A stretch of DNA of 64,000 bases, taken from Escherichia phage vB_EcoM_E9.1. Below are positions 1 through 64,000 of this stretch, piece by piece. Made by a program: the position numbers and the translations under genes. The stretch lies in the sequence record PP886230. One strand, given 5' to 3'. Under the pieces are notes generated by a model. The model did no database searches, had not been told where the DNA came from, and saw nothing but the letters and a program-made list of their open reading frames with translations. How positions within the stretch are numbered: the stretch's first letter is position 1; the number at the start of each line of letters is the position of its first letter.

Positions 1-154
1 CTCGCATCAGACCTTGTAGTGGTGTTTCGTTATGTTCAAGCTTTCCACCAACAAATGCCCAGTTGTTAGAATAGGTACTTCTTTCAGAACGCAAGTTTAA
101 CATCATATGTCCAGTACTTTTTGATAAAAATATAGCACCAACCGCTTCATTCAT
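1..154 (-). CDS. Nudix hydrolase, N-terminal fragment; gene continues beyond the window edge
   Basis: Minus-strand ATG at 154-152 with GGAGG SD 6 nt upstream. Hand translation MNEAVGAIFLSKSTGHMMLNLRSERSTYSNNWAFVGGKLEHNETPLQGLMR contains the start of a Nudix box (G-x5-E-x7-RE). Confidence 0.5.
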   Translation of the reverse strand, partial: MNEAVGAIFLSKSTGHMMLNLRSERSTYSNNWAFVGGKLEHNETPLQGLMR

Positions 155-167
155 AACAACACCTCCT

Positions 168-1511
168 TTATTTGTCAGTGAAAGTTATTTTCCAATATCC
201 CTGACGATACACTGGCATGATACTTTTATGCCATTTAAATTTGTCATTATATCTATAATAACCATTGTCTTCTTTATTATAAATGTAATTTCGTACAGTA
301 GATGGATCAATTAATTGTGCACCGTCATTTGTAATTTTAAACAAATAATTTGATGGGATTTCGGTTTCTTTATAAATGATGTTATGTATACTGTTATTTA
401 CATAATATTGTTCAGGTAATGCACTTGAAAGTACTGAATCTTTCTGCACAAACCCATGTATAGTGTAATCAACAGTATAATTGGTATTATCAAGCTGTAC
501 TATAATTTTGTTGGCATCTTCATTTTCACCATACGACGCTATATGACCTTTTAGTGGGTTGTCTTCTTCAATAGATTGTTGAAATTTAATCCCTACTTTT
601 TTGTCATCAAAATTTGGTTCTAGATATTTAAGATATTTTTCCCATGAATATATTCCACCGTTGGGAGAAACCGCAGATAGCGATTGGCTAACCAAGGTAA
701 GTTGGTATGTATCAGGTAAATTATACTTGGAATTAGTAATTTCTTCAACTTTAATGCATAAATTCTTGGGTGTAAAAACATCTGTTATTATATCTGAATA
801 ATTTCCCATTTCAAAATCAAATTCGTCACGAGCACCTTTAATATTTGTAGTAATCTGTTGGATTAATTTTGGTTTTTCAACAATAGCTGGTAAAGAAAAC
901 CATATTGTCGTTTCAAATGTTAAAACCATTATATCCAAATCTGGGTCAGTTCCTTGTGGAAAACCACGAGTAGAAAACTGACAATCTATTAGTTCAACAT
1001 CACTAAGCGATGTCCAATCTAACGGGTTATCAGATAATTGAAGTTGTATACTAGGTGCAAACAAAGTTGAGATTTGTTCGAATAATTCCATTTTAGTTTG
1101 AGTTTGAGTTACCCAAATATTCAAATCAAACGTAAAAGTCCAAGGTACTGGGTTATGTCTTACAATTTTGTATTGTGTGTCAAGATCTTTTGTGTACTCA
1201 TTAATAGCAGGGGACTTGTTAGAACCCATTACTATAGTTTCGTTGGCATTAGAACGAATATTTTTACGATCCAACTTTAGTTGATTAACACTTATGGTCA
1301 TTATAGGTGCTGATGGGAGAACATTTTCACTATTCCCATTTATAATTGCTGCTGCCATTCTTGAAATATCGGCATAGCGACATGGAACCTTTTTGTATTT
1401 TGGGTTTCCATTAGCATCAATACCATTTTGTACTTGAAATTCACCAAAAACTCTGATAAGATGTTTCAGTACTCTGCGAAATTGACCGTCATAATAATAA
1501 TCTATTTTCAT
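168..1511 (-). CDS. hypothetical virion (tail/baseplate module) protein, 447 aa
   Basis: Long ORF in the track; stop codon overlaps the SD of the downstream Nudix gene; sits in the structural gene block. Function not recognised. Confidence 0.6.
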   Translation of the reverse strand: MKIDYYYDGQFRRVLKHLIRVFGEFQVQNGIDANGNPKYKKVPCRYADISRMAAAIINGNSENVLPSAPIMTISVNQLKLDRKNIRSNANETIVMGSNKSPAINEYTKDLDTQYKIVRHNPVPWTFTFDLNIWVTQTQTKMELFEQISTLFAPSIQLQLSDNPLDWTSLSDVELIDCQFSTRGFPQGTDPDLDIMVLTFETTIWFSLPAIVEKPKLIQQITTNIKGARDEFDFEMGNYSDIITDVFTPKNLCIKVEEITNSKYNLPDTYQLTLVSQSLSAVSPNGGIYSWEKYLKYLEPNFDDKKVGIKFQQSIEEDNPLKGHIASYGENEDANKIIVQLDNTNYTVDYTIHGFVQKDSVLSSALPEQYYVNNSIHNIIYKETEIPSNYLFKITNDGAQLIDPSTVRNYIYNKEDNGYYRYNDKFKWHKSIMPVYRQGYWKITFTDK

Positions 1512-3001
1512 TCTGTGTCCTTATGTATGCGATAAACAGTATTAGGTTTAACTGCGTCATGTAATGGAACTTTGTTATCACTATTTACAAACTGTGTAAG
1601 TGCTAAGTCTGCACCTTCCCACGGTTTTCTTCCACCATAATCAAAAATAACCCATGAATTCTTAGTTGCATTGAATTCCCATAACGTAACTGGAGTATAA
1701 TCGGTGCGATAGAAATAGTCACCATCTACTGCATCAGTTGGGAACATATTTCCTTCAGGGACTGTACCTCGTGCTGGTGGAATTTTAGGACGATAATCTT
1801 GTTGCGAATCAATATTACCATATACACAATTGGACGTGAATGGTTCATTGACATAAGTTACCTTTGGTTCCCCCCACTTGTCATCATTATACTGATAAAT
1901 GTGTGGTTCTTTATAAAAAATACAAAAATCTTCCACATCTTCTGGTGGAACATCACTGGTAGTATATTCTACATCACAATTTAACCATTTTTTAGCACTT
2001 TTATCATATTGATACAACGTATAACCTGTCACATCTGCGTCATTTTCTTTAAAGAAGAAGTCACCATCCATTGGTTTTATGGGAAAGATGGTTCCACGCT
2101 TGACTTCCACAGAAATCCATGTATCATTAACAAACTCTTTGAGTACTGGGTATGTTTTTTTCAAAAAATACATTCCATCGGCAGGTTCTTCTGGAAAATC
2201 ATAACCGTTAAGCATATATTTTGATAAATCTACTGTATCAGGTCGATCATCATACAAATGTTCATTTGTATAATGAATATAGGGTACTTCATCATCAGCT
2301 TGCATGATGATACGGTTCATGATATCCATTTCATTGCCATAGTTACTGTTTTCCGACGAACCATCATCGGTATTTCCATTACCATTATTAGGGTCATCTG
2401 GATTATCAGGATAATTATTGTTACCGAGTAAATCGGAGTACTCAGGTGAGTCGGTTAGCGGTTTAACTCTAAGTTTATAAATGTGATGTTGCCACGTAAC
2501 CGAGTATCCCTCAGATGTACGAAATGCATCTTGGACGACATAGAAGCGGTTTAGACCTGTATCTTTACCCAATACATCAAAATCACGTAAATTTGGTAGT
2601 TCTATCACATCCCCTGGCATGATTTTTCTACCTAAACGCTGCATCATTGTATTATAATGGATTGTGATGTCCATAGTGTTGAAATTAAAGAACAATCCTG
2701 GGATTTTCAAGTCTGGAGTTGCTTCTTGAACTTGATAGACACAACTAAGTGTGATAGCTTCAAGGTTGTAGTTTCTGTTTGGTGTGTCACCAAAAATTAA
2801 ATCGCCAATACTTGACACAACTGATCCTGAAGATGTATAATCACCTCCATAGGATAAGTCAGTGTTGTCAGCAACTTGTTTTGGACCGACATATGCATAA
2901 AGCCACATGTCAACTCCACCAATGTTGTATTGTTCAGCAATGGCAGAATCAATGAACTTGTAATCATTGGTTCTACCTTTTTTCCACATTCTATATGTCA
3001 T
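1508..3001 (-). CDS. hypothetical virion structural protein, about 497 aa
   Basis: Track ORF begins at a TTG (3013); the first ATG at 3001 has a GGAG SD 6 nt upstream, so 3001 is the likelier start. Confidence 0.6.
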   Translation of the reverse strand: MTYRMWKKGRTNDYKFIDSAIAEQYNIGGVDMWLYAYVGPKQVADNTDLSYGGDYTSSGSVVSSIGDLIFGDTPNRNYNLEAITLSCVYQVQEATPDLKIPGLFFNFNTMDITIHYNTMMQRLGRKIMPGDVIELPNLRDFDVLGKDTGLNRFYVVQDAFRTSEGYSVTWQHHIYKLRVKPLTDSPEYSDLLGNNNYPDNPDDPNNGNGNTDDGSSENSNYGNEMDIMNRIIMQADDEVPYIHYTNEHLYDDRPDTVDLSKYMLNGYDFPEEPADGMYFLKKTYPVLKEFVNDTWISVEVKRGTIFPIKPMDGDFFFKENDADVTGYTLYQYDKSAKKWLNCDVEYTTSDVPPEDVEDFCIFYKEPHIYQYNDDKWGEPKVTYVNEPFTSNCVYGNIDSQQDYRPKIPPARGTVPEGNMFPTDAVDGDYFYRTDYTPVTLWEFNATKNSWVIFDYGGRKPWEGADLALTQFVNSDNKVPLHDAVKPNTVYRIHKDTE

Positions 3002-3043
3002 GATTGTCTCCAAAATAAATCGGGTATATCTTTATTTACCTTG

Positions 3044-3071
3044 TAGACAAACCGTAAGAATGTGATATAAT
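3044..3071 (+). promoter_or_regulatory. early sigma70-like promoter (TAGACA-N16-TGaTATAAT)
   Basis: TAGACA 3044-3049, 16-nt spacer, TGn-TATAAT 3063-3071; member of a recurring promoter family in this window. Confidence 0.5.
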
Positions 3072-3111
3072 GTTTATTAATTAGAGTGACGTGAATCACA
3101 TAGGAGAATAC

Positions 3112-5400
3112 ATGAATCTTACTCAATTGTTCAAAAAAAGCGACGAACTGGCAACATCTCTAGGTCATACATTCTTGACTATTGACCACGTAAGTGCCAC
3201 AGTACTGACTATTGATAGCATCAAGAACGTATTTGAAGATATGAACATTGATGCAGACAAACTGCACAACCGCCTGATGAACTATCTTAAAAATACAACA
3301 GTTCCACATGCACCAAAAAGTGTTAAAGATGAAGACGCGAATCGAACTTCACTTCTAGTGAATCGCGTTGTACATGAGCTTTCTAAAAAATCAGTTATTG
3401 AACAACTAAAAAGTGATGATTTTTCGATTGATGCATATTTTGTTCTATTCGAATGTCTGTCTTTCCCTAACACAGCACTAGAAGCTGCGTTAAAAGAAGA
3501 AGGTGTTAGCTGTACTGAAGCTGCACGTGCATTACAGAAACACGTTGAGTCACTTGATAAGGGTATCAACTTACAAAGTATTAATGACGAACCGATTGGA
3601 GATAAAAAAGTGGCCCAACAGCAGCAATCATCTAAACAAAAAGGTTTGGAAGACTATACAACGAATCTAACTGCTCTTGCAAAAGAAGGCAAACTAGATC
3701 CTATGATTGGTCGCCAGAAAGAATTGTCTGCATTGATTGAGACTCTTGCTCGCAAAACCAAAAAGAATGCTATTCTCACTGGTGAAGCTGGTGTAGGTAA
3801 AACACAAATCATCGACGGGCTTGCACAAGCTATTGCTGATGGTAACGTACCTGAACACCTGAAAGACGTTGAAATTCTTTCACTAAATGTTGGTGCATTG
3901 ACTGCTGGTACTAAGTATCGTGGTGAATTTGAAGAACGCATCGACAATTTGCTAAAAGAACTAAAGAAACGTGAAAATACTATTGTTTTCATTGATGAAA
4001 TTCATATTATGGTTGGGGCTGGTTCCGCAAGTAATGGTTCTATGGACATGAGCAATATGCTTAAGCCAGCACTTTCACGTGGTGAGATTCGTGTAATTGG
4101 TGCAACAACATATGATGAATATCGTAAAAATATCGAGAAAGATAGTGCATTAACTCGTCGTTTTATGAAAATTGACGTAGTTGAGCCGACAATTGATGAA
4201 ACTCGTGCAATTGTTAATGGTTTGAAACCAACGTATGAAAAATTCCATAATGTTGAGTTCACATCTGATGCAATGGATGCTGTAATTTCTCTCAGTGATA
4301 AATTCCTGAAGAATAAGCACTTCCCAGATAAAGCAATTGATCTAATGGATGCTGCTGCGGCTAAAGTTCGTTCACGTGACAACAATAGTAAGCTAATTAC
4401 TGCCAATTTGATTCAAGAAGTTGTTGCTGGTATTGCCAATTTGGATATCAACGTGGTTGCATGTACTGAAAGTGATCGTATGCGTAATCTACCAGATGCA
4501 CTACGCTCACGTGTATACGGTCAAGAGGAAGCTATTCAAAAATTAGTTGATAACGTGATGGTAGCTCGTGCAGGACTGCGTGACAAATCTAGTGTTCAGG
4601 GTGCATTTATGTTTGTTGGACCATCTGGTACTGGTAAAACAGAAATTACCAAAGCATTAGCAGACGCAACTGGTGCGGAACTCATTCGCTTTGATATGTC
4701 AGAATTTTCTCAAGAACATACTGTTTCTAAACTAATTGGTTCACCTCCAGGTTATGTTGGTCATGATTCTGGTAACGGTTTACTGTTGGATAAAATTGAG
4801 CAGTTCCCTAATGCAGTACTGTTACTTGATGAAATTGAAAAAGCAGATCGTAAAGTACTACTAACCTTCCTACAGGTTTTGGATGAAGGTCGTCTGACTG
4901 GTTCTCAAGGTAAAACTGTATATTTTAATAACGTAACTGTTATTATGACTACAAACCTTGGTGCGGCTGATTCAACAAAGCGTAGCATTGGTATGAGCGG
5001 TAGTGACACTGCACAGGACAAGGCAATTAAAGCATTCTTGCCACCAGAGTTTATTAACCGTATTGATAGTATCGTTACGTTTAAAGACCTAAGCAGTGAA
5101 GCTATTGACAGCATCATTGATAAGTTCATGGGTGGTTTGAATGAACAAGTCAAAGACCGTAATGTTAAAGTTACATTAACAAAAGCTGCACGTGAATGGC
5201 TTGCGAAAAATGGGGTAAAAGTTGGTATGGGTGCACGTCCAATGAAACGTACCATTGAACAAAACATTCGTGTGCCACTAGCTAAAGAAATGTTGTGTGG
5301 TTCACTTGTGAATGGTGGTAACATTACATTTGATGTTATTGATGGTAAAATCGGTATTAAGCCGAAACGTACCAAAGCTGTAGATAAAGCACTAGTATAA
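3112..5400 (+). CDS. ClpA-type two-domain AAA+ unfoldase (Clp_N repeats, D1 and D2 ATPase modules)
   Basis: Two Walker A motifs ([17 protein letters not shown]) with Walker B FIDEIH and LLLDEIEKA; no ClpB-like coiled-coil middle domain; KRSIGMSGS loop at the position of the E. coli ClpA IGL ClpP-docking loop. Track start is GTG at 3091; ATG at 3112 has an AGGAG SD. Confidence 0.85.
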
Positions 5401-5410
5401 AAAAAGAAAA

Positions 5411-5437
5411 GGAGAGCATATTGCTCTCCTTTTTTTA
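5411..5437. terminator. bidirectional intrinsic terminator between convergent genes
   Basis: GGAGAGC-atatt-GCTCTCC hairpin flanked by an A-run on the 5' side and a T-run on the 3' side. Confidence 0.7.
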
Positions 5438-8400
5438 TTACTTAACTAATAATATATTTTTAATATCATTACCACTAACTTGTAGACTATCAGTGTATAC
5501 TGAAAGATCTATAGTGTAACTATTTTGTGTGTAACGTTTTAACATATCATAATTACCTAAATTAATTCCATTGAAAGAATATGTAGTATTAAGTTTAAAA
5601 TCATGTTCTGCACTATACATTACACCACGGAGTAAATTATTTGCATTTCTAACTTCAACTTTTTCATATCCAATCGATATAATATCATTCATGTTTGCGG
5701 CTGAACCGGATAAAACATTATTTCTAATACTATAAGGACTTATTGATTTAGGTTGAGAAACATAGGTTGTATTTTCTTCACTAATGGTTGTGATGTTAGT
5801 AACAGTACCACCAACAACACCGATATACATACCGTCAACCATTGGGAATCCATAAACCCATATCCCTTCATTATTTCTAAACGGTTGAATAACACTTGAA
5901 TCATATTCGATAACGTTGATTTCTAAACTATCAGTCATTTTAGTTCTTGCCAATTCACTAAGAACTCCCGCACCCGTAATTGGTAAGTTATAACCGTTAT
6001 CGATAGTAATTCCATCAACATCAAATATTTCATTAGAGATTATCCAAACGTCAACGTCATCTGGTGTTATTCCGTCATTGTACTTACCACCATTTAAAGT
6101 AGTATCGTAGAAAACATCATAATTAATTACATCAATGGTGTAATTTCTATTTTGTTCATACAATTTAATACCATTCTTGACAAATTCAGGGTCAGCAAAT
6201 GTTCTAACACGAACAATGTTCAATGCTAGAGGCTGTACTGGCTCATTTTGTTGTGCAAGAGTGATGTTATCATAACGGAGAACTGCACCAGTACTCTCAT
6301 CAATCAATTCAATCGTTTCCTTACCTGTATTTCTTACAGTGAATAGGATCGGAGTTGTATTGTTTTTGATGTTAGATACACGCAAGATTGTTTCCCATGT
6401 GTGATTTTGATATCTCACAAAATCTTCACCATCAGGAGTGAAAATCATCACCTTATCACCATCAGATAGGTCATTGTCAACTATTTCTGCTTCAGTTAAG
6501 CTATTAATAGATCTCACACGATAGAAATATTTTTCATCAAACTTCGATGTTGTTTTATTAATATCATTTTCAATCTTAGCATATGAAGGAATACTTACAA
6601 TTGCTTCTGTATGTTTATATGGATTGATAATTGCCATACCTTCAGTTTGATATCTGCTGTTATCACGTAATTGTACAAGAGATACATTGTCAAACCCATA
6701 TCCATCAACTGTAAATCTAATTTGACCTACATCACGCCCAGAAGGGTTTATGTCAGATATATCCACAATATAAGGATCAACTTCATCATCTTTAACTTCC
6801 CATTTTATTGAAGAAGTTTGAGATTCCAATGCTAGGTTATCAAATGCATTCATATCATTGAAGTACTTAGCTTCAGTAATACTATCAAGTATATATTGAT
6901 AATCAGAATACATTGGATTATTTTGATCTAGTGGTAAATCATCAAGATTTATTTCAGCTAGTTCAACCATTTCACCATTTGTGATAAAATAATCTTCCAT
7001 GAAATCATCAATACTTTGTTCATCAGGTATACTTTGATATACACCGTTAACATTTAAGTAAACATATTTTCGTGGAATCATTGTAATTGCATAGATATCA
7101 ATTGGGGTCTTACTAAGAATCTCTTCAGCTTTTTCGTACTTATCAGTAGCGTCTTTGTCGAATAACCCTCTCATACCTGCTAATACGTGAATAGCATCAG
7201 TATAGAAACGGGTATCACCACCTACTTCATCATAACGATAAACATATACACCATACTCAACTTCAAGTTTAACTTTTACTTCATAGTCTGATGCGTCAGG
7301 ATTTTTATCTTTAATTAATGAAATGTATTTTTGATACAATTCACTGCTTATTTCAAAATATCCATAGTTATAATCATTACTAGAAGAAAAGCCTAATGGA
7401 AGTCTAGTACTAGGATTGTCATTATAAGTAAGTCCACTAAATCCACATCCAACTTCATCGTGAATTTTCTCATCACTTATATCTTTATAAAGTTTCAAAC
7501 GGTTTGCCAATGTGTTATACTGAACATATTGTCTAAGGTCAGTAAACATATCGTTATGCGTTGATTCTTTATAAACACGTTCCAATGTAGCAGTGAATTC
7601 ATCAGTTGCTTCTAAATCTTCCGCATGGTCTTTATACCACTGGTTAACGCCATATGCTGTTCCTAGTGTTACATCCAATTCTGGATAGTAGATTTGCATT
7701 TGATAAGCAATAAGAAGATCGAAAGTTTCTTCACTATATTCTGGGAAAGAATATATATAACGTTGTAATTCATAGTTACTAACAGCATCCTTTTCATTGG
7801 ATTGATATTTGTTATTAACACTTACTAATTCATTTATGCTTGCCAAATCTTCATTTGGTTTACACTGAATATTATCATAATGCATAATAATATCAATTTC
7901 TTGGAATCTTCTATTTGGTGTAACGAAATCACTTGGTAGTGAACCTACCTGTTCCCATTTTTGGGTAATTTCATTAAATTGAGCGTACTCATAATCCCAA
8001 ATATCTTTTTCAGTTTTGATCCAATAACCATCAACGAAAATATATCCATTAGGATCTAAATCATTACATAGACCTTTTATTAAATCATCATCAGATGTCT
8101 TTTGCTCTATTTGTGAACGAATTTTAGTTCTATAAGGTTTAACTTCTTCAAAATATTCAACAATTTGATTAATCAAATTATCGTTTGAATAGTTTTGAAC
8201 TAATGATTGTTCCAAACCAACAATATAGATATATGATGTTTTAAATACCCAATCCACAACACTTTGTTCAACATGTACATATTTGACCATATCAAAAACA
8301 ATTTCGCTTTGATGTAAATCGAAAGAATTTTTGAGTAAAGCTAGTGCTTTACGAACGTTGATTTCACGATTGCTTAGTGAACCATTATCATTATGAACAC

Positions 8401-11400
8401 TATAATCTGCGTAAAGCATATCATTGAGTTCAACTGTACTGTTTTCACGACCAATCGCTTTCCAATAAATTGAATCGCGTGATTGTGATTTAATATACAA
8501 TGTCCAAATGTTTTCACTATCGGTAACTCTGATAATATCGCCAACTTGGTAGTTTTTAGTATTAGCATCTTCTAAGCTTGACTCTTGAGTATAAGTCGTG
8601 TTACTATCATATCCAACATCATACCAATCAGCATATGACCAGTACTGAGTCATGTCTAATGAGGTTCCTAGTGATTCAACATAATCAGATTGTTTAATCA
8701 TTTTATGTTGTCCCTCACCTTTGTTTTCTAACGTTATAGTAACAACACTACCCGCGTTTGCTGGACTATTCATTAACTGAATATATCCATTTTCGTCGAA
8801 GTGAATAAAATAAACAGCACTAGAAGTTAATGGATTTGGTAGATATCCACTAGTACTTAAAATAACAGCGTCATTTTCTTTAAATTTATCACTTTCAACT
8901 GCAATAACTAATTCATTATTGTAAGACAACACACGGAAAGAAACTTCATTAGGGTTAACTTCAGTGGTTTTAACATTAAACACATCTTCCATAACAACAC
9001 TATTAGTGGTTATGTTTTGTGATCTATAATAATTATTAGCACTTTCTACAAAGTTTCTACGAGCTTCTATAACATTTTGGAACCAAGTTTTGTTTGATCC
9101 TAAACCGTTATCAACATCTGGATATAATAAATTAATCACAGAACCTGATTCAGTAGTTTCTTGTCCAATTAAAGAATTCCACATTGAATCCCAAATTAGA
9201 GGGTTAAAGTTATAACTATCACCTTCCTTGCATAGTTGGTACTGATCATGTTTAACAACTTCAGTATTATCCATGTAATAAGAAATTGTCAAAATACTAG
9301 TATCATCATTAACTTTAAACTGCATATTACTAAGAATAAACGAGTTTTCATTGATTGGTGCAAACCAAGGAATGTTTAACTGTGATGGATCTTTAATAAT
9401 ACGAGCAATATCAGTACATGATTTTGTTCTGGTATGTAGTGGTGGTACATAAATGGTATCACGTACCCAGAAGTAGTATTTTGTAACATAAGTATCAGTT
9501 GAGCTATCATATTCCAAAAATGTACTATAGTTATCTTCAAGAGCGGTTCCGCTTGGTAGATACATAGTATTATTTTTGTTTTTCTTAGCAACGTCTTTAC
9601 AATACTTATCCCAATTATATGGCTCTACTGGAGAACAAACCCATTCCAACACATCAATGGTACTATGTGGTAATAAACGACCCCAGTTATAACGTTTGTA
9701 TTCATTAGTTGCATCAATATCAACGTTTCCGTCTGCATCATAAATTGCACGTGTATAATCCAAATAAAATGCAGTACTTGTATTCCACCATACTTGACCA
9801 ACTTTATCAGCACCCCAAGCCTGAATTAATTCACCATTGCTATTATATTGTGCTGGGTCTATTGGTGACGTATAAGTTACGTTTTGCATTGCTGCACCAG
9901 GAATAACCCCATTGATAGGGTCATACACATTTAGATATAATGCAGTAATGTTAGTACGTTCATCATATGTAGTTGGACGGTCAAAAAAAGTACTTTGTGG
10001 TGCTTTGTAACTATACTTTTTGTCAATATATGCTTGACGCTCTTCTGCACTGGCAAAACGTGATACATAACGATACAAACGTGGACGTGTATCTGGATCA
10101 GTAAATTCAATATCAATAGAAGTGTCAAATGGAACTACCATAACTTTAGGATCAGAACCAGCAGTATAATATTGACTTTCTACTGTTAAAGTATCTGGCA
10201 TAAAGTTAGTTTCATCAACAAAATAATAATAATCACCATCTTCAAGTGGTACATTATCAGTTAAAGTTACTTTACAAAATTGTTCAGCATACACATCGGT
10301 ATTTTCAATAGGTGTTATAGAAACCATTTGTACATTAGTATCAACTAATTCAAAAATATTCCATAAACCATTTCCGTCTTTAAACATCCAAACAGATTCA
10401 GGGTTTTCACCTTTACCATTAGTGTAAGTTATACGGTCATTATATGCAGTACTGAAATCTTTTGTAGTGTAAGATACTTCATCCAATGTTACTGGACCAA
10501 TATCTGGAAGTTGAATGTTTTCACTTCTTCCACTACGCATCGGGAATGAGAACTTACCATTTGGACGTGTAATCCAACGAGGATCTTTACCTTGTTCGCC
10601 GAAGTATACAATATTGTTTCCATTTCCATTTGAAGTAGCGTTTACATCAAAAGATACCATTTGTGGTTGTTGTTTAAATTGGTCATTGATTAGTTTAAAT
10701 TGAAGGTTTTTCTTACCATCAATATTACCATATGTACCAATTTTAAATGCCCATTCTTGTAATGCTTTATATTCATCAGTGTCATATGATTTAGAAACAC
10801 GAAGTACACGTTCTAAAACTTGGTTAGTACCTTTATCGTGAATGAATCCTTTATAGAAATCAACACGACTAACATCACTACTAATCATACGCTGTAGATA
10901 ATCACGAGATTGATAACCAATCAAATGGTTTGACAACTCTTGTAATTGTACATCACTTACTGGAGTTTCACTATCATAATAATGTTGGAAATCCGACACT
11001 AATTTTTCAAATGATGGTAGTGTTCCAGCTTCCAAGATAATAAATCCAGGAGCTTGTAGGCGACCAGTCCATGAACCAGTAATATATCCATACATTTTAA
11101 TTAGTTCTTGAATAGAACCATATGTTGGCTGATAAATGTAATCACCAAAAATAGTTTTATCATCAAAAATAACAGCATGTTCATATGAACACAAACTTAA
11201 ACGAATCAATGCAATGCGTTTATTAGATTCTAAAGTTCTAACAGTGAAGATATTTCCAATACGAGAAGTTTCAATTTCATATTGGCGAATACCTTGGTTA
11301 TTATCATCAAGTAATGACCATACACCACCATTATTTTGCGTAATAGATTGTACTGAACCAAAGTCTGCCCCAAATTTAGCGTTTGCAGAACTTGGGGTAC

Positions 11401-14400
11401 AAGAAATAAATTCACCAGTTACTAGAGAATTCTGACTCCAGATCACGAAATCTTTAGCAATAGTGTTCCAATCTTGTTGAGCACCACTATCATTTACATC
11501 TTCAAAAATCCAACCATGTTCTTTAAGATATTCACCATATCCACAAATAAAAGTATAAACTTCTTGGTAACTATTGAAAACTTTACCATATTCAATTGAA
11601 GCTTCAGACTTCCATTCATTATAATGAACAACATTACGGTTTTCCAATTTAAGAGTTACTTTTCTACCATTTTTTACGGGAAGTTTATATTTAAATTTAG
11701 CACCAACTAGATCATATCCATCAATCTGATATGCACTACCATTCCAAGTAATTTTGATCGCACTCATTTGCTCATCACGGATATTATTAGAACGAACAAG
11801 ACCAATGGTTTGGTTTTCTTGTGAAATAAGACCGAAAGATTTAGCATTGAATGTTAGCTGATCTGCTTTAGTAAATCCTCCAATTTTATGACCAACATTT
11901 ATATAAGAAGAACGAACTACATCCCCATACTTGGTGGTAATATTTTTATTTTGATACATCAAATGGTCACTTACAAACATTTGATAACCAATGGTTCTTG
12001 TGCTATTTTCACCATGAACTACTGTATTTTTATCAAAATTAATACGCTTACGTGTATCACCATAAAGGAATTGTGAACCATCAGTGAATACTTCTTTTAA
12101 GTTATCATTGCGGGTATCCCAGAAATAGTTAGCAAATTGTGCTGGTTTAGCTTTATACAAAAGCATCATTTGGTCATATGCAAACAATGTAGTGTTCATG
12201 TATGTAAATTCCATGTCACCCATATCACCATATGTCCAAGGTTCTGCTCTATGATTTAAAGATCCAGACACTAAACCTAAAATTTCAGGTGCAATATATT
12301 CAACCACACAAATATCAATACCAGAAGATGTTTTATTTCCAGTTTTTGTAATTTTGAATGGCTGTACACCAAATCTTTTATATTTGTCATATTGACCACG
12401 ACGATCACCAAATAAAATAGTTCCAGTACTGCTATCTCCAATAGTTCCGTCAATATCCCAAAGACCACTAGGAACTAAATCACCTTGCTCATTCATAACA
12501 AGTGCTTCATATACATATACAACATCACTATCACGTTCACCAACTTGAACAGCCGTTGGTTCGTATTCTTGGTTCCACCAAGTTGGACGTTGTGTAAAGC
12601 CAAACATTTCCCACGGATGGGTAGCTGGGCGATATGTACCATATTGGTCAGTGTAAATGGCACGCCATGAACCACGTGCAGGAATTTCAGTACTTTGGCC
12701 ATTAACTACATAATAAGTGCCAGTATAGTTCCAAGTTCTCCAATTGTTAGGATCATAATCATGTGTACTATTACTGATACCATTAGTTGCGGTGAAGTTA
12801 ATGTATCCACGTAGTAATAATGTTTGTTTCTCTTCAGCACTATATTCAGTTTTAGTGAAATATGGTGTAGGGAAAAGGTCATCACTATTCAATACTGGTA
12901 CGTAATCAACATCTTTGAATTTATTATCAATACTATTAAAAATTCTATTTTCTAATTCATATACAACATCATCCATTTTATCAACACCATTGATAACACG
13001 GTATGCTTTGGAAATAATACCAGTATGACTGATGTTATAACAGCTTGGTTTACTACCAGCAGTGAGGAATGTCGCTTTTTCTGGTACATATGCTTGAAGA
13101 ATACCTAAGAACTGTGGTGTTGGTGGTATAAATGCACGAATGAATCCAGAAGTACTTCCAACATTATCATAATAGAATGGGAATGAACTATCACGTCCCA
13201 TATTAATAGTAGTTAAAATTGCATCAACAATGTTTGCAGCACTATTTTGTAAAAAGTCTGATGGATTTTCATCATACATACGAAGCATTTGTGTATTAAA
13301 TTTATTAATGAATCTAAAATATTCAGATTGCATAAACATAGTTGCTTCAAACAAATCAATATCTTCATTTGCAGTATGTGCCATCAATGGAAGCATAGAT
13401 GCTTCATTTTGGATAATTTTAGTACCTACGCCATTATTAACCAATCCTTTAGCCAAACGTTCTTCATAGTCATTGAAATCATCAGAAGAACCACGTGTAA
13501 TGTTCTTTTGAATAATATCCTGAAAATGTAAAGTGTAGTCACCTTGGTTAATGTATATAATATTAGAATTATATGGGTTATTTTGTAGGTTGATTGGAAC
13601 TTCATATGCACCTAATTCTTTATTAGGAGTTACAGTACTGCTATAAGTTCTGATTTGAATAACAGAATCTTCATCCAATTCTACAGTACTATCTAGAGTG
13701 ATGCTTTGTACTTGACCTTTTGAAACATTTTTGGTATATTTGGACACATCAACACCATCAACCACAACTTCAATAATATCAGAGTCATTATCTAAAACTT
13801 TTTGTGCCAATTCGAATGTATGGTCATATTTTACAATCTGAACACCATCACCAGTAATTGGATGCCAATCTAGATAAGTTTCTCGGTCAGCTTTATAGTA
13901 CTGATATGTTCTATCAACTTCAATAACATATGCATACATACCATCAACTGGTTCTTTAAAAACTTCCATATCATAAACAGTACTGAATACACGATACATA
14001 TCAGTACGTTGGACTTGTGGAGTTTGTTTTACAAATTGTTTAGAGTACTCTTCTGAACGAACCCAATCGGTTTGAAGATTCATTTCATTATTTTCATCAA
14101 TAATGTTATAATAGTATAAACCATCAATTTCAACTTCTTTTCCAAGATGGTCATAGGTATAACGTTGGGATTGTAAAAAGTTTTCATAAATGTAATAATT
14201 ATAATCACCAAGTTCAATGTTATATCCATATACACTATCAGTTGCATAGTTGTAATTTATTTTAAAACCAAACAACTCTGAACCTTTAAAGTTACTTGAT
14301 GGATATGTAGTACTGTTGTCAAGTTTGATACCATTACGATCATAAAGTTGGAATTTAGGGAATACGTTAACACTAGTTTTTGATTGTGCACGAACCCACA

Positions 14401-15409
14401 AAGATCCATTCCAGTACATAGAACTATTACCATACTCATTACCTTTAGTGATTAGAACAACATCACCATCTTGTGGTTCACCACTTGGGCGTGATTCGGT
14501 TTCTTCTTCTGGATCTAGTGCTAAACCATAAACACGAGTACCATCTTGCATTTTTTTCACATATACATTATAAATTCTATTGTTTTCACCATTGTTACCA
14601 ATACTGGTGAATAGAATACGCATTCCATCTTGCGGAATAATACCATCAATACGTATACCACTATTAATATCTTTTTGAACGATATCTTCAGGTTTAATAA
14701 TATCAGAGAACAGATCAACAGTTCCACGGAATTTTGTACCGTAGTTAATTAGCTCAATATTTTTATTATATTCAATAATTGGTGCACGTGCACGAATAAA
14801 ACGTGAATCTTGCATTAATTCTTCAGTTAATATTGAGCCATCTTCTAATGTTTCACCTAAAGTATACCAAAAGTTTTGTAGTGACCATGTATTACCATTA
14901 AGTGCTCCACGTTCCATTACAATGTAATCAGGTGAAGTAATATTATAAGAGTTTTTAGTATCCCAAAGATATGAGCTAAAATTGTTCATTTTATTTGGGT
15001 TAATAGCTGGAGTCCATGCATAAAACTTACCGTTGAACAAACGGCTTTCATTATCGGTTAGTGCTCCATAATGATTCATGTATCCAACTAGATCATCATA
15101 AAATTGAATTGAACGAATTGTCGAATCATCATTTTTTGAGACGTAAGCAGTGGACAACTGATAAAGTTGACGTGCTACAGTACTTTCATGTAAGAAGATA
15201 TTACCAGCAGCGGCAGGAGAACCCATATCACCAATATAGCCGTCAACTAATTCGTTTTCAGCCGGATTAAACCATTGTTGAATAACATCATCACTGACTT
15301 TTTGAATATCTTCTAAGCCTTGCATCCACTCAGGCAATCTTTTAATAAAAAGCTTCTTCTGTACTGCTTCAGCCATCTGTGTAGGTTGAAACTTAAAATT
15401 ATTAGTCAT
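5438..15409 (-). CDS. giant virion protein, about 3320 aa; possibly a baseplate/fibre protein in the gp7 position
   Basis: Uninterrupted 10-kb ORF directly downstream of the gp6-like gene. The second ATG (15409) has a GGAG SD; the first ATG (15439) does not. No catalytic motif recognised. Confidence 0.7.
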   Translation of the reverse strand: MTNNFKFQPTQMAEAVQKKLFIKRLPEWMQGLEDIQKVSDDVIQQWFNPAENELVDGYIGDMGSPAAAGNIFLHESTVARQLYQLSTAYVSKNDDSTIRSIQFYDDLVGYMNHYGALTDNESRLFNGKFYAWTPAINPNKMNNFSSYLWDTKNSYNITSPDYIVMERGALNGNTWSLQNFWYTLGETLEDGSILTEELMQDSRFIRARAPIIEYNKNIELINYGTKFRGTVDLFSDIIKPEDIVQKDINSGIRIDGIIPQDGMRILFTSIGNNGENNRIYNVYVKKMQDGTRVYGLALDPEEETESRPSGEPQDGDVVLITKGNEYGNSSMYWNGSLWVRAQSKTSVNVFPKFQLYDRNGIKLDNSTTYPSSNFKGSELFGFKINYNYATDSVYGYNIELGDYNYYIYENFLQSQRYTYDHLGKEVEIDGLYYYNIIDENNEMNLQTDWVRSEEYSKQFVKQTPQVQRTDMYRVFSTVYDMEVFKEPVDGMYAYVIEVDRTYQYYKADRETYLDWHPITGDGVQIVKYDHTFELAQKVLDNDSDIIEVVVDGVDVSKYTKNVSKGQVQSITLDSTVELDEDSVIQIRTYSSTVTPNKELGAYEVPINLQNNPYNSNIIYINQGDYTLHFQDIIQKNITRGSSDDFNDYEERLAKGLVNNGVGTKIIQNEASMLPLMAHTANEDIDLFEATMFMQSEYFRFINKFNTQMLRMYDENPSDFLQNSAANIVDAILTTINMGRDSSFPFYYDNVGSTSGFIRAFIPPTPQFLGILQAYVPEKATFLTAGSKPSCYNISHTGIISKAYRVINGVDKMDDVVYELENRIFNSIDNKFKDVDYVPVLNSDDLFPTPYFTKTEYSAEEKQTLLLRGYINFTATNGISNSTHDYDPNNWRTWNYTGTYYVVNGQSTEIPARGSWRAIYTDQYGTYRPATHPWEMFGFTQRPTWWNQEYEPTAVQVGERDSDVVYVYEALVMNEQGDLVPSGLWDIDGTIGDSSTGTILFGDRRGQYDKYKRFGVQPFKITKTGNKTSSGIDICVVEYIAPEILGLVSGSLNHRAEPWTYGDMGDMEFTYMNTTLFAYDQMMLLYKAKPAQFANYFWDTRNDNLKEVFTDGSQFLYGDTRKRINFDKNTVVHGENSTRTIGYQMFVSDHLMYQNKNITTKYGDVVRSSYINVGHKIGGFTKADQLTFNAKSFGLISQENQTIGLVRSNNIRDEQMSAIKITWNGSAYQIDGYDLVGAKFKYKLPVKNGRKVTLKLENRNVVHYNEWKSEASIEYGKVFNSYQEVYTFICGYGEYLKEHGWIFEDVNDSGAQQDWNTIAKDFVIWSQNSLVTGEFISCTPSSANAKFGADFGSVQSITQNNGGVWSLLDDNNQGIRQYEIETSRIGNIFTVRTLESNKRIALIRLSLCSYEHAVIFDDKTIFGDYIYQPTYGSIQELIKMYGYITGSWTGRLQAPGFIILEAGTLPSFEKLVSDFQHYYDSETPVSDVQLQELSNHLIGYQSRDYLQRMISSDVSRVDFYKGFIHDKGTNQVLERVLRVSKSYDTDEYKALQEWAFKIGTYGNIDGKKNLQFKLINDQFKQQPQMVSFDVNATSNGNGNNIVYFGEQGKDPRWITRPNGKFSFPMRSGRSENIQLPDIGPVTLDEVSYTTKDFSTAYNDRITYTNGKGENPESVWMFKDGNGLWNIFELVDTNVQMVSITPIENTDVYAEQFCKVTLTDNVPLEDGDYYYFVDETNFMPDTLTVESQYYTAGSDPKVMVVPFDTSIDIEFTDPDTRPRLYRYVSRFASAEERQAYIDKKYSYKAPQSTFFDRPTTYDERTNITALYLNVYDPINGVIPGAAMQNVTYTSPIDPAQYNSNGELIQAWGADKVGQVWWNTSTAFYLDYTRAIYDADGNVDIDATNEYKRYNWGRLLPHSTIDVLEWVCSPVEPYNWDKYCKDVAKKNKNNTMYLPSGTALEDNYSTFLEYDSSTDTYVTKYYFWVRDTIYVPPLHTRTKSCTDIARIIKDPSQLNIPWFAPINENSFILSNMQFKVNDDTSILTISYYMDNTEVVKHDQYQLCKEGDSYNFNPLIWDSMWNSLIGQETTESGSVINLLYPDVDNGLGSNKTWFQNVIEARRNFVESANNYYRSQNITTNSVVMEDVFNVKTTEVNPNEVSFRVLSYNNELVIAVESDKFKENDAVILSTSGYLPNPLTSSAVYFIHFDENGYIQLMNSPANAGSVVTITLENKGEGQHKMIKQSDYVESLGTSLDMTQYWSYADWYDVGYDSNTTYTQESSLEDANTKNYQVGDIIRVTDSENIWTLYIKSQSRDSIYWKAIGRENSTVELNDMLYADYSVHNDNGSLSNREINVRKALALLKNSFDLHQSEIVFDMVKYVHVEQSVVDWVFKTSYIYIVGLEQSLVQNYSNDNLINQIVEYFEEVKPYRTKIRSQIEQKTSDDDLIKGLCNDLDPNGYIFVDGYWIKTEKDIWDYEYAQFNEITQKWEQVGSLPSDFVTPNRRFQEIDIIMHYDNIQCKPNEDLASINELVSVNNKYQSNEKDAVSNYELQRYIYSFPEYSEETFDLLIAYQMQIYYPELDVTLGTAYGVNQWYKDHAEDLEATDEFTATLERVYKESTHNDMFTDLRQYVQYNTLANRLKLYKDISDEKIHDEVGCGFSGLTYNDNPSTRLPLGFSSSNDYNYGYFEISSELYQKYISLIKDKNPDASDYEVKVKLEVEYGVYVYRYDEVGGDTRFYTDAIHVLAGMRGLFDKDATDKYEKAEEILSKTPIDIYAITMIPRKYVYLNVNGVYQSIPDEQSIDDFMEDYFITNGEMVELAEINLDDLPLDQNNPMYSDYQYILDSITEAKYFNDMNAFDNLALESQTSSIKWEVKDDEVDPYIVDISDINPSGRDVGQIRFTVDGYGFDNVSLVQLRDNSRYQTEGMAIINPYKHTEAIVSIPSYAKIENDINKTTSKFDEKYFYRVRSINSLTEAEIVDNDLSDGDKVMIFTPDGEDFVRYQNHTWETILRVSNIKNNTTPILFTVRNTGKETIELIDESTGAVLRYDNITLAQQNEPVQPLALNIVRVRTFADPEFVKNGIKLYEQNRNYTIDVINYDVFYDTTLNGGKYNDGITPDDVDVWIISNEIFDVDGITIDNGYNLPITGAGVLSELARTKMTDSLEINVIEYDSSVIQPFRNNEGIWVYGFPMVDGMYIGVVGGTVTNITTISEENTTYVSQPKSISPYSIRNNVLSGSAANMNDIISIGYEKVEVRNANNLLRGVMYSAEHDFKLNTTYSFNGINLGNYDMLKRYTQNSYTIDLSVYTDSLQVSGNDIKNILLVK

Positions 15410-15455
15410 TTTTGGACTCCATATAATTCGTTCATTCATTTGATTTATTTATGAT

Positions 15456-15483
15456 ATAAAAAAGGCGTTCCGAAGAACGCCCG
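15456..15483 (-). terminator. intrinsic terminator with UUCG tetraloop
   Basis: On the minus strand GGCGTTC-uucg-GAACGCC followed by a U-run; downstream of the 1153-aa gene. Confidence 0.6.
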
Positions 15484-15488
15484 TTATA

Positions 15489-18400
15489 TTAAGAACCGAT
15501 ATTAATATTACTTTTAGCTAGTGAGTTAACAATTTGAACATTTTCAACAGATGCAGTACTCAAAAATATTTGGTCTGAACGTGAAGGGATTTCAAATAGA
15601 GAGCCAAATTTTGAATTTGGATTTTGTGCAACTATAACAATGGTACTAATATGTCTACCTAACTGTGAGTGTATGTAAGTACACAAATCAGTATAATAGA
15701 AACTTTCACCGAAATCCCAGTTATCAACATTGAAGTATTCATTAGTTAATGCTATAACATTTTGACGAATTTCATCGTCACTCATTGTGCTGTTTGGTAA
15801 TTTCACTACTTTAAAATCAGCTTTGTAATCTTCAGCAGCACTGTTGCCAAATAAAGGTAAGTACTCAGCACTATGCCAAATAATACTATCACTAATGACT
15901 ATTTTTTGTTCAACATCTTTGAACATATCTTTCAATTCAACCGATGTAGGTGGTTTAGGAATACTACCAACAGCATTATTTTTCAACCAAACGTCAACTT
16001 CAGTTTTATATGAATTGGTTAATACATACATATCAATTAAGTTTGTTCTACTAGGATCAATGCGATTGTCGTCAGGTGCATAGTGTTTCCAATGGAAGTC
16101 TATACTAGTACGTGCATTAGTTTTAACAGTGTACTGTGAAGTAACATCTTTGTATCCATAATAATCTAGCTTCTGATTCTCGTCAGCATTAGTTCCCATG
16201 TTATTAATTGCACGATAAAAAGCCAATTCAGGACTAACAGTGCCAGTATCATCGGAATAAGTTAAATTACTAATTAGCTGTCCTAAACGATCATTGTTGT
16301 TACCAACTGTTTGTTCAATAAAATAATATTTACCATCATAGTTAAAACCAACTAAAAATCCAGAACCTTTACTATATAATCCACTCAATGTGGTTGAACG
16401 AATTGCGTTATTTCTAACAAATTCAGTTCTTTTATATGCATTCGGCTCTGCCAAGGCTTGTTCCATTGTATAAGACCACGATGAATCAAGAAGTGTGAAG
16501 GTATCATTTGGTAACGACAGTACTGATATAGTGAAATCACTATTTTCCTGAAATACCAAAATACCACCATATTTTAATGCATCGGTTCCAGTCCAAGTAG
16601 GAACAATTTCTTTAAATTGGTTTGGTTCCAATGGTATACCATTACTATCTACTTTCCTAGATGTAACAATAACACGAGAACCATCTAGATAGCCATTCTC
16701 TTGTTGAATTGTGTCATAAATTTGAAAATCTATATTACTTGTCAATCCTGAATTACTACTACTAGTAGTGTTAGATGATAAAATTTCAATCTTATCACTT
16801 TGAACTGTACCAGTACTAATATCAGTAATTTTTTTAGATGATACAAAGTAAAATCTTACTTTTTCTCCACCCACAAAAATATATTCAATACCGTTAGCAT
16901 CAAATTCCCAAGTTTCTGCTGTATATTTTACATTAATTATAATTAAAACTTCATTACCATTATATACAATAGTATCATCATTGGTACTTACTTCAATAGG
17001 AACCCATGATGTCGTTTCTTTGTCATGTACAATAACAAAATCAGTTTTTTTATCTAGCATAGCAGAAATTGCTTGAACTTCAACCGAGTTAAATCTAGTT
17101 CTATATGGTAAAATGTACTCTATGGCTTGCATTCCACTTGGAACCGATGTACTCAGTACATAAAATCCATTATCCAATACACTAACTACACTAGCCCATA
17201 TAGTAGTTCCAGAATTAGAAAATTTAATTAGAGTACCAACCTGATATGAACCATAAACTGTACCAGATGAACCCAAAATTCTACCATATGTGTTAGTTGT
17301 ATAATTTGAATTGTATACCGGAGTCCATGCTTGTTGTATTTCAATACCAATTGTATTTGAAGGAAACGCTTGGTAACGTTGTATTACCGCATTTTCACCA
17401 ATCAATGGTTGAATATTGTCAATAACAATACTAGCATTTGTTTTTGTGGTTGGTAGCAATAATGACCTATTAAATTGTGTGTTTTCTTGATATAACGCAC
17501 CATCATCACTAAAAACATCGGTATTTTGATACTTACCAGTAGGATCATTAATATCAATAAATCTTGATTGTCCACTATAAATTCTATTAATAGCTTTAGA
17601 TTTAAGTACAGTATTGCCTAAACTAAGTGGTGCAATATTATAATCTTCACCATTGACAAAACGGTTTTGTGTATAGTACATTTGTGGTGCACGTGCTTTA
17701 ATCTGCTCAATAGTCTCTGCACTTTGTGCACGGTCGGACTCATATTGTAATGAAAAACGTATATCCAATGTACTAGATTCATAACTTGACTGTGTTTTTG
17801 TACGATATGTATATTTTACGCTTTTGTTTTGAATTTCAGAAGTTTTAATGTTATATGTTTTACCATTACTAACACGATACCATACGCGGAACGTCCCACG
17901 GGGAACAACACCACTTCTTGAGTCTGGATACTTAATTGTTATTTGATCTTTATCACGAGTAGTAACAGCAAAAATTGTTTTTAATTGACGATTAACAGTG
18001 TTATATGCAATACTTTCCATTGATGGAACTTTTGTCCATTTGGTACGAACAATACCATCTTCATTTATTTCTTGAACCCATACATCAGTTTCGTTGATAT
18101 TATCAACGTTAATATCTTGTATACGGTTCTCTTCACGGATAGCATATTGATAATCTTGATATGTCAATGTACCTTGTACGAAATATACAAAAAAACCAGT
18201 ATTTGGTGAGCTAAATCCATTACCATCATTTTGATAAACAATATATTTTTGCTCTTGTGGTTCTGGATGTCGTTCTTCAACACCAACAGACGTAATATCA
18301 GGATTCACTACTTCAAATGTCATAGATTCACCATTGACAGTTGCAATAAATGGAATACTGGGTGCTGTCATTGGGATGGTGTTCATTCGATATAGTTGAC

Positions 18401-18950
18401 GGGAGACACCATTAACATCAATACGCTTGACTGGATTACCAAATTGGTTAGTACTGACAAATGAACTGTTCATTACTAGAATGAAGTTTTCATACCAGTT
18501 AGCATCCATCGGGTCATTCCAACGAATGATTTTATCTTTTAATGATTCATTAAAACTATTACGAACATCTTGGTTTGTTTTAATTTCGGTTAATTTAGCA
18601 ACTGCACGACCTGGATATGAGCGGCGTGGTGAGTAAGAAATCATTTTAGCTAGTTTTAGTACTGATGCACGACGAGTTGCAGTATCTAAAAAGTTTTCAC
18701 GTGTGTTCAAATCCATACGAAATGCCAAGTTCTGCCCTAGCATAGAAATCGTATCTAAAATAAAAATAAACTGGTCGTTTTCGATCCAGTCGTTGAATGA
18801 GTCTGGGTAAGTTGCACGTAGATAATCAATCATACTCTGACGGATAGTATCGAAGTCATAAGCTGTAAGATTGATTTTATAAAAACTTTCATATACTTGA
18901 GTCCAATCCTCACCAGCGTATAAATTTGATTGCCTTTTTTGTTGTGACAT
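15489..18950 (-). CDS. baseplate wedge protein, gp6 / Baseplate_J-like, 1153 aa
   Basis: Assigned mainly by position (immediately after the gp25-like gene, the usual gp25-gp6 order in contractile tails) and size; no motif verified. Confidence 0.45.
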   Translation of the reverse strand: MSQQKRQSNLYAGEDWTQVYESFYKINLTAYDFDTIRQSMIDYLRATYPDSFNDWIENDQFIFILDTISMLGQNLAFRMDLNTRENFLDTATRRASVLKLAKMISYSPRRSYPGRAVAKLTEIKTNQDVRNSFNESLKDKIIRWNDPMDANWYENFILVMNSSFVSTNQFGNPVKRIDVNGVSRQLYRMNTIPMTAPSIPFIATVNGESMTFEVVNPDITSVGVEERHPEPQEQKYIVYQNDGNGFSSPNTGFFVYFVQGTLTYQDYQYAIREENRIQDINVDNINETDVWVQEINEDGIVRTKWTKVPSMESIAYNTVNRQLKTIFAVTTRDKDQITIKYPDSRSGVVPRGTFRVWYRVSNGKTYNIKTSEIQNKSVKYTYRTKTQSSYESSTLDIRFSLQYESDRAQSAETIEQIKARAPQMYYTQNRFVNGEDYNIAPLSLGNTVLKSKAINRIYSGQSRFIDINDPTGKYQNTDVFSDDGALYQENTQFNRSLLLPTTKTNASIVIDNIQPLIGENAVIQRYQAFPSNTIGIEIQQAWTPVYNSNYTTNTYGRILGSSGTVYGSYQVGTLIKFSNSGTTIWASVVSVLDNGFYVLSTSVPSGMQAIEYILPYRTRFNSVEVQAISAMLDKKTDFVIVHDKETTSWVPIEVSTNDDTIVYNGNEVLIIINVKYTAETWEFDANGIEYIFVGGEKVRFYFVSSKKITDISTGTVQSDKIEILSSNTTSSSNSGLTSNIDFQIYDTIQQENGYLDGSRVIVTSRKVDSNGIPLEPNQFKEIVPTWTGTDALKYGGILVFQENSDFTISVLSLPNDTFTLLDSSWSYTMEQALAEPNAYKRTEFVRNNAIRSTTLSGLYSKGSGFLVGFNYDGKYYFIEQTVGNNNDRLGQLISNLTYSDDTGTVSPELAFYRAINNMGTNADENQKLDYYGYKDVTSQYTVKTNARTSIDFHWKHYAPDDNRIDPSRTNLIDMYVLTNSYKTEVDVWLKNNAVGSIPKPPTSVELKDMFKDVEQKIVISDSIIWHSAEYLPLFGNSAAEDYKADFKVVKLPNSTMSDDEIRQNVIALTNEYFNVDNWDFGESFYYTDLCTYIHSQLGRHISTIVIVAQNPNSKFGSLFEIPSRSDQIFLSTASVENVQIVNSLAKSNINIGS

Positions 18951-19015
18951 AATTTATTCCTTTAAATCAGTAAAGTACTAGTTCAGTACTGGGAATTATA
19001 TATAGAAATATTTAT

Positions 19016-19046
19016 TCAAAAAGAAAAGCACTCCGAAGAGTGCTTT
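19016..19046 (-). terminator. intrinsic terminator with UUCG tetraloop
   Basis: On the minus strand AAGCACTC-uucg-GAGTGCTT followed by a U-rich run. Confidence 0.6.
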
Positions 19047-19051
19047 TGTAA

Positions 19052-19447
19052 TTATAAAGACGATACTGAATATGTTGCCATTCTGTTATTACTTCTTGCA
19101 TCGAATACAATAGTAAGTTCTTCTAATGTATCCAATACTACGTACTGTAATACAATATTCATTTGGTATCCATATTCTATTCTTGAAATTTGCAATTTCT
19201 TAAGATTTAAGCGTGGATCTAAGCTAATTATTCTACGGGCATCTGCTTCCAAAAGGTTGATAGTATTATAACCTTCCAATTCAAACAGCAAATCCCATGC
19301 AATAAAACCATAGTCAGCATCAAATGCTCTTTCGCCTTTTTTTGTATTGAAATGATTCATTAAATCTTGGCGAACCAATTCACTATCATACAATGTTTCA
19401 GTTCTACCCACTACTGGGGTAGAAAAACCTTTAAAAACAACTGCCAT
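19052..19447 (-). CDS. gp25-like baseplate wedge subunit, 131 aa
   Basis: Size and position match T4 gp25 (132 aa) between the lysozyme/spike genes and the gp6-like gene. Confidence 0.55.
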   Translation of the reverse strand: MAVVFKGFSTPVVGRTETLYDSELVRQDLMNHFNTKKGERAFDADYGFIAWDLLFELEGYNTINLLEADARRIISLDPRLNLKKLQISRIEYGYQMNIVLQYVVLDTLEELTIVFDARSNNRMATYSVSSL

Positions 19448-19462
19448 TGACTATTTCCTTTA

Positions 19463-19951
19463 TTATACGGATTCAACAATACGTGCCATCTTTTCCGCTC
19501 TTGAAGTGGTTTGTTTATACCATGTACTATCACGCAATTCCTTACCAGCAGTTTTATAATCAGCCTTACCTAATGCGGTCATTGCTTTTTTAAATTTTAA
19601 AACTTTGGTTTTGCCCATCTGGAATACCATCAACCATAATACACGTTGAACCTGTACAGGTGCGGTCATACCAAATTGTTCATAAATTGATTTTGCATCA
19701 TTGTACGCAGTTTGAGCATCTTTAAGAAGAAGTTGGTCAGCTTGTGCTTCTGTTAAACCATTCTTGAAATTTTCACCAGGTAAAACTAGGTGACCATAGC
19801 CAATAGTATCAAGACCTAAGCTGTCTTTATATACCCAAAACTTATCATTTTTAAAATAACCAAGTTTTTTCTGATAAGCAATAGTTCCTTCAAATTCTTT
19901 AATTTCCTTAAAAAATTGCTCATCTGTATTTTTAATTTCCCATTTACTCAT
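19463..19951 (-). CDS. T4-type lysozyme (endolysin-like), 162 aa
   Basis: EFEGT...DTIGYGH catalytic region (Glu/Asp/Thr equivalents present), MVFQMG and WY.QT..RA motifs as in T4 lysozyme. Confidence 0.85.
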   Translation of the reverse strand: MSKWEIKNTDEQFFKEIKEFEGTIAYQKKLGYFKNDKFWVYKDSLGLDTIGYGHLVLPGENFKNGLTEAQADQLLLKDAQTAYNDAKSIYEQFGMTAPVQVQRVLWLMVFQMGKTKVLKFKKAMTALGKADYKTAGKELRDSTWYKQTTSRAEKMARIVESV

Positions 19952-19987
19952 AAAGATATCCTCGTTTTATTTATAGTACTAAAATAT

Positions 19988-22651
19988 TTATTGACATGCC
20001 TCTAAACGACGAGCCATTAACTCAGCACGGCGAGTAGTTTGGCGATACCAAGCTGAATTACGTATTTGAGCAGCAGCTTGTTTATAATTACCTTTAGCTA
20101 ATTCAGACAACATAGTTTTAAATTTAAGTACCCCACCTTTACCCATCTGGAATACCATTTGGCATAGTACTTGTTGAGCCAAATAAGGTGTTTTCATGTT
20201 GTATGAAGCATAAATTGATTTAGCATCATATATAGCTTTACTACTATCACGAACTAACATATCGTTGGCTTGCTGTTCAGTTATTCCATCTGAAAAGTTT
20301 TCACCACTAATAATTAAGTGACCATAACCAATAGTTGGATACCCACGACTATCCAAATAACGCCAGAATTTACCATTACGATAATATCCTTTTGCTTGTT
20401 GGTATTGTAATGTACCTTCATATTCTTTTAATTCAGAAATAAATTGTGCATCACCTGGAACAACTTTCCAATCGATTGCAGTTTTATCAACATTTCCAAT
20501 ATTATAGGTAGGTTGCTCCACCGGAGTTGTTGAAGCTCCACTTCTCTGTGTTCTTCTCCTACGAGGCACATGACGAGAACCACGTTGAGAATATCCAGTA
20601 CCTATCGTTTTGATTTTTGTTGTAACTACCAATTCATCACTATCAACTGAAGGTTGTACAACTGCTTTTGGAGCAGATTGATTAGTTGCTTGACCACCAA
20701 TTAATGTTTTATTCGCCGCATCAGACCCTGTTCCTGTTTGTGAAGCATAAAATAATCCTGGGTCAACAGAACCACTGAATCCAAGAACATTTGCTGATGT
20801 AACACGAATTTCAAACTGTATGACACCATTTGCTTTTCCAACAACTTGACCTTTTTGAACAACATCTTTGTTTAATAAATCAGATTGAATATTATAAAAA
20901 ATAGATTTATATCCAGACTTATGTTGTATTAAAAGAGCACCATTAGTAATTACTACCACACCACCATCTGGTGCAACTACATCACCTTTACATTGTATTT
21001 CCCAACCTGAACGGTCTGCCTTTCCTCCACTTTGTGTTGGAACACCTTTCCCCCAGTAACCATATTGTCGAATAGTGCCGCTACATGGCATTAACATATG
21101 TAAACCTTCATATGTAATACTATATCCAGTCATCCCAGGATCAGATGTCATCAAATCTTGTGATTGAACTTGTTCAGTTTCTGATGTATAGTTAACAAAC
21201 TGAACAGCTTCAGTGTCTTGTGCTACGGGTAATTCTGGTGATACATCATTTGCTGGTTGTGGTTGTACTGGTGATTCACTAGAACCACTTCCACCACCTT
21301 GTCTTGGTGGTTCAACATAACTACCATGATTTTCAGCGTTAACCCATGCAGCAATATCATGAATGTGTTCATTAAGACCAGCAGATGGTGTTCTAAAGTT
21401 TGGTGCAGTAAATTCAGCAGTACCGCTATTACCACCACTATTAACTGTTAATGTTTGACCACCACCACTAATAATTGCTGATGATGATCCAATTAGGTTT
21501 GCAGATGTTGCGGCAGAAATAGAAGCATTTGAACCAGCCGTAATATCAGTACTGCTACCACTTTGCATACGTAATGATGCAGCAGTAACTAAACGAAGGT
21601 CTGCCCCAGAATTAACAACAACTTGTCCACCAACTTTTGCATCAAGAGCACCAATTAGATCTAATTTAGTATTTGCACCAACTCGTGCATTGAAATCTTG
21701 TCCGGTTTCAATATTATATGAACGTCCAGCAGTAATATTAATATCTTGACCAGCACGAATATTAATATTCTTATCACAGTGCATGTCAATATCACCTTCA
21801 CCAGTGAATTTTATACGTGCAGTGCCATCACGGTTAATTAAAAGAACATCACCAGTAGCTTCTGATAAAAGAAGTTGTGCACCACTACGTGTTTTTATTA
21901 CGACACCTTCATTTTTACGAGAACCAACACGTGTATCGTTTACTGGGTTATTAAATTGTGTATCTTGATATCCATCTGGGTCTTGATCCCACGTTGGTGC
22001 TGTTAATTCCTCTTCAGTATATCCATCATCAATAATAAAACTATTACCACGTGGCGAAGACATACCATATACAGTACTGGTGGTTTGTCGAGTACTACTA
22101 CGATTCGCCAACCCAGCTTCTTCGTCATATAAAAGGTTTTGCTTTTTAAGACCTGCGATAATTGGAACGTTAGCATATTTGTCTTGCATATCGGTAGTGA
22201 TAGTGTTACGATCATAGTCAGTAACAGGAAGTGGCATATCAGTTCCACCATAATTACTTACTTCAGTTGCCATACCTGGAACCATAGTATTCATACGCTG
22301 GTCATATACACAACCAATCCAATATGCTTGGAATGTACGGGCTTGTGCAAAAATTACAACAACTGTACACCCTACGTCTGGTGGTACTGCCCAAAAACCG
22401 TATCCTTTTGGATATTGACCATATGCATCAGCACTTGGAATACCTGGTGTTTTACCAGCAAAAGGAGACATGTAAGATGCTTCTATCCATGATTCTTTTG
22501 AGTTTTTATCACTTTGAGAACCTTGTATCCAAACTTTCAGTTTTCCTGATTTAGTTGGATCTCTGTTATCCATAACAGTTGCTAACTGCGGATAAGATGG
22601 GTCAAAACGACCCAACTGCTGTTGTGCATACTTTTTACTTGTATCTGCCAT
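19988..22651 (-). CDS. 5: gp5-like baseplate central spike with C-terminal T4-lysozyme domain, 887 aa
   Basis: N-terminal OB-like region, central Gly/Ser/Thr/Asn-rich repeats suggestive of a beta-helix, a lysostaphin-like stretch lacking the HxH motif, and a C-terminal domain about 55-60% identical by eye to the adjacent standalone lysozyme. Confidence 0.7.
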   Translation of the reverse strand: MADTSKKYAQQQLGRFDPSYPQLATVMDNRDPTKSGKLKVWIQGSQSDKNSKESWIEASYMSPFAGKTPGIPSADAYGQYPKGYGFWAVPPDVGCTVVVIFAQARTFQAYWIGCVYDQRMNTMVPGMATEVSNYGGTDMPLPVTDYDRNTITTDMQDKYANVPIIAGLKKQNLLYDEEAGLANRSSTRQTTSTVYGMSSPRGNSFIIDDGYTEEELTAPTWDQDPDGYQDTQFNNPVNDTRVGSRKNEGVVIKTRSGAQLLLSEATGDVLLINRDGTARIKFTGEGDIDMHCDKNINIRAGQDINITAGRSYNIETGQDFNARVGANTKLDLIGALDAKVGGQVVVNSGADLRLVTAASLRMQSGSSTDITAGSNASISAATSANLIGSSSAIISGGGQTLTVNSGGNSGTAEFTAPNFRTPSAGLNEHIHDIAAWVNAENHGSYVEPPRQGGGSGSSESPVQPQPANDVSPELPVAQDTEAVQFVNYTSETEQVQSQDLMTSDPGMTGYSITYEGLHMLMPCSGTIRQYGYWGKGVPTQSGGKADRSGWEIQCKGDVVAPDGGVVVITNGALLIQHKSGYKSIFYNIQSDLLNKDVVQKGQVVGKANGVIQFEIRVTSANVLGFSGSVDPGLFYASQTGTGSDAANKTLIGGQATNQSAPKAVVQPSVDSDELVVTTKIKTIGTGYSQRGSRHVPRRRRTQRSGASTTPVEQPTYNIGNVDKTAIDWKVVPGDAQFISELKEYEGTLQYQQAKGYYRNGKFWRYLDSRGYPTIGYGHLIISGENFSDGITEQQANDMLVRDSSKAIYDAKSIYASYNMKTPYLAQQVLCQMVFQMGKGGVLKFKTMLSELAKGNYKQAAAQIRNSAWYRQTTRRAELMARRLEACQ

Positions 22652-22664
22652 AATATTTTATTCC

Positions 22665-24914
22665 TTAATCAACTATACTATCGTGACGTTTGAGTGCACG
22701 AATTACAATTGCAGCTTGAATTTGTTGTGTAAAAGAACCACCTGCACCAAAATCATGAACAATTTTATTAACACGATAAATTGTTTGGTTAAATGTGGTT
22801 GGTGTATTAATATCCAAAACACCAGTGTTATCATTTATTGATATTACTGGTTGTAATTTTAGTAATAGATACGCTTCAGATGTTATATAATTTGCTACAT
22901 GATAATCATCTGGGTTAATTTCCATATCTTCACCATTAATTACTTGTTCTAGATATTGTAAGTAAGAGTAATCACTCCACCCTAACCAGTACGGGTCACC
23001 TACTACACGCATATCGAGTTTACACAAAAAAGGTCTATTGTAATAATTGTCACGTATTTTACGTCTATCCATTTCATATGTGCTGCTGTTATCGTTTAAC
23101 GAAGCGGATAAAGTTGTTTCATTGTTAGTTGCTTCGGTTGGCATTGTGAACACTTCACCATAACGGTGACCAACACCATCAGTGCCACCATCGTTTTCTT
23201 CATAAGTGGTTACATAATCTTCAATATATTGAGGTAAAACATTGACTTGATAGTTATTATAACGGTCTTGTTCTTCTGCGTTACCAACCTGCATTTGATT
23301 TTTTGCTAAAGTTTCAACTTCAGTTAACAATTGTTGTTGGGCTTGTGTTAACATCCCTCCTAAATCACGAGTTACACGTAAATCACTTGTTTTTGCCCAT
23401 GCGTCTGGTATACTATTGTATTGTACACCTTGAATATTGAGTTCTTGGGATGTATGTGTACCTGCATGGTTCGCTACATCTTGTATCGGACCAGGGTTAC
23501 GTGTAGTGGCTACGAAAAATTGCTGATCAAATTTCAAATCCAAATCAAGTATCTCACTATTAAGCCCACTAAATTGATAATTATAAGTTTTCATGTTTAT
23601 TTTTGGTTTTTGATCATTAGGATCTACGTATTTTTCTGCGTTCTCAAAAAAGTACTCAAATGTGAAATTTTCAGGTTGTAAATCCGATTCATGAACAATA
23701 TCACCTATTTTAAATCTAACAATATAAAAAATTACTTTATAAACAGAAGTATTACGATAATTATCAAAACCAACGTATTGTTTAACTGGTATAATGTTTA
23801 CAAATTGACGCACACTAGTACTATCATCGGCTTGTACAGTACATGTATCAATAACGTCATCAATAATTCGAGATATAGGAGTACTTGGGTTCCATGAAAA
23901 GTTTTTAGAACCTTGTGCACCACTTTTAGTTGTTCCGGCCTCTGCCATTTGTTTAGAATCATAGTTTATAAACAAATCTTGCAAATCAGGTGCTACTTTA
24001 AATTCGAAAAATTTACCTTCGGATAATTCACCAAATTTATATCTAAGATAACCATATTGTTGGTCAGCCATCTGATTTAATTTATCTTCTAAATCAAAGC
24101 AGAAGTCACCAAAGTTTTCAGCAGTACAATTGAATGGTTCTTTTAAGGTCCATTCAATGTTATCAACTAAAGCTGCTCTATTATGAACTAAGTTCATAGT
24201 ATACATCATAGTACTACCACTTTGTGAAGCACTTGCAGTAACACTATTAATTTTAACTGACCAGCGTCTTGTTGTTTCTGGGATAATTTCAGGTATTCCA
24301 TTTTTATTAAAGCCAATAAACTTTAATTCCAAGATCAATGGCAAGTCCATAAATTTATGATATCTAAGTTTGTTACTTAACGAAATTAATTCATCATATA
24401 GACTCATACTATTATTTTCAGACATATTAAGTACTGCTGTATTAAAACAATAGTTTGTTGTCATTCCTGGTGTTGAAGGTCCAGCTTGTGTCATTTGTAC
24501 ACTAGTGATATTATATTTGCCAGTAACACCACTTTCTGATATCACATGTCGTTGCACTTCTGCATCTGGGTAAAGCCAAAAGTTTTTAAAATCATCTTTA
24601 TCTAAGGCAAATAAACAAAAGTGCCAAGTTGGGTTATCATATTTCAATAATTTATTGTCATACGGTATTACAAACTGACTTAAATCGAGATCTTCATAAA
24701 CTTGATCAACACTAGCACTTTGTTTTGGTAATGATACTACATTACTTACATTTGCTTTGTAATTATTTTTTGTAATAGTTTTTACATCATTTTGTAATGT
24801 ATTTGCTGTAGCTTTCAAACTATCAAGTGCATTAGATGTAGTGGTTTTAGCCTTACCAGTAATACTTGTAATATCATTTTGAAAATTATCAACTGTACTT
24901 CGTAAATCTGCCAT
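22665..24914 (-). CDS. hypothetical baseplate/tail-associated protein, 749 aa
   Basis: Long ORF directly upstream of the gp5-like gene in the same operon; function not recognised. Confidence 0.5.
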   Translation of the reverse strand: MADLRSTVDNFQNDITSITGKAKTTTSNALDSLKATANTLQNDVKTITKNNYKANVSNVVSLPKQSASVDQVYEDLDLSQFVIPYDNKLLKYDNPTWHFCLFALDKDDFKNFWLYPDAEVQRHVISESGVTGKYNITSVQMTQAGPSTPGMTTNYCFNTAVLNMSENNSMSLYDELISLSNKLRYHKFMDLPLILELKFIGFNKNGIPEIIPETTRRWSVKINSVTASASQSGSTMMYTMNLVHNRAALVDNIEWTLKEPFNCTAENFGDFCFDLEDKLNQMADQQYGYLRYKFGELSEGKFFEFKVAPDLQDLFINYDSKQMAEAGTTKSGAQGSKNFSWNPSTPISRIIDDVIDTCTVQADDSTSVRQFVNIIPVKQYVGFDNYRNTSVYKVIFYIVRFKIGDIVHESDLQPENFTFEYFFENAEKYVDPNDQKPKINMKTYNYQFSGLNSEILDLDLKFDQQFFVATTRNPGPIQDVANHAGTHTSQELNIQGVQYNSIPDAWAKTSDLRVTRDLGGMLTQAQQQLLTEVETLAKNQMQVGNAEEQDRYNNYQVNVLPQYIEDYVTTYEENDGGTDGVGHRYGEVFTMPTEATNNETTLSASLNDNSSTYEMDRRKIRDNYYNRPFLCKLDMRVVGDPYWLGWSDYSYLQYLEQVINGEDMEINPDDYHVANYITSEAYLLLKLQPVISINDNTGVLDINTPTTFNQTIYRVNKIVHDFGAGGSFTQQIQAAIVIRALKRHDSIVD

Positions 24915-24925
24915 ACGTTACTCCA

Positions 24926-25240
24926 TTAGCCTATGTTTCGAGTACCATTAAGATAATTCTGTACTCTTTGATTTGCTGGTATTCTAATTGTTACTCCACT
25001 TTTAAAATTATATATAGGATCTTCTCCTAGTATATCTGGATTTAACAATGCGAAAATATAATATAAGCGTTCATTACCATACATTTCGTATGCTAAACGC
25101 CAAGGTTGATATTCATATTTCAATGGGATCTCATAAAAATCATCAGTATCAGCCGGAACAATATCACGTGGTAAATTATACCCAAGATACCATGTTTGTT
25201 TCACCTTAGCGTAAGGTGAGTATTGACTATAGTTGGACAT
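24926..25240 (-). CDS. hypothetical protein, 104 aa
   Basis: Track ORF in the structural operon; 4-nt overlap with the upstream gene suggests coupling. Confidence 0.5.
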   Translation of the reverse strand: MSNYSQYSPYAKVKQTWYLGYNLPRDIVPADTDDFYEIPLKYEYQPWRLAYEMYGNERLYYIFALLNPDILGEDPIYNFKSGVTIRIPANQRVQNYLNGTRNIG

Positions 25241-25971
25241 TAAATGAATCCTCCTTTACGTAATAGTTCACCACGTTTGAATGCATTGAGGTTGAACGTT
25301 TTAGTCATATAATCCGATGTTGGTTGTTCTTCAAGTTGTAACATAACTGAGATTTTTTGTGGAACCCAAACTTCATCTTGTGGGTTCATATATCCAGTAC
25401 TTCTAAGTTGTTCGAAGAATTTTCTACTATCCATGTCGGATAAATTAAAAGTACTATCGCTACTATTCAACGGAACTTGAATATAAGAAACATCATTTGG
25501 GTAAGTAAAATTATAAGATTTTAAAATAACAGGAATATCATTATATGTATAACGACCATATCCACTTAGAAGTAAGATTGGTGGTGGTGCACCTGCAATT
25601 GCGAGTTCGGGGTTATTAGCCGAAGCAGCTTGTCTACCAAAATCCATCAACGAAACAGAACGTATAAAATGAACACATGCCAACGCATACATAGCTTCTG
25701 CTGCGGTATTCGCATAAAATTCACCCTGAATCGTGAAAACTGTATTAGTAGTGTTCTTATAGTTGTTATAGTTACTGTTAGTATGTATAGGGGACTGTGT
25801 TTCATACTGAATTGACCTTTGTTCAGTAATTGTTGGTGTTACAGTCCAAACCAACCCATTAGTTGGACGCAGAAACGAAAGTAGAGTTGGTTCGGAGCTA
25901 TCTCCAAAATCACCATATACATAGTTAGCACCTGCGGCTTTAGGTCGTAATCGAATTCTACGATCAATCAT
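25240..25971 (-). CDS. hypothetical structural protein, about 243 aa
   Basis: Track ORF starts at a TTG (26061); the internal ATG at 25971 has a GGAG SD and leaves room for the divergent promoter region. Confidence 0.5.
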   Translation of the reverse strand: MIDRRIRLRPKAAGANYVYGDFGDSSEPTLLSFLRPTNGLVWTVTPTITEQRSIQYETQSPIHTNSNYNNYKNTTNTVFTIQGEFYANTAAEAMYALACVHFIRSVSLMDFGRQAASANNPELAIAGAPPPILLLSGYGRYTYNDIPVILKSYNFTYPNDVSYIQVPLNSSDSTFNLSDMDSRKFFEQLRSTGYMNPQDEVWVPQKISVMLQLEEQPTSDYMTKTFNLNAFKRGELLRKGGFI

Positions 25972-26017
25972 CTTTTTGATTCTCCATAATAAGGGAACAT
26001 TTGATGTATTTATACGT

Positions 26018-26045
26018 GGGACAAACTGCTTTTTGGTGCTATAAT
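26018..26045 (+). promoter_or_regulatory. early sigma70-like promoter (GGGACA-N16-TGcTATAAT)
   Basis: GGGACA 26018-26023, 16-nt spacer, TGc-TATAAT ending 26045; upstream of the gp55-like gene. Confidence 0.5.
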
Positions 26046-26102
26046 AACATTGATGGTACAAGGATTGTACCTATTGGATTTAAACATGGAGAGTAAAATA
26101 CA

Positions 26103-26942
26103 ATGACAAATAGACCAAAGCGTAAAAAGTATCTCAATAATGCTGATTTACTTCGTGAAATACAAAAAAGTAAAATTTCATATTGCTGGTTATTAGACAA
26201 ATCATATAGTATGTATGATTATATTGTTTTTCATGAGTCAGAAATTACTGCTGAGTTACTAGAAAAAGCTAAGGCAGCCCGAATTAAACGACTGAACAAT
26301 GAAATGCTTGATAGTATTCGTGAAAAGGAAAATATGAGTGCTAAAAAAGCTAAAGAATATGCAGATGAACACAATTTAGTTATCACTGACGTTCCAATTG
26401 ATGAAGTTGTTATTCGTGTTATTACAGATGAACATATTCCACCAGATACTAGAGTTAACTTTGAACCATTCAAGCATTATATTGTAGATAATGAAGGTAT
26501 TCTCTATGAAGTTTGTCGTTCTCACTGGAAAGGCGACCTTGAAACTGGTGAATTCAGTACTGTTCATGGTAAAATTACAAATGAACTTGGGAAGATGTTC
26601 ATTAAACTTGCAGAGGAAATCTCACACAAATCTAATTACAGAAACTATACATACTTAGATGAAATGATGGGTGATGCAAGAATACAATTAGTTAAAAACG
26701 CACTTCTCTTTAAAGAGAGCATTCTTTATAAAAAAGATAAACCAGCAGTTCAGCTAAATCCTTTCTCTTACTATACATCATTCGTAAACAATAGTTTTCG
26801 TTCTATATTGAATAGTGAGAAAAATGTTCGAAATATACGTGATGATTTACTTGAAATGCATGGCTTTACGCCATCACATACACGTCAAATTGAAATTGAA
26901 TTGAACATGATTGAAAGGAAAAATGAAGATGGCTCTGTTTGA
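26103..26942 (+). CDS. 55: gp55-like late sigma factor, 279 aa (longer than T4 gp55)
   Basis: N-terminus KRKKYLNNADLLREIQ resembles T4 gp55 KPKYNYVNNKELLQAI as recalled; sits upstream of gp47/gp46 as in T4. Confidence 0.55.
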   Translation: MTNRPKRKKYLNNADLLREIQKSKISYCWLLDKSYSMYDYIVFHESEITAELLEKAKAARIKRLNNEMLDSIREKENMSAKKAKEYADEHNLVITDVPIDEVVIRVITDEHIPPDTRVNFEPFKHYIVDNEGILYEVCRSHWKGDLETGEFSTVHGKITNELGKMFIKLAEEISHKSNYRNYTYLDEMMGDARIQLVKNALLFKESILYKKDKPAVQLNPFSYYTSFVNNSFRSILNSEKNVRNIRDDLLEMHGFTPSHTRQIEIELNMIERKNEDGSV

Positions 26943-27960
26943 TAAAGCAATTACATTCACTGATATTCATTTAGGTTTAAAGAATAACAGCAAGCAACAC
27001 AATGAAGATTGTTTAAACTTCATTAAATTCATGATTGAGGTAGCTAAAAAAAATAATATCAAAGTTTGTGTTTTTATGGGAGATTATTTTCATAATAGAA
27101 GTAATATCAATATCCAAACACTAAACTATGGTTTACAAATTCTTCAATTATTAAATGATAATTTTGAAAAAGTATATTTTTTAGTAGGCAACCATGATAT
27201 GTATCATAAAAACAAACGTGATATAACAAGTATCAATATGGCTCAAGTTTATGAAAATATAGAATTCATTAATGAAATTACAACATTTGATGATTGTACT
27301 TTCATTCCATTTATGATTGAAGATGAATATAAGTTGTTACCTCAACTAAAAAGTAAGTATGTTTTTGGTCACTTAGAGTTACCAGGTTACTTGCTTAACA
27401 AGATGGTAGAAATGCCTGATCATGGAAAAGAAACAGAAGGTTCTTTTGGTGGTTGTGAGTATGTTTTTAGTGGGCATTTTCATAAAAGGCAGTCAAAAAC
27501 AACTTCAAAAGGAACTCGTGTAGTTTATACTGGTAATTGTTTTCCACATAATTTTTCCGATACATGGGATGATGCAAGAGGTGTGATGATTCTTGAACAT
27601 GGAAAAGAACCTATTTTCAAGTCATGGGATAATGCACCAAAATATAGAACATTCACACTTTCTGAATTGTTGACTGATCCAAGCTATTATCTACAAGATA
27701 ACACAATATCAAAAGTTCAAGTTGATATATCAATAACAACAGATGAGATTAGTTTTATTCGTGATACATTTACTAAACTTTACAACATTAGAGAGTTTAA
27801 TGTTGTAACGAGCAAGCAAAGTATCGCAGAATTAATTGAAGATGGTGTTAGTTTTGAAAGTACTGAATCAGTTGATGAGATAGTTTTACAGCAAATTATG
27901 GAAATTGATTCACCAATGTTTGATAAAAATCTTCTAATCCAAATTTACAGATCGTTATAA
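26929..27960 (+). CDS. 47: gp47 Mre11-like recombination nuclease
   Basis: Calcineurin-like phosphoesterase motifs TDIHLG, GDYFH, GNHD, GHLEL, SGHFH. Track start 26911 overlaps the gp55 gene; ATG 26929 preferred. Confidence 0.85.
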   Translation: MALFDKAITFTDIHLGLKNNSKQHNEDCLNFIKFMIEVAKKNNIKVCVFMGDYFHNRSNINIQTLNYGLQILQLLNDNFEKVYFLVGNHDMYHKNKRDITSINMAQVYENIEFINEITTFDDCTFIPFMIEDEYKLLPQLKSKYVFGHLELPGYLLNKMVEMPDHGKETEGSFGGCEYVFSGHFHKRQSKTTSKGTRVVYTGNCFPHNFSDTWDDARGVMILEHGKEPIFKSWDNAPKYRTFTLSELLTDPSYYLQDNTISKVQVDISITTDEISFIRDTFTKLYNIREFNVVTSKQSIAELIEDGVSFESTESVDEIVLQQIMEIDSPMFDKNLLIQIYRSL

Positions 27961-27968
27961 GGGACTAT

Positions 27969-30116
27969 ATGCTAAACATTACACGTATATCTATGAGGAA
28001 CTTCTTTTCATTTGGTAATGCACCACAATCAATTGATTTGAATGGTTCCGACATTTCATTAGTACTGGGTCAAAATAATGATGCAGTTATTGAAGGTGGT
28101 GACAGCACCGGACGTCGAAATGGTGTCGGGAAAAGTGCTATTATTCAAGGATTAGTTTTTGGATTATTTGGTAAAAGTATTGGTAATGATATTAAAATTC
28201 CGAACCTAGTCAATAAAACTAATGGCAAAAATTGTGAAGTAGTTGTAGAGTTTGAAAAAGATGGTGTACAATATCTGGTTGAACGTGGGAGAAGTCCCAC
28301 GTATTTCAATTTTGTTACTTTAGGTAAAGATAATAAAATTGAAGATGAATCAAGGGGAGAAAAGAAAGACACACAAGAAGATTTGAATGAAATTCTTGGT
28401 ATATCTCAATTATTATTTGAACATATTGTAGTACTGAATGCTAACGTTGAACCTTTCTTAGCTTTATCCACACAAAAACAACGTGATATGATAGAAGAAC
28501 TTCTTGGAATAACACAGTTGACGGAAAAAGCTGAAATGCTAAAGGAGATGTATAAGGATACTAAACGTTTAGCCGAACAAGAAAAGTTCAAAAATGAAAC
28601 TGTAGCTGCAAGTAATGAACGTATTCAAAAAAGTATTGAGACACTACAAGAACAGGCAAACCAGTTTGAAATTGATAAAAATAATAGAGTATCTAAGTTA
28701 AATGAAGAGTTGAATATATATAAAACTTTAGACTTTAATGACCTCTATGAAGCTGCTGATATAAAAGAGAAAGCTCTTATTCATAACGCAAAGCGTGGGG
28801 AAATCGAACGCCGTGTACAAGAGTTGGCTTTAAAATTTGATGCATATGACCGTGAACTTGAAAGATCTAAAAGAGCATTAAATCTAAGCATTGATAAGCT
28901 AAAAACTATTGATATTAGTGCAGAATTGGAAAATCATAATGAGTTGGAGATATGGAAACAGTTAGAGGGTATTCTAAAAGAGAATAATAACCAAAAACGT
29001 TTCAAAGAACAAAAACTAAACTCACTAAAAATAGCTTTAAAAGGATATGAATGTTCAATTAATGCTGAAATTGACAAATTATCAACAGTTGAAAACAGCA
29101 AATGTCCACTTTGTATGTCTGAATTAGAACATAACGAACATACTTCTTCAATTAAAGACAAAATCCAAAGTACTATTAATGATCTTCAAGCTAAAATTGA
29201 TAGTTCTTCTTCTGAAATTGAAACATTACTTCAAGAAATTGATAGTATTGAGATTTTTGATATGCCACCTAAGCCTGTGACATATTATAATACACTTTCA
29301 GAAGCACAAATGCATGAACATAAGCTTCAAGAATTGGTCAGAAAGAGTGAAGAAGAACAAATAAACATCTATGCAAATGAACTTATGTCATCATATGATG
29401 AACTTAACTCATATGAACTAATGGAAGTTCCAGATACATTAAACAAATATGAAGTTAAAGAGTTAGAAATGACTGTAAATTCATTATCACAGCAATTAGA
29501 TCGTGAATTGAAGACTACTAACACATTTATTAGCCAAATTAATACCCTGAAGACTGATTCTTTAGTACCAATCGATTATAGCGACTATAATAATCTTGAT
29601 AAAATGTCAAATCACCAAGATTTCTTGGTTAAATTACTTTTAAACAAGGATTCTTATGTCCGTAAACGTATTATTGAGCAAAATATCTCATATTTGAATA
29701 CACGACTTCAGTACTATATCGATATGTGCGGTTCTGAGCATAATGTTGTGTTTTTGAATGATTTGAGTGTTGAAATTGAGAAGAGTGGACAGTACTTTGA
29801 CTATAAACAGCTTAGTAGAGGTGAGCGTACAAGGGTAAACATCGCATTATCTTGTGCTTTCCGTGATACATATGAGTCATTATACCAAAGTATTAATATT
29901 CTTATCATTGATGAGATGATTGACCAAGGTCTTGACTCAAGTGGTGTTCTACGTGTGTGGTCTATCTTCCAAGATATGGCTGCTGTACGTGGTAAGAACG
30001 TTTATGCTATTTCCCACAGAGAAGAGTTACTATCTAAGACTGAAAAAATCCTCAAAGTTGTTAAAGAGGACGGTTTCAGTACTGTTGAATATGCAACCCT
30101 TGACGATGTTTTCTAA
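27969..30116 (+). CDS. 46: gp46 Rad50/SbcC-like ATPase
   Basis: Walker A RRNGVGKSAI, long central coiled-coil-like region, Walker B ILIIDEMIDQGLD; directly follows the gp47-like gene. Confidence 0.85.
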   Translation: MLNITRISMRNFFSFGNAPQSIDLNGSDISLVLGQNNDAVIEGGDSTGRRNGVGKSAIIQGLVFGLFGKSIGNDIKIPNLVNKTNGKNCEVVVEFEKDGVQYLVERGRSPTYFNFVTLGKDNKIEDESRGEKKDTQEDLNEILGISQLLFEHIVVLNANVEPFLALSTQKQRDMIEELLGITQLTEKAEMLKEMYKDTKRLAEQEKFKNETVAASNERIQKSIETLQEQANQFEIDKNNRVSKLNEELNIYKTLDFNDLYEAADIKEKALIHNAKRGEIERRVQELALKFDAYDRELERSKRALNLSIDKLKTIDISAELENHNELEIWKQLEGILKENNNQKRFKEQKLNSLKIALKGYECSINAEIDKLSTVENSKCPLCMSELEHNEHTSSIKDKIQSTINDLQAKIDSSSSEIETLLQEIDSIEIFDMPPKPVTYYNTLSEAQMHEHKLQELVRKSEEEQINIYANELMSSYDELNSYELMEVPDTLNKYEVKELEMTVNSLSQQLDRELKTTNTFISQINTLKTDSLVPIDYSDYNNLDKMSNHQDFLVKLLLNKDSYVRKRIIEQNISYLNTRLQYYIDMCGSEHNVVFLNDLSVEIEKSGQYFDYKQLSRGERTRVNIALSCAFRDTYESLYQSINILIIDEMIDQGLDSSGVLRVWSIFQDMAAVRGKNVYAISHREELLSKTEKILKVVKEDGFSTVEYATLDDVF

Positions 30117-30127
30117 TTAAAGATAAA

Positions 30128-30150
30128 GGGAGCCTTAGCTCCCTTTTTTT
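30128..30150 (+). terminator. intrinsic terminator
   Basis: GGGAGC-ctta-GCTCCC followed by T7. Confidence 0.6.
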
Positions 30151-30626
30151 ATATCAACCATATTTAATTTACCGTCCTTAATCAGCTTTCTAGCTTGCTT
30201 TACACGAGCAGTAGTGTTACTACCAGGGACAACTCCTAACCCTTCCAGAATCGCGTTTTGCTGTGTTGCTGGAAGCCTTTTAAACTTATTAACATCCACA
30301 GTTAGTGCAGTGTGATGTATAACTTGTTCATCGTCAGGAATGCTGTTATTACGCTCTAAGTAATCAGCAAGATTTCTGAGTACCTCATATAATGGTTTAT
30401 CAGTTAAGTGCTTCATATATCGATTGAAGCTGTTTTGTACCTTTCCTTCCCAAGCATTGACTTCATTTTGAAGAACTTGTCTACAATGTTGGTTACCATA
30501 GTGGTAGTGATCCAGTACTGGTTTAGTTATTGGTTCTTTAATTATAGGATCTATTCCATTTTGTTTCTTTAGCAATTCGTTTCGATAGTTTGCAGCATCC
30601 TTACTATCTTTTAATCTTTTTTTCAT
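30135..30626 (-). CDS. endonuclease VII (gp49)-like His-Me finger protein lacking the four zinc-ligand cysteines
   Basis: LDHYH...RQVLQNEVNAWEGKVQNSFNRY aligns with the T4 endo VII LDHDH...RGLLCNLCNAAEGQMKHKFNRSG region as recalled. Minus-strand TATAAATA at plus coordinates 30657-30664, about 30 nt upstream of the ATG. Confidence 0.5.
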   Translation of the reverse strand: MKKRLKDSKDAANYRNELLKKQNGIDPIIKEPITKPVLDHYHYGNQHCRQVLQNEVNAWEGKVQNSFNRYMKHLTDKPLYEVLRNLADYLERNNSIPDDEQVIHHTALTVDVNKFKRLPATQQNAILEGLGVVPGSNTTARVKQARKLIKDGKLNMVDIKKGS

Positions 30627-30718
30627 AATTCCTCACCAAACTATTTGTTATCAAAATATTTATAGATTAGTTATTTGCAATATTTTAAGTACTTAATGAA
30701 TATTTTTATAAAAATAGT

Positions 30719-30746
30719 GAGACAACTTTAAAGTTTGTGCTATAAT
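30719..30746 (+). promoter_or_regulatory. early sigma70-like promoter (GAGACA-N16-TGcTATAAT) driving a noncoding region
   Basis: GAGACA 30719-30724, 16-nt spacer, TGc-TATAAT 30738-30746; no ORF downstream for about 450 nt. Confidence 0.55.
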
Positions 30747-30752
30747 GTTTGT

Positions 30753-31207
30753 TGTAGTAATGACAATCCTGTTGAATGCAGAAATGCATATAAATTAGAA
30801 CCTGATCCTATCGAAAATGTAGATGGCAGATGAGCAGTTCAACAGTGCGATGAGCAAAAGAAACCCGTTAGATGTGGGCATAGTTTGAACCCCTCACGGC
30901 AATGCGGCTCAATAAAGAACTCCGATAAGCATACAGAGAGTTCCTAGATAGACATATAAGGATCGCACCTTACCAGATTTGCTAAGGGAGTTTATTAAGT
31001 GATTTTAATAAACAGCCTGAAGTTTGATTGTATAGACTTTCAGGTGAGTGTCAGGATGATTAAGACTGACGACCGTTGCACATGACTGCGATAGAGAGAA
31101 ACAGAGCAACCCGCTTTCGTTCTTAATATATTTTTAAGAAATTCGCAATACAATAAATGCTGAAACCATCAGCGTCAAGAAATAGAGACTTCATTGTCTC
31201 TTTTTTA
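30753..31207 (+). ncRNA. candidate structured noncoding RNA, about 450 nt, class unknown
   Basis: No ORF longer than about 28 codons on either strand; visibly more G+C than the flanks; several hairpins including a GAAA tetraloop (30776-30789); bounded by a promoter and an intrinsic terminator. Confidence 0.45.
31184..31207 (+). terminator. intrinsic terminator ending the candidate RNA
   Basis: AGAGAC-ttcatt-GTCTCT followed by T-run 31201-31206; a second GC hairpin CCCC-tgc-GGGG lies at 31214-31235. Confidence 0.65.
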
Positions 31208-31425
31208 TTGTCTTCATTCCCCTGCGGGGGGATGAAAATGTCCTCAACAAATCCCGTCAAGTATTAAATCTTTTAAAGTTCTTTATAATTAATTTAATTA
31301 AATGAATATGAGTTACGTAGTAACGAATATTCTTCAGCTAACGAATGAAATGAGTTAGATGAATCCAATAATATTAAAATTAATCCTTTCATAATTCAAT
31401 TCAAATAATTCTGTAGTTTAAAACC

Positions 31426-31451
31426 AAAAAAAACCAGCAACAATGTGCTGG
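31426..31451 (-). terminator. intrinsic terminator for the minus-strand operon
   Basis: On the minus strand CCAGCA-loop-TGCTGG followed by U8 (plus-strand A8 at 31426-31433). Confidence 0.6.
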
Positions 31452-31462
31452 CTATATGAAAA

Positions 31463-31672
31463 TTAGTGCTTCTCGTTTTGTTTTTTAATTTTTTTATTAA
31501 AAGACTTAACTAATAAGTCTCTATCTATTAATGGCATATTAAGGAGTGTTCCATAGTCAATGTTATCCATATATACAGAACATTCCATTAGTGCATTTTT
31601 GATTTCTGACTTATTCAGTTCTATCTCCTTCAGTACTTCTTGTATTTCTTCAGGAGATGACTGGAGAAGCAT
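31463..31672 (-). CDS. hypothetical protein, 69 aa
   Basis: Track ORF; stop/start overlap with the upstream 278-aa gene. Confidence 0.45.
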   Translation of the reverse strand: MLLQSSPEEIQEVLKEIELNKSEIKNALMECSVYMDNIDYGTLLNMPLIDRDLLVKSFNKKIKKQNEKH

Positions 31673-32508
31673 TACTCGAAAAAATGACTAGGATCATATT
31701 TTAGTCCATCAATTTCCCATTGATGATTACATCCATCACATTCTACTTCCATACTATGAGATACACCAATTTCAAGTACTTCATCCATTTTTTCACGAAT
31801 TAGTTTAAGTACTCCCTTCGATTGTTGTCCAAGCCATTCATTAATAAATTCTTTTTCAACTACTTCATCACCATCTGGTGTTATAATTTTTGCAATAACT
31901 CCACCAATCATATCGAAGTTAAGTTGAGCCATGTTTTCAAATACTTCAGAAAATATTTTTACTTTTTCATCTTTATCAATATCAGCAGTTTCAAGAAACT
32001 TAGTCTTCTGCTGCTCACTGAACATGCGTTCAGCAAACGATGAATATTCTTTCCATGTCAGTGGTCTAAATTCTAAACGTAGTCCATTATCTAAATCAAT
32101 TGATGGGATTTCTTCAAATGCTTGTGCAGTTTCAAGAAGATATGATAGATTACGTTCAAATCGACCTTCTTTTTCACATTCAGGACATACAACGTTAATA
32201 TCATATGTTTCTTCTTTAGAAGCAACTTTAATAGCAATAAGAAGCATTTCAACGTCATTTACATACAACTCATCAGCGTCAATTACATTAGGAACACAGT
32301 TTTCAATAACACGGGATACTGCATCTCCGTTTAGTAACATATCGGGGGTATTAAGTGTCATTTCATCACGTGCACTACGTGCACAAACTCCACATTTGAC
32401 ACCTTTTGGACCTAGAACTCCTTCTTTATAAGGAATAACGCCGTTTGTAACTAACTTAGTACTGATCTCTTCAATTTTAGTGTACTTAGCAAGTGGATTC
32501 ATAGCCAT
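31672..32508 (-). CDS. hypothetical zinc-binding protein with three CxxC pairs, 278 aa
   Basis: CGVC, CPEC and CDGC motifs; divergent from the head operon. Confidence 0.55.
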   Translation of the reverse strand: MAMNPLAKYTKIEEISTKLVTNGVIPYKEGVLGPKGVKCGVCARSARDEMTLNTPDMLLNGDAVSRVIENCVPNVIDADELYVNDVEMLLIAIKVASKEETYDINVVCPECEKEGRFERNLSYLLETAQAFEEIPSIDLDNGLRLEFRPLTWKEYSSFAERMFSEQQKTKFLETADIDKDEKVKIFSEVFENMAQLNFDMIGGVIAKIITPDGDEVVEKEFINEWLGQQSKGVLKLIREKMDEVLEIGVSHSMEVECDGCNHQWEIDGLKYDPSHFFE

Positions 32509-32599
32509 TTTATTAAATCTCCATGTAATAAATGTGTTTTAGTATTTATAAGACTAAAAAAGATTAAATTAAACTAATTTTTATATTCTCTATAGTTTC

Positions 32600-32614
32600 A
32601 TAAATATTTCTATA
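32600..32614 (+). promoter_or_regulatory. late promoter (ATAAATATTTCTATA) for the head operon
   Basis: ATAAATA core about 35 nt upstream of ATG 32639; the identical 15-mer occurs on the minus strand at 19001-19015 upstream of the gp6-like gene. Confidence 0.45.
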
Positions 32615-32638
32615 ATACATCTATTAAAAGGGAATGTT

Positions 32639-34843
32639 ATGGCTGGAACTACAAGTGATTACCTACTCCAGCAGTTGGTTAATCAAACTAAAGATAACAA
32701 CGATAGTTTGAGTGCTATACGTGAGTTATTGGCTGAAAATATAAAAAATGATAGAAAGAAATCCGGTTCTAAAAGTGGAAAACGTAATGGAAGTAATTCA
32801 TCAAGTGCTGGAAACCGTGGCTCTCGAACAAATAACAAAGCTGATGATGGTAAAGAATTTGGAAAAATATTCAAATCATTATCATCTGAAGTATCGAATG
32901 TCGGCAAAACTATGATGAGTACGTCTGCAAACGTTAGCAATGTTGTAAACTCACTAGGAATGAGTGCATCTTCATTTGCTGGTTCATTAGCAATGATCCC
33001 AGGTCCAGTTGGTGCAGCAGCATCTGCATTCAAATTGGTTGCTGACGCTGGTTTAGCAGTTTATAATGTGTTAAATGCACAGCTTGAAGTTTATAATAGA
33101 ATAAACAGTGCTGGTGTCGCTCTATCTGAAGGTTACGGCTCCATATTAAAAGGTGCTGGTGCATCAATGATGAGTATTGATGCATTTGGTGAAGCATTAC
33201 AAACTCATAGTGCCGTTGTTGCACAATTAGATGGTGCATATGGTGATGGTGTTTCTACATTTGGTAAATTATTGGGTACTGTGCAACAAGCACAAAATCA
33301 ATTAGGTTTATATGGTGTTTCTCAAAAAACATTAACTGATTTAACTGCACGTAATATTAAATTCCAAAAGCAATTTGGTGGAAGAGAAATGTTACGTAGT
33401 ATGGATCAAGCAAAAAGTACTGAACAGTTTATCATGAGTATGACTAAGTTCAGTAAAAGTATGGGTGAGTCAGTTGATGCACTATTAAATAAAACACAAA
33501 ACTTAGATAAATCATTAGACACACGTTCAATGCAAATCGCATTACAAAACTATTCTGGATTATCTAGTAAAGCAGCAGTTGCAACATCAAAAGCATTTAA
33601 CGAAGCTGCTGCCAGTATGGGTGATGCTGGTGCAGATTTTCTACGTTTAATTTCACATCGTTTAACTATTGGTGGAGTACCAGATGATTTATTGACTCCA
33701 GTACTGAACCAATTTGCTGATTTAGGTGAGAACTTGGTACGTAGTGGTGTTACTGATTCACAAGAAATTCGCCGTCAACAATTGGAATTTGTTAAAAAGA
33801 ACAAAGAACTAATAAAGCAAGATTTATTAAATCAGATACAATTAGGAAACACTACGGCAGCAACCTTCAACCAACAACTACTTGATATGGAAGCTGCGAT
33901 TAATGATCCTAAGAGTCAACCAGCAGATAAACTAACACAATTCACTGATAGATTCAATAGATGGATTAGTAAAGAATTTACTGAACCATTTAATAAAATG
34001 TATGCAGATACACAAAATTCTATTGCGGATTACCTTACTGATATTGCAGACCGTACTGATGGTGCATGGGAATTTATCGGAGAGTTAGCACTTGATGGTT
34101 TTGGTTTGGTTCCTATTGCGAAAGATGCAGTTGCGTATTTGGATAGGATTGGTGGTGAGTTTGAGCAGTGGTTAGAAGGGTTAGGTACTGAAATTTTTGG
34201 TAGTGGATATAATAAAGTTTCAGAAGCATTTGATAGCTTTATGAATAACCTAATGGATCTTCCTGGTAAACTTTGGGATTCTGTTAAAGGTTGGTTTGGT
34301 GGATCAGACGACAAAGTAAAAGTAGAAAACAATTCTGTTACCGATGGTGCAGAAAAAGTTAATAATTATTTTGAAGAAAAAATGAATTCATTTGGTGATT
34401 ATATTTCTAGTTCATTTGATGGTTTTTTAAAATGGAATTCAAGTAGAAACTTTAAACAACCAAAACCCCTTGATGAATCAGTTGCTGAAAAACTTATTAG
34501 TAGTGGTCTTGAAAATAAGCCAAGAGCAACTGCGAGAATCGAAAAATCTGAACATGTTGCACCATATGTTACCATAACTCCAAAAACTTTTGATAAATCA
34601 GCATGGGGTCCAAATGAACCACCAATTCAAGCTGAACCGGACGATTATGAGGCCATGAAAGCGATGATAAATAGTGGTAGTAGTATGGCAAATGCTAATA
34701 ATAATGCCACAATATCAGAAGACATGAAAGAGTTACTTAAAAAACTTGCTGATGTTAATGAGCAATCTCTATCTGCCGTGCAACAGACAAATAACTATCT
34801 AAGAACTATCTCTGAAAACACTCAAGGTGAGAGAAACAGTTAA
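32639..34843 (+). CDS. hypothetical head-module protein, 734 aa
   Basis: Low-complexity N-terminus and Gly/Ala-rich hydrophobic segments; immediately upstream of the portal gene. Confidence 0.55.
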   Translation: MAGTTSDYLLQQLVNQTKDNNDSLSAIRELLAENIKNDRKKSGSKSGKRNGSNSSSAGNRGSRTNNKADDGKEFGKIFKSLSSEVSNVGKTMMSTSANVSNVVNSLGMSASSFAGSLAMIPGPVGAAASAFKLVADAGLAVYNVLNAQLEVYNRINSAGVALSEGYGSILKGAGASMMSIDAFGEALQTHSAVVAQLDGAYGDGVSTFGKLLGTVQQAQNQLGLYGVSQKTLTDLTARNIKFQKQFGGREMLRSMDQAKSTEQFIMSMTKFSKSMGESVDALLNKTQNLDKSLDTRSMQIALQNYSGLSSKAAVATSKAFNEAAASMGDAGADFLRLISHRLTIGGVPDDLLTPVLNQFADLGENLVRSGVTDSQEIRRQQLEFVKKNKELIKQDLLNQIQLGNTTAATFNQQLLDMEAAINDPKSQPADKLTQFTDRFNRWISKEFTEPFNKMYADTQNSIADYLTDIADRTDGAWEFIGELALDGFGLVPIAKDAVAYLDRIGGEFEQWLEGLGTEIFGSGYNKVSEAFDSFMNNLMDLPGKLWDSVKGWFGGSDDKVKVENNSVTDGAEKVNNYFEEKMNSFGDYISSSFDGFLKWNSSRNFKQPKPLDESVAEKLISSGLENKPRATARIEKSEHVAPYVTITPKTFDKSAWGPNEPPIQAEPDDYEAMKAMINSGSSMANANNNATISEDMKELLKKLADVNEQSLSAVQQTNNYLRTISENTQGERNS

Positions 34844-34854
34844 GGACGAAAATA

Positions 34855-36594
34855 ATGAGTTGGAAACGACATATGACAGTGGGAAGGTCTAAACTATCGA
34901 CCATCCCAAATCAGTCCAGTAATAGCAATAAATCAACAGGAACGAAAACAAATTTCGCTTCCTATCTTCCTGTTGTATATAATGGATTGGCAAACCGTAC
35001 TGAGCGTTATAGTCAGTATGAGCAAATGGACCAAGATCCTGAAATTAGAACTGCATTGAATATAATTGCTGACTTTTGTACCCAAAGTACTGAAGATTTT
35101 GGTTTACCATATAAAATCAAATATAAAGATGACATTGGTGATACTGAAGTAACGACTATTGAAGATCGTTTAGATGCATGGACTGAACAAAATGATTTTA
35201 AAACACGAATGTATGAAATTGTGCGTGGTCTTCTGAAATATGGTGATCAATTTTTCATTCGAGATCCAGAAACATTCGATTGGTATTGGGTAAGCCCCAA
35301 AAATGTTGAGCAAGTATTTGTTAACGAAGCCACTGGTAAAACACCAGTAATTTATTATATACGTGACGTATCATTAAATTTGAAAGATAAAGTTTTTAGT
35401 AACCTTCAAGTAGGATTTGATAAAACCGCTTATCCAGGAGCTATTCCGACAACAATGGGTGGCGGTGGTTCAGTAGCTGCGGGTGGTGCATCTGGTTTTA
35501 CAAGTCAAGGAAATACTGCTGACCCATTCAGTACTAACGGTCAATTAGACGTTATTCCTGTTGGTGCAGAACACGTAATTCATCTAACGCTAAATACAGG
35601 ACAAGATGGGGTATGGCCTTTTGGTACTAGTATACTTGAGGACGTATTTAAAGTCTATAAGCAAAAAGAACTTCTGGAAGATAGTATCATAATTTATCGT
35701 GTACAACGTGCACCTGAGCGTCGTGTATTTAAAATTGATGTTGGTGATATGCAAGCACACCAAGCGATGGCTTATGTTGAAAGATTTAAAAATGAAATCC
35801 ACCAGCGTAGAATACCTTCAAACAAAGGTGGAAGTACTTCATTAATGGATGCAGCATATAATCCATTAAGCATTTTAGAAGACTACTTTTTCCCACAAAC
35901 TTCTGAAGGTCGTGGTTCAGATGTTCAAACATTACCAGGCGGTGATAACTTAGGACAAATTGATGACTTACGTTATTTTAATAATAAATTGATTCGTGGT
36001 CTTCAAATACCAGCTTCTTATCTACCACAAGGTCCAGATGATGGTGGTGTTTCATTATTTGGTGATGGTGCTACACAAGCTATGGCAAGTGAATTGCGAT
36101 TCAATAATCAATGTATGCGTTATCAACGTTTAGTTGCAAAACATTTTGATGCTGAATTCAAAAGATTTATGGTTAAAAATGGATATAACATTAGTACTTC
36201 ATCTTTTGAAGTTATTATGAATCCACCTATTAACTTAGCTTCTTATCGTAAAGCTGAACTAGATGCTAAACTAATTAATACATATCTTCCTCTTAATGAC
36301 TTGCCTTATATGGCGAAACAAACAATTCTTGAAAAAATGGGCTTTTCTAAAGCTGATATTGTTAAGAATGAACAAATGTGGTTACAAGAGAATCCACAAG
36401 ATGGTTCCCAACCTTCTGGTGGTGAAGAAGATTCCGCTGGATTACAGTCTGTTGGTATTGATGCTCCAAATGATCCTGGAATGGATCTTGGTATTGATGG
36501 AGAAGGTAATTTGGAAAGTGCTGATGCCGAATACCAAGAGCAACAGAGTGGAAGTGGTGGTTTCAACCCTAATAATTTAGGCAATTCTTTTTAA
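34855..36594 (+). CDS. 20: portal protein, gp20-like
   Basis: IYRVQRAPERRVFKIDVGDM ... TLPGGDNLGQIDDLRYF matches the T4 gp20 core ([21 protein letters not shown] ... TLPGADNTGNMEDIRWF) as recalled; sits upstream of the protease/scaffold/capsid genes. Confidence 0.75.
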   Translation: MSWKRHMTVGRSKLSTIPNQSSNSNKSTGTKTNFASYLPVVYNGLANRTERYSQYEQMDQDPEIRTALNIIADFCTQSTEDFGLPYKIKYKDDIGDTEVTTIEDRLDAWTEQNDFKTRMYEIVRGLLKYGDQFFIRDPETFDWYWVSPKNVEQVFVNEATGKTPVIYYIRDVSLNLKDKVFSNLQVGFDKTAYPGAIPTTMGGGGSVAAGGASGFTSQGNTADPFSTNGQLDVIPVGAEHVIHLTLNTGQDGVWPFGTSILEDVFKVYKQKELLEDSIIIYRVQRAPERRVFKIDVGDMQAHQAMAYVERFKNEIHQRRIPSNKGGSTSLMDAAYNPLSILEDYFFPQTSEGRGSDVQTLPGGDNLGQIDDLRYFNNKLIRGLQIPASYLPQGPDDGGVSLFGDGATQAMASELRFNNQCMRYQRLVAKHFDAEFKRFMVKNGYNISTSSFEVIMNPPINLASYRKAELDAKLINTYLPLNDLPYMAKQTILEKMGFSKADIVKNEQMWLQENPQDGSQPSGGEEDSAGLQSVGIDAPNDPGMDLGIDGEGNLESADAEYQEQQSGSGGFNPNNLGNSF

Positions 36595-36667
36595 ACATAA
36601 ATAACAGTGTATAAGAATGAGGGTTTATTTTTACCCTCATTTATAATGCATATTTCAAGGAGATCAA

Positions 36668-36895
36668 ATGTTAAAGGACATCTTTGAATCTAGCAGTGAT
36701 TCAATGTACGACCCTGAAGATGATCAGAACGTATATAAAATTACTGATTCCAGAAAACCGAAACTAACATTACAAGTATTAAACAACTTAAGAAAGTACC
36801 GTGAATTTAAAGCACATGAAGAACAACGCCGCAAAAATGTGGTTGCAGTTGTTTATGCCGCTACACCAACTGGTGACGGTTCTGGGTTAATGTAA
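36668..36895 (+). CDS. small prohead-core-like protein, 75 aa
   Basis: Position between portal and protease matches T4 gp67; no motif verified. Confidence 0.4.
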   Translation: MLKDIFESSSDSMYDPEDDQNVYKITDSRKPKLTLQVLNNLRKYREFKAHEEQRRKNVVAVVYAATPTGDGSGLM

Positions 36896-36996
36896 ATCAA
36901 AAATCGCACTTTTTAAAGCTTTTAAAAAAGGCGATTTTATTCAGTACTAAATAATATCATACTTTATACGAATGTAATATATCTATGGAGGATATA

Positions 36997-37845
36997 ATGG
37001 CGAATTTAAAACTACTACAAGAAGCAATTGCGGCGTTTGCAAATGGCGAACAAGATATTGCTGATAAAAAAATGCGTAAGTATTTCGTTGAGCAAGCTCA
37101 AGAAATTAACAAACAACTAGAAGAAAGCATGGAAGATGAAGACGACGATGAAGATTGTGAAGTCGAAGTTAAAGTCAAAGATGAAGAAAAGCTTGACGAA
37201 GATTTTGATGTACAACCAGACGAAGGTCTAAATGCTGAAATCGAATACACCCTTGGTGAAGAAGATGAAAGTGCAGAAGAAGAAGTTGAATTCTCTGCTG
37301 ATGCAGATGGTGACGGTGAAGACGATGTTGACGTTGAAGTGAAAGCTGATGCTGATGTTCCTTCCGAAGACCAATGGGAATCAATCCAAGATGCTTTCCG
37401 TGGCCTACAACAAATGTTTGATGAAATCGGTGACGGTGAAGTTGATCTAGATTCTGAAGAAGAAGTAGAAGATAGCGAAGAAGAAGTTGGCGTTGACGGT
37501 GACGACGAATTTGCTGATGTTGAATTCGGTGATGAAAAATTCGGTGAATCCTTCAAACTAGAAAAAGTTGCTCCAGTTGATAAGAAAGAAAAAGCTGGCA
37601 CTCATTCCAAATCTCCAGTAGCACCAGAAGCTAAATCTCCAGTAGCAGGAGCAGAGCCAGTTAAATTCGCTAAGAAAACTGACCAAGCACCACTACTAGA
37701 CCTAGATGATAAATCTGTTCTACCAAAAGATAGTCTAGATCTTGGTAAAAATGCTCGCGGTGAAATGAAAGATGTTAAAGCACCAAAAACTACTGCATCT
37801 AATTCTAAATCACCACTAAGCAAAGCACAACCTAAACTAAAATAA
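36997..37845 (+). CDS. highly acidic prohead core / scaffold-like protein
   Basis: Asp/Glu-rich low-complexity sequence; preceded by CTAAATAATATCATACT late-promoter motif at 36947-36963. ATG 36997 has a GGAGG SD; the track ATG at 36985 lies inside that SD. Confidence 0.5.
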   Translation: MANLKLLQEAIAAFANGEQDIADKKMRKYFVEQAQEINKQLEESMEDEDDDEDCEVEVKVKDEEKLDEDFDVQPDEGLNAEIEYTLGEEDESAEEEVEFSADADGDGEDDVDVEVKADADVPSEDQWESIQDAFRGLQQMFDEIGDGEVDLDSEEEVEDSEEEVGVDGDDEFADVEFGDEKFGESFKLEKVAPVDKKEKAGTHSKSPVAPEAKSPVAGAEPVKFAKKTDQAPLLDLDDKSVLPKDSLDLGKNARGEMKDVKAPKTTASNSKSPLSKAQPKLK

Positions 37846-37865
37846 ATATCTGAAAGGAGATCATT

Positions 37866-38489
37866 ATGAGTAGTATGATTCGTGAATGGTCTTCATTCAA
37901 TGATTCTAAAGTTGTTTTGGAACATCGTGATAATGGATTTGGTGGGCGTGACTGCTATCTTCGTGGTATTGCTATTCAAGCCGACCAACGAAATTTGAAC
38001 GAGAGAATTTACCCTTTATCTGAAATTACAAGGGCAGTAAATAACATGAACCAGCGTTTAGCTAAAGGTGAAAGCATTCTTGTTGAATGTGACCATCCAG
38101 AAACACTAACTATTAACCTAGACCGAGTAGCAGCAATGATTACTAAGGTTTGGATGGAAGGTGCTAATGGTATGGCAGAAATCAAACTACTTGATACTGC
38201 ACATGGTCAAAATATCCGTAAAATGCTAGAGGCTGGTGTAAAACTTGGTGTAAGTTCTCGCGGTTCCGGTAACGTTGATTATAATGGAATAGTTTCTGAT
38301 TTTGAAATTATCACTATTGATATTGTTGCTCAACCTAGTGCTCCAGAAGCATACCCAACAGCGGTATTTGAATCTCTGATGAGTAAGTACGGATCACCTT
38401 GTAATAGTTCTAAAAAAATCACTGAATCTAAAAAAGTAAATAATTTAGATTCTGAAATATACGATTTTTTCAAGAAATTAAAAGGTTAA
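37866..38489 (+). CDS. 21: prohead protease, gp21-like
   Basis: NERIYP, ECDHPE, KLGVSSRGSGNV and IVAQPSAPEAY match the T4 gp21 pattern as recalled. Confidence 0.7.
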   Translation: MSSMIREWSSFNDSKVVLEHRDNGFGGRDCYLRGIAIQADQRNLNERIYPLSEITRAVNNMNQRLAKGESILVECDHPETLTINLDRVAAMITKVWMEGANGMAEIKLLDTAHGQNIRKMLEAGVKLGVSSRGSGNVDYNGIVSDFEIITIDIVAQPSAPEAYPTAVFESLMSKYGSPCNSSKKITESKKVNNLDSEIYDFFKKLKG

Positions 38490-38555
38490 CATTTTAAAAA
38501 TATAAATATCTGTATGTTGAAGTACAGATATTTCAGTACTTAAAGGAGAGAACGA

Positions 38556-39671
38556 ATGTCTAAATTAGAAAAGCTTCTAAAAGAATCATCTCTTTCTGAT
38601 GAGGCAAAACAGCTAATTCAGGAAGCATGGAATGAAGAAAAGAATACACTAGCCGCAGAGATGCGTGAAGAAATGAAAGGCCGTTATCAGCAAGATTTGG
38701 CTGAACTAACCGAAGGTTTGAATACTATGGTTACTCAAGTCATTGCTGAAGAAATGGGTGCTGTATATGAAGAGAAAAAACGTCTCGTTGAAGATCGTGT
38801 AACTCTACGTAAAACACTAAGCAATTTCTCTGCGTTTTCAAACTCTGTTTTGGCTGAAGAAGTTAAACAAATGCGTAAAGAACGTAAGCATCTTCATGAA
38901 TGCATGGGTAAATTCGTTAATTTTTCTAACGGTATACTAGCAGAAGAGCTAAAAGAATTCCACACTGAAAAACGTCAACTAGTTGAAACTCGCGTTAAAC
39001 TACTTGCTGAAGGTTCACGTCAAATTGCTGAAGCTCGTAATAACTTCATCAAACGTACATCTGAAAGTGCTGCTAAATATATTGCAGAAACCACTCAGAA
39101 GAATCTATATGCGTTGAAACAAGATCTAGTGGAAGCAAAACAAAATATGTTTGGTCGTAAAATCTTTGAAGCATTTGCTCAAGAGTTTAATGTCAAACAA
39201 TTTAATGAAAACTCATTGCTACGTTCCCTAACTGAATCAATTAAATCTAAAGAAGATGAAATTGCTCAAGTTAAGCAAGAACTACATGAAACTGCTAATG
39301 CGGTTAAAGCTGCTAAAACCAAACTACGTATTATGGAAGATGCACAAGCACGTAATGCGATTATGTCTGAACTAGTAAAACCACTAACTGCACAGCAAAA
39401 ACAAATTATGGAATCCCTTCTAGCTACTTCACCTACTGAAAAGCTTAAAGAAGATTTCAGCAAGTACCATAAGTCAGTACTTAACGGTACTAAAGTAAAT
39501 GAATCTGCTACCACTCGTCAAGCAGTTCAGTCTTCCGCTAAGAAAACTCTTGCAGAAGGTAAAGTAATCACTGGCAACCGTCAGGCTATTGTTGAAAGCG
39601 AAGAAATGACCGCTGACGATATGGCATTCCTAAAAGAACTCGATGTTCTTTCAGGTATCAATAAAAAATAA
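38556..39671 (+). CDS. scaffold protein, gp22-like
   Basis: Charged, helix-prone sequence between protease and capsid genes; exact TATAAATA at 38501-38508 upstream. Confidence 0.5.
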   Translation: MSKLEKLLKESSLSDEAKQLIQEAWNEEKNTLAAEMREEMKGRYQQDLAELTEGLNTMVTQVIAEEMGAVYEEKKRLVEDRVTLRKTLSNFSAFSNSVLAEEVKQMRKERKHLHECMGKFVNFSNGILAEELKEFHTEKRQLVETRVKLLAEGSRQIAEARNNFIKRTSESAAKYIAETTQKNLYALKQDLVEAKQNMFGRKIFEAFAQEFNVKQFNENSLLRSLTESIKSKEDEIAQVKQELHETANAVKAAKTKLRIMEDAQARNAIMSELVKPLTAQQKQIMESLLATSPTEKLKEDFSKYHKSVLNGTKVNESATTRQAVQSSAKKTLAEGKVITGNRQAIVESEEMTADDMAFLKELDVLSGINKK

Positions 39672-39709
39672 ACATTTTAAAGCATTTTAATAATCAAATT
39701 TTTCAGTTC

Positions 39710-39727
39710 TATAAATAATATCATACT
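39710..39727 (+). promoter_or_regulatory. late promoter (TATAAATAATATCATACT)
   Basis: Exact T4-type TATAAATA at 39710-39717, about 45 nt upstream of the capsid gene ATG. Confidence 0.55.
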
Positions 39728-39762
39728 GAAAAACGAATATAACATCTTTAAGGAGATATATA

Positions 39763-40938
39763 ATGTCACAACTACTAAATGAATCCAAATGGGTAGCAGT
39801 AAAAGAGAAACTAGTTGAAGGTCTACAGGGTACTCGTAAGTCTGTAATGGAAACTGTTCTTGATAACCATCGTAAAGTTATGCTAACTGAATCCGCAACT
39901 TCTGGTGCAACTACCGCTGGTAACATCGCTACTCTAAACAAAGTGATTCTACCAATTATGCGTCGTGTAATGCCAACCGTTATTGCTAACGAAATCATCG
40001 GTGTTCAACCAATGACTGGTCCAGTTGGTCAGATCCACACCCTACGTGTGCAATATGCTGATAACGCACCTGGTGTTATCGCTGGTGAAGAAATGCTTTC
40101 TCCATACAAAATCGCTAAATCCTACTCTGGTGATCTAAATGCGGATAATAGCAACCCACAAGCTGCTCCTACTAGCCAACTAGAAGGTACTATGGGTCGT
40201 CGCGTTAACATCCGTATTCTACGTGAAACTGTTGAAGCGAAATCTCGTCGTCTATCTGCACGTTGGACTGTTGAATCTGCACAAGATGCTCAATCCCAAC
40301 ATGGTGTTGACGTTGAAGCAGAACTAATGGCTGCAATCGCTCAAGAAGTTACCGTAGAAATCGACCAAGAGCTACTAAGCCGTCTACGTGCACTACCTGG
40401 TGCTGCTGCTGTAACTTATGACCAATCTAAAGTTACTGGTGTTGCAACCTTCGTTGGTGATGAGCACGCTGCTCTAGCAACTCTAATTAACCGTCAAGCA
40501 AACGAAGTTGCTCGTCGTACTAAGCGTGGTGCTGCAAACTGGGCTGTTGTTTCCCCAACTGCACTAACCATTCTACAATCTGCTACTACTTCTAGCTTTG
40601 CACGTACCACTGAAGGTACTTTCGAAGCACCAACTAACGTTAAGTTTGTAGGTACTCTAAACAGCACTATGCGTATTTTTGTTGATACTTATGCAAGTGA
40701 TGCAGAAGATATTCTAATTGGTTATAAAGGTAATGCAGAAACTGATGCTGGGGTGTTCTATTGCCCATACATCCCACTAATGGCTTCCGGTACTGTAATG
40801 GACCCTAACACTGGGGAACTCGTGACCACATTCCTTACCAGGTATGGTTATGTACAATTGACTGATAGTACTTCTTCTCTTGGTAACGCTGCTGACTACT
40901 ACAGCAAAATCGCTATCAAAAACGTTACTTTCATGTAA
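39763..40938 (+). CDS. 23: major capsid protein
   Basis: Follows protease and scaffold genes; late promoter and strong terminator; codon choice looks like a highly expressed gene. Sequence homology to T4 gp23 not verified. Confidence 0.65.
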   Translation: MSQLLNESKWVAVKEKLVEGLQGTRKSVMETVLDNHRKVMLTESATSGATTAGNIATLNKVILPIMRRVMPTVIANEIIGVQPMTGPVGQIHTLRVQYADNAPGVIAGEEMLSPYKIAKSYSGDLNADNSNPQAAPTSQLEGTMGRRVNIRILRETVEAKSRRLSARWTVESAQDAQSQHGVDVEAELMAAIAQEVTVEIDQELLSRLRALPGAAAVTYDQSKVTGVATFVGDEHAALATLINRQANEVARRTKRGAANWAVVSPTALTILQSATTSSFARTTEGTFEAPTNVKFVGTLNSTMRIFVDTYASDAEDILIGYKGNAETDAGVFYCPYIPLMASGTVMDPNTGELVTTFLTRYGYVQLTDSTSSLGNAADYYSKIAIKNVTFM

Positions 40939-40982
40939 TTGTAATAGATTTAAAAGATTTAATCAAGAAATTAAAAACAATA

Positions 40983-41010
40983 GGGACTCTTCGGAGTCCC
41001 TTTTCTTTTT
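40983..41010 (+). terminator. intrinsic terminator with UUCG tetraloop
   Basis: GGGACTC-ttcg-GAGTCCC followed by TTTTCTTTTT. Confidence 0.75.
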
Positions 41011-41013
41011 GTG

Positions 41014-41041
41014 TTGACACACCATCTTTTTTGTGTAATAA
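41014..41041 (+). promoter_or_regulatory. sigma70-like promoter for the accessory island
   Basis: TTGACA 41014-41019, 16-nt spacer, TG-TAATAA(T). Confidence 0.5.
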
Positions 41042-41076
41042 TACGCGTACATTATAAATGAAGAAGAGGAATTTTC

Positions 41077-41997
41077 ATGAAACCAAATGAAGAAAAATTT
41101 ATTAATACAGTGAATGAAAAGTACGGTACTGGTGTGTATTTGTTTGATAAAATGGTATATATTAATGCTCATAAACAGGTTGAACTTTATTGTGTAGAAG
41201 GTGGTCATTATTTCAAAATCACTCCTATGCAAATAGTCCGACCTTCTGCAAAAGGATGTAACATTTGTCAAAAAAACACAGCATACACGACTGAAACGTT
41301 TATTGAAAAAGTTAAAACCATCCATCCAACATTGTCATTTGAGAAAACTATCTACAAAAAACAAAGTGACAGTAATGGGCGAGTCATCGTTACGTGTCAT
41401 AATGATCCGAATGATGTGCATGATTGGATTGTATCTGCCAATACTTTGTTAAGAGGTAAATCAGGGTGTGGTGTTTGTTCTGGTAAAGGCGGGAGGACAT
41501 TGGAGCAATTTGTCAAAGAAGCAAAAAAAGTACATGGTGATGATTATGATTATTCTGAATCATGCTATACTGGTAGTGAAGAATATATGGATATGAAGTG
41601 TAATAATTGCAATGAAAAATTCAAACAACAGCCCAAAGCACACCTTTCAGGACGCGGGTGTCCTAACTGTGGTAAGTATGGATACCAACCATCAAAACCT
41701 GGATATTTCTATGTACAAAAACTAACTAACAATAACAAGACGGTGTACAAATATGGGATCACTGGTGATATGAAACGCCGTGTCAACGAACAAAGCCGCA
41801 ATTCTGAGTTCGAGCATGAAGTACTTATAGAACGCTACTTTGAAGATGGCAATCAACCATTACTGTTGGAAAAGTTCATAAAGAAATACATTGAAAGTGG
41901 TGTTGTAAGTACTGAAGAGTTACCGTCAGGATTTACTGAAACATTTGATGCTAAGTATCTTGAAAGTGTTTTAGAAATTGTAAATACTTTTAAGTAA
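41077..41997 (+). CDS. triple zinc-ribbon protein with C-terminal T5orf172 / GIY-YIG-like domain, 306 aa
   Basis: Three repeated modules each with a CxxC pair (KGCNICQKN, SGCGVCSGKG, MKCNNCNEK/GCPNCGKYG); C-terminal GYFYVQK...YKYGITGDMKRR resembles the GIY-YIG/T5orf172 fold. Confidence 0.5.
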   Translation: MKPNEEKFINTVNEKYGTGVYLFDKMVYINAHKQVELYCVEGGHYFKITPMQIVRPSAKGCNICQKNTAYTTETFIEKVKTIHPTLSFEKTIYKKQSDSNGRVIVTCHNDPNDVHDWIVSANTLLRGKSGCGVCSGKGGRTLEQFVKEAKKVHGDDYDYSESCYTGSEEYMDMKCNNCNEKFKQQPKAHLSGRGCPNCGKYGYQPSKPGYFYVQKLTNNNKTVYKYGITGDMKRRVNEQSRNSEFEHEVLIERYFEDGNQPLLLEKFIKKYIESGVVSTEELPSGFTETFDAKYLESVLEIVNTFK

Positions 41998-42020
41998 ACA
42001 ATCTAAAGGAGTTGACACGG

Positions 42021-42371
42021 ATGTTAACTGTATACAAATTTAACAAAGAAGAGTACTTAAAGAGTCAGTACTCAAATATAGAAATAAATGTTCCTTATGG
42101 TACGTTAGTTGGATATGATGAAGCCACTGAAACATTGTATTATAATGATGATAGATTGGATTATAGTTTAGATTCTTTCATAGAAGATATACTTAATACA
42201 CATACTGAAGATATGTTGTATGAAGAATACATAGATCATTATAGAGAACGTATGTCGGTGCTGCATTCTGATGCTCCTGTACTAAACATAGCACAAGAAC
42301 CATCGGAATTTCAGCCACATAATCCTTTTCAACGTTTAATTGATATTGGTTTAAAATTCACTATTAGTTGA
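42021..42371 (+). CDS. hypothetical protein, about 116 aa
   Basis: Track start is a TTG at 42012; ATG 42021 has an AAGGAG SD. Confidence 0.5.
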   Translation: MLTVYKFNKEEYLKSQYSNIEINVPYGTLVGYDEATETLYYNDDRLDYSLDSFIEDILNTHTEDMLYEEYIDHYRERMSVLHSDAPVLNIAQEPSEFQPHNPFQRLIDIGLKFTIS

Positions 42372-42374
42372 TAG

Positions 42375-42403
42375 ATAAATATCTCCATATTAATGATGGA
42401 GAT
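42375..42403 (+). promoter_or_regulatory. late promoter core followed by an 8-bp hairpin that sequesters the downstream SD
   Basis: ATAAATA at 42375-42381; ATCTCCAT (42381-42388) pairs perfectly with ATGGAGAT (42396-42403), which contains the GGAG SD for ATG 42411. Confidence 0.45.
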
Positions 42404-42410
42404 TGAATCT

Positions 42411-42719
42411 ATGTCACAGATATGTTATGTTATAATAAACTCTGCATGGCCTGACTATGTTAAGATTGGTTTCACTTCTAAATCTGAAATGACAGAGCGT
42501 TTGAGAACGTATCAGACAGCTACCCCGTTTCGTGATTTTGAAGTTTATCATGAAGTTCACTTTGAAGACGCACGTTTAGCTGAAAAAGAGATACATAAAA
42601 GGCTTAAACAAATGAATGCAACTAGACAACCAAACACAGAGTGGTTTAAAATGTCTAAAAAGATAGCAGCAAACATCATTGATTCTGTGTGGGATGATAT
42701 GGATAACGACTTGCTATAG
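42411..42719 (+). CDS. T5orf172 / GIY-YIG-like domain protein, about 102 aa
   Basis: CYVIINSAWPDYVKIGFTS...R...TEWF pattern; track ATG at 42393 lies in the hairpin loop and has no SD. Confidence 0.5.
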   Translation: MSQICYVIINSAWPDYVKIGFTSKSEMTERLRTYQTATPFRDFEVYHEVHFEDARLAEKEIHKRLKQMNATRQPNTEWFKMSKKIAANIIDSVWDDMDNDLL

Positions 42720-42759
42720 GAATAAATATAGTATATATTAATCATAAAGGGATTTATAC

Positions 42760-44370
42760 ATGAGCATAAGTTTTAATAACCCATTGGATACAATGACCAG
42801 TACTGGTGCTAATGGATCTTTAGAACTAATAGTGCTTGGTGGTACACCAACTAACCCAAGACCTATTCGTTTTAATTCGTCATCAGTTATTATACCAGTA
42901 CAAACGTTACCTACTGGTGAACAAGGTGCAATGGTTTTTGATCGAAACGAATTAGTTTTGAAGTATCATAACGGTACAAGTTGGATTGCAGTATATGATA
43001 CTGATACTATTTTGGAACCAATTAGAATTTCATTAGATGAAGTAAACAGAAAATTAAATTTAAAAGTAGAAAGTGTAACATACAGTAGTAGTACTGTTCC
43101 TAGTGCAAGTATTAGTGGAACAAACTTAAACATTGTATTCCCTACTGCTTCTAGTGGTGGTTCTGGTCCAACTGGTCTTTACACTTCACTTAAACCTGGT
43201 GCTATTACACAATATTCATTGACTTCTGGTCAATCTGTTGCTAGTATACGTGAACAAATGTCAGGGCAATCGAATGGACAAAGTGGACGAAACGGTTCAC
43301 AAGGTGCTCCGTGGAAAACGTCTGACGGTTGGTGTTTTGCTGATGGTATGTGGTGGCAATGGGAGGGGGAAAATGGTACAATTACCAAACAAGTACCAAA
43401 CCTTAACCAAAACGCGTATTTAAAAGGTATAACAACATCAGGTGTAACTAAAACTGATAGTGTTATTGGTAGTAGTGGTAACATTAGTGGAACTGTATTG
43501 AGTGTTGCCCAGTTACCATCACACTCATTTAGTTTTAGTGGAACCACTGGTGCTGCTGGTCGTCATGGTCATAGTCAAGCACTAAAAGGTATGGACCGTA
43601 GTGGTCTAAATGCGTTAACTTCAAGTAATGATAACGGTATACCAACTGTAATCAATAACATTAACGAAGCACCAGACCACATTCACTCATTTAGTGGAAA
43701 CACTAACACACTTGGTGGAAACCAACCACACTATCATGGTATTAGCAACATTGATGTGGAACACTTTAACGTTGCATACCTATATAACATTGCTGAATCT
43801 AACGTCGCATTGAGTGAAAAAGTTGCAAACACTCGTTATGTACTAAAAACTGGTGATACAATGACTGGTTCATTGACTATTGCAAACAGTGCGTCAATTA
43901 AGTCAAATGATACATCATTAGTTCTATATTTCCGTAACGCAAGCGGTGGTGAGCGTGCGGCAGTGTATCATAACTCTTCAAATAATACATTGAGATTACG
44001 TTCCGGTGGAGCAGAAGTTACTGTAAACTCTTCTGGTACTTTAGCTGCTCCATCATTAACTGTTTCTAACAACTCAGCTACTGTTGGTGGTAAAAATATT
44101 GTTCGTTCAATTAACGGTACTGCTGCTGATGCTAGTGGCAACGTTACTTTGCAAATTAGTACTAATAACGTACAAAGTATTCGTTTGAGTGCACGTATTG
44201 AAACAAGTAAAATACCTGATTCTTCATGGACATATACACCAGAAGGTGCATTTATGGATGGCGTATGGATTTCTGTTAATGGTAGTTCAGGCACTCACTT
44301 AGAACGAATTAGTTATCGCTATGTTCAAATGCAAATAAATGGTAACTGGGAAACAGTACGTCAACAATAA
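42760..44370 (+). CDS. tail fibre protein, 536 aa
   Basis: KTGDTMTGSLTI and Ser/Thr/Asn/Gly-rich repeats typical of tail fibre distal regions; followed by an assembly chaperone gene. Confidence 0.65.
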   Translation: MSISFNNPLDTMTSTGANGSLELIVLGGTPTNPRPIRFNSSSVIIPVQTLPTGEQGAMVFDRNELVLKYHNGTSWIAVYDTDTILEPIRISLDEVNRKLNLKVESVTYSSSTVPSASISGTNLNIVFPTASSGGSGPTGLYTSLKPGAITQYSLTSGQSVASIREQMSGQSNGQSGRNGSQGAPWKTSDGWCFADGMWWQWEGENGTITKQVPNLNQNAYLKGITTSGVTKTDSVIGSSGNISGTVLSVAQLPSHSFSFSGTTGAAGRHGHSQALKGMDRSGLNALTSSNDNGIPTVINNINEAPDHIHSFSGNTNTLGGNQPHYHGISNIDVEHFNVAYLYNIAESNVALSEKVANTRYVLKTGDTMTGSLTIANSASIKSNDTSLVLYFRNASGGERAAVYHNSSNNTLRLRSGGAEVTVNSSGTLAAPSLTVSNNSATVGGKNIVRSINGTAADASGNVTLQISTNNVQSIRLSARIETSKIPDSSWTYTPEGAFMDGVWISVNGSSGTHLERISYRYVQMQINGNWETVRQQ

Positions 44371-44380
44371 GGAATGTGTA

Positions 44381-44896
44381 ATGCAACTAACAAATTTTAA
44401 GATGTATGAAAAAGAAGGTGGTAATCCTAATTCTTTGTATATGATGTCCGATGAAGGTATGGATTGGTATGAATCTCGTGAATTGTTTGACATTAATAAA
44501 GCAAAATTTATGTATGATATTAACGGTTTAATTGTTTCAGCATCATATAACATTTATGATCTAGTACCTTTAGGTTTTAGTGTTTCTGAAATTGAATATG
44601 ATGGTGATATTAACAAACTTTATGGTATGGTTTACGATGGAAATACTATTCATGACTATATTGAAACTAAAGAAGAAAAAATTGAACGCCTAAAAAATGA
44701 ATTATCTAATTTGAAATACATTGCAATTCAAGAACTTGGACACTTAAAAACGGCTATGGATCTTGAGTTAGCAACTGATGAAGAAGCTGTATTGTTTGTG
44801 AAATTGAAAGATTATGTAACGCAATTGAATTCAATCAAACCAGCAGACATGATCAAGAAAACATTTTCATTTCCAGTTAAACCGGAAAAAAAATGA
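44381..44896 (+). CDS. tail fibre assembly chaperone (Tfa-like)
   Basis: C-terminal AMDLELATDEEAVLFVKLKDYVTQLNSIK aligns with the lambda Tfa [29 protein letters not shown] region as recalled; ATG 44381 has an AAGGAA SD. Confidence 0.75.
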   Translation: MQLTNFKMYEKEGGNPNSLYMMSDEGMDWYESRELFDINKAKFMYDINGLIVSASYNIYDLVPLGFSVSEIEYDGDINKLYGMVYDGNTIHDYIETKEEKIERLKNELSNLKYIAIQELGHLKTAMDLELATDEEAVLFVKLKDYVTQLNSIKPADMIKKTFSFPVKPEKK

Positions 44897-44925
44897 GACA
44901 ACACGTAAAGACGTGATACAATTAA

Positions 44926-44961
44926 GTCATCTCACCGATTGTGGTGAGGTGACATTTTTTT
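44926..44961 (+). terminator. intrinsic terminator (11-bp stem, T7)
   Basis: GTCATCTCACC-gattgt-GGTGAGGTGAC followed by ATTTTTTT; a GAGACA-N16-TGaTACAAT promoter-like element lies at 44895-44922. Confidence 0.65.
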
Positions 44962-44986
44962 GAAAACACACATGGAGAAATACAAA

Positions 44987-45289
44987 ATGGCTAAATCTAA
45001 AAAAGAAGTTAAAGTTGAAATTCGTGATCTAAACGATGAACAACGTAAACGTCTCGGTGACGCACTTAACAACATTGTTGTACAACTAACTTTCATTGAT
45101 GATACCAAAGCATCCTTATCTGATTTTGTTTCTAGTGTTTCTGATGAACTTGGTATCGATGCATCTGATATCAAACAAGCTGCACAACGTATGTACAAAG
45201 GTGATTACTTTGACAAACAAAATAAACTCGATAATATCGAAACTATTCTTAGTGTTACTAATAATCTTCCACAAGCAGATGATTACTAA
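44987..45289 (+). CDS. hypothetical protein, about 100 aa
   Basis: ATG 44987 has a GGAG SD; track start at 44960 is a TTG. Confidence 0.5.
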   Translation: MAKSKKEVKVEIRDLNDEQRKRLGDALNNIVVQLTFIDDTKASLSDFVSSVSDELGIDASDIKQAAQRMYKGDYFDKQNKLDNIETILSVTNNLPQADDY

Positions 45290-45311
45290 TTAGTACTAAA
45301 ATATATTAAAT

Positions 45312-45339
45312 AGCCTCCAATGACGGAGGCTTTCTTTTT
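45312..45339 (+). terminator. intrinsic terminator upstream of the polymerase gene
   Basis: AGCCTCC-aatgac-GGAGGCT followed by TTCTTTTT; about 30 nt before the polymerase start. Confidence 0.6.
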
Positions 45340-45368
45340 AACTTAATAAACGTAAGGGAATACAAACG

Positions 45369-48300
45369 ATGTATATCGATGCTTATATGGAACGTAAACG
45401 TACTGGTGATATTCTTCATGTAGTTGAACGTAAGAATGGTAAACGTATTCTACGCGAATTAGATCCAGTATATGAATATTATGTTGAATCCCCACAAGGA
45501 ACACATAAAACTGTTTATGGTACAATGGCTAAACATTTTGAGTTTCAAACTCAAGCTCAAATGAATAAAAGTGTAGAGCAACACAAAAGTGAAGGTCTAC
45601 GTATTTTTGAAAGTGATTGTAACATTACATTTAAAACATTAGCTAAAGAATATATGGGAAAAGGTTCACCCGATTTGAACATCGTGTTCTTCGATATCGA
45701 GACTGATTTCCATAAGAAATTTGGTTATGCTCCACCATCAGACCCGTTTAACCGAGTAACCGCTATTTCTCTATATCAATCATGGACTGGAAAGGATTAT
45801 GTACTTACTTTACCACCTGCTGATATGGAAATTTATGAAGCACAAGATATTGTTCGCCAACTAAATGAAGAAACAAACGATCCTAACAGTACTGTAATTT
45901 TATATACAGACGAAAAGGAAATGTTTATGGAATTCTTTAGTTTAATTGATGATTCTGATGTTATTTCAGGATGGAATAGTGAATTCTTTGATATTCCATA
46001 TATGATCAATCGAACTAAAAAAATCTTCAATGAAGCAACAACTGCTCGTTGGTGTTTATGGAATAAAAAACCAAATTCACGTGAAGCAGACAACTTTGGT
46101 AAAACTGTTCAAACATATGATCTGGTAGGTCGCGTCCATCTTGATTATTTGGCTTTGTATAAGAAACATGCTGGTCAAGTTGAACAATCTTATAAACTAG
46201 ATTATATTGCTGAAAAAGTAACTAAAGAAAATAAAGTATCCTATGAAGGTTCATTGGATAAACTTTACAGAGAGGATTACATTACTTTCTTGCGTTATTC
46301 TAAACAGGATAGTATTCTTCTTAAAAAGATTGATGCTAAATGTGACTATATCAACCTACACAATCGACTTGCACACAAAGAATGTGTACTTATCAGTACA
46401 ACAATGGGTTCAGTAGCACTAATCGACACTGCTATTATCAACTTAGCACATACTCGTGGTGAAGTTGTTTTCAACAAAGCACCGAAAGATGATCTTGAGT
46501 TTGATCCAGAAATGGAATATTATGGTGAAGATGGTGAAGAAGAAGATGAGAAAATTAGTGCAAAAGCAGCAGGTGCATGGGTACAAGATCCAGTACTAGG
46601 ACTTGTAAGTGACCTTGGGTGTACTGACTTTAACTCTCTTTACCCTACTGTTCTACGTACTTTGGGTATGAGTACTGAATGTATTCTTGGTCAATTACGT
46701 CAAGATTACACCGATGCGTATCTTGCAGCTAAAATCCAAGAACAGAAGAACAAATCTAAATCTAAATCATTTGAACCAGATTGGACTGCGGCATGGCATG
46801 GTTTATTTGCTGCTGTTGAATTTACAATGGTTCATGAAAAGTCAGAAGAAACATTGATTGTTGATTTAGAAGATGGGAGTTCTTTTAAAGCAACGGGCAA
46901 AGAGCTATATGATATTATTTTTGCAGAAGATAGTACTATTGTACTTAGTGCAAACGGAACACTTTTTGATAAGTCTAAGTCTGGTGTAATTCCTGACATT
47001 CTAACTCAATGGTATTCTGAACGTAAAGCACAGCAAAAAATGGTCATTGACTACAAACATATGTATACTGATGGTTGGGAGTTTAATGGCTATGAAAAAG
47101 TCGAACCACTACTATCAAACTATACCCCTGGTACAATGTTTAGAACTAATATTCATGATAATGATCCTGTATACTTACTTCGTAAAGAAATTGGTAAAGG
47201 ACAGTGGGATGAAGTTGCTAAGTTGATTGTAGAAAACGGATTAGTACTAAAAGATGGTCGTATTTTCTGTCCTAAAGAAGAAAAAGATTACTTCAAACAA
47301 CGTAGTGCTTTCTGGAAACAGAACCAACAGATTCGTAAGATTCTTCTAAACAGTCTATATGGTGCACTATTGAACAAAGGTTCTCGTTTTTTTGACAAAC
47401 GTTTAGGTCAATCCGTAACATTAACTGGACGTTCTATGACCAAACATATGGCAAGTCGTATCAATGAAATTACTACTGGTGTATATAACCACCAAGGTGG
47501 TTCAGTAATTTATGGTGATACTGACTCAGTTTACTTTAGTGTAACTCATTATCTGAAAGAACAAGGTATTCCATATAATCTATCTAAAGAAGAGATTGTT
47601 GATATGTATATTAAAATTGGTGAAGAAGTTGGTGAATCTTTCCCATCATTTATGCATGAGATGTTCAACACTGGTATTGAAAAAGGTAAGATTGTTGGTG
47701 CAGACCTTGAGATGGTTGGTTCGCGTGGCCTATTCTTGAAGAAAAAACGTTATGCAATTCTGAAGTACTGGGAAGATGGGTTCCGTAAAGATATTGATGG
47801 TAAACCAGGTGAAATCAAAGCGATGGGTCTTGAAATTAAACGCTCAGACACGCCAAAATACATCCAGAACTTCCTAGAAGAGACTCTAATCGCATTACTG
47901 GTAGGTGAGAGTGAACAACAGCTAAAACAGCGTGTACGTGAGTTTAAGGACGTATTTAAGGATATGCCTGTACATGAAAAAGGTTCACCAAAAACTGTAA
48001 AAAACTACACTAATTTAGAGGCTGAATATCAGCTAACTGGTAAGTGTAAAGTTGGTCACGTTCTTGCTGGTATCCAATGGAACCGTCTACGTGAAGTTTA
48101 TGATGATAAATCTGTTCCAGAAGTAACAGATGGAACAAAAGTAATTGTCTGTAACTTAAAAGATAATCCTATGGGAATTAAAGCAGTTGGTTATCCAATT
48201 GACTGTGTTGAGTATCTTCCAGAATGGTTCTTGGAACTACCATTTGATACTGAAAAAATGGAAGAGATTGTTCTAACTAAAAAATTAGAGAATATTTTTG

Positions 48301-48374
48301 GTATTTTGGATATGGATATTGGTATTCATGAAAAAAGTACTGCGTCAGTAAACAATGGATTCTTCACTTGGTAA
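45369..48374 (+). CDS. 43: family B DNA polymerase with 3'-5' exonuclease domain, gp43-like
   Basis: Exo I FDIETD, motif A KILLNSLYGALLN, motif C IYGDTDSVYF. Confidence 0.9.
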   Translation: MYIDAYMERKRTGDILHVVERKNGKRILRELDPVYEYYVESPQGTHKTVYGTMAKHFEFQTQAQMNKSVEQHKSEGLRIFESDCNITFKTLAKEYMGKGSPDLNIVFFDIETDFHKKFGYAPPSDPFNRVTAISLYQSWTGKDYVLTLPPADMEIYEAQDIVRQLNEETNDPNSTVILYTDEKEMFMEFFSLIDDSDVISGWNSEFFDIPYMINRTKKIFNEATTARWCLWNKKPNSREADNFGKTVQTYDLVGRVHLDYLALYKKHAGQVEQSYKLDYIAEKVTKENKVSYEGSLDKLYREDYITFLRYSKQDSILLKKIDAKCDYINLHNRLAHKECVLISTTMGSVALIDTAIINLAHTRGEVVFNKAPKDDLEFDPEMEYYGEDGEEEDEKISAKAAGAWVQDPVLGLVSDLGCTDFNSLYPTVLRTLGMSTECILGQLRQDYTDAYLAAKIQEQKNKSKSKSFEPDWTAAWHGLFAAVEFTMVHEKSEETLIVDLEDGSSFKATGKELYDIIFAEDSTIVLSANGTLFDKSKSGVIPDILTQWYSERKAQQKMVIDYKHMYTDGWEFNGYEKVEPLLSNYTPGTMFRTNIHDNDPVYLLRKEIGKGQWDEVAKLIVENGLVLKDGRIFCPKEEKDYFKQRSAFWKQNQQIRKILLNSLYGALLNKGSRFFDKRLGQSVTLTGRSMTKHMASRINEITTGVYNHQGGSVIYGDTDSVYFSVTHYLKEQGIPYNLSKEEIVDMYIKIGEEVGESFPSFMHEMFNTGIEKGKIVGADLEMVGSRGLFLKKKRYAILKYWEDGFRKDIDGKPGEIKAMGLEIKRSDTPKYIQNFLEETLIALLVGESEQQLKQRVREFKDVFKDMPVHEKGSPKTVKNYTNLEAEYQLTGKCKVGHVLAGIQWNRLREVYDDKSVPEVTDGTKVIVCNLKDNPMGIKAVGYPIDCVEYLPEWFLELPFDTEKMEEIVLTKKLENIFGILDMDIGIHEKSTASVNNGFFTW

Positions 48375-48385
48375 GGAGTAATAAT

Positions 48386-48535
48386 ATGGTTATTGTAAAT
48401 GAAATTGAACTAAACTATGACGAAGTAAACGATACTTTCACTAATGAGATGTTGAATCTTACTGAAGAAAGTGTAAATGAGGCATGGGAAAAATATGTAG
48501 AATGGACTTCATTACAAGGTAAAAATGATGAGTAA
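48386..48535 (+). CDS. possible small ORF, 49 aa (not in the track)
   Basis: ATG 48386 with AAGGAG SD straight after the polymerase stop; hand translation MVIVNEIELNYDEVNDTFTNEMLNLTEESVNEAWEKYVEWTSLQGKNDE. Confidence 0.3.
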   Translation: MVIVNEIELNYDEVNDTFTNEMLNLTEESVNEAWEKYVEWTSLQGKNDE

Positions 48536-48824
48536 TATATATAAGCGTATTGGTGAAGTATTAGAAGGTAATGGTATCATTAATTCTGTACTAGCATATG
48601 ATAATGATGAAGAAGTAGTTCTAATTGGTGCGGGTTTTACTCGCACTGGTTCAGTGGAAGTTGACGGAGAGATTGCTGATGTTTACACTCTTGTGAAAAA
48701 GCGTAAAGTTGTTTTTGTCGATGATGTACATACATTAAAAGACTTGAAAAAATTACGAGATAAAATTGGCATGAGTTCTACAATTGATAAGCCTTATCTT
48801 CAACGTTGGAATACAAAATACTGA
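48525..48824 (+). CDS. hypothetical protein, 99 aa
   Basis: Track ORF only. Confidence 0.45.
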   Translation: MMSNIYKRIGEVLEGNGIINSVLAYDNDEEVVLIGAGFTRTGSVEVDGEIADVYTLVKKRKVVFVDDVHTLKDLKKLRDKIGMSSTIDKPYLQRWNTKY

Positions 48825-48834
48825 TAAAAAATTG

Positions 48835-48861
48835 AGACAAGCATCATTTTTGAGATATAAT
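48835..48861 (+). promoter_or_regulatory. early sigma70-like promoter (GAGACA-N15-TATAAT)
   Basis: GAGACA 48835-48840 and TATAAT 48856-48861. Confidence 0.45.
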
Positions 48862-48925
48862 GGTGCTTGTAGTAATCTTACATAAAAACATTTTTTGATT
48901 AACAAATAAAACGGAGAATTATATA

Positions 48926-49657
48926 ATGGATCTACGCAACGTACTACGTGACCTCGTAAACACAACCAGTGGTATTGACTTCTCTTGTATTGCAGTAAGC
49001 AGTGAAGACCGTGGTGAAGGACAACGTGTATATCTAGAAGCGTACACAGATGACCGAACTCTTGTAATGCGAGCATATACTAAAGAAGATGTTCCTGAAG
49101 TTCAGGGTCGTTTTGGCTTAGGTAATCTAGGTCTTCTTCAGGGTCTAATGTCTCTAAAAACATACAGTACCGAAGGAACCACAATCACATCAAATGTTAA
49201 AGATGGTTCAGTTAAAAGTCTGGCATTTAAATCTGAAGATGCAAGCACTACATTTATGGTACAAGCTGAAAAACTTATTCCAGTTCAACCACGTTTTCAT
49301 GAACAACCATATGACGTACAGGTTATTCCTAGTGCAGCAAAAGTTCAGGAACTAAAGAGTTTTTCTGGTGTATTTAAATCTTTTAGTTCTCTTGTAACTC
49401 CGTATACTGAAGGCGACACCCTATACTTTCACGTTGGTGAGAAAAACAAAAGTAACCACGTTGGTTCTCTAGCTTTTTCTAAAACTGAAGGTGAATTAGG
49501 TCTTGGTTTTGGTTATAATATTGATCGCGTACTTCAAGCATTATCTCGCGTATCTAATGCCGAATCAGTATCACTTGGTATTACTAAAACTGGTATGCTA
49601 AATGTAACACTAGATACTGGAATTGCAGTATACAAATTTTACGTAACAGGCTGCTAA
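48926..49657 (+). CDS. possible sliding clamp, gp45-like
   Basis: N-terminal LRDLVNTTSGIDF weakly resembles T4 gp45 LKNFATINSGIML as recalled; size and genomic context fit. Confidence 0.4.
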   Translation: MDLRNVLRDLVNTTSGIDFSCIAVSSEDRGEGQRVYLEAYTDDRTLVMRAYTKEDVPEVQGRFGLGNLGLLQGLMSLKTYSTEGTTITSNVKDGSVKSLAFKSEDASTTFMVQAEKLIPVQPRFHEQPYDVQVIPSAAKVQELKSFSGVFKSFSSLVTPYTEGDTLYFHVGEKNKSNHVGSLAFSKTEGELGLGFGYNIDRVLQALSRVSNAESVSLGITKTGMLNVTLDTGIAVYKFYVTGC

Positions 49658-49721
49658 TATAAATAACGGGGAACACTATGTTCCCCAAATTAGTTTGATT
49701 TAAAAAGTAAAGGAATACAAA

Positions 49722-49928
49722 ATGCCATTATATACATATCGTTGTGAAAAAGAAGAATGCAAACATAGCATGGAAAAAATTGTTAAAATTGCAAATCGTG
49801 ATGAACCTCATGATTGTCCTAAATGTAATGGTGAAAAAACTATGAAGTTGGAAGTGTTCACTCCAGGTGATAAGGGTGCTAATCTTTATTTCCGTGGAAA
49901 ATGGTTTGCAAATACTGGAGGTTACTGA
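49722..49928 (+). CDS. FmdB-like zinc-ribbon protein, 68 aa
   Basis: YTYRCEKEEC...CPKCNG pattern (two CxxC pairs). Confidence 0.5.
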   Translation: MPLYTYRCEKEECKHSMEKIVKIANRDEPHDCPKCNGEKTMKLEVFTPGDKGANLYFRGKWFANTGGY

Positions 49929-49929
49929 T

Positions 49930-50229
49930 ATGAAAATTAAAATGATTAATGATTACGTTCTTGTTCGACAAATTGAAGCACAGAATAAAAGTACTGGTGG
50001 TATTATTCTAGGTAATGTTGAACCACCATGTATTGGGATGGTAATTTCCGTTGGTCCAGGTAAAATTCTTCCGAACGGACAACTTGCAGAACATAATATT
50101 AAAGAAGGTGATATGGTTGTGTTTGGTCGTTCATCTTTGAACACACCACTGACTGAAGATCTTGGTGGCGGTGAAGATACATATTATGTAATGAAAATCG
50201 AAGAGATTTTTGGTAAGAAAAATGGCTAA
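49930..50229 (+). CDS. GroES-like co-chaperonin (functional analogue of T4 gp31)
   Basis: DYVLVRQIEAQNKSTGGIIL matches the GroES mobile-loop region [25 protein letters not shown] SD before ATG 49930. Confidence 0.75.
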   Translation: MKIKMINDYVLVRQIEAQNKSTGGIILGNVEPPCIGMVISVGPGKILPNGQLAEHNIKEGDMVVFGRSSLNTPLTEDLGGGEDTYYVMKIEEIFGKKNG

Positions 50230-50947
50230 AAAGAAATTTATTCCATTTTGGATGGTCCCTGCTCACTGGGGACTTTCTGGAAAGGCAAAAGAGATAGCTA
50301 AAGCATACTACTACAATGATGATTATGAAGCTGATATGAAAGTTGCTGAATTGACATATCTAACTCCATATGAAGTTGAAGTGGCCCAATTGGATATTAA
50401 AAAGAAATATAGCGTAATTGGAGATTTGGAATATCTAATTGCTGCACTTGATGTTGAACTAAAATATTCTAAAATTACTCGTGAACAGTATGATGTTAAA
50501 GTTCTTGATGCAAAACTAAGTATTGGAGTTATTACAGAAAAAGAATATGATATGGAAATCATTGAGTTAATGCCAGAAGGTGATGAAAAAAGGCTTAAGG
50601 CTATTGAATTTGCATATCGTTACGATGAAATCACACAAAGTGAATATTCTAAGGAAATATACACACTTCGTAAAGAACCTTGGATTGATTTGGATGTTGT
50701 TCTTGATCCTGAAACTAATGAAGTTGAGTTTGTATTTGACTATAATGAATATTTCTGGAAAAAGTTGAAAGCTGAAGGTCATCCAGGAAATGATGAAGAA
50801 GAAATTATCGATAACTTTGTGAGAGACTTGGGGCGTAAACTTGCTACGGATGATTTCAGTGATGATTACGACACAAAGCTGGTGAGTGCGAACGAAGGAT
50901 TAGACAAGCTACCTGGTTTGCCTGAAGGATTTCGTTCATATAGATAA
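50222..50947 (+). CDS. hypothetical protein, about 241 aa
   Basis: Track ORF; ATG 50222 preferred over the TTG at 50210. Confidence 0.5.
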   Translation: MAKKKFIPFWMVPAHWGLSGKAKEIAKAYYYNDDYEADMKVAELTYLTPYEVEVAQLDIKKKYSVIGDLEYLIAALDVELKYSKITREQYDVKVLDAKLSIGVITEKEYDMEIIELMPEGDEKRLKAIEFAYRYDEITQSEYSKEIYTLRKEPWIDLDVVLDPETNEVEFVFDYNEYFWKKLKAEGHPGNDEEEIIDNFVRDLGRKLATDDFSDDYDTKLVSANEGLDKLPGLPEGFRSYR

Positions 50948-50951
50948 CATA

Positions 50952-50986
50952 TAAAAAAAGGAGAGCAAATGCTCTCCTTTTCTTTT
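50952..50986. terminator. bidirectional intrinsic terminator
   Basis: GGAGAGC-aaat-GCTCTCC flanked by A- and T-runs; the stem is nearly identical to the terminator at 5411. Confidence 0.7.
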
Positions 50987-50994
50987 GAAAAATA

Positions 50995-51684
50995 TTAAAC
51001 CAATGCTGGGATGTATTGGAAAAGTTTAACACCGAAATCACCTGCTGCATCAGCAGATTGGGAACGTAGGTAAACTTCGGTAACACCATCTTTAGCAAGT
51101 AGTGGAACACCAGTTAGATCATCAATTAGTAGACGGCCTTCTTCGGATTCAGTACTTGGTACACCTTGTGGTGATTTAAGATCTTTGTTAAAGACACCCG
51201 CACGTTCAACTAGGAAGGTAACAACAGAAGCATCAGCAATACTAACTGAACCTGCACTCAATACACCATCAGGTGCGTTGGTGAAACCAGTAACTGGAAA
51301 TACTTCAAGACCATTACCTGCGATGTTAGAGGTAGCGATGATAACCGCACGTTGTTGAACAACATCGACAATACGTTTAACGTTAGTTTGTGCTGCATAA
51401 GATGCATTGTAATCAGCTTCTAGTGTGCCAAGAACAAATGCAGTTCCATCAATACGTTTGATACCTTTATCATTTAGATATGCTAGAATTTCTTCTGGAA
51501 TATCAGTGTTTAGAAAACGTTGTAGACCAGCATAAGAAGAAACTGCACCAGTAACTAGAACGTTTACGTCTCCTAGCTTACTGATAGCAATGGATGCTAG
51601 GGCGTTAGTGCCACAAAAGTAACCTAGAATACGTTCAAAGGAATAACCATTGATACGTTCAAAAGAAGTATTAGTATATGACAT
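50995..51684 (-). CDS. Ala/Gly/Val-rich late protein, paralogue A, 229 aa
   Basis: Shares QQRAV(I/L), ER..VFNK and other blocks with the adjacent 199-aa ORF. Confidence 0.55.
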   Translation of the reverse strand: MSYTNTSFERINGYSFERILGYFCGTNALASIAISKLGDVNVLVTGAVSSYAGLQRFLNTDIPEEILAYLNDKGIKRIDGTAFVLGTLEADYNASYAAQTNVKRIVDVVQQRAVIIATSNIAGNGLEVFPVTGFTNAPDGVLSAGSVSIADASVVTFLVERAGVFNKDLKSPQGVPSTESEEGRLLIDDLTGVPLLAKDGVTEVYLRSQSADAAGDFGVKLFQYIPALV

Positions 51685-51698
51685 AATCTATCCTCCTA

Positions 51699-52298
51699 TT
51701 ATAGTTGAACAGGAAGAGCAGCACGTACTTTAATTGCTACAGCAGTAGATGCACCTGCATCACCAACACCATCAGTACCTTGACTTACGAAAGTTTTGGT
51801 ACGGAAAACTTTAGCTTGAGCGATAGACTTAGCTAGGTCAACAGTTGGATCAACTGGAGCAGGACATGCTGAACCAGGACGAACTTCTTGCTTGTTAAAT
51901 ACGTCTTGACGTTCACAGATGAAAGTCAATGCAACAGAATTAGCACCACCTGCTACATCAGCACCACTAGTGCCGAACGCAACTACGTTTGGATTAGCAT
52001 TTTTGAAATCAGCAGGAATAACAACTTCTGAATCAAGAGCTAGTAGAGAGGTAGTAACTAGAACTGCACGTTGTTGTAGTAGTTGGGTAACCATGAATAG
52101 GTTATATTGAGCATTACTTAGAGCAGTTTGATACGCTTCAGCTTGAACATCAGAACCGTCAGAAGTAACTTTGGTAGTACCTAGTTCAACATCAGTTGGT
52201 AGATCGATTACGATGGTAACGAAACCGTTATTACCACCCCACCATTCGCGAGCAACGCTAGACATACCATAGTTACGGTTAAAAGAATTAAGACTCAT
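51699..52298 (-). CDS. Ala/Gly/Val-rich late protein, paralogue B, 199 aa
   Basis: Paralogue of 50995-51684; minus-strand TAAATAATATCATA late motif at plus coordinates 52401-52414. Confidence 0.55.
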   Translation of the reverse strand: MSLNSFNRNYGMSSVAREWWGGNNGFVTIVIDLPTDVELGTTKVTSDGSDVQAEAYQTALSNAQYNLFMVTQLLQQRAVLVTTSLLALDSEVVIPADFKNANPNVVAFGTSGADVAGGANSVALTFICERQDVFNKQEVRPGSACPAPVDPTVDLAKSIAQAKVFRTKTFVSQGTDGVGDAGASTAVAIKVRAALPVQL

Positions 52299-52422
52299 GA
52301 AAATCTCCTTGTCAAATTTTGTGCAGGTATATCCTGCTTAAAGTTATTTATCAAAAAATATCACTAGCATTTAAATTTACTGAGATATTTAATGAATTTC
52401 TATGATATTATTTATCAAATCT

Positions 52423-57746
<5,324 letters not shown>

Positions 57747-57833
57747 GTAAAACGTTGAAGGAACAATGAAGTTTCTGAAACATTGAAGCCAATTAACAAA
57801 TAACAAAGAAACCCAAAATCAAGGAAGATATAT

Positions 57834-58868
57834 ATGAAATCTCTAGCTGAAATTCGTGCACACCTAAAAGCAGAACAAGAAAAAGCAGAAGCTCAAAAGA
57901 ATGGTACATTTACTGGTGAGCGTAAAGCTGATTCGTTCTTAGCTTTCTGGAACGTACCTTATAACGAACCACTAAACCTACGTTTTCTACCAGATGCAGA
58001 TGAGTCTAACCCATTCTTCTGGCGTGAACGTGACATGATTAACCTAACTTTCAATGGTGTAGTCGGTATGCACACTGATAAAGTTACCGTTCAAGTACCT
58101 TGTAACGAAATGTGGGTTCCTAAATCCTGTCCGGTTCTGAAAGAAGTACGTCAATGGTTCCAAAGTGCGAATGAAACAGGGAACGAAGAACTAAAAGCAA
58201 TGGCTGGTCGTTACTGGAAGAAGAAAACCTATCTAATGCAATGTTTTATTGCTCCTGATAGCGTTGCAGTAAAAGACGACATTGCACCAGAAAATCCAAT
58301 TCGTCGTATTCTGGCTAACAAAGATATCTTTGATAAAGTTAAATCCATCCTGCTAAATCCAGGCATCAAAGAGTCTCCAACTCACTACGTTCAAGGTCGT
58401 GATTTTGGTATTGTTAAAACTAAGAATGGTGGTGGTTATAATAGCTACGACATGTCTCAATTCTCCATGTCTGAGCGTCCACTAAACGAAGAAGAACTAG
58501 CAGCAATTGAAAAATATGGCCTATACAATCTAAATGATTTTATGCCAAAACAACCAACTCCAGAAGAGTTGAAAGCAATTGAAGAAATGTTCGAAGCATC
58601 AGTAAATGGTGAAGCATATGATCCAGCACGTTGGGCATTTGCATATCGTCCAGCAGGTGTACCAAAACCTAACTCTGGAACTGTTACTGAATCAAAACCA
58701 ACTCCTGCTCCAGTACAACAAGAGTCAGCACCTGCACCAGTTACACCAGCCCCACAAGCTGCTCCAGTAACTCCAGTCGCTACCCCAGCAGCAACCACTC
58801 CTGAAGCACCAAAAGAACAACTATCTGCATCTGCACTAGTTGCTCGTTTGAAACAACAAGGTAAGTAA
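57834..58868 (+). CDS. 32: ssDNA-binding protein, gp32-like, with Pro/Ala/Thr-rich C-terminal tail
   Basis: LRFLPDADESNPF resembles the T4 gp32 LRFLPS region as recalled; Cys/His cluster CNEMWVPKSCP; C-terminal PAPVTPAPQAAPVTP low-complexity tail. Confidence 0.65.
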   Translation: MKSLAEIRAHLKAEQEKAEAQKNGTFTGERKADSFLAFWNVPYNEPLNLRFLPDADESNPFFWRERDMINLTFNGVVGMHTDKVTVQVPCNEMWVPKSCPVLKEVRQWFQSANETGNEELKAMAGRYWKKKTYLMQCFIAPDSVAVKDDIAPENPIRRILANKDIFDKVKSILLNPGIKESPTHYVQGRDFGIVKTKNGGGYNSYDMSQFSMSERPLNEEELAAIEKYGLYNLNDFMPKQPTPEELKAIEEMFEASVNGEAYDPARWAFAYRPAGVPKPNSGTVTESKPTPAPVQQESAPAPVTPAPQAAPVTPVATPAATTPEAPKEQLSASALVARLKQQGK

Positions 58869-58886
58869 TAGTTTTTGAAAAGTTAA

Positions 58887-58915
58887 GGGGCAACGGAGTT
58901 TGCCCCGTTTTATTT
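58887..58915 (+). terminator. intrinsic terminator
   Basis: GGGGCAA-cggagt-TTGCCCC followed by GTTTTATTT. Confidence 0.65.
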
Positions 58916-58937
58916 CATGAAATTCAAGGAGCGAATT

Positions 58938-60056
58938 ATGAAAATGACAAGTGGTTTTGCGAACATTCTTAAAAACAGTACTGGTAGTGTTAAAAAGAAT
59001 ACTGGTGTTAGTGTTGGTTTTCATGATCCAGATACATGGGTTAGTACTGGTAACTACGCACTAAATTATCGCATCAGTGGCTATTTTGACCGTGGTATCC
59101 CACTAGGCAAAGTAACGATGTTTGCTGGTGAATCAGGTAGTGGTAAATCTTTTATCGTATCTGGTAATATTGCACGTGAAGCTCAAAAACAAGGCATCTT
59201 TGTTGTTATGATTGACTCAGAGAACGCATTGGATTCAGATTGGCTTCAAGCACTTGGTGTTGACACTTCTGAAGAAAAACTTTTGAAAGTCAATATGGGT
59301 ATGATTGGTGACGTTGCAAAATTCACCTATGAGTTCATTGAAGGATATCGTAAAGAATACGAAAATACACCTAAAGATGAACGTCAAAAAGTATTGTTTA
59401 TTATTGATTCAATTGGTATGCTAAACACTGAAGTAGCCAATGATCAAATGAAAGCGGGTAACCTTAAAGGTGACATGGGTCATAAACCCAAACAGCTTAA
59501 AGCATATATCACAAACTGTGTAAACTCTATTGGTTCATTGAACATTGGTATGGTTTGCGTTAACCACAGTTATGAATCTCAGGACATGTTTAACCCAGAT
59601 CCTAAAGTTTCAGGTGGTAGTGGCTTGATTTATGCTTCATCTATGGTTATCGCAATGGGTAAATTAAAACTTAAAGAAGATGAAGACGGAAATAAAACTT
59701 CCGAAGTAAATGGTATTCGTGCTAAATGTAAAGTCATGAAGACTCGTTACAACAAGCCGTTCGAAGATGTAGAAATTAAAATTCCTTGGGATAAAGGTAT
59801 GGACCCACGTAGTGGTCTACTAGATATGTTTGAAAAATACGGTCTAATCACTAAATCAGGTAACCGTCTATTGTATGTTGATATTGTAACTGGCGAACAG
59901 ATTCTAAAATATCGCAAAGAGTGGATGCGTAATGAAGATTCATGTCTTGATTTGGTAATGCATCAATTTAAAAATCATCCTTTGATTGAAGAAGTTAAAG
60001 AAGAAGAAAAAGGTGATGAAACTTTTGGTACTGATGTGGATATTAGTGAGGAATAA
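58938..60056 (+). CDS. uvsX: UvsX RecA-like recombinase
   Basis: Walker A GESGSGKS; IDPRSGLLDMFEKYGLI matches T4 UvsX GIDPYSGLLDMALELGFV as recalled. ATG 58938 has an AAGGAG SD (track start 58917). Confidence 0.85.
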   Translation: MKMTSGFANILKNSTGSVKKNTGVSVGFHDPDTWVSTGNYALNYRISGYFDRGIPLGKVTMFAGESGSGKSFIVSGNIAREAQKQGIFVVMIDSENALDSDWLQALGVDTSEEKLLKVNMGMIGDVAKFTYEFIEGYRKEYENTPKDERQKVLFIIDSIGMLNTEVANDQMKAGNLKGDMGHKPKQLKAYITNCVNSIGSLNIGMVCVNHSYESQDMFNPDPKVSGGSGLIYASSMVIAMGKLKLKEDEDGNKTSEVNGIRAKCKVMKTRYNKPFEDVEIKIPWDKGMDPRSGLLDMFEKYGLITKSGNRLLYVDIVTGEQILKYRKEWMRNEDSCLDLVMHQFKNHPLIEEVKEEEKGDETFGTDVDISEE

Positions 60057-60517
60057 TGAAACCTTGGCATTGGATTATCAAAGATGATAAATCTAAAATT
60101 ATTGAAATGATTGAGTTCTTTAACAAAGAAGTTGAAGAAGCTCGTCGTGAAGTAAAGAAGATTGGCATCATTGAAAAAATTGCTCAAGAGATTCCTGGCT
60201 GGCATGAGACGCGTCTAAGCCAGCTTCAAGAACTTGAAGCAGTATTGGAAATGTTAGAAATTGAAATGCGTCAGGTACAAGCCGAGAAGTTCAAATACTT
60301 TCTCGAAGGATACCGCCGTGCACTATCTTCATCTGACTGTAAAAAGTATGTTGAAGGTGATAAAGATGTTTGTGAGTTAGCAGAACTTATAAACGAGGTA
60401 TCTTATATAAGAAATACATATTCAAGTATTGTTAAATCCTTAGAGATGAAAGCTTTTCAGTTAAACAATATTGTGAGACTACGTGCCGCTGGTATTGAGG
60501 ATGCACGTTTAGAATAA
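60056..60517 (+). CDS. UvsY-like recombination mediator, 153 aa
   Basis: C-terminal KSLEMKAFQLNNIVRLRAAG resembles the T4 UvsY C-terminus as recalled; adjacent to uvsX. Confidence 0.45.
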   Translation: MKPWHWIIKDDKSKIIEMIEFFNKEVEEARREVKKIGIIEKIAQEIPGWHETRLSQLQELEAVLEMLEIEMRQVQAEKFKYFLEGYRRALSSSDCKKYVEGDKDVCELAELINEVSYIRNTYSSIVKSLEMKAFQLNNIVRLRAAGIEDARLE

Positions 60518-60526
60518 TTATCATTA

Positions 60527-60550
60527 AGGACGCATATCGCGTCCTTTTTC
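60527..60550 (+). terminator. intrinsic terminator
   Basis: AGGACGC-atatc-GCGTCCT followed by TTTT. Confidence 0.6.
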
Positions 60551-60564
60551 TATGCGAGAATAAA

Positions 60565-61383
60565 ATGACAAAATTAAATGAGTTTTTATCAAATGTAGCA
60601 GTTCTAGATACTGAAACTACTGGGGTTGAGAGTGAAGATGATATTATTGAATTTAGTATCTCGTATCCACATACTTCACATGAAAACATTGATACTATTG
60701 ATAACTATACATTGAGATACAAACCCTTGAAAGATATTCCACCAGAGGCATCTGCTGTGCACTTTATCAGTACTGAGGATGTAGCTAATTGTGTTGGGTA
60801 TAAAGATGATTTAGATAACATTGATGCACTTATGGGATGCCGTAAGTATTTTGTTGGTCATAATGTACAATTTGACCGTAGAATGATGGTAGATAACGAA
60901 TATAAATATCGTAACTCAATTTCACAGTACTTACTTGATGAAAATAAATGGATTTGTACCCTTCGTCTTGCTAAGAAAATGTTCGCAGAAGATATTGAAT
61001 TTAAAAACTTAACTCTAAGTTATTTGTGGTATAAGTTTGGATGTTATCGTGATGTTCATCGACCTGTTAATGCACACGCAGCAAAAGACGATGTGTTCAT
61101 GTGTTATCAGGTTCTAATCAAATTAGTTGAAATTGCAATCGAACGTGGACATATTGAGCCTAATGGTGATATTGGTGAGCAAATTGTAACTTTCTGCAAC
61201 ACACCAATGCGTTATCAATTCATGCCATTTGGTAAACACAAAGGTGAGCCAATGAGTACAGTTCCATTGAATTACATTGAATGGATGATTGCTAATAGTG
61301 ACATTTTAGATGCAAGTAACCCTAACTGTGATAAAGATTTAGTATATACATTTGAGTACGAATATAATACTCGAACTAATTAA
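60565..61383 (+). CDS. DEDDh-family 3'-5' exonuclease (DnaQ/DexA-like)
   Basis: Exo I LDTETTG, Exo II HNVQFDRRM, Exo III H-x4-D (HRPVNAHAAKDD). Confidence 0.7.
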   Translation: MTKLNEFLSNVAVLDTETTGVESEDDIIEFSISYPHTSHENIDTIDNYTLRYKPLKDIPPEASAVHFISTEDVANCVGYKDDLDNIDALMGCRKYFVGHNVQFDRRMMVDNEYKYRNSISQYLLDENKWICTLRLAKKMFAEDIEFKNLTLSYLWYKFGCYRDVHRPVNAHAAKDDVFMCYQVLIKLVEIAIERGHIEPNGDIGEQIVTFCNTPMRYQFMPFGKHKGEPMSTVPLNYIEWMIANSDILDASNPNCDKDLVYTFEYEYNTRTN

Positions 61384-61398
61384 TAAAGGTAATCATGG

Positions 61399-62883
61399 AT
61401 GAAAACTTGTAAGTTAACCTTATTGGATGAGGTGAATTGTAAATTTGAGGGACTTGATCCCTCAATTAGACAAAAGATGATTCGTGCAACTGAATATGTG
61501 TTACCATATGCAAAGTTCACACCAGCAGGACGTATTGGACGTTGGGATGGTAAAGTTCAGTTTATGAATTTAGGCGGGACAACTTATTATCATATGTTAG
61601 ATAAGTTATTGCCTATTCTTGATGAAGCTAAGATTGACATTGAATTAGTAGATCATAGGGTAGATTATGGATTTAAATTTGACCCCATTGATGAAGATAT
61701 TTTTAGTGATGTTGTATTCGGTGCAGGACACCACATGGAAGGTAAATCCATAAAACTACGTGAACATCAAGTTAATGCGGTTAATGCATGTTTGGCTAAT
61801 CCACACGGACTACTATTGGCAGCTACTGGTGCAGGTAAAACTCTCATTACTGCTGCATTGTCAAAGAAAGTGCAAGAGTATGGACGTTCTGTTATAATAG
61901 TACCAAGTACTGACTTAGTACAACAAACATATGATGACTACATTATGTGTGGGTTGGATACTGGCATGTTCTATGGTTCACAAAAAGATTTTGGTCACCA
62001 ACATACTATTACGACTTGGCAATCATTTAACTCTCTATGGAAGAAAACCAAGAAAGGTGAAATTGAATTAACTGAACAAGACGTGAATGATTTTATCGAT
62101 GGAGTAGTTTGTGTTATCGTTGATGAGTGTCAAGGTGCAGGCGGTGACGCATTAGTTCAAGTACTTTCTAAAGTTATGAATAACGTACCATTACGTTGGG
62201 GTCTTACTGGAACAATTCCTAAAGATCCGGTAGTTGCCGCGAAAATCAAATGTAATGTTGGTGATGTTATATTTAAAATAACTGCAAAGGAATTACAAGA
62301 TAAACAAATACTAAGTACATGTAATGTGAATTGCATCAAACTAAAAAGTAGTATGAAGTTTGCATCATATGCTGAAGAGTTGAAATACTTAGTAACTGAC
62401 AGAGATAGGATGGCATATGTAGCGTCATTGATATCTGCGTTATCTGAATCAGGAAACACTTTAGTTTTAGTAGATAGACTTGAAGCAGGTGAGTTGCTAT
62501 GTGAATTTTTAGGCATTCCCAAATCAGAATTCGTTCGTGGAGAAACTAAAAAGAAAGATCGAGAATCATCTTATGGTGAAATTCGTTGGGCTGATAATAA
62601 AATACTTATTGCGACATACGGCGTTGCCAGTACGGGTATTAGTATTTCAAGGTTATATAATGTAGTATTGATTGAGCCAGGAAAAAGTTTTGTAAGAACT
62701 ATACAGTCAATTGGACGTGGATTACGCCGAGCAGAAGATAAAGACCACGTAGAAATATATGATATTAGTGGTTCTAATAAGTATAGTGCCAAGCATTTAC
62801 GAGAACGTTTAGCTTACTATAAGGAAGCACAATATCCTCATAGTATAATAGATGTTAAAGATTGGGAAAACACAGCGGGATAA
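61399..62883 (+). CDS. uvsW: SF2 helicase, UvsW-like
   Basis: Motif I LLAATGAGKT, motif II VIVDECQ; N-terminal GRIGRWDGKVQFMN resembles T4 UvsW NPRFRYGNWDGRIRLLD as recalled. Confidence 0.75.
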   Translation: MKTCKLTLLDEVNCKFEGLDPSIRQKMIRATEYVLPYAKFTPAGRIGRWDGKVQFMNLGGTTYYHMLDKLLPILDEAKIDIELVDHRVDYGFKFDPIDEDIFSDVVFGAGHHMEGKSIKLREHQVNAVNACLANPHGLLLAATGAGKTLITAALSKKVQEYGRSVIIVPSTDLVQQTYDDYIMCGLDTGMFYGSQKDFGHQHTITTWQSFNSLWKKTKKGEIELTEQDVNDFIDGVVCVIVDECQGAGGDALVQVLSKVMNNVPLRWGLTGTIPKDPVVAAKIKCNVGDVIFKITAKELQDKQILSTCNVNCIKLKSSMKFASYAEELKYLVTDRDRMAYVASLISALSESGNTLVLVDRLEAGELLCEFLGIPKSEFVRGETKKKDRESSYGEIRWADNKILIATYGVASTGISISRLYNVVLIEPGKSFVRTIQSIGRGLRRAEDKDHVEIYDISGSNKYSAKHLRERLAYYKEAQYPHSIIDVKDWENTAG

Positions 62884-62904
62884 ACCCGCTGTTTGTGATA
62901 TAAT
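62877..62904 (+). promoter_or_regulatory. early sigma70-like promoter (GGGATA-N16-TGaTATAAT)
   Basis: TATAAT 62899-62904 with TGa extension. Confidence 0.45.
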
Positions 62905-62938
62905 GTGTCATATGACAACAACAAGGATGTAAAATAAA

Positions 62939-63367
62939 ATGGAATTGAGATCTAGTATTGCTTTTATTTGTGACCAAGAAACTTTAGAAGTTATGGATGT
63001 ATTGTTGAACGATGATGGTATTATGGATGACATGGTATCTTCTCTTGACTATATACCTGAGCTAGAAACGGATGATACTAACGTATGGAGATGTAATATT
63101 GATAGTGATTCTTGGATTAATATCTATGAATTACAGACACGAATTGATTCTAAAGTAGAATCATTGAAATATGATATCATCTATGCAAGTACTGACACGA
63201 AAACTTTTATTGATGTAGTAAGTCTAAGTGGTAATTTTGATTCATATCTGGATACTGATGTAGATAAAATTCAAGAGATGTGTGAAACTTATGGACTTGA
63301 ATTTTATGGGGTAGAAGACCAAGATGATGAAGAATATTATGATGACGAAGAAGATTCGCAGTACTAA
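62939..63367 (+). CDS. highly acidic small early protein, 142 aa
   Basis: About a quarter Asp/Glu with very few basic residues; C-terminal EDQDDEEYYDDEEDSQY; early promoter upstream. Confidence 0.5.
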   Translation: MELRSSIAFICDQETLEVMDVLLNDDGIMDDMVSSLDYIPELETDDTNVWRCNIDSDSWINIYELQTRIDSKVESLKYDIIYASTDTKTFIDVVSLSGNFDSYLDTDVDKIQEMCETYGLEFYGVEDQDDEEYYDDEEDSQY

Positions 63368-63376
63368 GGAGATGAC

Positions 63377-63874
63377 ATGAACGTATTAACACCTGAAAAT
63401 AATTCTTTTGACATGGATTTAGTAACAGAACATATCCCTGAAGAAATGTATTGTGTTTTGGATCTAAGCCCAAATGGTGAATCTGATTTTTATTTTAGAC
63501 ATATTCTAAACACCGTATCATTTAATAGTATTAGTGCTGATCTTCAAATTGGTGAAAAGATTATTCAAGTGCCTCTAGGATGGCAAATTATGTTAGGTGA
63601 TGAAGAAACTGGTATGGTTGAGATGTGTACAATTGAAAACATTCTTAACATGAAAGAACCAAAAGCTTTTGTTTACAATCCTATCCGTTCAATGTATCCT
63701 AAGTTTGAACCAGTCAAAGTACTACGTGTATTTGCATTAACTACAAAGTGGCAGATACCAATGTTACCTAAAAAGAATTTACTATGCGTCCCACTACATA
63801 GTGGTGAAAATCCACCATGTGTGTACTTTGCAGATGAAAACGAAAAAATTCAAGATTTGTATCTAGGAGTATAA
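63377..63874 (+). CDS. hypothetical protein, 165 aa
   Basis: Track ORF only. Confidence 0.45.
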   Translation: MNVLTPENNSFDMDLVTEHIPEEMYCVLDLSPNGESDFYFRHILNTVSFNSISADLQIGEKIIQVPLGWQIMLGDEETGMVEMCTIENILNMKEPKAFVYNPIRSMYPKFEPVKVLRVFALTTKWQIPMLPKKNLLCVPLHSGENPPCVYFADENEKIQDLYLGV

Positions 63875-63878
63875 AATA

Positions 63879-64000
63879 GTGTTTGATTTCAGTGATATTA
63901 AAAATAAGTCGGTCGATGATGATGAAAAACCAACACAGCATTCTTTTTCTATTGCTGAATTTCTAAAACACATTGACCGTGCTGATTATAAGTACTATAA
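63879..64000 (+). CDS. possible 5' fragment of a gene continuing beyond the window (GTG start)
   Basis: GGAG SD then GTG at 63879; reading frame stays open to the window end (VFDFSDIKNKSVDDDEKPTQHSF...). Confidence 0.25.
   Translation, partial: MFDFSDIKNKSVDDDEKPTQHSFSIAEFLKHIDRADYKYY

What the first reader, a model, noticed from the sequence alone, without database searches (positions are those of the whole stretch)
3044..5437. Phage-encoded ClpA-type unfoldase with a ClpP-docking loop, inserted antisense in the baseplate module
The 763-769-aa protein has the full ClpA architecture (Clp_N repeats, two AAA+ modules, no ClpB coiled-coil M domain) and keeps a KRSIGMSGS loop where E. coli ClpA has its IGL ClpP-docking loop. 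No ClpP gene is visible in the window, so the protein may pair with the host protease. The gene is a self-contained early cassette (own promoter 3044-3071, bidirectional terminator 5411-5437) on the opposite strand to the surrounding late structural genes, which looks like an acquired accessory gene. A phage unfoldase could redirect host proteolysis (host takeover or removal of defence proteins) or remodel virion assembly intermediates.
Basis: partly seen in the sequence, partly recalled or inferred. Interest (0 to 1): 0.65.

Follow-up and report, generated by a model that had tools for sequence, protein, structure and literature searches.

The report
Jumbo-phage ClpA unfoldase, with own ClpP
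The gene is a real, intact ClpA-type protein unfoldase of a 121Q/RaK2-like jumbo coliphage. It is already annotated and is an old core gene, and the phage encodes its own ClpP protease and ClpS-like adaptor outside the window, so pairing with the host protease is not the simplest reading.

Summary
Window 3112-5400 (+) encodes a 762-aa ClpA-architecture AAA+ unfoldase, flanked by its own promoter (3044-3071) and a hairpin terminator (5407-5433). Its IGM tripeptide (aa 626-628) aligns without gaps to E. coli ClpA IGL.

The interpretation needs correcting on three points.
- The window is about 99.9% identical to Escherichia phage 121Q/SP27. The gene is annotated "ClpA-like" in dozens of records, belongs to PHROG 4871, and is mentioned in two papers.
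- It is not a recent insertion. The same gene order and antisense orientation recur in RaK2, CBB and XaC1 (75-54% identity), and the clade is only about 40-48% identical to its nearest other relatives.
- "No ClpP" reflects only what the window covers. The 121Q genome encodes a genuine ClpP (gene 464) and a ClpS-like adaptor (gene 48). All three genes co-occur in about 70 phage records, and clpA and clpP carry the same promoter type as the replication genes.

Family-wide, the docking tripeptide is unusually variable (19% canonical against 85% in the nearest other ClpA-like proteins). The phage ClpP pocket has also lost two conserved residues.

The most likely reading is a phage-autonomous ClpA-ClpP(-ClpS) protease. 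Docking and substrates are untested. Interest is modest.

The parts
3044..3071 (+). Promoter of clpA: TAGACA, a 16-nt spacer, then an extended -10 (TGaTATAAT). It belongs to the phage promoter class [AG]GA[CT]A-N13-TGnTATAAT.
   Evidence: 11 of 12 consensus matches plus TG; the same motif lies upstream of other + strand genes in the window; 21 unique sites in the 121Q-type genome, all on one strand, including upstream of ssb, primase, exonuclease, topoisomerase and the phage clpP; promoter-like elements at the same place in RaK2, CBB and XaC1.
3103..3107 (+). Shine-Dalgarno sequence AGGAG, 4 nt before the ATG at 3112.
   Evidence: Read directly from the sequence.
3112..5400 (+). clpA-like CDS, 762 aa plus stop. 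An in-frame GTG at 3091 would give 769 aa but has no ribosome-binding site.
   Evidence: Also annotated in 121Q gene 581 and phAPEC6 gp246c.
3112..3561 (+). N-terminal domain (aa 1-150), a divergent Clp_N-type helical domain.
   Evidence: Pfam Clp_N repeat 1 at aa 11-59, 24.2 bits. phmmer aligns it to the ClpA N-domain from residue 17. The AF2 model is all-helical with pLDDT 50-87. This is the least conserved domain of the clade (0.59).
3652..4431 (+). D1 AAA+ module (about aa 181-440). Motifs: Walker A GEAGVGKT (K230), Walker B DE (D295/E296), pore loop K268-Y269-R270, Arg fingers R349/R350.
   Evidence: These residues are invariant in 115 of 115 clade members, except Y269 (104 Y, 11 F) and K268 (114 K, 1 R).
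4432..5334 (+). D2 AAA+ module plus the D2-small domain (about aa 441-741). Motifs: Walker A GPSGTGKT (K509), Walker B D573/E574, pore loop G547-Y548-V549-G550, Arg finger R650, sensor-2 R709.
   Evidence: Foldseek superposes D1-D2 on E. coli ClpA chains with target-normalised TM-score 0.81-0.87 and 47-48% identity.
4963..5022 (+). Segment homologous to the ClpA IGL helix-loop-helix (aa 618-637). The tripeptide I626-G627-M628 is at nt 4987-4995.
   Evidence: Ungapped alignment to ClpA 609-628. pLDDT is below 50 at aa 624-630, i.e. a flexible loop. It is the most variable part of D2 in the clade (0.59 against 0.84). Tripeptide spectrum.
5407..5433 (.). Bidirectional intrinsic terminator shared with the convergent giant virion-protein gene: hairpin GGAGAGC-loop-GCTCTCC flanked by an A-run and a T-run.
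   Evidence: dG -20 and -16.9 kcal/mol; 0 of 200 shuffles fold as well; the hairpin is kept through compensatory stem changes in RaK2, CBB, XaC1 and L005.

Best explanation
The gene encodes the unfoldase subunit of a Clp protease system that the phage itself encodes.

Shown:
- It is a catalytically intact, double-ring ClpA-type AAA+ protein.
- It is conserved as a core gene of RaK2/121Q-like jumbo phages.
- It is monocistronic and preceded by the same promoter type as the phage's replication genes and the phage's own clpP.
- It is absent from the virion proteome of a 99.7%-identical phage.
- The same genomes always carry a ClpP-family peptidase with an intact Ser-His-Asp triad and N-terminal axial-loop motif, plus a ClpS-like protein.

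Inferred:
- Hexamers of this protein bind substrates, possibly handed over by the ClpS-like adaptor through the N-domain.
- They unfold and translocate substrates with the conserved pore-loop tyrosines.
- They feed substrates into a ClpP tetradecamer, docking through the aa 618-637 loop, whose tip is I-G-M.
- The preferred peptidase partner is the phage ClpP rather than host ClpP.
- The interface appears to have diverged on both sides, to a Met-rich tripeptide of the form hydrophobic-(G/S/N)-hydrophobic and a ClpP pocket lacking the conserved aromatic at position 82 and Leu114.

The substrates (host proteins, early phage proteins or misfolded phage proteins) are unknown.
For: Architecture and active sites:
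- Domain calls and ClpA alignments.
- Walker A/B, Arg fingers, sensor residues and the D2 pore Tyr are invariant in 115 of 115 clade members.

Core-gene status:
- About 70 phage records carry it at 60% identity or more.
- Synteny is identical in 121Q, RaK2, CBB and XaC1.
- It matches PHROG 4871 at 1035 bits.

Phage ClpP (121Q gene 464):
- PF00574, 141 bits, full length. It scores 155 bits on a cellular ClpP model against 51 bits on the ClpP-related head-protease model.
- 35.6% identity to E. coli ClpP; it is the only ClpP-type gene tblastn finds in the genome.
- The catalytic triad is invariant in 76 of 76.
- The head-maturation role is already filled by an S77 (T4 gp21-like) protease at window 37866-38489.

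Co-occurrence in phage records: ClpA about 70, ClpP about 69, ClpS-like 71, all in the same host genera.

Shared promoter class upstream of clpA (121Q position 298190) and clpP (214303), and of ssb, primase, exonuclease and topoisomerase. CBB authors linked the equivalent class to DNA-synthesis genes (PMC5259590).

Not a virion protein: phAPEC6 gp246c is missing from the 62 proteins found by mass spectrometry, while its neighbours gp245 and gp248 are present.

Docking loop retained. In the clade the first position is hydrophobic in 112 of 115, the centre is Gly in 96 of 115, and the third position is bulky hydrophobic in 98 of 115 (counted). That is more order than drift would leave.
Against: - No physical or functional test of docking exists. 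I found no experimental paper on this system.
- The tripeptide is canonical in only 22 of 115 clade members, and 19 lack the central Gly.
- In ClpX, even I268L and F270L severely weaken ClpP binding (PMC7112951). A drifting loop could therefore mean that docking has been lost in part of the family.
- In eight genome-matched ClpA/ClpP pairs I saw no simple residue-by-residue covariation between tripeptide and pocket.
- The gene scores below NCBIfam's ClpA equivalog cut-offs (754.7 against 993; 654.6 against 1350).
- clpA and clpP lie about 84 kb apart and are not in one operon.
- The ClpS-like protein is very divergent (24.7 bits). Only some N-degron pocket residues are kept: D35 and T38 are kept, while N34D, D36P, M40A and H66N differ.
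Confidence: 0.55

Rival explanations
1. The phage ClpA docks on the host E. coli ClpP through its IGM loop and redirects host proteolysis, for host takeover or removal of defence proteins.
For: - The IGM tripeptide sits exactly where ClpA has IGL. Met is a hydrophobic residue of similar size.
- IGM also occurs in 2 of the 137 aligned sequences of the nearest-ClpA representative set; one of those two is the window protein itself, and phage-clade representatives are included in the set.
- Host ClpP is abundant at the time of infection.
- The non-late promoter fits a takeover role.
Against: - The premise 'no ClpP' is false for the genome. A phage ClpP is conserved together with clpA and carries the same promoter type.
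- The fourth contact residue of the E. coli loop (I620) is Ser in the phage, and H621 and Q622 are Gly and Ser.
- Conservative changes in the ClpX loop already cripple binding to E. coli ClpP.
- Relatives infecting similar enterobacterial hosts carry IGA, IGG, MNM or MSM at this position. That variation is hard to reconcile with a conserved host pocket.
Confidence: 0.2
2. The protein works without any peptidase, as an unfoldase or chaperone for virion morphogenesis. For example, it could handle the adjacent 3333-aa virion protein or tail/baseplate intermediates. This follows the suggestion Iyer et al. made for jumbo-phage ClpA and ClpX.
For: - The position between the roughly 500-aa virion protein and the giant virion protein, within the tail/baseplate block, is conserved over large evolutionary distance.
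- The PA5oct ClpA homologue also sits among structural genes, next to a DnaJ-like gene.
- The docking loop is the least constrained part of D2 and is often non-canonical.
- The suggestion appears in PMC7824862.
Against: - The promoter class is that of replication genes, not the late ATAAATA class used by structural genes.
- Conserved gene order is normal in T4-like structural modules and does not by itself imply function.
- A hydrophobic-G-hydrophobic pattern is still kept in most members.
- A dedicated ClpP and a ClpS-like adaptor co-occur with it. The only known role of ClpS is delivery of substrates to ClpAP.
Confidence: 0.2
3. The gene is a decaying or functionless remnant of a captured bacterial clpA.
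For: It scores below the NCBIfam equivalog cut-offs and has a divergent N-domain.
Against: - The ORF is intact in all records.
- Every catalytic and pore-loop residue is invariant across 115 cluster representatives spanning 54-100% identity.
- The promoter and terminator are conserved.
Confidence: 0.02

Closest known systems
E. coli ClpA (the ClpAP protease unfoldase; PDB 1KSF/1R6B, 6W1Z, 7UIV)
   Same: - Same length class (762 against 758 aa) and same domain order: N-domain, D1, D2, D2-small.
- No M-domain.
- All ATPase and pore-loop motifs are present.
- A loop with a hydrophobic-G-hydrophobic tip sits at the IGL position.
- 47-48% identity over D1-D2 and 39% over the full length.
   Different: - IGM-S-G-S replaces IGL-I-H-Q at the loop tip.
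- The N-domain is very divergent; only one Clp_N repeat is detectable.
- It scores below the ClpA equivalog cut-offs.
- It belongs to a separate phage-only clade.
- Its likely partners are phage-encoded rather than cellular.
ClpA-like proteins of RaK2-like jumbo phages (PHROG 4871; 121Q gp581, RaK2 ORF069, CBB gp235, GAP32, phAPEC6 gp246c)
   Same: This is the same gene. It is 99.9-100% identical at the protein level to 121Q-group records including SP27, slurp01 and SHEFM2K, with the same neighbours, promoter and terminator.
   Different: Nothing material. Public records give only a name and no functional data.
Clp gene sets of other jumbo phages (Agrobacterium phage Atu_ph07; Pseudomonas phage PA5oct)
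   Same: These phages also encode ClpA-like and ClpP-like proteins, and Atu_ph07 also ClpS, ClpX and ClpB. ClpA lies next to a DnaJ-like gene and structural genes.
   Different: Only 33-41% identity, with a different gene neighbourhood. These are separate lineages.
ClpB/Hsp104 and ClpC
   Same: They share the double AAA+ Hsp100 core, which aligns at 495-512 bits.
   Different: ClpB and ClpC carry a coiled-coil M-domain inserted in D1, which is absent here. ClpB also lacks the ClpP-docking tripeptide.

Membership tests
ClpA (Hsp100 class I, ClpP-associated unfoldase) | Two AAA+ modules with functional Walker A/B motifs, arginine fingers, sensor residues and pore-loop aromatic residues | tested here: met
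   The residues are invariant across 115 clade members.
ClpA (Hsp100 class I, ClpP-associated unfoldase) | N-terminal double Clp_N repeat domain | tested here: inconclusive
   Repeat 1 passes Pfam gathering (24.2 against 20.7 bits). Repeat 2 is not detected. The alignment to the ClpA N-domain and the helical AF2 model support the fold, but pLDDT is only 50-66 for aa 61-110.
ClpA (Hsp100 class I, ClpP-associated unfoldase) | No coiled-coil M-domain between D1 and D2 | tested here: met
   One continuous alignment to ClpA 20-734. ClpB, ClpC and Hsp104 align in two stretches. The NCBIfam ClpB model also matches in two stretches.
ClpA (Hsp100 class I, ClpP-associated unfoldase) | ClpP-docking loop with a [LIV]-G-[FL] tripeptide | tested here: inconclusive
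   The loop is present and correctly aligned, but its tip is I-G-M. The motif is canonical in 22 of 115 phage-clade members, against 116 of the 137 aligned sequences in the nearest-ClpA representative set.
ClpA (Hsp100 class I, ClpP-associated unfoldase) | Score above the curated equivalog cut-off (TIGR02639 / NF008263) | tested here: not met
   754.7 against 993.15 bits, and 654.6 against 1350 bits. ClpA is still the best-scoring model (ClpB scores 634, ClpV 548).
ClpA (Hsp100 class I, ClpP-associated unfoldase) | Physical complex with ClpP and ATP-dependent degradation; binding of ClpS to the N-domain | not testable with these tools
   This needs biochemistry or multimer modelling. The only supporting data are co-occurrence and shared promoter type.
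PHROG 4871 (phage 'ATP-dependent protease' ClpA-like family) | Full-length profile match | tested here: met
   1035 bits, covering aa 2-756 against profile positions 11-761 of 764.
ClpB/Hsp104 disaggregases | M-domain coiled coil; no ClpP-docking tripeptide | tested here: not met
   No M-domain insertion. A hydrophobic-G-hydrophobic tip is present.
ClpP peptidase (the partner encoded outside the window, 121Q gene 464) | Full-length CLP_protease fold, Ser97-His122-Asp171 triad, N-terminal axial-loop motif | tested here: met
   PF00574 at 141 bits over profile positions 2-179 of 182. The triad is invariant in 76 of 76. The motif IPYVVEK corresponds to E. coli VPMVIEQ.
ClpP peptidase (the partner encoded outside the window, 121Q gene 464) | Conserved hydrophobic docking pocket (E. 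coli L48, F49, Y60, Y62, F82, I90, M92, F112, L114, L189) | tested here: not met
   Position 82 is Y or F in 40 of 44 non-clade sequences but N/S/Q/G/C in the phage clade. Position 114 is L in 41 of 44 non-clade sequences but G in 63 of 76 phage sequences. Y62 is mostly kept. The alignment at positions 189-192 is ambiguous, so no claim is made about R192.

The most novel reading that the evidence does not exclude
RaK2/121Q-like jumbo phages may run a private ClpA-ClpP-ClpS protease whose unfoldase-peptidase interface has been rewired on both sides. On the unfoldase side the tripeptide is Met-rich, of the form hydrophobic-(G/S/N)-hydrophobic. On the peptidase side the pocket lacks the conserved aromatic at position 82 and Leu114, and ClpP carries a conserved C-terminal extension of about 25 aa. 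Such a system would be insulated from host ClpX, ClpA and ClpP. It would give the phage a degradation channel that host partners cannot titrate or regulate.
Probability: 0.25. Interest if true: 0.6.

Novelty: already known. Interest (0 to 1): 0.3.

Why it matters
As given, the finding is a correct re-discovery of an annotated gene, so it adds little. Viewed across the whole genome, a conserved three-gene Clp set (unfoldase, peptidase, adaptor) is a core feature of a large group of enterobacterial jumbo phages, and nobody appears to have characterised it.

If the phage ClpAP pair really has a diverged docking interface, two things follow:
- It would be a natural example of an orthogonal AAA+ protease, useful for studying docking specificity and for engineering targeted degradation.
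- Its substrates would show what a 350-kb phage needs to destroy during infection: host proteins, defence proteins, or its own early or misfolded proteins.

Tried and rejected
- **Recent horizontal capture from Enterobacteria.** Rejected. The nearest proteins outside the clade are only about 40-48% identical, and the clade spans 54-100% identity with fixed synteny.
- **The ClpP-like gene 464 is simply the head-maturation protease, as RefSeq labels it.** Rejected. It scores three times better on cellular ClpP models than on the ClpP-related head-protease model. A T4 gp21-type S77 prohead protease sits in the head module of the window.
- **Residue-level covariation between the ClpA tripeptide and the ClpP pocket.** No clear code emerged. 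For example, a canonical VGF loop pairs with an N82/T114 pocket. Only clade-level co-divergence is claimed.
- **Loss of ClpP Arg192.** First suggested by the MAFFT alignment. Withdrawn, because a one-residue shift aligns the phage motif G-x-R-N-E with E. coli H-R-N.
- **Other Hsp100 or ClpP paralogues in the genome.** tblastn finds none. Gene 473 is only a weak ClpP-like match with a signal-peptide-like N-terminus, and gene 475 only a weak HslV-like match.
- **Literature search for experiments on this system.** Six searches returned only genome descriptions and reviews.
- **Pfam on the neighbouring 501-aa and 3333-aa proteins.** No domains found.
- **A proper phylogeny against ClpA, ClpB and ClpC.** Not built, because no tree software was available. 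Model and PDB bit scores served as a proxy.
Full report
**What is at the coordinates**

The window carries one long + strand ORF at 3091-5400. The credible start is ATG 3112, four bases after an AGGAG, giving 762 aa. GenBank records for identical phages annotate the same start.

Domain evidence:
- Pfam finds a D1 AAA domain, AAA_lid_9, a D2 AAA_2 domain and the ClpB_D2-small domain.
- The isolated N-terminus gives one Clp_N repeat just above gathering (24.2 against 20.7 bits). The second repeat is not detected.
- Against the PDB, the best match is E. coli ClpA (E 2e-180), as one continuous alignment of residues 17-741 to ClpA 20-734. ClpC, ClpB and Hsp104 align in two pieces, as expected if the M-domain is absent.
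- NCBIfam ranks ClpA first (754.7 bits, against ClpB 634 and ClpV 548), but below the curated equivalog cut-off of 993.
- An AlphaFold2 model (mean pLDDT 79.7) superposes on ClpA D1-D2 chains with target-normalised TM-score 0.81-0.87 at 47-48% identity.

Phage [11 protein letters not shown] aligns without gaps to ClpA ERKSIGLIHQD, so I626-G627-M628 (nt 4987-4995) corresponds to the ClpA I617-G618-L619 docking tripeptide. The model shows this segment as a low-confidence, flexible loop.

**Promoter and terminator**

TAGACA-16-TGaTATAAT at 3044-3071 is an 11-of-12 sigma-70-type match with an extended -10. It belongs to a clear phage promoter class, [AG]GA[CT]A-N13-TGnTATAAT (consensus about GGGACAAAC-N10-TGnTATAATG).
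- I found 21 unique copies in the assembled 121Q-type genome, all on one strand. My rough estimate is that fewer than one would be expected by chance.
- They lie upstream of ssb, primase, an exonuclease, topoisomerase II, a tRNA block and others.
- The authors of phage CBB described the equivalent class (a divergent RpoD-like promoter) as associated with DNA-synthesis genes. They described late structural genes as using an ATAAATA motif (PMC5259590).

The hairpin at 5407-5433 folds at -20 kcal/mol on the + strand and -16.9 on the - strand; none of 200 shuffles does as well. It is preserved through compensatory stem changes in RaK2, CBB, XaC1 and a metagenomic relative.

So the gene is a monocistronic, non-late cassette. 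"Early or middle" is an inference from promoter class, not a measurement.

**Where the window comes from, and what is already known**

The region is 99.9% identical to Escherichia phages 121Q and SP27, and at least 99.5% identical to about 20 records of the PBECO4/phAPEC6 group (Asteriusvirus).
- It matches PHROG 4871 at 1035 bits.
- Attai et al. state that ClpA is highly conserved in most RaK2-like phages (PMC6102473).
- Iyer et al. list ClpA among jumbo-phage AAA+ chaperones that might act as translocases or aid virion assembly. They also note phage ClpP and ClpS (PMC7824862).
- I found no experimental work on the system.

**Not a recent insertion**

The gene order is NUDIX (-), T4 gp15-like sheath stabiliser (-), a roughly 500-aa virion protein (-), ClpA (+), a roughly 3330-aa virion protein (-), then gp6-like baseplate wedge (-).
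- This order is identical in 121Q, RaK2 (75% ClpA identity), CBB (62%) and XaC1 (54%).
- The left half is kept in a metagenomic contig whose ClpA is only 45% identical.
- About 115 cluster representatives at 54-100% identity form the phage clade.
- Below it, scores drop to a flat field of ClpA-like proteins at roughly 40-48% identity.

The antisense orientation follows from the fact that every promoter of this class points the same way, while the flanking late genes run the other way.

**The phage has its own ClpP and a ClpS-like protein**

I read the whole 121Q record.

Gene 464 (214364-215059):
- It is a full-length ClpP-family protein (PF00574, 141 bits).
- It scores 155 bits on a cellular ClpP model against 51 bits on the ClpP-related head-maturation model.
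- It is 35.6% identical to E. coli ClpP and is the only ClpP-type gene tblastn detects in the genome.
- The Ser-His-Asp triad is invariant in 76 of 76 clade members. The N-terminal axial-loop motif is retained (IPYVVEK against VPMVIEQ).
- The window itself holds a T4 gp21-type S77 prohead protease between the portal and major capsid genes (37866-38489). The RefSeq label "head maturation protease" for gene 464 is therefore probably wrong.

Gene 48 is a divergent ClpS-fold protein (PF02617, 24.7 against a 23-bit cut-off).

In the phage collection the three genes occur in essentially the same records and host genera: ClpA about 70 records at 60% identity or more, ClpP about 69, ClpS-like 71.

A promoter of the clpA class sits 33 nt upstream of the clpP start codon. 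The premise "no ClpP, hence host ClpP" therefore arises only from what the window covers.

**Is the protein active, and is it in the virion?**

In 115 clade members, both Walker A lysines, both Walker B Asp-Glu pairs, the D1 and D2 arginine fingers, sensor residues and the D2 pore tyrosine are invariant. The D1 pore aromatic is Y in 104 and F in 11. This is strong purifying selection on a working double-ring motor.

In phAPEC6 (99.7% identical), the neighbouring giant protein gp245 (381.9 kDa) and gp248 were found in virions by mass spectrometry. gp246c (ClpA) was not among the 62 virion proteins.

**The docking interface**

The loop segment aa 618-637 is the least conserved part of D2 (0.59 against 0.84 mean column conservation).

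| Tripeptide class | Phage clade (n = 115) |
|---|---|
| Canonical [LIVM]-G-[FL] | 22 (19%) |
| x-G-M | 44 |
| x-G-A/G/V/H | 28 |
| No central Gly (MSM, MNM and similar) | 19 |

In the comparison set of 137 aligned sequences (136 representatives at 50% clustering of the nearest ClpA-like proteins, plus the window protein itself), 116 (85%) are canonical. That set carries no names or annotation. I take it to be mostly cellular, and it includes a few phage-clade representatives.

The pattern is not random, though. The first position is hydrophobic in 112 of 115, and the third is bulky hydrophobic in 98 of 115.

- Phage ClpPs have replaced the aromatic at position 82 (Y or F in 40 of 44 non-clade sequences) by N/S/Q/G/C.
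- They have replaced Leu114 (41 of 44 non-clade sequences) by Gly (63 of 76).
- Tyr62 is mostly kept.
- They carry a conserved C-terminal extension of about 25 aa.

For scale, in ClpX even I268L and F270L cause severe ClpP-binding defects (PMC7112951).

Both faces of the interface have therefore moved away from the cellular consensus at clade level. In eight genome-matched pairs I could not see a residue-by-residue code. An apparent loss of Arg192 came from a misplaced gap in the alignment, and I withdrew it.

**Interpretation**

The most likely reading (confidence 0.55) is that this is the unfoldase of a phage-encoded ClpA-ClpP(-ClpS) protease, expressed with the replication-phase genes.
- The motor, gene content, co-occurrence and promoter sharing are shown.
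- Docking to the phage ClpP, adaptor hand-over and the substrates are inferred.

Rivals:
- Docking to host ClpP (0.2). This is not excluded and is not exclusive of the main reading.
- A peptidase-independent role in tail, baseplate or giant-protein morphogenesis (0.2), suggested by the very stable position among structural genes and the loose docking loop.
- Decay into a functionless remnant, which is excluded by the conservation data.

**Verdict**

The gene is already known and annotated, so novelty is low.

The residual interest is that a conserved, uncharacterised three-gene Clp system with a non-canonical docking interface is a core feature of this jumbo-phage group. A private protease insulated from the host is possible (about 0.25) and is directly testable.

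Noticed in passing
window 5438-15439 (-): A giant 3333-aa ORF converges on clpA and shares its terminator. It has no Pfam domain and matches PHROG 10938, 'virion structural protein'. It is conserved at about 3330 aa in RaK2, CBB and XaC1. It was detected in phAPEC6 virions as gp245, 381.9 kDa. Its function is unknown.
   Followed up: partly
window 3044, about 26018, about 30719, about 57644, about 57719 and about 62877 (+); a looser copy near 52423: A phage promoter class, consensus about GGGACAAAC-N10-TG(A/C)TATAATG, always on the + strand. There are 21 unique sites genome-wide, upstream of replication and recombination genes, tRNAs, clpA and clpP. The -35-like element is not TTGACA, so a phage factor may be involved.
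   Followed up: partly
window about 3014-3044 (- strand), between clpA and the 497/501-aa virion-protein gene: On the minus strand, GGTAAATAAAG lies about 30 nt upstream of the neighbour's ATG (3001). It resembles the T4-type late motif (TATAAATA, or ATAAATA as reported for CBB). Similar GTATTTA elements occur at the same place in RaK2, CBB and XaC1. The intergenic region therefore seems to hold divergent promoters of two temporal classes.
   Followed up: no
outside the window: 121Q NC_025447 214364-215059 (L011:14364-15056): A genuine ClpP-family peptidase that RefSeq labels 'head maturation protease'. Its docking pocket is altered (positions 82 and 114) and it carries a conserved C-terminal extension, GPRNEEGKYLVKRRGGVEEWV. 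One peptide of the CBB orthologue was found in virions.
   Followed up: yes
outside the window: 121Q 34461-35006 and 35078-35623 (L007): A 181-aa ClpS-like protein with a roughly 70-aa N-terminal extension. It is followed by a KTSC-domain protein that is annotated 'DnaJ-like'. The ClpS-like gene is conserved in 71 phage records at 35-100% identity. Its N-degron pocket residues are only partly kept.
   Followed up: partly
outside the window: 121Q 218420-219028 and 219356-219952 (L011): Gene 473 is a weak ClpP/SppA-like match (16.7 bits, below cut-off) with a signal-peptide-like N-terminus (MKRLWLEVVQAVMLLMLINFPASAG). Gene 475 is a weak HslV-like match, and no HslU is evident.
   Followed up: no
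window 34855-40938 (+): A T4-like head module: gp20-type portal (34855-36594), S77 prohead protease (37866-38489) and gp23-type major capsid protein (39763-40938).
   Followed up: yes
window 19988-22651 (-): An 886-aa baseplate hub/spike protein combining an OB-fold Phage_base_V domain, DUF2345 and a C-terminal phage lysozyme (T4 gp5-like). It corresponds to phAPEC6 gp241, which was found in virions.
   Followed up: partly
window about 18951-19051, compared with 121Q 314100-314864 (L001): 121Q carries an HNH endonuclease gene just after the baseplate-wedge gene, annotated as 'associated with group I intron'. The window appears to lack it. The window is about 950 bp shorter than 121Q between its two ends, and the sequences diverge at this point.
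   Followed up: partly
outside the window: 121Q 117089-131255 (L009): A tandem array of about 14 RCC1-like genes on the minus strand, labelled 'regulator of chromosome condensation'.
   Followed up: no

Follow-up and report, generated by a model that had tools for sequence, protein, structure and literature searches.

The largest open reading frame of the Rak2-like jumbo phages has been used as the anchor for aligning their genomes (CBB paper, PMC5259590), and its product has been detected in virions by mass spectrometry. The detected proteins include gp245 of phAPEC6 (381.88 kDa, 17 peptides; PMC7247149), JP4_316 (3323 amino acids, 381.6 kDa predicted, 11 peptides; PMC12648861) and CBB_236 (21 peptides; PMC5259590), and bands of up to 385 kDa were reported on SDS-PAGE of JP4 (PMC12648861). 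The record of the PA5oct homologue (3857 amino acids) is flagged ESI-MS/MS. The only tail reconstruction for a close relative, that of phAPEC6, is at ~25 Å and no density in it was assigned to the giant protein (PMC7247149). No structural or functional assignment of the protein was found in the literature on RaK2, CBB, phAPEC6, PA5oct, phiKp24, the Alcyoneusvirus adsorption complex, JP4, Sharanji and fEgEco12. The canonical layout of the corresponding gene block is sheath initiator, wedge 1, wedge 2 and fibre, as exemplified by Pam3 gp21-gp24 (PMC9942802).

The window analysed here, a stretch of 64,000 nucleotides from Escherichia phage vB_EcoM_E9.1 (PP886230), belongs to an Asteriusvirus (Rak2-like jumbo coliphage) and is 99.9% identical to JP4 and slurp01. 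Its giant gene corresponds to 121Q gene 582, phAPEC6 gp245 and JP4_316, all of which are annotated as 'virion structural protein', and shares 98.1-99.9% DNA identity over 100% of its length with the genes of JP4, slurp01, PBECO4, 121Q and phAPEC6. In 121Q, PBECO4, phAPEC6 and JP4 the gene has the same neighbours and encodes a product of the same length (3323 amino acids), with no substantive difference. The profile of PHROG 10938 ('virion structural protein') aligns over its full length (positions 1-3324 of 3324) with residues 11-3330 of the ORF (E = 0, 5785 bits). The gene is therefore already known, from dozens of GenBank records, a PHROG of its own and four virion proteomes, and its interest lies in the tail role of a 382-kDa, non-repetitive chain of unrecognised folds.

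Reading frame, start codon and flanking signals

A single open frame spans positions 5438-15439 of the window on the minus strand (3333 codons counted from the first ATG in the ORF listing) and its translation has no internal stops. The ATG at 15409, which is the second in-frame ATG and encodes M11 of the maximal frame, is the probable start of the giant gene. The gene and its flanking signals are as follows.

5438..15409, minus strand: CDS of the giant virion protein (open frame and translation; corresponds to the 121Q gene 582 CDS; full-length match to PHROG 10938)
15417..15420, minus strand: GGAG ribosome-binding site, 7 nt ahead of the ATG at 15409, read from the sequence
15410..15439, minus strand: ten in-frame codons (MNERIIWSPK) upstream of the likely start, with the first ATG at 15439
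15446..15453, minus strand: late-promoter-like CATAAATA, agreeing at 7 of 8 positions with the T4-type late promoter TATAAATA and lying 36 nt ahead of the start codon
15463..15482, minus strand: terminator-like hairpin and T-run between the gp6-like and giant genes, from a consensus scan
5407..5433, minus strand: terminator-like hairpin directly after the stop codon of the giant gene, common to a convergent ClpA-like gene

The start annotated for the orthologues in 121Q (9972 nt, 3323 amino acids) and JP4 (JP4_316, 3323 amino acids, beginning MTNNFKFQ) is at the M11 position, and the PHROG 10938 alignment likewise begins at ORF residue 11. Since the orthologues start at M11 and the Shine-Dalgarno sequence within the ten upstream codons serves the ATG at 15409, these codons are probably untranslated. 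The product, as computed from the translation, has 3323 residues plus the stop, a mass of 382 kDa and a pI of 4.6. Both lengths given in an earlier, sequence-only reading of this DNA (3333 codons and about 3320 residues) are thus right, the one describing the maximal frame and the other the likely product from M11. In random sequence of this composition (33% G+C, ~7.5% stop codons), 3333 codons would stay open with a probability of ~1e-112 by our arithmetic, and a chance origin of the frame is excluded. The same reading had dismissed the nested antisense ORFs as spurious and these are indeed negligible, only one of at least 80 amino acids being present inside the frame (13289-13531, 80 amino acids, TTG start).

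The hairpin at 15463..15482, which has an 8-bp stem with 5 GC pairs followed by TTTTTATATC, may act as a terminator; the scan found 2 such structures where 0.2 were expected. The hairpin at 5407..5433 has a 12-bp stem followed by a T-run (1 found, 0.1 expected). The phage encodes a gp55-like late sigma factor (26103-26942), and the promoter-like sequence is a candidate T4-type late promoter of the giant gene.

Conservation of the giant frame

At least 34 independent records of phage genomes have the frame unbroken, as do hundreds of metagenome assemblies, down to 24% identity. In a few records, those of the Salmonella phages SD-1_S14, SD-2_S15 and SD-6_S16 and of phage CMSTMSU, the gene is split into 3-4 CDS; these exceptions look like assembly errors. 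The RefSeq record of K64-1 holds a 1373-residue fragment of the protein. An artificial fusion created by sequencing errors, the scenario that had been named as refuting a single giant gene, is excluded by the conservation of the frame together with the peptides found in the virions of JP4, phAPEC6, CBB and PA5oct.

The family, which reaches well beyond the Rak2-like phages to giant proteins in jumbo phages of Proteobacteria, comprises 994 representative clusters at 50% identity, nearly all with lengths of 2,000-7,300 amino acids. Among the best 143 of the 994 clusters the median length is 3513 amino acids, and 107 of the 143 reach at least 3000. The short members (559-1973 amino acids) were considered as naturally split genes, and the one that was checked, from a 7-kb contig with an overlapping downstream ORF, resembles a fragment or frameshift. 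Giant size is ancestral to a family of ~1000 clusters and does not reflect a recent join.

Gene neighbourhood

The genes upstream of the giant gene, all on the same strand, can be assigned to the central part of a baseplate.

15489..18950, minus strand: gp6-like baseplate wedge gene, 1153 amino acids (PHROG 10646 full-length; PHROG 219)
19052..19447, minus strand: gp25-like sheath-initiator gene, 131 amino acids (Pfam GPW_gp25, E = 1.2e-8; PHROG 43)
19988..22651, minus strand: gp5-like hub and tail lysozyme gene, 887 amino acids (Pfam Phage_base_V, DUF2345 and Phage_lysozyme; PHROG 13211)

The gp25-like and gp6-like genes bear out the earlier placement of a single very large structural gene within the baseplate block, at the position of T4 gene 7. 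PHROGs 219 and 10646 are both labelled 'baseplate wedge subunit', and residues 26-125 of the gp6-like protein match positions 4-102 of PHROG 219 (E = 1.2e-20). This protein is the probable direct partner of the giant protein. The order gp5-like hub, gp25-like, gp6-like and giant gene is found in this phage, 121Q, PA5oct and three distant metagenomic relatives, which share 24-28% identity. The giant gene adjoins the gp6-like gene in all contexts examined, and in two of the distant ones the gp6-like stop abuts or overlaps the giant-gene start. 121Q carries an HNH endonuclease gene between the gp25-like and gp6-like genes, which is apparently absent here, judging from the ~100-nt gap.

On the other side, a gene for a ~200-residue protein and then tail-fibre genes come after the giant gene in four relatives that are more distant. 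In the two distant metagenomic relatives tested (L003 and L004) the ~200-residue protein belongs to PHROG 11259, and the collar-type tail-fibre genes that follow have an N-terminal motif in common. In PA5oct, by size and annotation, the next genes encode a ~200-residue protein and a tail fibre / T4 gp10-like protein, so that the PA5oct string reads hub, gp25-like, gp6-like, giant, ~200-residue protein and fibre; all of its products are flagged as detected by mass spectrometry. Of the neighbouring genes examined, none was recognisable as a separate gp8 or gp9 homologue. A conserved 749-residue protein is encoded beside the hub gene in the same block (22665-24914), and this protein, instead of the giant one, may be the true third wedge chain. 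PDB sequence searches with it and with the gp6-like protein gave no pointer to the identity of the other wedge candidates.

Regions of the protein

Comparison of family members divides the protein into a conserved core (residues 1-2450) and a vertically inherited stretch of the last ~870 residues that varies by lineage.

14936..15409, minus strand: residues 1-158, N-terminal module, found in almost every family member and kept in distant homologues
11609..14935, minus strand: residues 159-1267, conserved multidomain body, rich in beta structure and with helical inserts
8060..11608, minus strand: residues 1268-2450, second half of the conserved core
10766..11194, minus strand: residues 1406-1548, strongly conserved segment, helical in part, left unplaced by the monomer model
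5441..8059, minus strand: residues 2451-3323, lineage-specific, faster-evolving C-terminal region, the first half acidic

The N-terminal module is a candidate anchor to the inner wedge. Its residues 1-77 are conserved yet modelled with low confidence (pLDDT <50 at residues 1-19 and 42-77), and directly after residue 158 the family comparison reveals an insertion hot spot. Within the segment 1406-1548, E1410, H1411, D1416, F1518, Y1519, G1521, K1526 and G1527 are invariant or nearly so, and the model of residues 1251-2450 has pLDDT <50 at its residues 156-297; the segment is a candidate protein-protein interface. A further insertion hot spot lies at ~residues 1768-1785, where relatives have up to ~1000 extra residues, with FG-GAP repeats in those scanned.

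Over the core, the giant protein has homologues in PA5oct (PQE65_gp355, 3857 amino acids), Atu_ph07, Sinorhizobium phage Phosso and other jumbo phages, the PA5oct-type proteins being 26-28% identical across residues 756-1600. By contrast, the C-terminal regions of the PA5oct, Atu_ph07 and Phosso-type proteins are unrelated to that of the giant protein, and they have extra insertions; residues 2451-3323 gave no match in the distant homologues. Amino-acid conservation extends along the whole length; identity falls beyond ~residue 2500. Each genome has a single copy of the C-terminal 873 residues, always as part of the giant gene. Among Asteriusvirus phages isolated on E. coli K-12, O157 and ATCC 25922 and on Salmonella they show 99.8-99.9% identity, against 40-48% in the other Rak2-like genera, a divergence that parallels that of the remaining protein. 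The C-terminus is not a swapped receptor-binding module, and the protein is, on this sequence evidence, not the host-range determinant. In one distant relative scanned (P0093) the equivalent region contains CBM_5_12, and precomputed Pfam annotation also places Laminin_G_3 in distant homologues.

Domain, motif and structure searches

Pfam, NCBIfam and PHROG, scanned at lenient thresholds with the entire protein and with seven segments of it, returned only its own PHROG, apart from chance-level matches to PAS_9 (E 0.038) and TPR_17 (E 0.076). Searches of PDB sequences with the protein and with a 19-sequence family profile gave no matches, even at E<=10. Internal repeats, a search for which had been proposed in the sequence-only reading, were found neither by self-BLAST nor by self-hhalign. 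HExxH, GxMEN, CxxC, HxH and motifs like them were also absent in a regex search, which, with the Pfam and NCBIfam scans, upholds the observation by eye that no enzymatic motif is present. An M1 aminopeptidase, suggested by weak Foldseek matches (LTA4 hydrolase), was considered and dropped because none of these motifs is present and the only conserved histidines (795, 1411 and 2054) are scattered.

Residues 1-1150 were modelled as a compact multidomain body (pTM 0.74). Together with residues 1251-2450, the 2350 residues modelled are globular and mix small beta-sandwich, beta-barrel and helical domains. Neither model had a significant match among solved structures. The best weak matches, all below the usual significance, were to N-terminal domains of tail spikes and tail fibres and to Ig-like pilin or adhesin domains. 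Among them is the N-terminal region of CBA120 TSP4 (PDB 7rfv, residues 1-250), with an alignment that spans <10% of the model. Whereas TSP4 forms a trimeric tailspike that bears an enzymatic beta-helix, the searches showed no such feature in the giant protein.

Comparisons with the T4 baseplate proteins were likewise negative. The family profile gave nothing in hhalign against single sequences of T4 gp5, 6, 7, 8, 9, 10, 11, 12, 53 and wac. The best hhalign probability for a 29-sequence family alignment against a 21-sequence gp7 alignment, which is shallow (>=46% identity) and of limited sensitivity, was 0.1% (E 0.44). Gp7_helical (PF21428), Gp7_5th (PF21427) and Gp7_6th (PF21456) all match T4 gp7 (E 5e-30 to 2e-47), but even at E<=5 none was found in the giant protein, searched entire and as seven segments.

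Proposed role and alternatives

On balance, we consider it probable that the giant protein is a single-chain, peripheral baseplate scaffold at the gp7 position, which links the inner wedge to the fibres. We infer its location at the baseplate periphery, its copy number, its docking mode and its role as a platform. It would be a peripheral subunit of each baseplate wedge, probably in six copies per virion, and a conserved region would dock on the inner wedge of two gp6-like chains and gp25. The candidates for docking are the N-terminal ~150 residues and the segment 1406-1548, both of which are conserved and unplaced in the monomer models. The conserved 2450-residue body would form the outer baseplate, a platform for the ~200-residue adaptor protein and the tail fibres, such that one chain would replace T4 gp7 plus several outer-baseplate proteins without detectable homology to them. 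Two insertion-tolerant sites, at ~residue 1778 and in the C-terminal third, probably face the host since relatives carry adhesion or carbohydrate-binding modules there.

An unlikely alternative, raised in the sequence-only reading, is a giant fibre or adhesin, i.e. a receptor-binding protein, trimeric or elongated, projecting from the baseplate like the short baseplate fibres of CBB and fEgEco12. The character of the top weak structural matches and the FG-GAP, CBM_5_12 and Laminin_G_3 modules of distant homologues would fit such a protein, as would the 28.6-nm baseplate fibres with terminal knobs of CBB, which were not assigned to a gene (PMC5259590). The searches, however, revealed neither internal repeats nor a domain of the tail-spike or fibre type, the model of 1150 residues is a compact, monomeric body, the non-mosaic C-terminus is almost identical across hosts and never occurs outside the giant gene, and relatives have separate collar-type fibre genes downstream; a giant fibre is thus not supported. 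It is quite improbable that the protein is truly homologous, in an extremely diverged form, to T4 gp7 or to a fusion of gp7 with outer-baseplate genes. The position directly after the gp6-like gene is that of T4 gene 7, and the homology of the clade's gp6 to that of T4 is itself marginal (CBB vs T4, E = 0.098; PMC5259590), which leaves room for the loss of a gp7 signal. Against this are the three gp7 domains that recognise T4 gp7 but not the giant protein, the negligible profile-profile probability, the absence of any gp8-gp12 signal and the lack of a PDB sequence match with the family profile. The earlier proposal of a fusion of several functions, when read as a fusion of gp7-gp12 homologues, is not supported, for want of a profile-profile or Pfam gp7 signal and because giant size is ancestral. 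Its functional version survives, as gene order suggests that a single chain probably performs the scaffolding that is split among several outer-baseplate proteins in T4.

Very large virion proteins elsewhere are ejected enzymes, such as the virion RNA polymerase of N4. This precedent would suit a protein that lies inside the virion or is ejected, or a tape-measure-like ruler, and not an external part of the baseplate, but we regard this as very improbable here given the synteny with wedge and fibre genes and the lack of any polymerase, nuclease, peptidase or other catalytic motif and of any Pfam or NCBIfam domain. As for a ruler, the modelled parts are mostly beta-rich globular domains and not a long helix, the giant gene lies after the wedge genes and not before the hub, and the 749-residue protein encoded beside the hub gene would be a better fit for the ~110-nm tail. 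Scarcely credible is an assembly artefact, or a product translated or processed into several smaller proteins. The split CDS of the three Salmonella phages and CMSTMSU and the K64-1 fragment would agree with it, but the gene is intact in the phage records and metagenome contigs described above, amino-acid conservation covers the entire length, the peptides of four virion proteomes were assigned to the full-length entry, JP4 has gel bands reaching 385 kDa and no result pointed to an internal start or a frameshift site.

The two variable sites of the giant protein would be natural graft points for binding modules in phage engineering. Its structure would enlarge the known set of baseplate folds by several new domains. 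Because the family is large and its gene is wedged between inner-baseplate and fibre genes, the structure could also reveal how a widespread group of jumbo phages couples sheath triggering to host recognition. The proposed role leaves the annotation of the window unchanged.

Comparison with the T4 and phiKZ baseplates

The gene for T4 gp7 (1032 amino acids) directly follows the gp6 gene in the hub/wedge block, as the giant gene does here, and both products are large, multidomain, low-abundance virion proteins; in T4 gp7 only ~400 residues lie in the conserved wedge core (Pfam domains at 643-1012). The giant protein is, however, three times longer, and the searches found for it no gp7 Pfam domain, profile similarity or fold match.

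In phiKZ the wedge consists of two gp87 chains and gp128, and the outer scaffold of gp27, gp139, gp26, gp130 and gp157. The wedge genes gp87 and gp128 are not neighbouring in number, which shows gene order to be suggestive and not universal, and the giant protein has no significant sequence or fold relationship with the phiKZ proteins. The likeness is one of architecture, as phiKZ has a jumbo-phage baseplate whose large peripheral platform carries the fibres, as proposed here. The phiKZ platform, though, is an assembly of at least five mid-sized proteins in many copies, whereas here one 382-kDa chain is the candidate. It is conceivable, although we hold it with some doubt, that across the clade (Rak2-like, PA5oct-like and Atu_ph07-like phages and ~1000 metagenomic lineages) the outer baseplate consists of six copies of one 0.3-0.8-MDa polypeptide, made of domains without solved relatives and provided with two plug-in adhesion sites (~1778 and the C-terminal third). 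If true, such a periphery would stand as an architectural alternative to those of T4 and phiKZ, which are assembled from many proteins.

Reading frame and product

The giant gene occupies a single open frame on the minus strand (5438-15439, 3333 codons counted from the first ATG), for which both the ORF listing and the translation gave no internal stops. This bears out the sequence-only reading, which had described one ORF following the gp25-like and gp6-like genes; both immediately precede it in the direction of transcription. The start at 15409 is the second in-frame ATG of the frame. A GGAG lies 7 nt upstream, and this ATG coincides with the annotated starts in 121Q (gene 582, 9972 nt) and JP4 (JP4_316, 3323 aa) as well as with the first position of the PHROG profile, so that a product of 3323 aa (382 kDa, pI 4.6) is the most likely. 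At a G+C content of 33%, the chance of an open run this long is approximately 1e-112 (our own arithmetic), which excludes a chance origin. The antisense ORFs within the frame are short, as had been stated, with just one of at least 80 aa.

Genes preceding the giant gene, and hairpins flanking it
19988-22651 (-), gp5-like hub-lysozyme gene
19463-19951 (-), small lysozyme gene, 162 aa
19052-19447 (-), gp25-like gene
15489-18950 (-), gp6-like gene
15463-15482, terminator-like hairpin
5407-5433, terminator-like hairpin on the other side, common to the convergent Clp-like gene

Exact T4-type late-promoter motifs (TATAAATA) are present at 19968-19975, 30657-30664, 32543-32550, 38501-38508 and 39710-39717, among others. 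They precede several gene starts by about 15-55 nt and are unenriched overall (8 found, 10 expected). For the giant gene, the version at 15446-15453, CATAAATA, matches at 7 of 8 positions. A gp55-like late sigma factor is encoded at 26103-26942.

Conservation and presence in virions

The 10 kb of the giant gene are 99.9% identical to those of Escherichia phages JP4 and vB_Eco_slurp01, 98.1-98.9% identical to PBECO4, 121Q, phAPEC6, G17, Sharanji and others, and 82-89% identical to further coliphages, with lower values for Klebsiella, Erwinia, Cronobacter, Serratia and Salmonella jumbo phages. Nucleotide matches were found in 57 records, 34 of them with query coverage of at least 80%; the genus, according to the 121Q record, is Asteriusvirus. 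Orthologues are labelled 'virion structural protein' or 'hypothetical protein', PHROG 10938 matches the protein end to end, and 'the largest ORF' of each phage was used as the zero point of Rak2-like genome alignments in the CBB paper (PMC5259590). The giant gene is real, but already known and annotated. It is ordinary for Rak2-like phages, and its modest interest lies in belonging to a large, structurally unassigned family. No support was found for the label 'D-alanyl-D-alanine carboxypeptidase' given to the EJP2 orthologue.

That sequencing errors had produced an artificial fusion, or that the product is processed, is extremely unlikely. Nearly every phage record has the frame intact, as do metagenomic homologues with as little as 24% identity, and amino-acid conservation extends along the entire protein. 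The protein or a homologue was also detected in four virion proteomes: phAPEC6 gp245 (381.88 kDa, 17 unique peptides; PMC7247149), CBB_236 (21 peptides; PMC5259590), JP4_316 (381.6 kDa, 11 peptides, the JP4 paper also reporting SDS-PAGE bands of up to 385 kDa; PMC12648861) and the 3857-aa homologue of PA5oct, whose record is flagged ESI-MS/MS. The gene is split in the SD-1_S14, SD-2_S15, SD-6_S16 and CMSTMSU records, and the K64-1 RefSeq carries a 1373-aa fragment; these are a minority and look like errors. Annotation problems were noted in OQ411014.1, OR699181-OR699183, MH494197.1 and NC_027399.1; several Salmonella phage records and CMSTMSU divide the gene into 3-4 CDS.

Family and domain architecture

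The full protein, used as query, retrieved 199 homologues; lengths range from 2779 to 5638 aa among the 120 listed. An exhaustive HMMER search with residues 1-1150 (numbered within the giant protein) gave 994 representative clusters at E<=1e-3, including 571 at E<=1e-30. The 143 newly returned among the top 150 hits have a median length of 3513 aa (at least 3000 aa in 107; longest 7307 aa), and the short members look like contig fragments. The core occurs in 92 cultured-phage records, including Rak2-like phages, PA5oct-like Pseudomonas phages, Agrobacterium phage Atu_ph07 and Sinorhizobium phage Phosso, with weaker matches in Ralstonia phage RsoM2USA, Xanthomonas Xoo-sp13 and Stenotrophomonas RAS14. 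Giant size is therefore the ancestral state of the family and did not arise by a recent fusion.

Even the most distant relatives share a core that runs from residue 1 to about 2450; the last ~870 residues are lineage-specific. Extra sequence follows residues 158, 755 and 1267 in relatives, and the longest insertions, of up to about 1000 aa, are at 1768-1785; in two distant relatives, P0097 and P0093, the insert near residue 1778 contains FG-GAP repeats, and P0093 has a CBM_5_12 module in its C-terminal variable part. No internal repeats were found in the giant protein, and, as in the sequence-only reading, no enzymatic motif was recognised: Pfam and NCBIfam scans found no domain, and searches for metal-binding or catalytic motifs were negative.

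The C-terminal 873 aa are present solely within the giant gene and evolve faster than the core. They are 99.8-99.9% identical among Asteriusvirus phages isolated on E. coli K-12, O157, ATCC 25922 and Salmonella, and 40-48% identical in other Rak2-like genera. Their inheritance is nevertheless vertical, and they do not form a swapped receptor-binding module. A protein search with this region alone gave no homologues at E<=0.001, a negative that is unreliable since tblastn finds the region in 72 phage records.

Structural models

AlphaFold2 models cover residues 1-1150 and 1251-2450. The former (alignment of 21 sequences; mean pLDDT 81.5, pTM 0.74) indicates a compact multidomain body. The latter has a mean pLDDT of 70 and a pTM of 0.43, and is good (80-90) over about residues 1630-2390. 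Residues 1-77 (15179-15409) and 1406-1548 (10766-11194) are among the best-conserved stretches of the family and could not be placed in the monomer, with pLDDT below 50 for 1-19, 42-77 and 1406-1548. Segments that need a partner in order to fold typically show such a pattern. Comparison of the whole multidomain models with solved structures revealed no significant relative, and no enzyme fold was prominent.

Gene neighbourhood

The string of hub (gp5-like), gp25-like, gp6-like and giant genes is present in the window, 121Q, PA5oct and three distant metagenomic loci. In the metagenomic loci the gp6-like gene is of the same PHROG 10646/DUF8360 type, and it abuts or overlaps the giant gene in two of the three. 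Two of these loci (L003 and L004) continue with a ~200-aa PHROG 11259 protein and collar-type tail-fibre proteins having a common N-terminal motif of ~60-100 aa (PHROG 15511/14394-like), which looks like a shared docking adaptor. Four relatives lying further away than Asteriusvirus have a ~200-aa protein followed by two or three tail-fibre genes with this N-terminal motif.

The ~200-aa protein and two or three tail-fibre genes downstream of the giant gene
L003 (metagenomic), 20760-24057
L004 (metagenomic), 22696-27633
L007 (another relative), 17351-19705

By size and annotation, PA5oct has a ~200-aa MS-detected protein followed by one annotated as tail fibre/T4 gp10-like. The 121Q orthologues of the ~200-aa and fibre genes are 576 and 577 (4502-6223 of its locus, L001), inverted and about 6 kb further on; ClpA-like, structural, gp15-like and NUDIX genes intervene, and the orthologues lie just outside the window.

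A ClpA/ClpB-type double AAA+ ATPase (769 aa, 3091-5400, +; AAA_2 E=2e-49, ClpB_D2-small and Clp_N, full-length) is convergent with the giant gene, 38 nt from its end; it occurs in 121Q (gene 581) and is missing at this position in L003, L004, L005 (the third metagenomic locus) and PA5oct. Any part for it in the folding or assembly of the 382-kDa protein is purely speculative. The 162-aa lysozyme gene is a paralogue of the C-terminal lysozyme domain of the hub protein (53% identity over 158 aa, E=3e-57) and seems to have arisen when that domain was duplicated in tandem as a gene of its own. In 121Q the gp25-like and gp6-like genes are separated by an HNH endonuclease gene (gene 584, L001 25518-26282), which the record describes as associated with a group I intron; the corresponding gap in the window (18951-19051) is only about 100 nt, so this isolate appears to lack the mobile element.

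A conserved virion protein of 749 aa (PHROG 11190; 22665-24914, -), for which Pfam and PDB searches gave no match, is encoded immediately upstream of the hub gene. Its counterpart in L003 is an 816-aa PHROG 11190 protein; L004 and L005 have proteins of 874 and 698 aa in a similar position near the hub, the PHROG assignment having been made for L003 alone. A rise of 1.5 Å per residue would give the 749-aa protein a length of about 112 nm, close to the 109-123 nm reported for the tail, so it may be the tape measure.

Proposed role

Gene order, virion presence and architecture suggest, with somewhat better than even confidence, that each baseplate wedge has the giant protein as its peripheral part, with probably six copies in all. 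One of the conserved segments left unplaced in the monomer model would attach it to two gp6-like chains and gp25, and it would act as a platform for the ~200-aa adaptor and the fibres, with exposed sites near residue 1778 and in the C-terminal third. Six copies amount to 2.3 MDa, which by our rough estimate fits the volume of the CBB baseplate (36 x 15 nm; PMC5259590). Against this assignment stand the negative homology tests, the phAPEC6 tail map, which at 25 Å assigns no density to the protein (PMC7247149), and the 749-aa protein, the main alternative candidate for the third chain of the wedge.

The sequence-only reading had proposed a fusion of baseplate/fibre functions or a giant fibre, and neither gains support from homology or architecture. 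The Pfam domains found in T4 gp7 are Gp7_helical (residues 643-689), Gp7_5th and Gp7_6th, none of which matched the giant protein in the Pfam scan. With hhalign, the family profile gave nothing against T4 gp5, 6, 7, 8, 9, 10, 11, 12, 53 and wac; when it was compared with an alignment of 21 gp7 sequences, the probability was about 0.1%. Because these tests were negative, homology gives no support for gp7-family membership or a gp7-gp12 fusion. True gp7 homology diverged beyond detection, which would functionally overlap with the peripheral-wedge assignment, is unlikely; a fibre or adhesin is doubtful, and an internal protein or tape measure very improbable. It is plausible that one chain functionally replaces several outer-baseplate proteins. 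Contractile tails canonically have their genes ordered from the sheath initiator through wedge proteins 1 and 2 to the fibre, as in Pam3 (gp21-gp24), whose outer wedge chain provides the docking sites for the fibre (PMC9942802).

Follow-up and report, generated by a model that had tools for sequence, protein, structure and literature searches.

The central spike protein gp5 of phage T4 carries, in this order along a single chain, an OB fold, an inserted GH24 lysozyme, and a triple-stranded β-helix. Three copies are present per virion and are capped by the PAAR protein gp5.4, gp5 is cleaved during maturation, the spike lysozyme is paralogous to the free phage lysozyme gpe, and gp5 carries neither a LytM domain nor an HxH motif. 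Apex-type spikes such as P2 gpV and phi92 gp138 consist of an OB fold, a β-helix, and a conserved HxH directly after the helix, and the gpV chain ends about 12 residues past this motif. The motif thereby forms the tip, where three chains build an octahedral Fe site. Evolved VgrG proteins of type VI secretion systems (T6SS) join an OB and DUF2345 β-helix needle to a C-terminal enzymatic effector and have a gp27-like domain fused N-terminally; in V. cholerae VgrG-3, the effector is a peptidoglycan hydrolase. In Staphylococcus phage 812, the spike has a C-terminal enzyme domain, and the baseplate contains an inactive hydrolase-fold domain. Degenerate LytM domains, which have an M23 fold without zinc ligands, are found in bacterial regulators and scaffolds (EnvC, NlpD, DipM, SpoIIQ, Csd2, and PrgK-LytM). 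By comparison, the M23 domain of phi29 gp13 is active. This protein and the M23-bearing tape-measure or hub proteins among our BFVD matches are virion-borne combinations of lysozyme and M23.

The spikes closest to the one analyzed here are those of the giant phages PBECO4, RaK2, and CBB. Published descriptions of RaK2 and CBB already cover a domain order that is not that of T4, a possible M23 domain, and paralogous lysozymes. In the window, a 64,000-nucleotide stretch of Escherichia phage vB_EcoM_E9.1, we found an 887-aa protein of this same family with the same neighbors and no structural difference. The protein shares with T4 gp5 the three components and the paralogous free lysozyme, but its lysozyme is C-terminal and follows two tethers. 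It shares HxH directly after the helix with gpV but continues beyond the motif with about 450 residues of cargo. It resembles evolved VgrG in architecture but is a phage virion component without a fused gp27-like Pfam domain, the corresponding position being taken by a separate upstream gene for a 749-aa protein. Its LytM domain belongs to a phage spike instead of a bacterial regulator, and its cargo differs from the phosphodiesterase-like petal that phage 812 carries on a coiled coil.

The spike gene and its neighbors

The gene for the 887-aa protein, a baseplate central spike and tail lysozyme, occupies positions 19,988 to 22,651 on the minus strand, as do all features described below, and the encoded protein matches PHROG 13211 over its full length (1,813 bits). 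It is the orthologue of RaK2 gp078, CBB_240, and phAPEC6 gp241, with 100% identity in PBECO4 and other phages and about 57 to 68% identity in CBB and RaK2. Orthologues have been found in virions by mass spectrometry (MS), although MS of RaK2 missed the spike itself. The protein is thus an already-described tail spike of RaK2/PBECO4-type giant coliphages and is largely known; what is absent from the literature on this spike is the catalytic death of the M23 domain, the invariant HxH, and the dating of the lysozyme duplication. In GenBank, genes of this kind carry inconsistent labels: “lysozyme,” “hypothetical protein,” “endolysin,” and even “nuclease subunit” or “sigma factor.”

Two flanking genes provide context. 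A gp25-like baseplate wedge gene (positions 19,052 to 19,447; Pfam GPW_gp25) lies on one side, and the gene for the 749-aa protein (positions 22,665 to 24,914), a virion structural protein by PHROG with conserved synteny, lies in the position of a gp27-like hub. The latter had no Pfam match and no PDB sequence match, so a gp27-like role for it is suggested by position only. Considering these data together with the domain analysis below, we think that the 887-aa protein is probably the trimeric central spike of the Asteriusvirus (PBECO4/121Q/RaK2-like) contractile tail, built as a needle with tethered cargo.

Organization of the needle and tethers

The putative docking domain for the hub is an OB fold at aa 23 to 116 (positions 22,304 to 22,585), which matched Pfam Phage_base_V with an E value of 8e-7 (29.8 bits versus a cutoff of 23.8). 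A triple-stranded β-helix region of 8-residue repeats (aa ~246 to 415; positions 21,407 to 21,916) matched Pfam DUF2345 and was predicted in a monomer model with pLDDT values of 82 to 92; its lag-8 periodicity was equaled in 0 of 2,000 shuffles. These matches bear out an earlier note on this DNA, which had described a gp5-like protein with an OB fold and a β-helix. Between the two domains lies an insert (aa 117 to 245; positions 21,917 to 22,303) that occupies the site where T4 gp5 carries its lysozyme. The insert had no Pfam family match, and no other region is better conserved within the two identity groups of greater divergence (71.8% for the mid-divergence group). The lysozyme itself was found at aa 725 to 887, confirming the placement after the β-helix that the note had contrasted with T4 gp5. 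The note also considered this domain order unusual, and it does differ from that of T4, but earlier descriptions of RaK2 and CBB contain it, and distant relatives have it too.

Immediately after the helix, aa 416 to 445 (positions 21,317 to 21,406) contain H429-x-H431 and H442, a putative His cage or apex-like metal clamp. In the family alignment, H429 and H431 were present in 87/87 sequences and H442 in 81/87. The Pfam GpV Apex motif was matched in 2 of 25 members (best E value of 0.005), and the sole PDB match for the segment was the C terminus of a phage puncture protein (E value of 1.4). With 456 residues following H431, the motif is not near the C terminus. An apex also predicts shorter relatives that end just after HxH; the relatives do not, and because of this we offer a P2 gpV-like apex as a hypothesis.

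The first tether (aa 446 to 477; positions 21,221 to 21,316), recognized by composition and conservation, is Pro/Gly/Ser-rich with a conserved QPANDV. Farther along, aa 651 to 700 (positions 20,552 to 20,701) comprise a conserved strand and the basic motif YSQRGSRHVPRRRR; in this segment, G691, S692, and P696 were found in 87/87, 85/87, and 86/87 sequences, respectively. The second tether (aa 701 to 724; positions 20,480 to 20,551; pLDDT of <50) is poorly conserved and variable in length, with 24.9% identity in the mid-divergence group and lengths of 13 to 35 residues.

A degenerate LytM domain conserved without catalytic residues

Between the first tether and the basic motif, aa 512 to 650 (positions 20,702 to 21,118) form a degenerate LytM domain, having an M23 fold that is conserved yet lacks metal ligands. 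The PF01551 score of the spike was 21.4 to 22.4 bits, below the gathering cutoff of 28.7, and 26 of 29 relatives matched this family at an E value of <0.01 (best, 5.7e-11). With the lone fragment of aa 478 to 707 as the query, phmmer returned no PDB sequences; matches came with the family profile. The top structural matches included the dead regulatory LytM proteins EnvC, DipM, PrgK-LytM, and SpoIIQ, and the active M23 enzymes StM23, LytM, and Csd3 matched about equally, so fold similarity does not separate the dead class from the active one. An exhaustive phmmer search with aa 512 to 650 found no close active relatives and recovered only the same spike family.

The zinc-binding and catalytic positions are replaced by R547, E551, N587, V610, and Q612. 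His was absent at positions 587, 610, and 612 in all 87 sequences, and position 551 was Ile in 50 of them, in agreement with the proposal in the earlier note that this M23-like stretch had lost its catalytic residues. Comparison of the family profile with lysostaphin by hhalign gave a poorly registered, low-probability alignment, and hmmsearch of LytM and lysostaphin aligned only the central part. For HxGxD, the MAFFT register was 2 residues off that of our manual alignment, and neither register provides the His or Asp.

Despite lacking catalytic residues, the dead domain is conserved as strongly as the C-terminal lysozyme, a pattern across the family alignment indicative of purifying selection. 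A role as a binding module, as the earlier note had suggested, is plausible. We propose that the domain may serve as a noncatalytic docking module for either peptidoglycan stem peptides or a protein partner. The latter would agree better with the dead LytM domains already known (SpoIIQ, Csd2, and EnvC), which according to their PDB descriptions mostly dock proteins. Possible partners are a host enzyme, a baseplate protein, and, within the spike itself, the lysozyme or a tether.

A narrower version of docking is that the domain has no role at the host wall and is an intramolecular or assembly element that packs the cargo onto the β-helix or baseplate or masks the lysozyme until spike release, in the manner of latent LytM or the weld-protein lid of phage 812. 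This possibility is appreciable, if clearly less than even. The conserved tether motifs QPANDV and YSQRGSRxVPRR could be docking peptides, the phage 812 baseplate offers a precedent in an inactive CHAP “clip” domain with a lid over a hydrolase site, and the protein-docking habit of SpoIIQ, Csd2, and EnvC fits as well. However, AF2 monomer models place the flanking segments without confidence (pLDDT of about 50 to 60), and relatives with GH24 or GH19 cargo have no LytM domain.

We consider it improbable that the domain is an activator like EnvC, NlpD, or DipM that switches on host amidases (AmiA/B/C) or autolysins in the periplasm. The purifying selection noted above and the presence of EnvC, DipM, PrgK-LytM, and SpoIIQ among the top matches would be expected of an activator, and the bacteria that this clade infects are Gram-negative and have EnvC/NlpD-amidase systems, but StM23, LytM, and Csd3 matched about as well, leaving fold as no discriminator. 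Slightly more doubtful still is the extension in which the spike delivers an EnvC/NlpD mimic so that, at the site of entry, host enzymes cut the peptide part of peptidoglycan while the phage lysozyme cuts the glycan. Residual peptidase activity through noncanonical residues is very unlikely. Metal binding by E551 and by the conserved residues H577, E614, and R616 is conceivable, but none of the 87 sequences has His at position 587, 610, or 612, position 551 is Ile in more than half of them, and H577 aligns with the structural His of “dHgnG” and not with a ligand. We retain a noncatalytic docking module as our preferred reading of the domain.

An old pair of lysozymes

The C-terminal GH24 (T4-type) lysozyme domain (aa 725 to 887; positions 19,991 to 20,479) is followed directly downstream by a gene for a standalone 162-aa GH24 lysozyme without a transmembrane (TM) segment (positions 19,463 to 19,951). 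Both copies scored above the PF00959 cutoff, have the T4 lysozyme fold, and possess the catalytic Glu/Asp/Thr (E11, D20, and T26 in T4 lysozyme), at E745, D767, and T773 in the spike and at E21, D43, and T49 in the 162-aa protein, as the earlier note had observed. In the spike family, the catalytic Glu and Asp were kept in 86/87 sequences, and the third triad position, Thr here, was Asp in 19/87. Based on these residues, the C-terminal domain is a candidate working lysozyme.

The two copies are about 52% identical, compared with at most 44% to lysozymes of phages outside the clade and about 31 to 34% to a third paralogue and to T4 lysozyme. These values uphold the paralogy asserted in the note, but its view that the duplication was recent did not survive comparison across Asteriusvirus, Alcyoneusvirus, Mimasvirus, and Eneladusvirus. 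C-terminal domain orthologues were 64 to 73% identical and standalone orthologues 60 to 78% identical, versus 50 to 61% between the copies within a genome. In addition, standalone copies formed one clade with 93% bootstrap support, and the paralogues of one genome never paired. With orthologues closer than paralogues over at least four genera, we rejected a recent duplication. The 162-aa gene and the C-terminal domain are old paralogues, and the location of the former directly downstream of the spike gene suggests a tandem origin.

Whether this duplication separated a spike lysozyme from the phage endolysin, as the earlier note had it, is a distinct matter. Separate paralogous copies do exist, but calling the 162-aa protein the endolysin is doubtful, and the note's model as a whole, with a recent duplication and fusion yielding that pair of enzymes, is unlikely. 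The adjacency and clear paralogy of the copies speak for it, as do “endolysin” labels on some GenBank entries. The protein is the orthologue of RaK2 ORF073, CBB_239, and UE-S1 LysUE1, and LysUE1 is muralytic in vitro and lyses cells. A late-promoter-like element, TATAAATA (positions 19,968 to 19,975), lies 16 nt upstream of the gene and is followed by a GAGGA ribosome-binding site, and an ATAAATA late motif has been reported for Rak2-like phages; the count of TATAAATA was not above chance, and the positions of its sites relative to ORF starts are a suggestive feature, only that.

Against an endolysin role, the gene for this soluble protein sits between the spike and gp25 genes and not in a lysis cassette, and neither a holin nor a spanin was found nearby by ORF, Pfam, or PHROG analysis. 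Furthermore, the third paralogue, which joins a membrane anchor at its N terminus to a LysM-like domain and GH24, is conserved clade-wide, a gene for a small TM protein lies near its own gene, and the CBB paper names the membrane-anchored LysM lysozyme as the endolysin. We did not find this paralogue in the 64,000-nt window. The standalone lysozyme was undetected in virions, which could reflect low copy number given that RaK2 MS missed even the spike. We favor a division in which the 162-aa protein would most likely assist lysis as an accessory enzyme at a late stage of infection and the main exported endolysin would probably be the third paralogue, encoded outside the window.

A model for the spike and its implications

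In our proposed model, the OB fold would seat the spike in the hub, for which the upstream 749-aa protein is the probable candidate, and the three HxH motifs may together bind metal as a His cage, clamping or capping the helix. Sheath contraction would drive the spike through the outer membrane, where the three tethered lysozymes would cut peptidoglycan locally to let the tube pass, as in T4 gp5.

A correct domain map aids lysin mining in jumbo phages and matters mainly for annotation. Candidate enzymes are the 162-aa protein and the GH24 domain at the C terminus of the spike, activity is not expected of the M23-like domain, and the true endolysin is likely encoded elsewhere in the genome. More broadly, a conserved baseplate module repeatedly contains spikes in which an OB fold and a β-helix precede exchangeable wall-degrading domains at the C terminus, and the lysozyme-before-helix arrangement of T4 is thus one layout of several.

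Phage identity and the baseplate module

The window is 100% identical in DNA to Escherichia phage BAU.Micro_ELP-22, 99.9% to PBECO4, and 95% to 121Q, on which basis we assign its source to Asteriusvirus, as a RaK2-like jumbo myophage. Both ORFs stood as the earlier note had given them, on the minus strand, with the 887-aa spike ORF at 19988-22651 and the 162-aa lysozyme ORF at 19463-19951, separated by 36 nt. They lie within a baseplate module whose order along transcription is a virion protein, a gp53-like wedge protein (24926-25240), a 749-aa virion protein (22665-24914, minus strand), the spike, the small lysozyme, a gp25-like protein (19052-19447), and a 1153-aa gp6-like wedge protein. PHROG 13211 matched the spike end to end (1813 bits). 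The 749-aa protein, which is syntenic in all relatives, occupies the position expected of a gp27-like hub; sequence searches of Pfam and PDB with it returned no match.

In RaK2, the spike and small lysozyme genes are separated by four small hypothetical ORFs, two of which run in the opposite direction (RaK2 locus L001:5842-7335); Asteriusvirus, Mimasvirus, and Eneladusvirus have none inserted there. GenBank labels for orthologues of both genes conflict (lysozyme, hypothetical protein, and endolysin), and those in the phage vB_EcoM_CRJP21 record, "nuclease subunit" and "putative RNA polymerase sigma factor," look like a shifted annotation.

The motif TATAAATA, a reported late-promoter candidate of the RaK2-like clade resembling T4 late promoters, lies 16 nt upstream of the ATG of the 162-aa gene and is followed by GAGGA. 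All eight sites in the window, on the minus (19968-19975, 26007-26014, 30657-30664, and 32543-32550) or plus strand (38501-38508, 39710-39717, 49658-49665, and 60901-60908), are 16 to 70 nt upstream of a same-strand ORF start, usually with a GGAG-type RBS; their number is not above chance (10 expected). One is 35 nt upstream of an ATG at 25971 in an ORF listed as 273 aa with a TTG start (25240-26061, minus strand). The PHROG match of this ORF begins only at residue 29, and that ATG is probably its real start, giving 243 aa.

Architecture of the spike

Pfam placed an OB fold (Phage_base_V) at residues 23 to 116 of the spike, DUF2345 beta-helix repeats from residue 278, and Phage_lysozyme at residues 765 to 882, so the lysozyme follows the beta-helix, as the earlier note had proposed, and does not take the T4 gp5 order. 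Residues 290 to 415 form a run of 8-residue units, and the lag-8 hydrophobic autocorrelation of 0.33, reached by none of 2000 shuffles, together with the DUF2345 match bears out the beta-helix. An AF2 model built with 74 homologues had a mean pLDDT of 78, with low confidence limited to short loops and residues 702 to 719.

After the helix, H429 and H431 are kept in 87 of 87 family sequences and H442 in 81. The P2 Apex study described HxH as the sole universally conserved feature among contractile-tail spikes, where it makes an iron-binding His cage, and a PAAR cap is present on spikes without the motif, T4 gp5 among them; HxH motifs also clamp trimeric fibers. The Pfam "GpV Apex motif" was matched weakly by 2 of 25 members (best E, 0.005), the lone PDB sequence match for the region was the C terminus of a phage puncture protein (E, 1.4; also weak), and none of the shorter relatives examined ends right after HxH. 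Because of these weak matches and chain ends, a His cage following the beta-helix is something we reasonably infer rather than observe, and a place for it at the needle tip would be a more tentative reading still.

A degenerate LytM domain

The spike alone scored 21.4 to 22.4 bits against Pfam Peptidase_M23, below the cutoff of 28.7, and 26 of 29 family members matched it (best E, 5.7e-11). A family profile found LasA (1.4e-6), SpoIIQ (2.4e-6), zoocin A, DipM, and EnvC among solved chains, all M23/LytM proteins. In a separate AF2 model of residues 470 to 700, core pLDDT was 94 to 98, every one of the top 50 Foldseek matches in PDB was an M23/LytM domain, with EnvC, PrgK-LytM, and DipM leading, and StM23 superposed at 2.2 Å. 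Profiles and predicted structure together support the M23 fold suggested in the earlier note as real.

We placed the catalytic positions by alignment to LytM and lysostaphin and by the canonical M23 lead-in P-x-x-G-x-I...[FY]G, which corresponds to P522, G525, I527, and G531. HMLMP, previously read as a replaced HxxxD, belongs to this lead-in; the HxGxD position is occupied by R547-S-G549-W-E551. MAFFT shifted the register of this motif by two residues, still without His or Asp. The catalytic His of "YxHL" is N587, and the M23 HxH residues are V610 and Q612, in agreement with the earlier reading of GVIQFEIR in place of HLHFE. Of the 87 family sequences, 71 have Arg and 5 have His at position 547, 50 have Ile at position 551, and none has His at 587, 610, or 612. 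The domain is degenerate throughout the spike family.

Despite its dead site, the domain is conserved to the same degree as the lysozyme: in the 50-70% group, identity is 59.5% for the former and 57.0% for the latter. The tether spanning residues 701 to 724 is not conserved (24.9% identity). Exhaustive phmmer searching with residues 512 to 650 found no close active relative among nine representatives, all but one in the same spike family. Two strongly conserved motifs inside otherwise variable tether, QPANDV (residues 465 to 471; 21239-21259) and YSQRGSRxVPRR (residues 687 to 698; 20558-20593; G691 in 87, S692 in 85, and P696 in 86 of 87 sequences), could be docking or processing sites. In P0122, a 1772-aa protein in our comparisons, nine separate stretches match residues 26 to 52 of the domain query, which points to a repeat protein made of that segment.

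Two lysozymes from an old duplication

The C-terminal domain and the 162-aa protein are clear paralogues that keep the T4-lysozyme triad, as the earlier note had stated, at 52 to 53% identity over 158 to 159 residues (E, 3e-57), slightly below its figure of about 55 to 60%. Between the catalytic Glu and Asp, both carry an inserted stretch that is absent from T4 lysozyme.

Across RaK2, GAP32, CBB, pEa_SNUABM_47, SE_PL, and fHe-Yen9-04, identity among C-terminal domains is mostly 60 to 73%, falling to about 50% with the divergent SE_PL copy, and among standalone copies it is 57 to 78%, whereas the two copies inside one genome are 50 to 61% identical. A neighbor-joining tree unites the standalone copies in a single clade (93% bootstrap) and never pairs paralogues from the same genome. 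The generally closer orthologues and this tree place the duplication before the split of these genera; it is not the recent one proposed before. In a Vibrio jumbo phage, the long protein occurs without an adjoining small lysozyme. The duplication may have started from the C-terminal domain once the Vibrio lineage had branched off.

RaK2-like genomes contain three matches to the 162-aa protein. The third paralogue, encoded outside the window and conserved clade-wide, is about 300 to 310 aa long and about 30 to 34% identical to the other two; its single N-terminal transmembrane segment is followed by a LysM-like middle part and by a lysozyme at the C terminus. The CBB paper assigns the endolysin to its orthologue, CBB_187, so naming the 162-aa protein the endolysin is not supported. 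No transmembrane segment was found in the 162-aa protein, which is not confirmed as a virion protein; its orthologue UE-S1 LysUE1 is muralytic in vitro. Spike orthologues have been found in CBB and phAPEC6 virions. About 800 nt upstream of the third paralogue in PBECO4, outside the window, lies the gene of a 48-aa protein (L010:505-651) that has one strong transmembrane segment and might be a holin or spanin.

The spike as a needle with cargo

The spike/lysozyme feature is real and well defined, and the observation in the earlier note was largely correct apart from HMLMP and the identity figure; yet as a whole it is essentially published already, since the RaK2 genome paper (2013) described three paralogous lysozymes and the CBB paper (2017) set the domain layout against that of T4 gp5 and reported, for Rak2-like homologues, a possible M23 domain in the middle (E, 6.5e-4). 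Our analysis adds the old date of the duplication, the invariance of HxH, the family-wide degeneracy of the LytM domain, and a wider pattern of C-terminal enzymes in distant spike homologues. Among OB-fold and beta-helix homologues, P0095 and P0115 end in GH24 and P0099, P0107, and P0110 in GH19, and at least two (P0095 and P0110) lie in the same gp53/hub/spike/gp25/gp6 module. Among P0088-P0114, many shorter OB-fold and beta-helix relatives share the C-terminal end motif [FY]EP[WC]PxHE[NH], which in P0095 is internal, ahead of the lysozyme.

Anatomy, conservation, virion presence of spike orthologues, and in vitro activity of the standalone orthologue are established; the mechanism that we propose is conditional. 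The spike would be a trimer clamped by the His cage and, upon sheath contraction, would be delivered through the outer membrane, where its tethered GH24 domains would cut peptidoglycan locally. The dead LytM domain may serve as a docking module. That it instead mimics EnvC/NlpD and activates host amidases seems quite improbable to us; the fold matches do not separate such activation from simple docking or autoinhibition. The 162-aa enzyme probably acts late as an accessory lysin, and the main endolysin is probably the membrane-anchored paralogue. In function, the spike resembles evolved VgrG proteins as well as the spike of phage 812, whose baseplate also holds an inactive hydrolase-fold domain, and the most fitting picture of our spike is a needle carrying exchangeable wall-degrading cargo.

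Follow-up and report, generated by a model that had tools for sequence, protein, structure and literature searches.

A zinc-less variant of the T4 endonuclease VII family with a conserved active site in jumbo coliphages and their relatives

Endonuclease VII of phage T4 (gp49) is the textbook junction-resolving enzyme. A dimeric nuclease of the His-Me-finger type, it cleaves Holliday junctions as well as DNA with other branches, and it clears the products of recombination-dependent replication before and during headful packaging; its Cys4 zinc site is treated as an integral part of the protein. Gene 49 is reportedly expressed from a late promoter. The family to which this enzyme belongs is defined by the DHHRN set of residues, which in T4 bind the catalytic metal or are essential for catalysis, and its published pattern places DHDH between two cysteine motifs, CX2-4C on the N-terminal side and CX2C on the C-terminal side (PMC6083498). 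In the T4 protein the four zinc ligands are cysteines, and H105 is likewise conserved (PMC6083498). The mutants C23S and C61S have reportedly lost both activity and DNA binding (PMC6083498, citing Giraud-Panis et al. 1995). Loss of the zinc site is therefore not trivially tolerated, and compensating changes must exist where it has occurred.

The DNA analysed here (referred to as the window) is a stretch of 64,000 nucleotides from Escherichia phage vB_EcoM_E9.1 (PP886230). Its region 28000-33000 is 99.4-99.8% identical to phAPEC6, PBECO4, 121Q, SP27 and their relatives (Asteriusvirus jumbo coliphages), and in PBECO4/121Q-type records the gene considered in this study already carries the annotation "endonuclease VII". 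An initial annotation, made from the letters of the sequence, had quoted a 163-aa open reading frame with the motifs LDHYH (residues 38-42) and QNEVNAWEG (53-61), all of which are present exactly as stated (Table 1). The stop codon of this gene lies in the loop of a hairpin, between the convergent gp46-like and endonuclease VII genes, and the hairpin looks like a bidirectional terminator serving both of them. Just past the gp46-like gene there are genes for a gp47-like phosphoesterase (349 aa) and a gp55-like sigma factor, amid baseplate, portal and head genes. The endonuclease VII homologue is present in one copy per genome, and related proteins (58-100% identity) occur in more than 100 clusters. 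Across 21 jumbo-phage homologues 40 columns are invariant, among them D39, H40, H42, R49, N57, E60 and G61. Judged by this conservation, the gene is real and under selection. Elsewhere in the window, a single ORF of 3333 aa (5438-15439, minus strand) is followed by another of 1153 aa (15489-18950); these presumably encode giant virion or fibre proteins of this 'hairy' jumbo phage.

Table 1. Features of the endonuclease VII locus and related sites (positions refer to the window unless a locus handle is given)
Feature	Position	Strand	Remarks
Endonuclease VII homologue CDS	30135..30626	minus	163 aa, ATG start, stop codon included
Shine-Dalgarno sequence GGTGAGG	30631..30637	minus	4 nt 5' of the endonuclease VII ATG; read from sequence
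D39-H40-Y41-H42 codons	30501..30512	minus	T4 equivalent D40-H41-D42-H43; ligand of the catalytic metal plus the catalytic histidines
N57-A-W-E60 codons	30447..30458	minus	correspond to T4 N62...E65; N57 = second catalytic-metal ligand
Former zinc knuckle, D26-P27-I28-I29 codons	30540..30551	minus	replaces T4 C23-L-I-C26
Q53-N-E-V56 codons	30459..30470	minus	replaces T4 C58-N-L-C61; second former zinc-ligand pair, start of the His-Me helix
Terminator-like hairpin, nine pairs, G+C-rich	30125..30146	both	T-runs on both strands; terminator scan and sequence
gp46-like SbcC/Rad50 ATPase gene	27969..30116	convergent with endonuclease VII	715 aa
gp55-like late sigma factor gene	26103..26942		279 aa; annotated
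T4-type late-promoter motif TATAAATA	30657..30664	minus	31 nt 5' of the endonuclease VII ATG
Other TATAAATA copies	19968-19975, 26007-26014, 32543-32550	minus	17-48 nt before same-strand starts
Other TATAAATA copies	38501-38508, 39710-39717	plus	17-48 nt before same-strand starts
Baseplate hub gene	31672..32508		TATAAATA upstream
Major head protein gene	39763..40938		TATAAATA upstream
RNA candidate, ~530 nt	~30753-31285	plus	in the 836-bp ORF-poor gap 30627-31462, 5' of endonuclease VII
Further RNA candidate copies	L008:21413-21893(-), L009, L010, L011, L012, L013, L014-L030

Homology to endonuclease VII, which the initial annotation had seen in the His-Me finger region, was supported over the full length of the protein. 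The PHROG 423 ("endonuclease VII") profile matches it with E=1.3e-35 (residues 1-150 on profile positions 1-155 of 159), and T4 gp49 matches the same profile from end to end (E=5.4e-61). Pairwise BLASTP with T4 gp49 revealed 34% identity over 77 residues (pairwise E=8e-5). When a profile of the 21 jumbo-phage homologues was compared with the PDB, it recovered the T4 endonuclease VII chains (E=8.7e-7, T4 residues 33-131), in an alignment extending well beyond the His-Me finger, into the helical region near the conserved I-H motif; a single-sequence phmmer search of the PDB with the 163-aa protein gave no match. For the AlphaFold2 model built on the alignment of the 21 homologues (mean pLDDT 92.3), the sole significant Foldseek match in the PDB was T4 endonuclease VII (E 5e-7 to 5e-6, TM 0.60-0.71, 162 columns), at a structure-based identity of only about 22-25%. 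The predicted architecture is that of a full-length endonuclease VII, i.e. an N-terminal helix, the His-Me finger, a long helix and a C-terminal helical domain. The monomer prediction (pTM 0.64) has an extended shape, which would fit a domain-swapped homodimer without demonstrating one.

The protein is also a member of the His-Me finger (beta-beta-alpha-Me / HNH) superfamily. Its score against Pfam Endonuclease_7 (PF02945) was 14.8 bits (E=0.028), under the gathering threshold of 23.6 bits, while 11 of the 21 close homologues match PF02945 at E<=0.01. This sub-threshold score is as expected, because four high-information Cys columns have been lost. A weak Pfam GAAD match (residues 113-139, E=0.062) was taken as noise. 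Of the tests named in the initial annotation, the profile search (PHROG 423) thus upheld the homology, and structure prediction gave a model resembling the T4 enzyme. The 163-aa protein is an endonuclease VII homologue along its entire length, with the full-length fold. It is a zinc-less variant inside the T4 endonuclease VII family and not a canonical member, since it lacks the zinc site and falls short of the Pfam gathering score.

Careful alignment, proposed as a further check, placed neither Cys nor His at the metal sites: the columns of T4 C23, C26, C58 and C61 are occupied by D26, I29, Q53 and V56, respectively. This assignment was agreed by BLASTP to T4, an HMM alignment to PDB 1e7d, a MAFFT L-INS-i alignment of 153 sequences, and BLASTP to P0146, a homologue from a related phage that has all four cysteines (CCCC). 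The last comparison (39% identity over 157 columns, E=5e-24) is the most telling for the alignment. The initial annotation had read the four positions as I, I, Q and E, which holds for I29 and Q53 and fails for the other two, namely D26 and V56. Its central claim, that all four zinc cysteines have been lost with the catalytic residues retained, was borne out by the MAFFT alignment and by the BLASTP comparison with P0146. In the alignments D39, H40, H42, R49, N57 and E60 correspond to T4 D40, H41, H43, R54, N62 and E65. The D, H and H columns are retained in 149 of 149 spanning representatives, one Asp-to-Glu change excepted, and the catalytic Asn is conserved in all three tabulated Cys classes of the family alignment. 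D26, P27 and I28 are invariant across the 21 jumbo-phage homologues, and at the V56 column Cys is still present in some close homologues. The single cysteine of the protein, C48, is nearly invariant in the jumbo-phage homologues; in the wider family this column alternates with Val and Ile, and it is therefore a buried hydrophobic position. An alternative metal site (C48, H47, H73, H104, H105, or paired Cys at T4-38/T4-53) was considered and rejected, as it involves no conserved column and the paired cysteines do not occur together.

When 1.84 billion 50%-identity representatives were searched with a profile, 596 relatives were identified at E<=0.001, and cysteines were tallied in 151 sequences, comprising the best 150 of these 596 and one close homologue. 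Among these 151 nearest representatives, the four zinc columns contain no cysteine in 79, one in 60, two in 2, and three or four in 10, the cysteine of the one-Cys representatives being nearly always at the C23 position. The Cys-less form, regarded in the initial annotation as structurally unusual, is thus in the majority in this sample, with the one-Cys form next. Within the Cys-less class the C23 column holds Asp in 75 of 77 members, followed by Pro, Ile/Leu, then Thr (49/77) or Leu/Ile, and then Gly or Lys; the residues found at the C58 column are Asp, His, Gln and Ser, and those at the C61 column Val, Ser, Thr and Ile. Read in this way, the Cys-less knuckle is the C-P-x-C-G zinc-knuckle consensus with both cysteines substituted. 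The N-terminal domain is devoid of any cysteine in 24 of the 77 Cys-less members, and 10 of the representatives examined have no cysteine in the entire protein. In the family alignment only H41, H43 and H105 (T4 numbering) are Cys/His columns above 50%, and no conserved substitute for the zinc site was found there.

Zinc-bearing and zinc-less members that still share 33-39% identity were identified. On the metagenomic phage contig encoding P0146, genes for proteins of 289, 344 and 709 aa follow one another, the 709-aa product having SMC_N/AAA_23 domains. These neighbours match the sigma/gp47-like/gp46-like module of the window in size and order, so that the two forms, with and without the zinc ligands, probably represent orthologues of related phages. 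A neighbour-joining tree (146 columns of a short protein, not bootstrapped) suggested that the CCCC state had changed independently at least 5-6 times, a figure of little weight. We lean towards the view that a large lineage of endonuclease VII resolvases, spanning Rak2-like jumbo phages, some Autographiviridae and many metagenomic phages, may work without a structural metal, C-P-x-C-G having been converted into a D-P-x-T/I-G/K 'zincless knuckle', apparently several times and with one-cysteine intermediates still extant. A description of such a lineage was not found in the literature searched. Away from the zinc site, the column of T4 E65 holds Leu, Ile, Val or Met in about half of the representatives, and the 163-aa protein keeps Glu (E60; 30447-30449); this residue may not play the same part in all members of the clade.

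The expression of the gene was also considered. A late promoter of sequence TATAAATA had been proposed upstream of the gene in the initial annotation, and its T4-type character is supported by the placement of the motif and by the presence of the gp55-like sigma gene. The motif occurs 8 times in the window against 10.1 expected, i.e. not above chance overall. Seven of the 8 copies are intergenic, where intergenic DNA makes up 6.3% of the window, and 6 precede a same-strand start by 17-48 nt; the genes concerned include those of the major head protein, the baseplate hub and endonuclease VII. The binomial P of this intergenic bias is about 1.5e-6 for at least 6 of 8 copies in 6.3% of the sequence, a significance inflated by the AT-rich spacers. 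GAP32 and CBB carry TATTAAATA at the equivalent place 5' of their endonuclease VII genes, and an ATAAATA late-type motif has been reported before structural genes in these related phages (PMC5259590). Late expression of the endonuclease VII homologue from a T4-type promoter is thus supported at the level of sequence motifs, and the copies before structural genes are consistent with a T4-type late regulon.

The ORF-poor gap upstream of the gene contains a second element, a candidate structured RNA. Its portion ~30783-31279 displays 67-75% identity to unannotated intergenic DNA of distant Rak2-like phages, in which it occurs at 4-5 places per genome; the copies share about 70% mutual identity and carry no annotation in GenBank. 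In GAP32 and CBB the best match is again located directly upstream of the endonuclease VII gene, with other copies elsewhere in the genome, so that in these two phages, as in the one studied here, one copy stands back-to-back with the endonuclease VII late promoter. A search of IMG/VR with an exact 29-nt core pattern found 17 loci on about 11 jumbo-phage contigs.

RNAalifold analysis of 7 copies yielded a structure of 103 pairs in 17 helices, two of which close it over a long range. Paired cells amounted to 95.7% compared with 85.0% in shuffles, and 39 of the 103 pairs keep pairing despite changes on both sides, compared with 17.8 in shuffles and 4-8 in slid-partner controls. With 20 copies, the plus strand was favoured over the minus strand in energy (-68.0 vs -52.7 kcal/mol), in the number of pairs (88 vs 74) and in pairs with compensatory changes (48 vs 35). 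Moreover, an extended -10 element, TGnTATAAT (30738-30746 in the window), is conserved on the plus strand 5' of most copies. The candidate had no match in Rfam 15 at E<=10, a tRNA search at this place found none, and no published description was found in the literature searched. It looks like an undescribed family of ~530-nt structured RNAs of Rak2-like jumbo phages, which would be transcribed divergently from the endonuclease VII late promoter, and it may merit more attention than the zinc-less endonuclease VII itself.

It is likely, in our opinion, that the 163-aa protein is an active, zinc-independent junction-resolving and packaging nuclease, orthologous to T4 gp49, because the catalytic residues are kept at <=50% mutual identity, the whole architecture is retained and there is one copy per genome. 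Surveys name endonuclease VII as the T4-type resolvase of these phages (PMC7824862; PMC5259590). Catalysis would proceed as in T4, with D39 and N57 holding the catalytic Mg2+, H40 activating water, and H42, R49 and E60 assisting. The Cys4 site, by which the N-terminal knuckle of the T4 enzyme is tied to the start of the His-Me helix, would be replaced by a metal-free arrangement. The backbone motif of the knuckle is retained, as D-P-I-I/T-K/G in place of C-P-x-C-G, and the near-invariant Asp of the Asp-Pro turn most likely takes the place of the T4 thiolate/zinc cluster as hydrogen-bond acceptor for the backbone N-H groups. At the other three former ligand positions, hydrophobic or polar residues would be packed as ordinary core or surface. 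The gene would be transcribed late, from the TATAAATA promoter read by the gp55-like sigma factor of the phage. We infer the enzymatic activity, the dimerisation and the hydrogen-bond replacement of zinc by Asp from sequence.

Main-chain N-H stabilisation of Cys4 sites has been described for Hpy99I (PMC2699513), and the AlphaFold2 model has isolated beta-bridges at residues 25 and 32, in keeping with retention of the knuckle hairpin. AlphaFold is confident on zinc sites with or without the metal, so that pLDDT is silent on stability and metal dependence. A clade-specific salt bridge between an Arg at T4 position 59 and the new Asp was also examined and discarded, Arg being about equally common in the Cys-bearing classes. 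No biochemistry of Cys-less endonuclease VII members, including the phiKMV-like and Rak2-like ones, was found in the literature searched.

The initial annotation had allowed for a changed function, of which we see no sign, the architecture, catalytic residues and genomic setting all being conserved. Such a change might mean that the endonuclease VII scaffold was kept for a different job, as a sequence- or modification-specific nicking enzyme or a homing or defence nuclease, as occurred elsewhere in the DHHRN family with the restriction enzyme Hpy99I and the homing endonuclease F-CphI. The endonuclease VII catalytic motif does serve enzymes of other specificities (PMC6083498; PMC2699513), and with Leu, Ile or Val at the T4 E65 column in about half of the representatives, the surroundings of the active site drift. 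We nevertheless regard a change of job as unlikely, since the match to T4 endonuclease VII covers the whole length, including the C-terminal domain, whereas Hpy99I and F-CphI share the catalytic domain only, and since E60 is kept in the 163-aa protein and its gene is single-copy. Unlike mobile homing genes, the endonuclease VII genes of GAP32 and CBB are accompanied by the same upstream RNA-bearing gap, and the contig of the CCCC homologue carries the same sigma-gp47-gp46 run.

Very unlikely is the proposal that the protein has decayed into a remnant that is dead in catalysis or folds poorly and is at most able to bind DNA, with another resolvase doing the work. The inactivity of T4 C23S and C61S (PMC6083498) and the Pfam score under threshold would be in keeping with such decay. 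Yet the five DHHRN residues, one Asp-to-Glu change apart, are kept in about 150 representatives at <=50% mutual identity, which requires that purifying selection has acted on catalysis throughout; among the 21 jumbo-phage homologues 40 columns do not vary, and the gene has its own predicted promoter, Shine-Dalgarno sequence and terminator. Moreover, resolvases of the endonuclease VII type and the RuvC type are reported to be nearly complementary in their distribution among jumbo phages (PMC7824862). In the annotation of the genome SHEFM2K, no other resolvase was found within the first 50 kb of ~350 kb.

Also very unlikely, finally, is a structural metal still bound via other ligands, either D26 and Q53 (or the His found there in relatives) or C48/H47/H104/H105: the near-invariant Asp at the C23 column, the frequent His/Asp at the C58 column of the Cys-less class and the near-invariance of C48 among jumbo-phage homologues could be read in its favour, but the remaining two columns (Thr/Leu/Ile and Val/Ser/Thr/Ile) are unable to ligate zinc, Gln occupies the C58 column in the 163-aa protein itself, C48 shares its column with Val and Ile, cysteines at the T4-38 and T4-53 positions do not occur together, and no Cys/His column besides H41, H43 and H105 exceeds 50%.

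From the sequences compared here, a whole branch of endonuclease VII has retained the fold and the active site after dropping the zinc site. Pairs of zinc-bearing and zinc-less proteins at 33-39% identity offer a natural system for studying metal-free stabilisation of the treble-clef/His-Me module, and might be of use in engineering metal-independent, oxidation-resistant junction- or mismatch-cleaving reagents. The Cys-less branch also explains why Pfam-based annotation misses many such genes. If the lineage is indeed metal-free, the published signature CX2-4C...DHDH...CX2C is too narrow, and an essential late enzyme of phages would, on repeated occasions, have become independent of host zinc and safe from thiol oxidation. 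The picture of the role of endonuclease VII in the phage life cycle is unchanged.

With T4 endonuclease VII (gp49; PDB 1EN7, 1E7D, 1E7L, 2QNC, 2QNF) the 163-aa protein shares the full-length match to PHROG 423, the catalytic D/H/H/R/N/E residues, and the fold in all its parts (N-terminal helix, His-Me finger, C-terminal helical domain). The equivalent of H105 is conserved, both genes are assigned a late promoter, and the proteins are of similar length (157 aa in T4, 163 aa here). It differs from the T4 enzyme in having no Cys4 zinc site, in a loop shorter by 4 residues between the two beta-strands and in a 4-residue insert before the IHH motif; furthermore, unlike in T4, the gene adjoins gp46/47-like genes. 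As regards the DHHRN/Endonuclease_7 family (PF02945; Fang et al. 2018, PMC6083498), both Cys pairs are absent from the 163-aa protein and from most of its near relatives. Hpy99I and F-CphI have the catalytic domain in common with it, and not the full endonuclease VII architecture.

Among other phage proteins, gp21 of Ralstonia phage RSB1 (Autographiviridae, PHROG 423) likewise has no cysteine at any of the four columns, its knuckle reading S-P-I-T-G and the second pair Q...E, whereas a Vectrevirus homologue has kept the classical C-P-I-C-G ... C-R-G-C-N. The 'endonuclease' of the rV5-like (Vequintavirinae) Escherichia phage PMBT16 (L002:1414-2019), 49.5% identical to the 163-aa protein over residues 5-95, has a D-P-I-L knuckle but four cysteines shifted to T4 positions 27, 38, 53 and 60; these could represent a relocated metal or disulfide site, or be incidental. 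Some of the annotated endonuclease VII proteins in this group (RSB1, rV5-like phages, Vectrevirus) are shorter, at about 120 aa.

Outside this family, NEIL1 (Fpg/Nei family) is said to contain a 'zincless finger'. His-Me nucleases without a zinc knuckle, e.g. P1 Ref, provide a precedent for a treble-clef/zinc-finger-like module that keeps its shape without the metal, and many His-Me fingers are of this kind (PMC5714182). NEIL1 and P1 Ref belong to other families, whereas here zinc has been lost inside the endonuclease VII lineage itself. Therefore, while zinc-free His-Me fingers and the zincless finger are already known, what is new is their counterpart within endonuclease VII, which is widespread there and has close zinc-bearing relatives for comparison.
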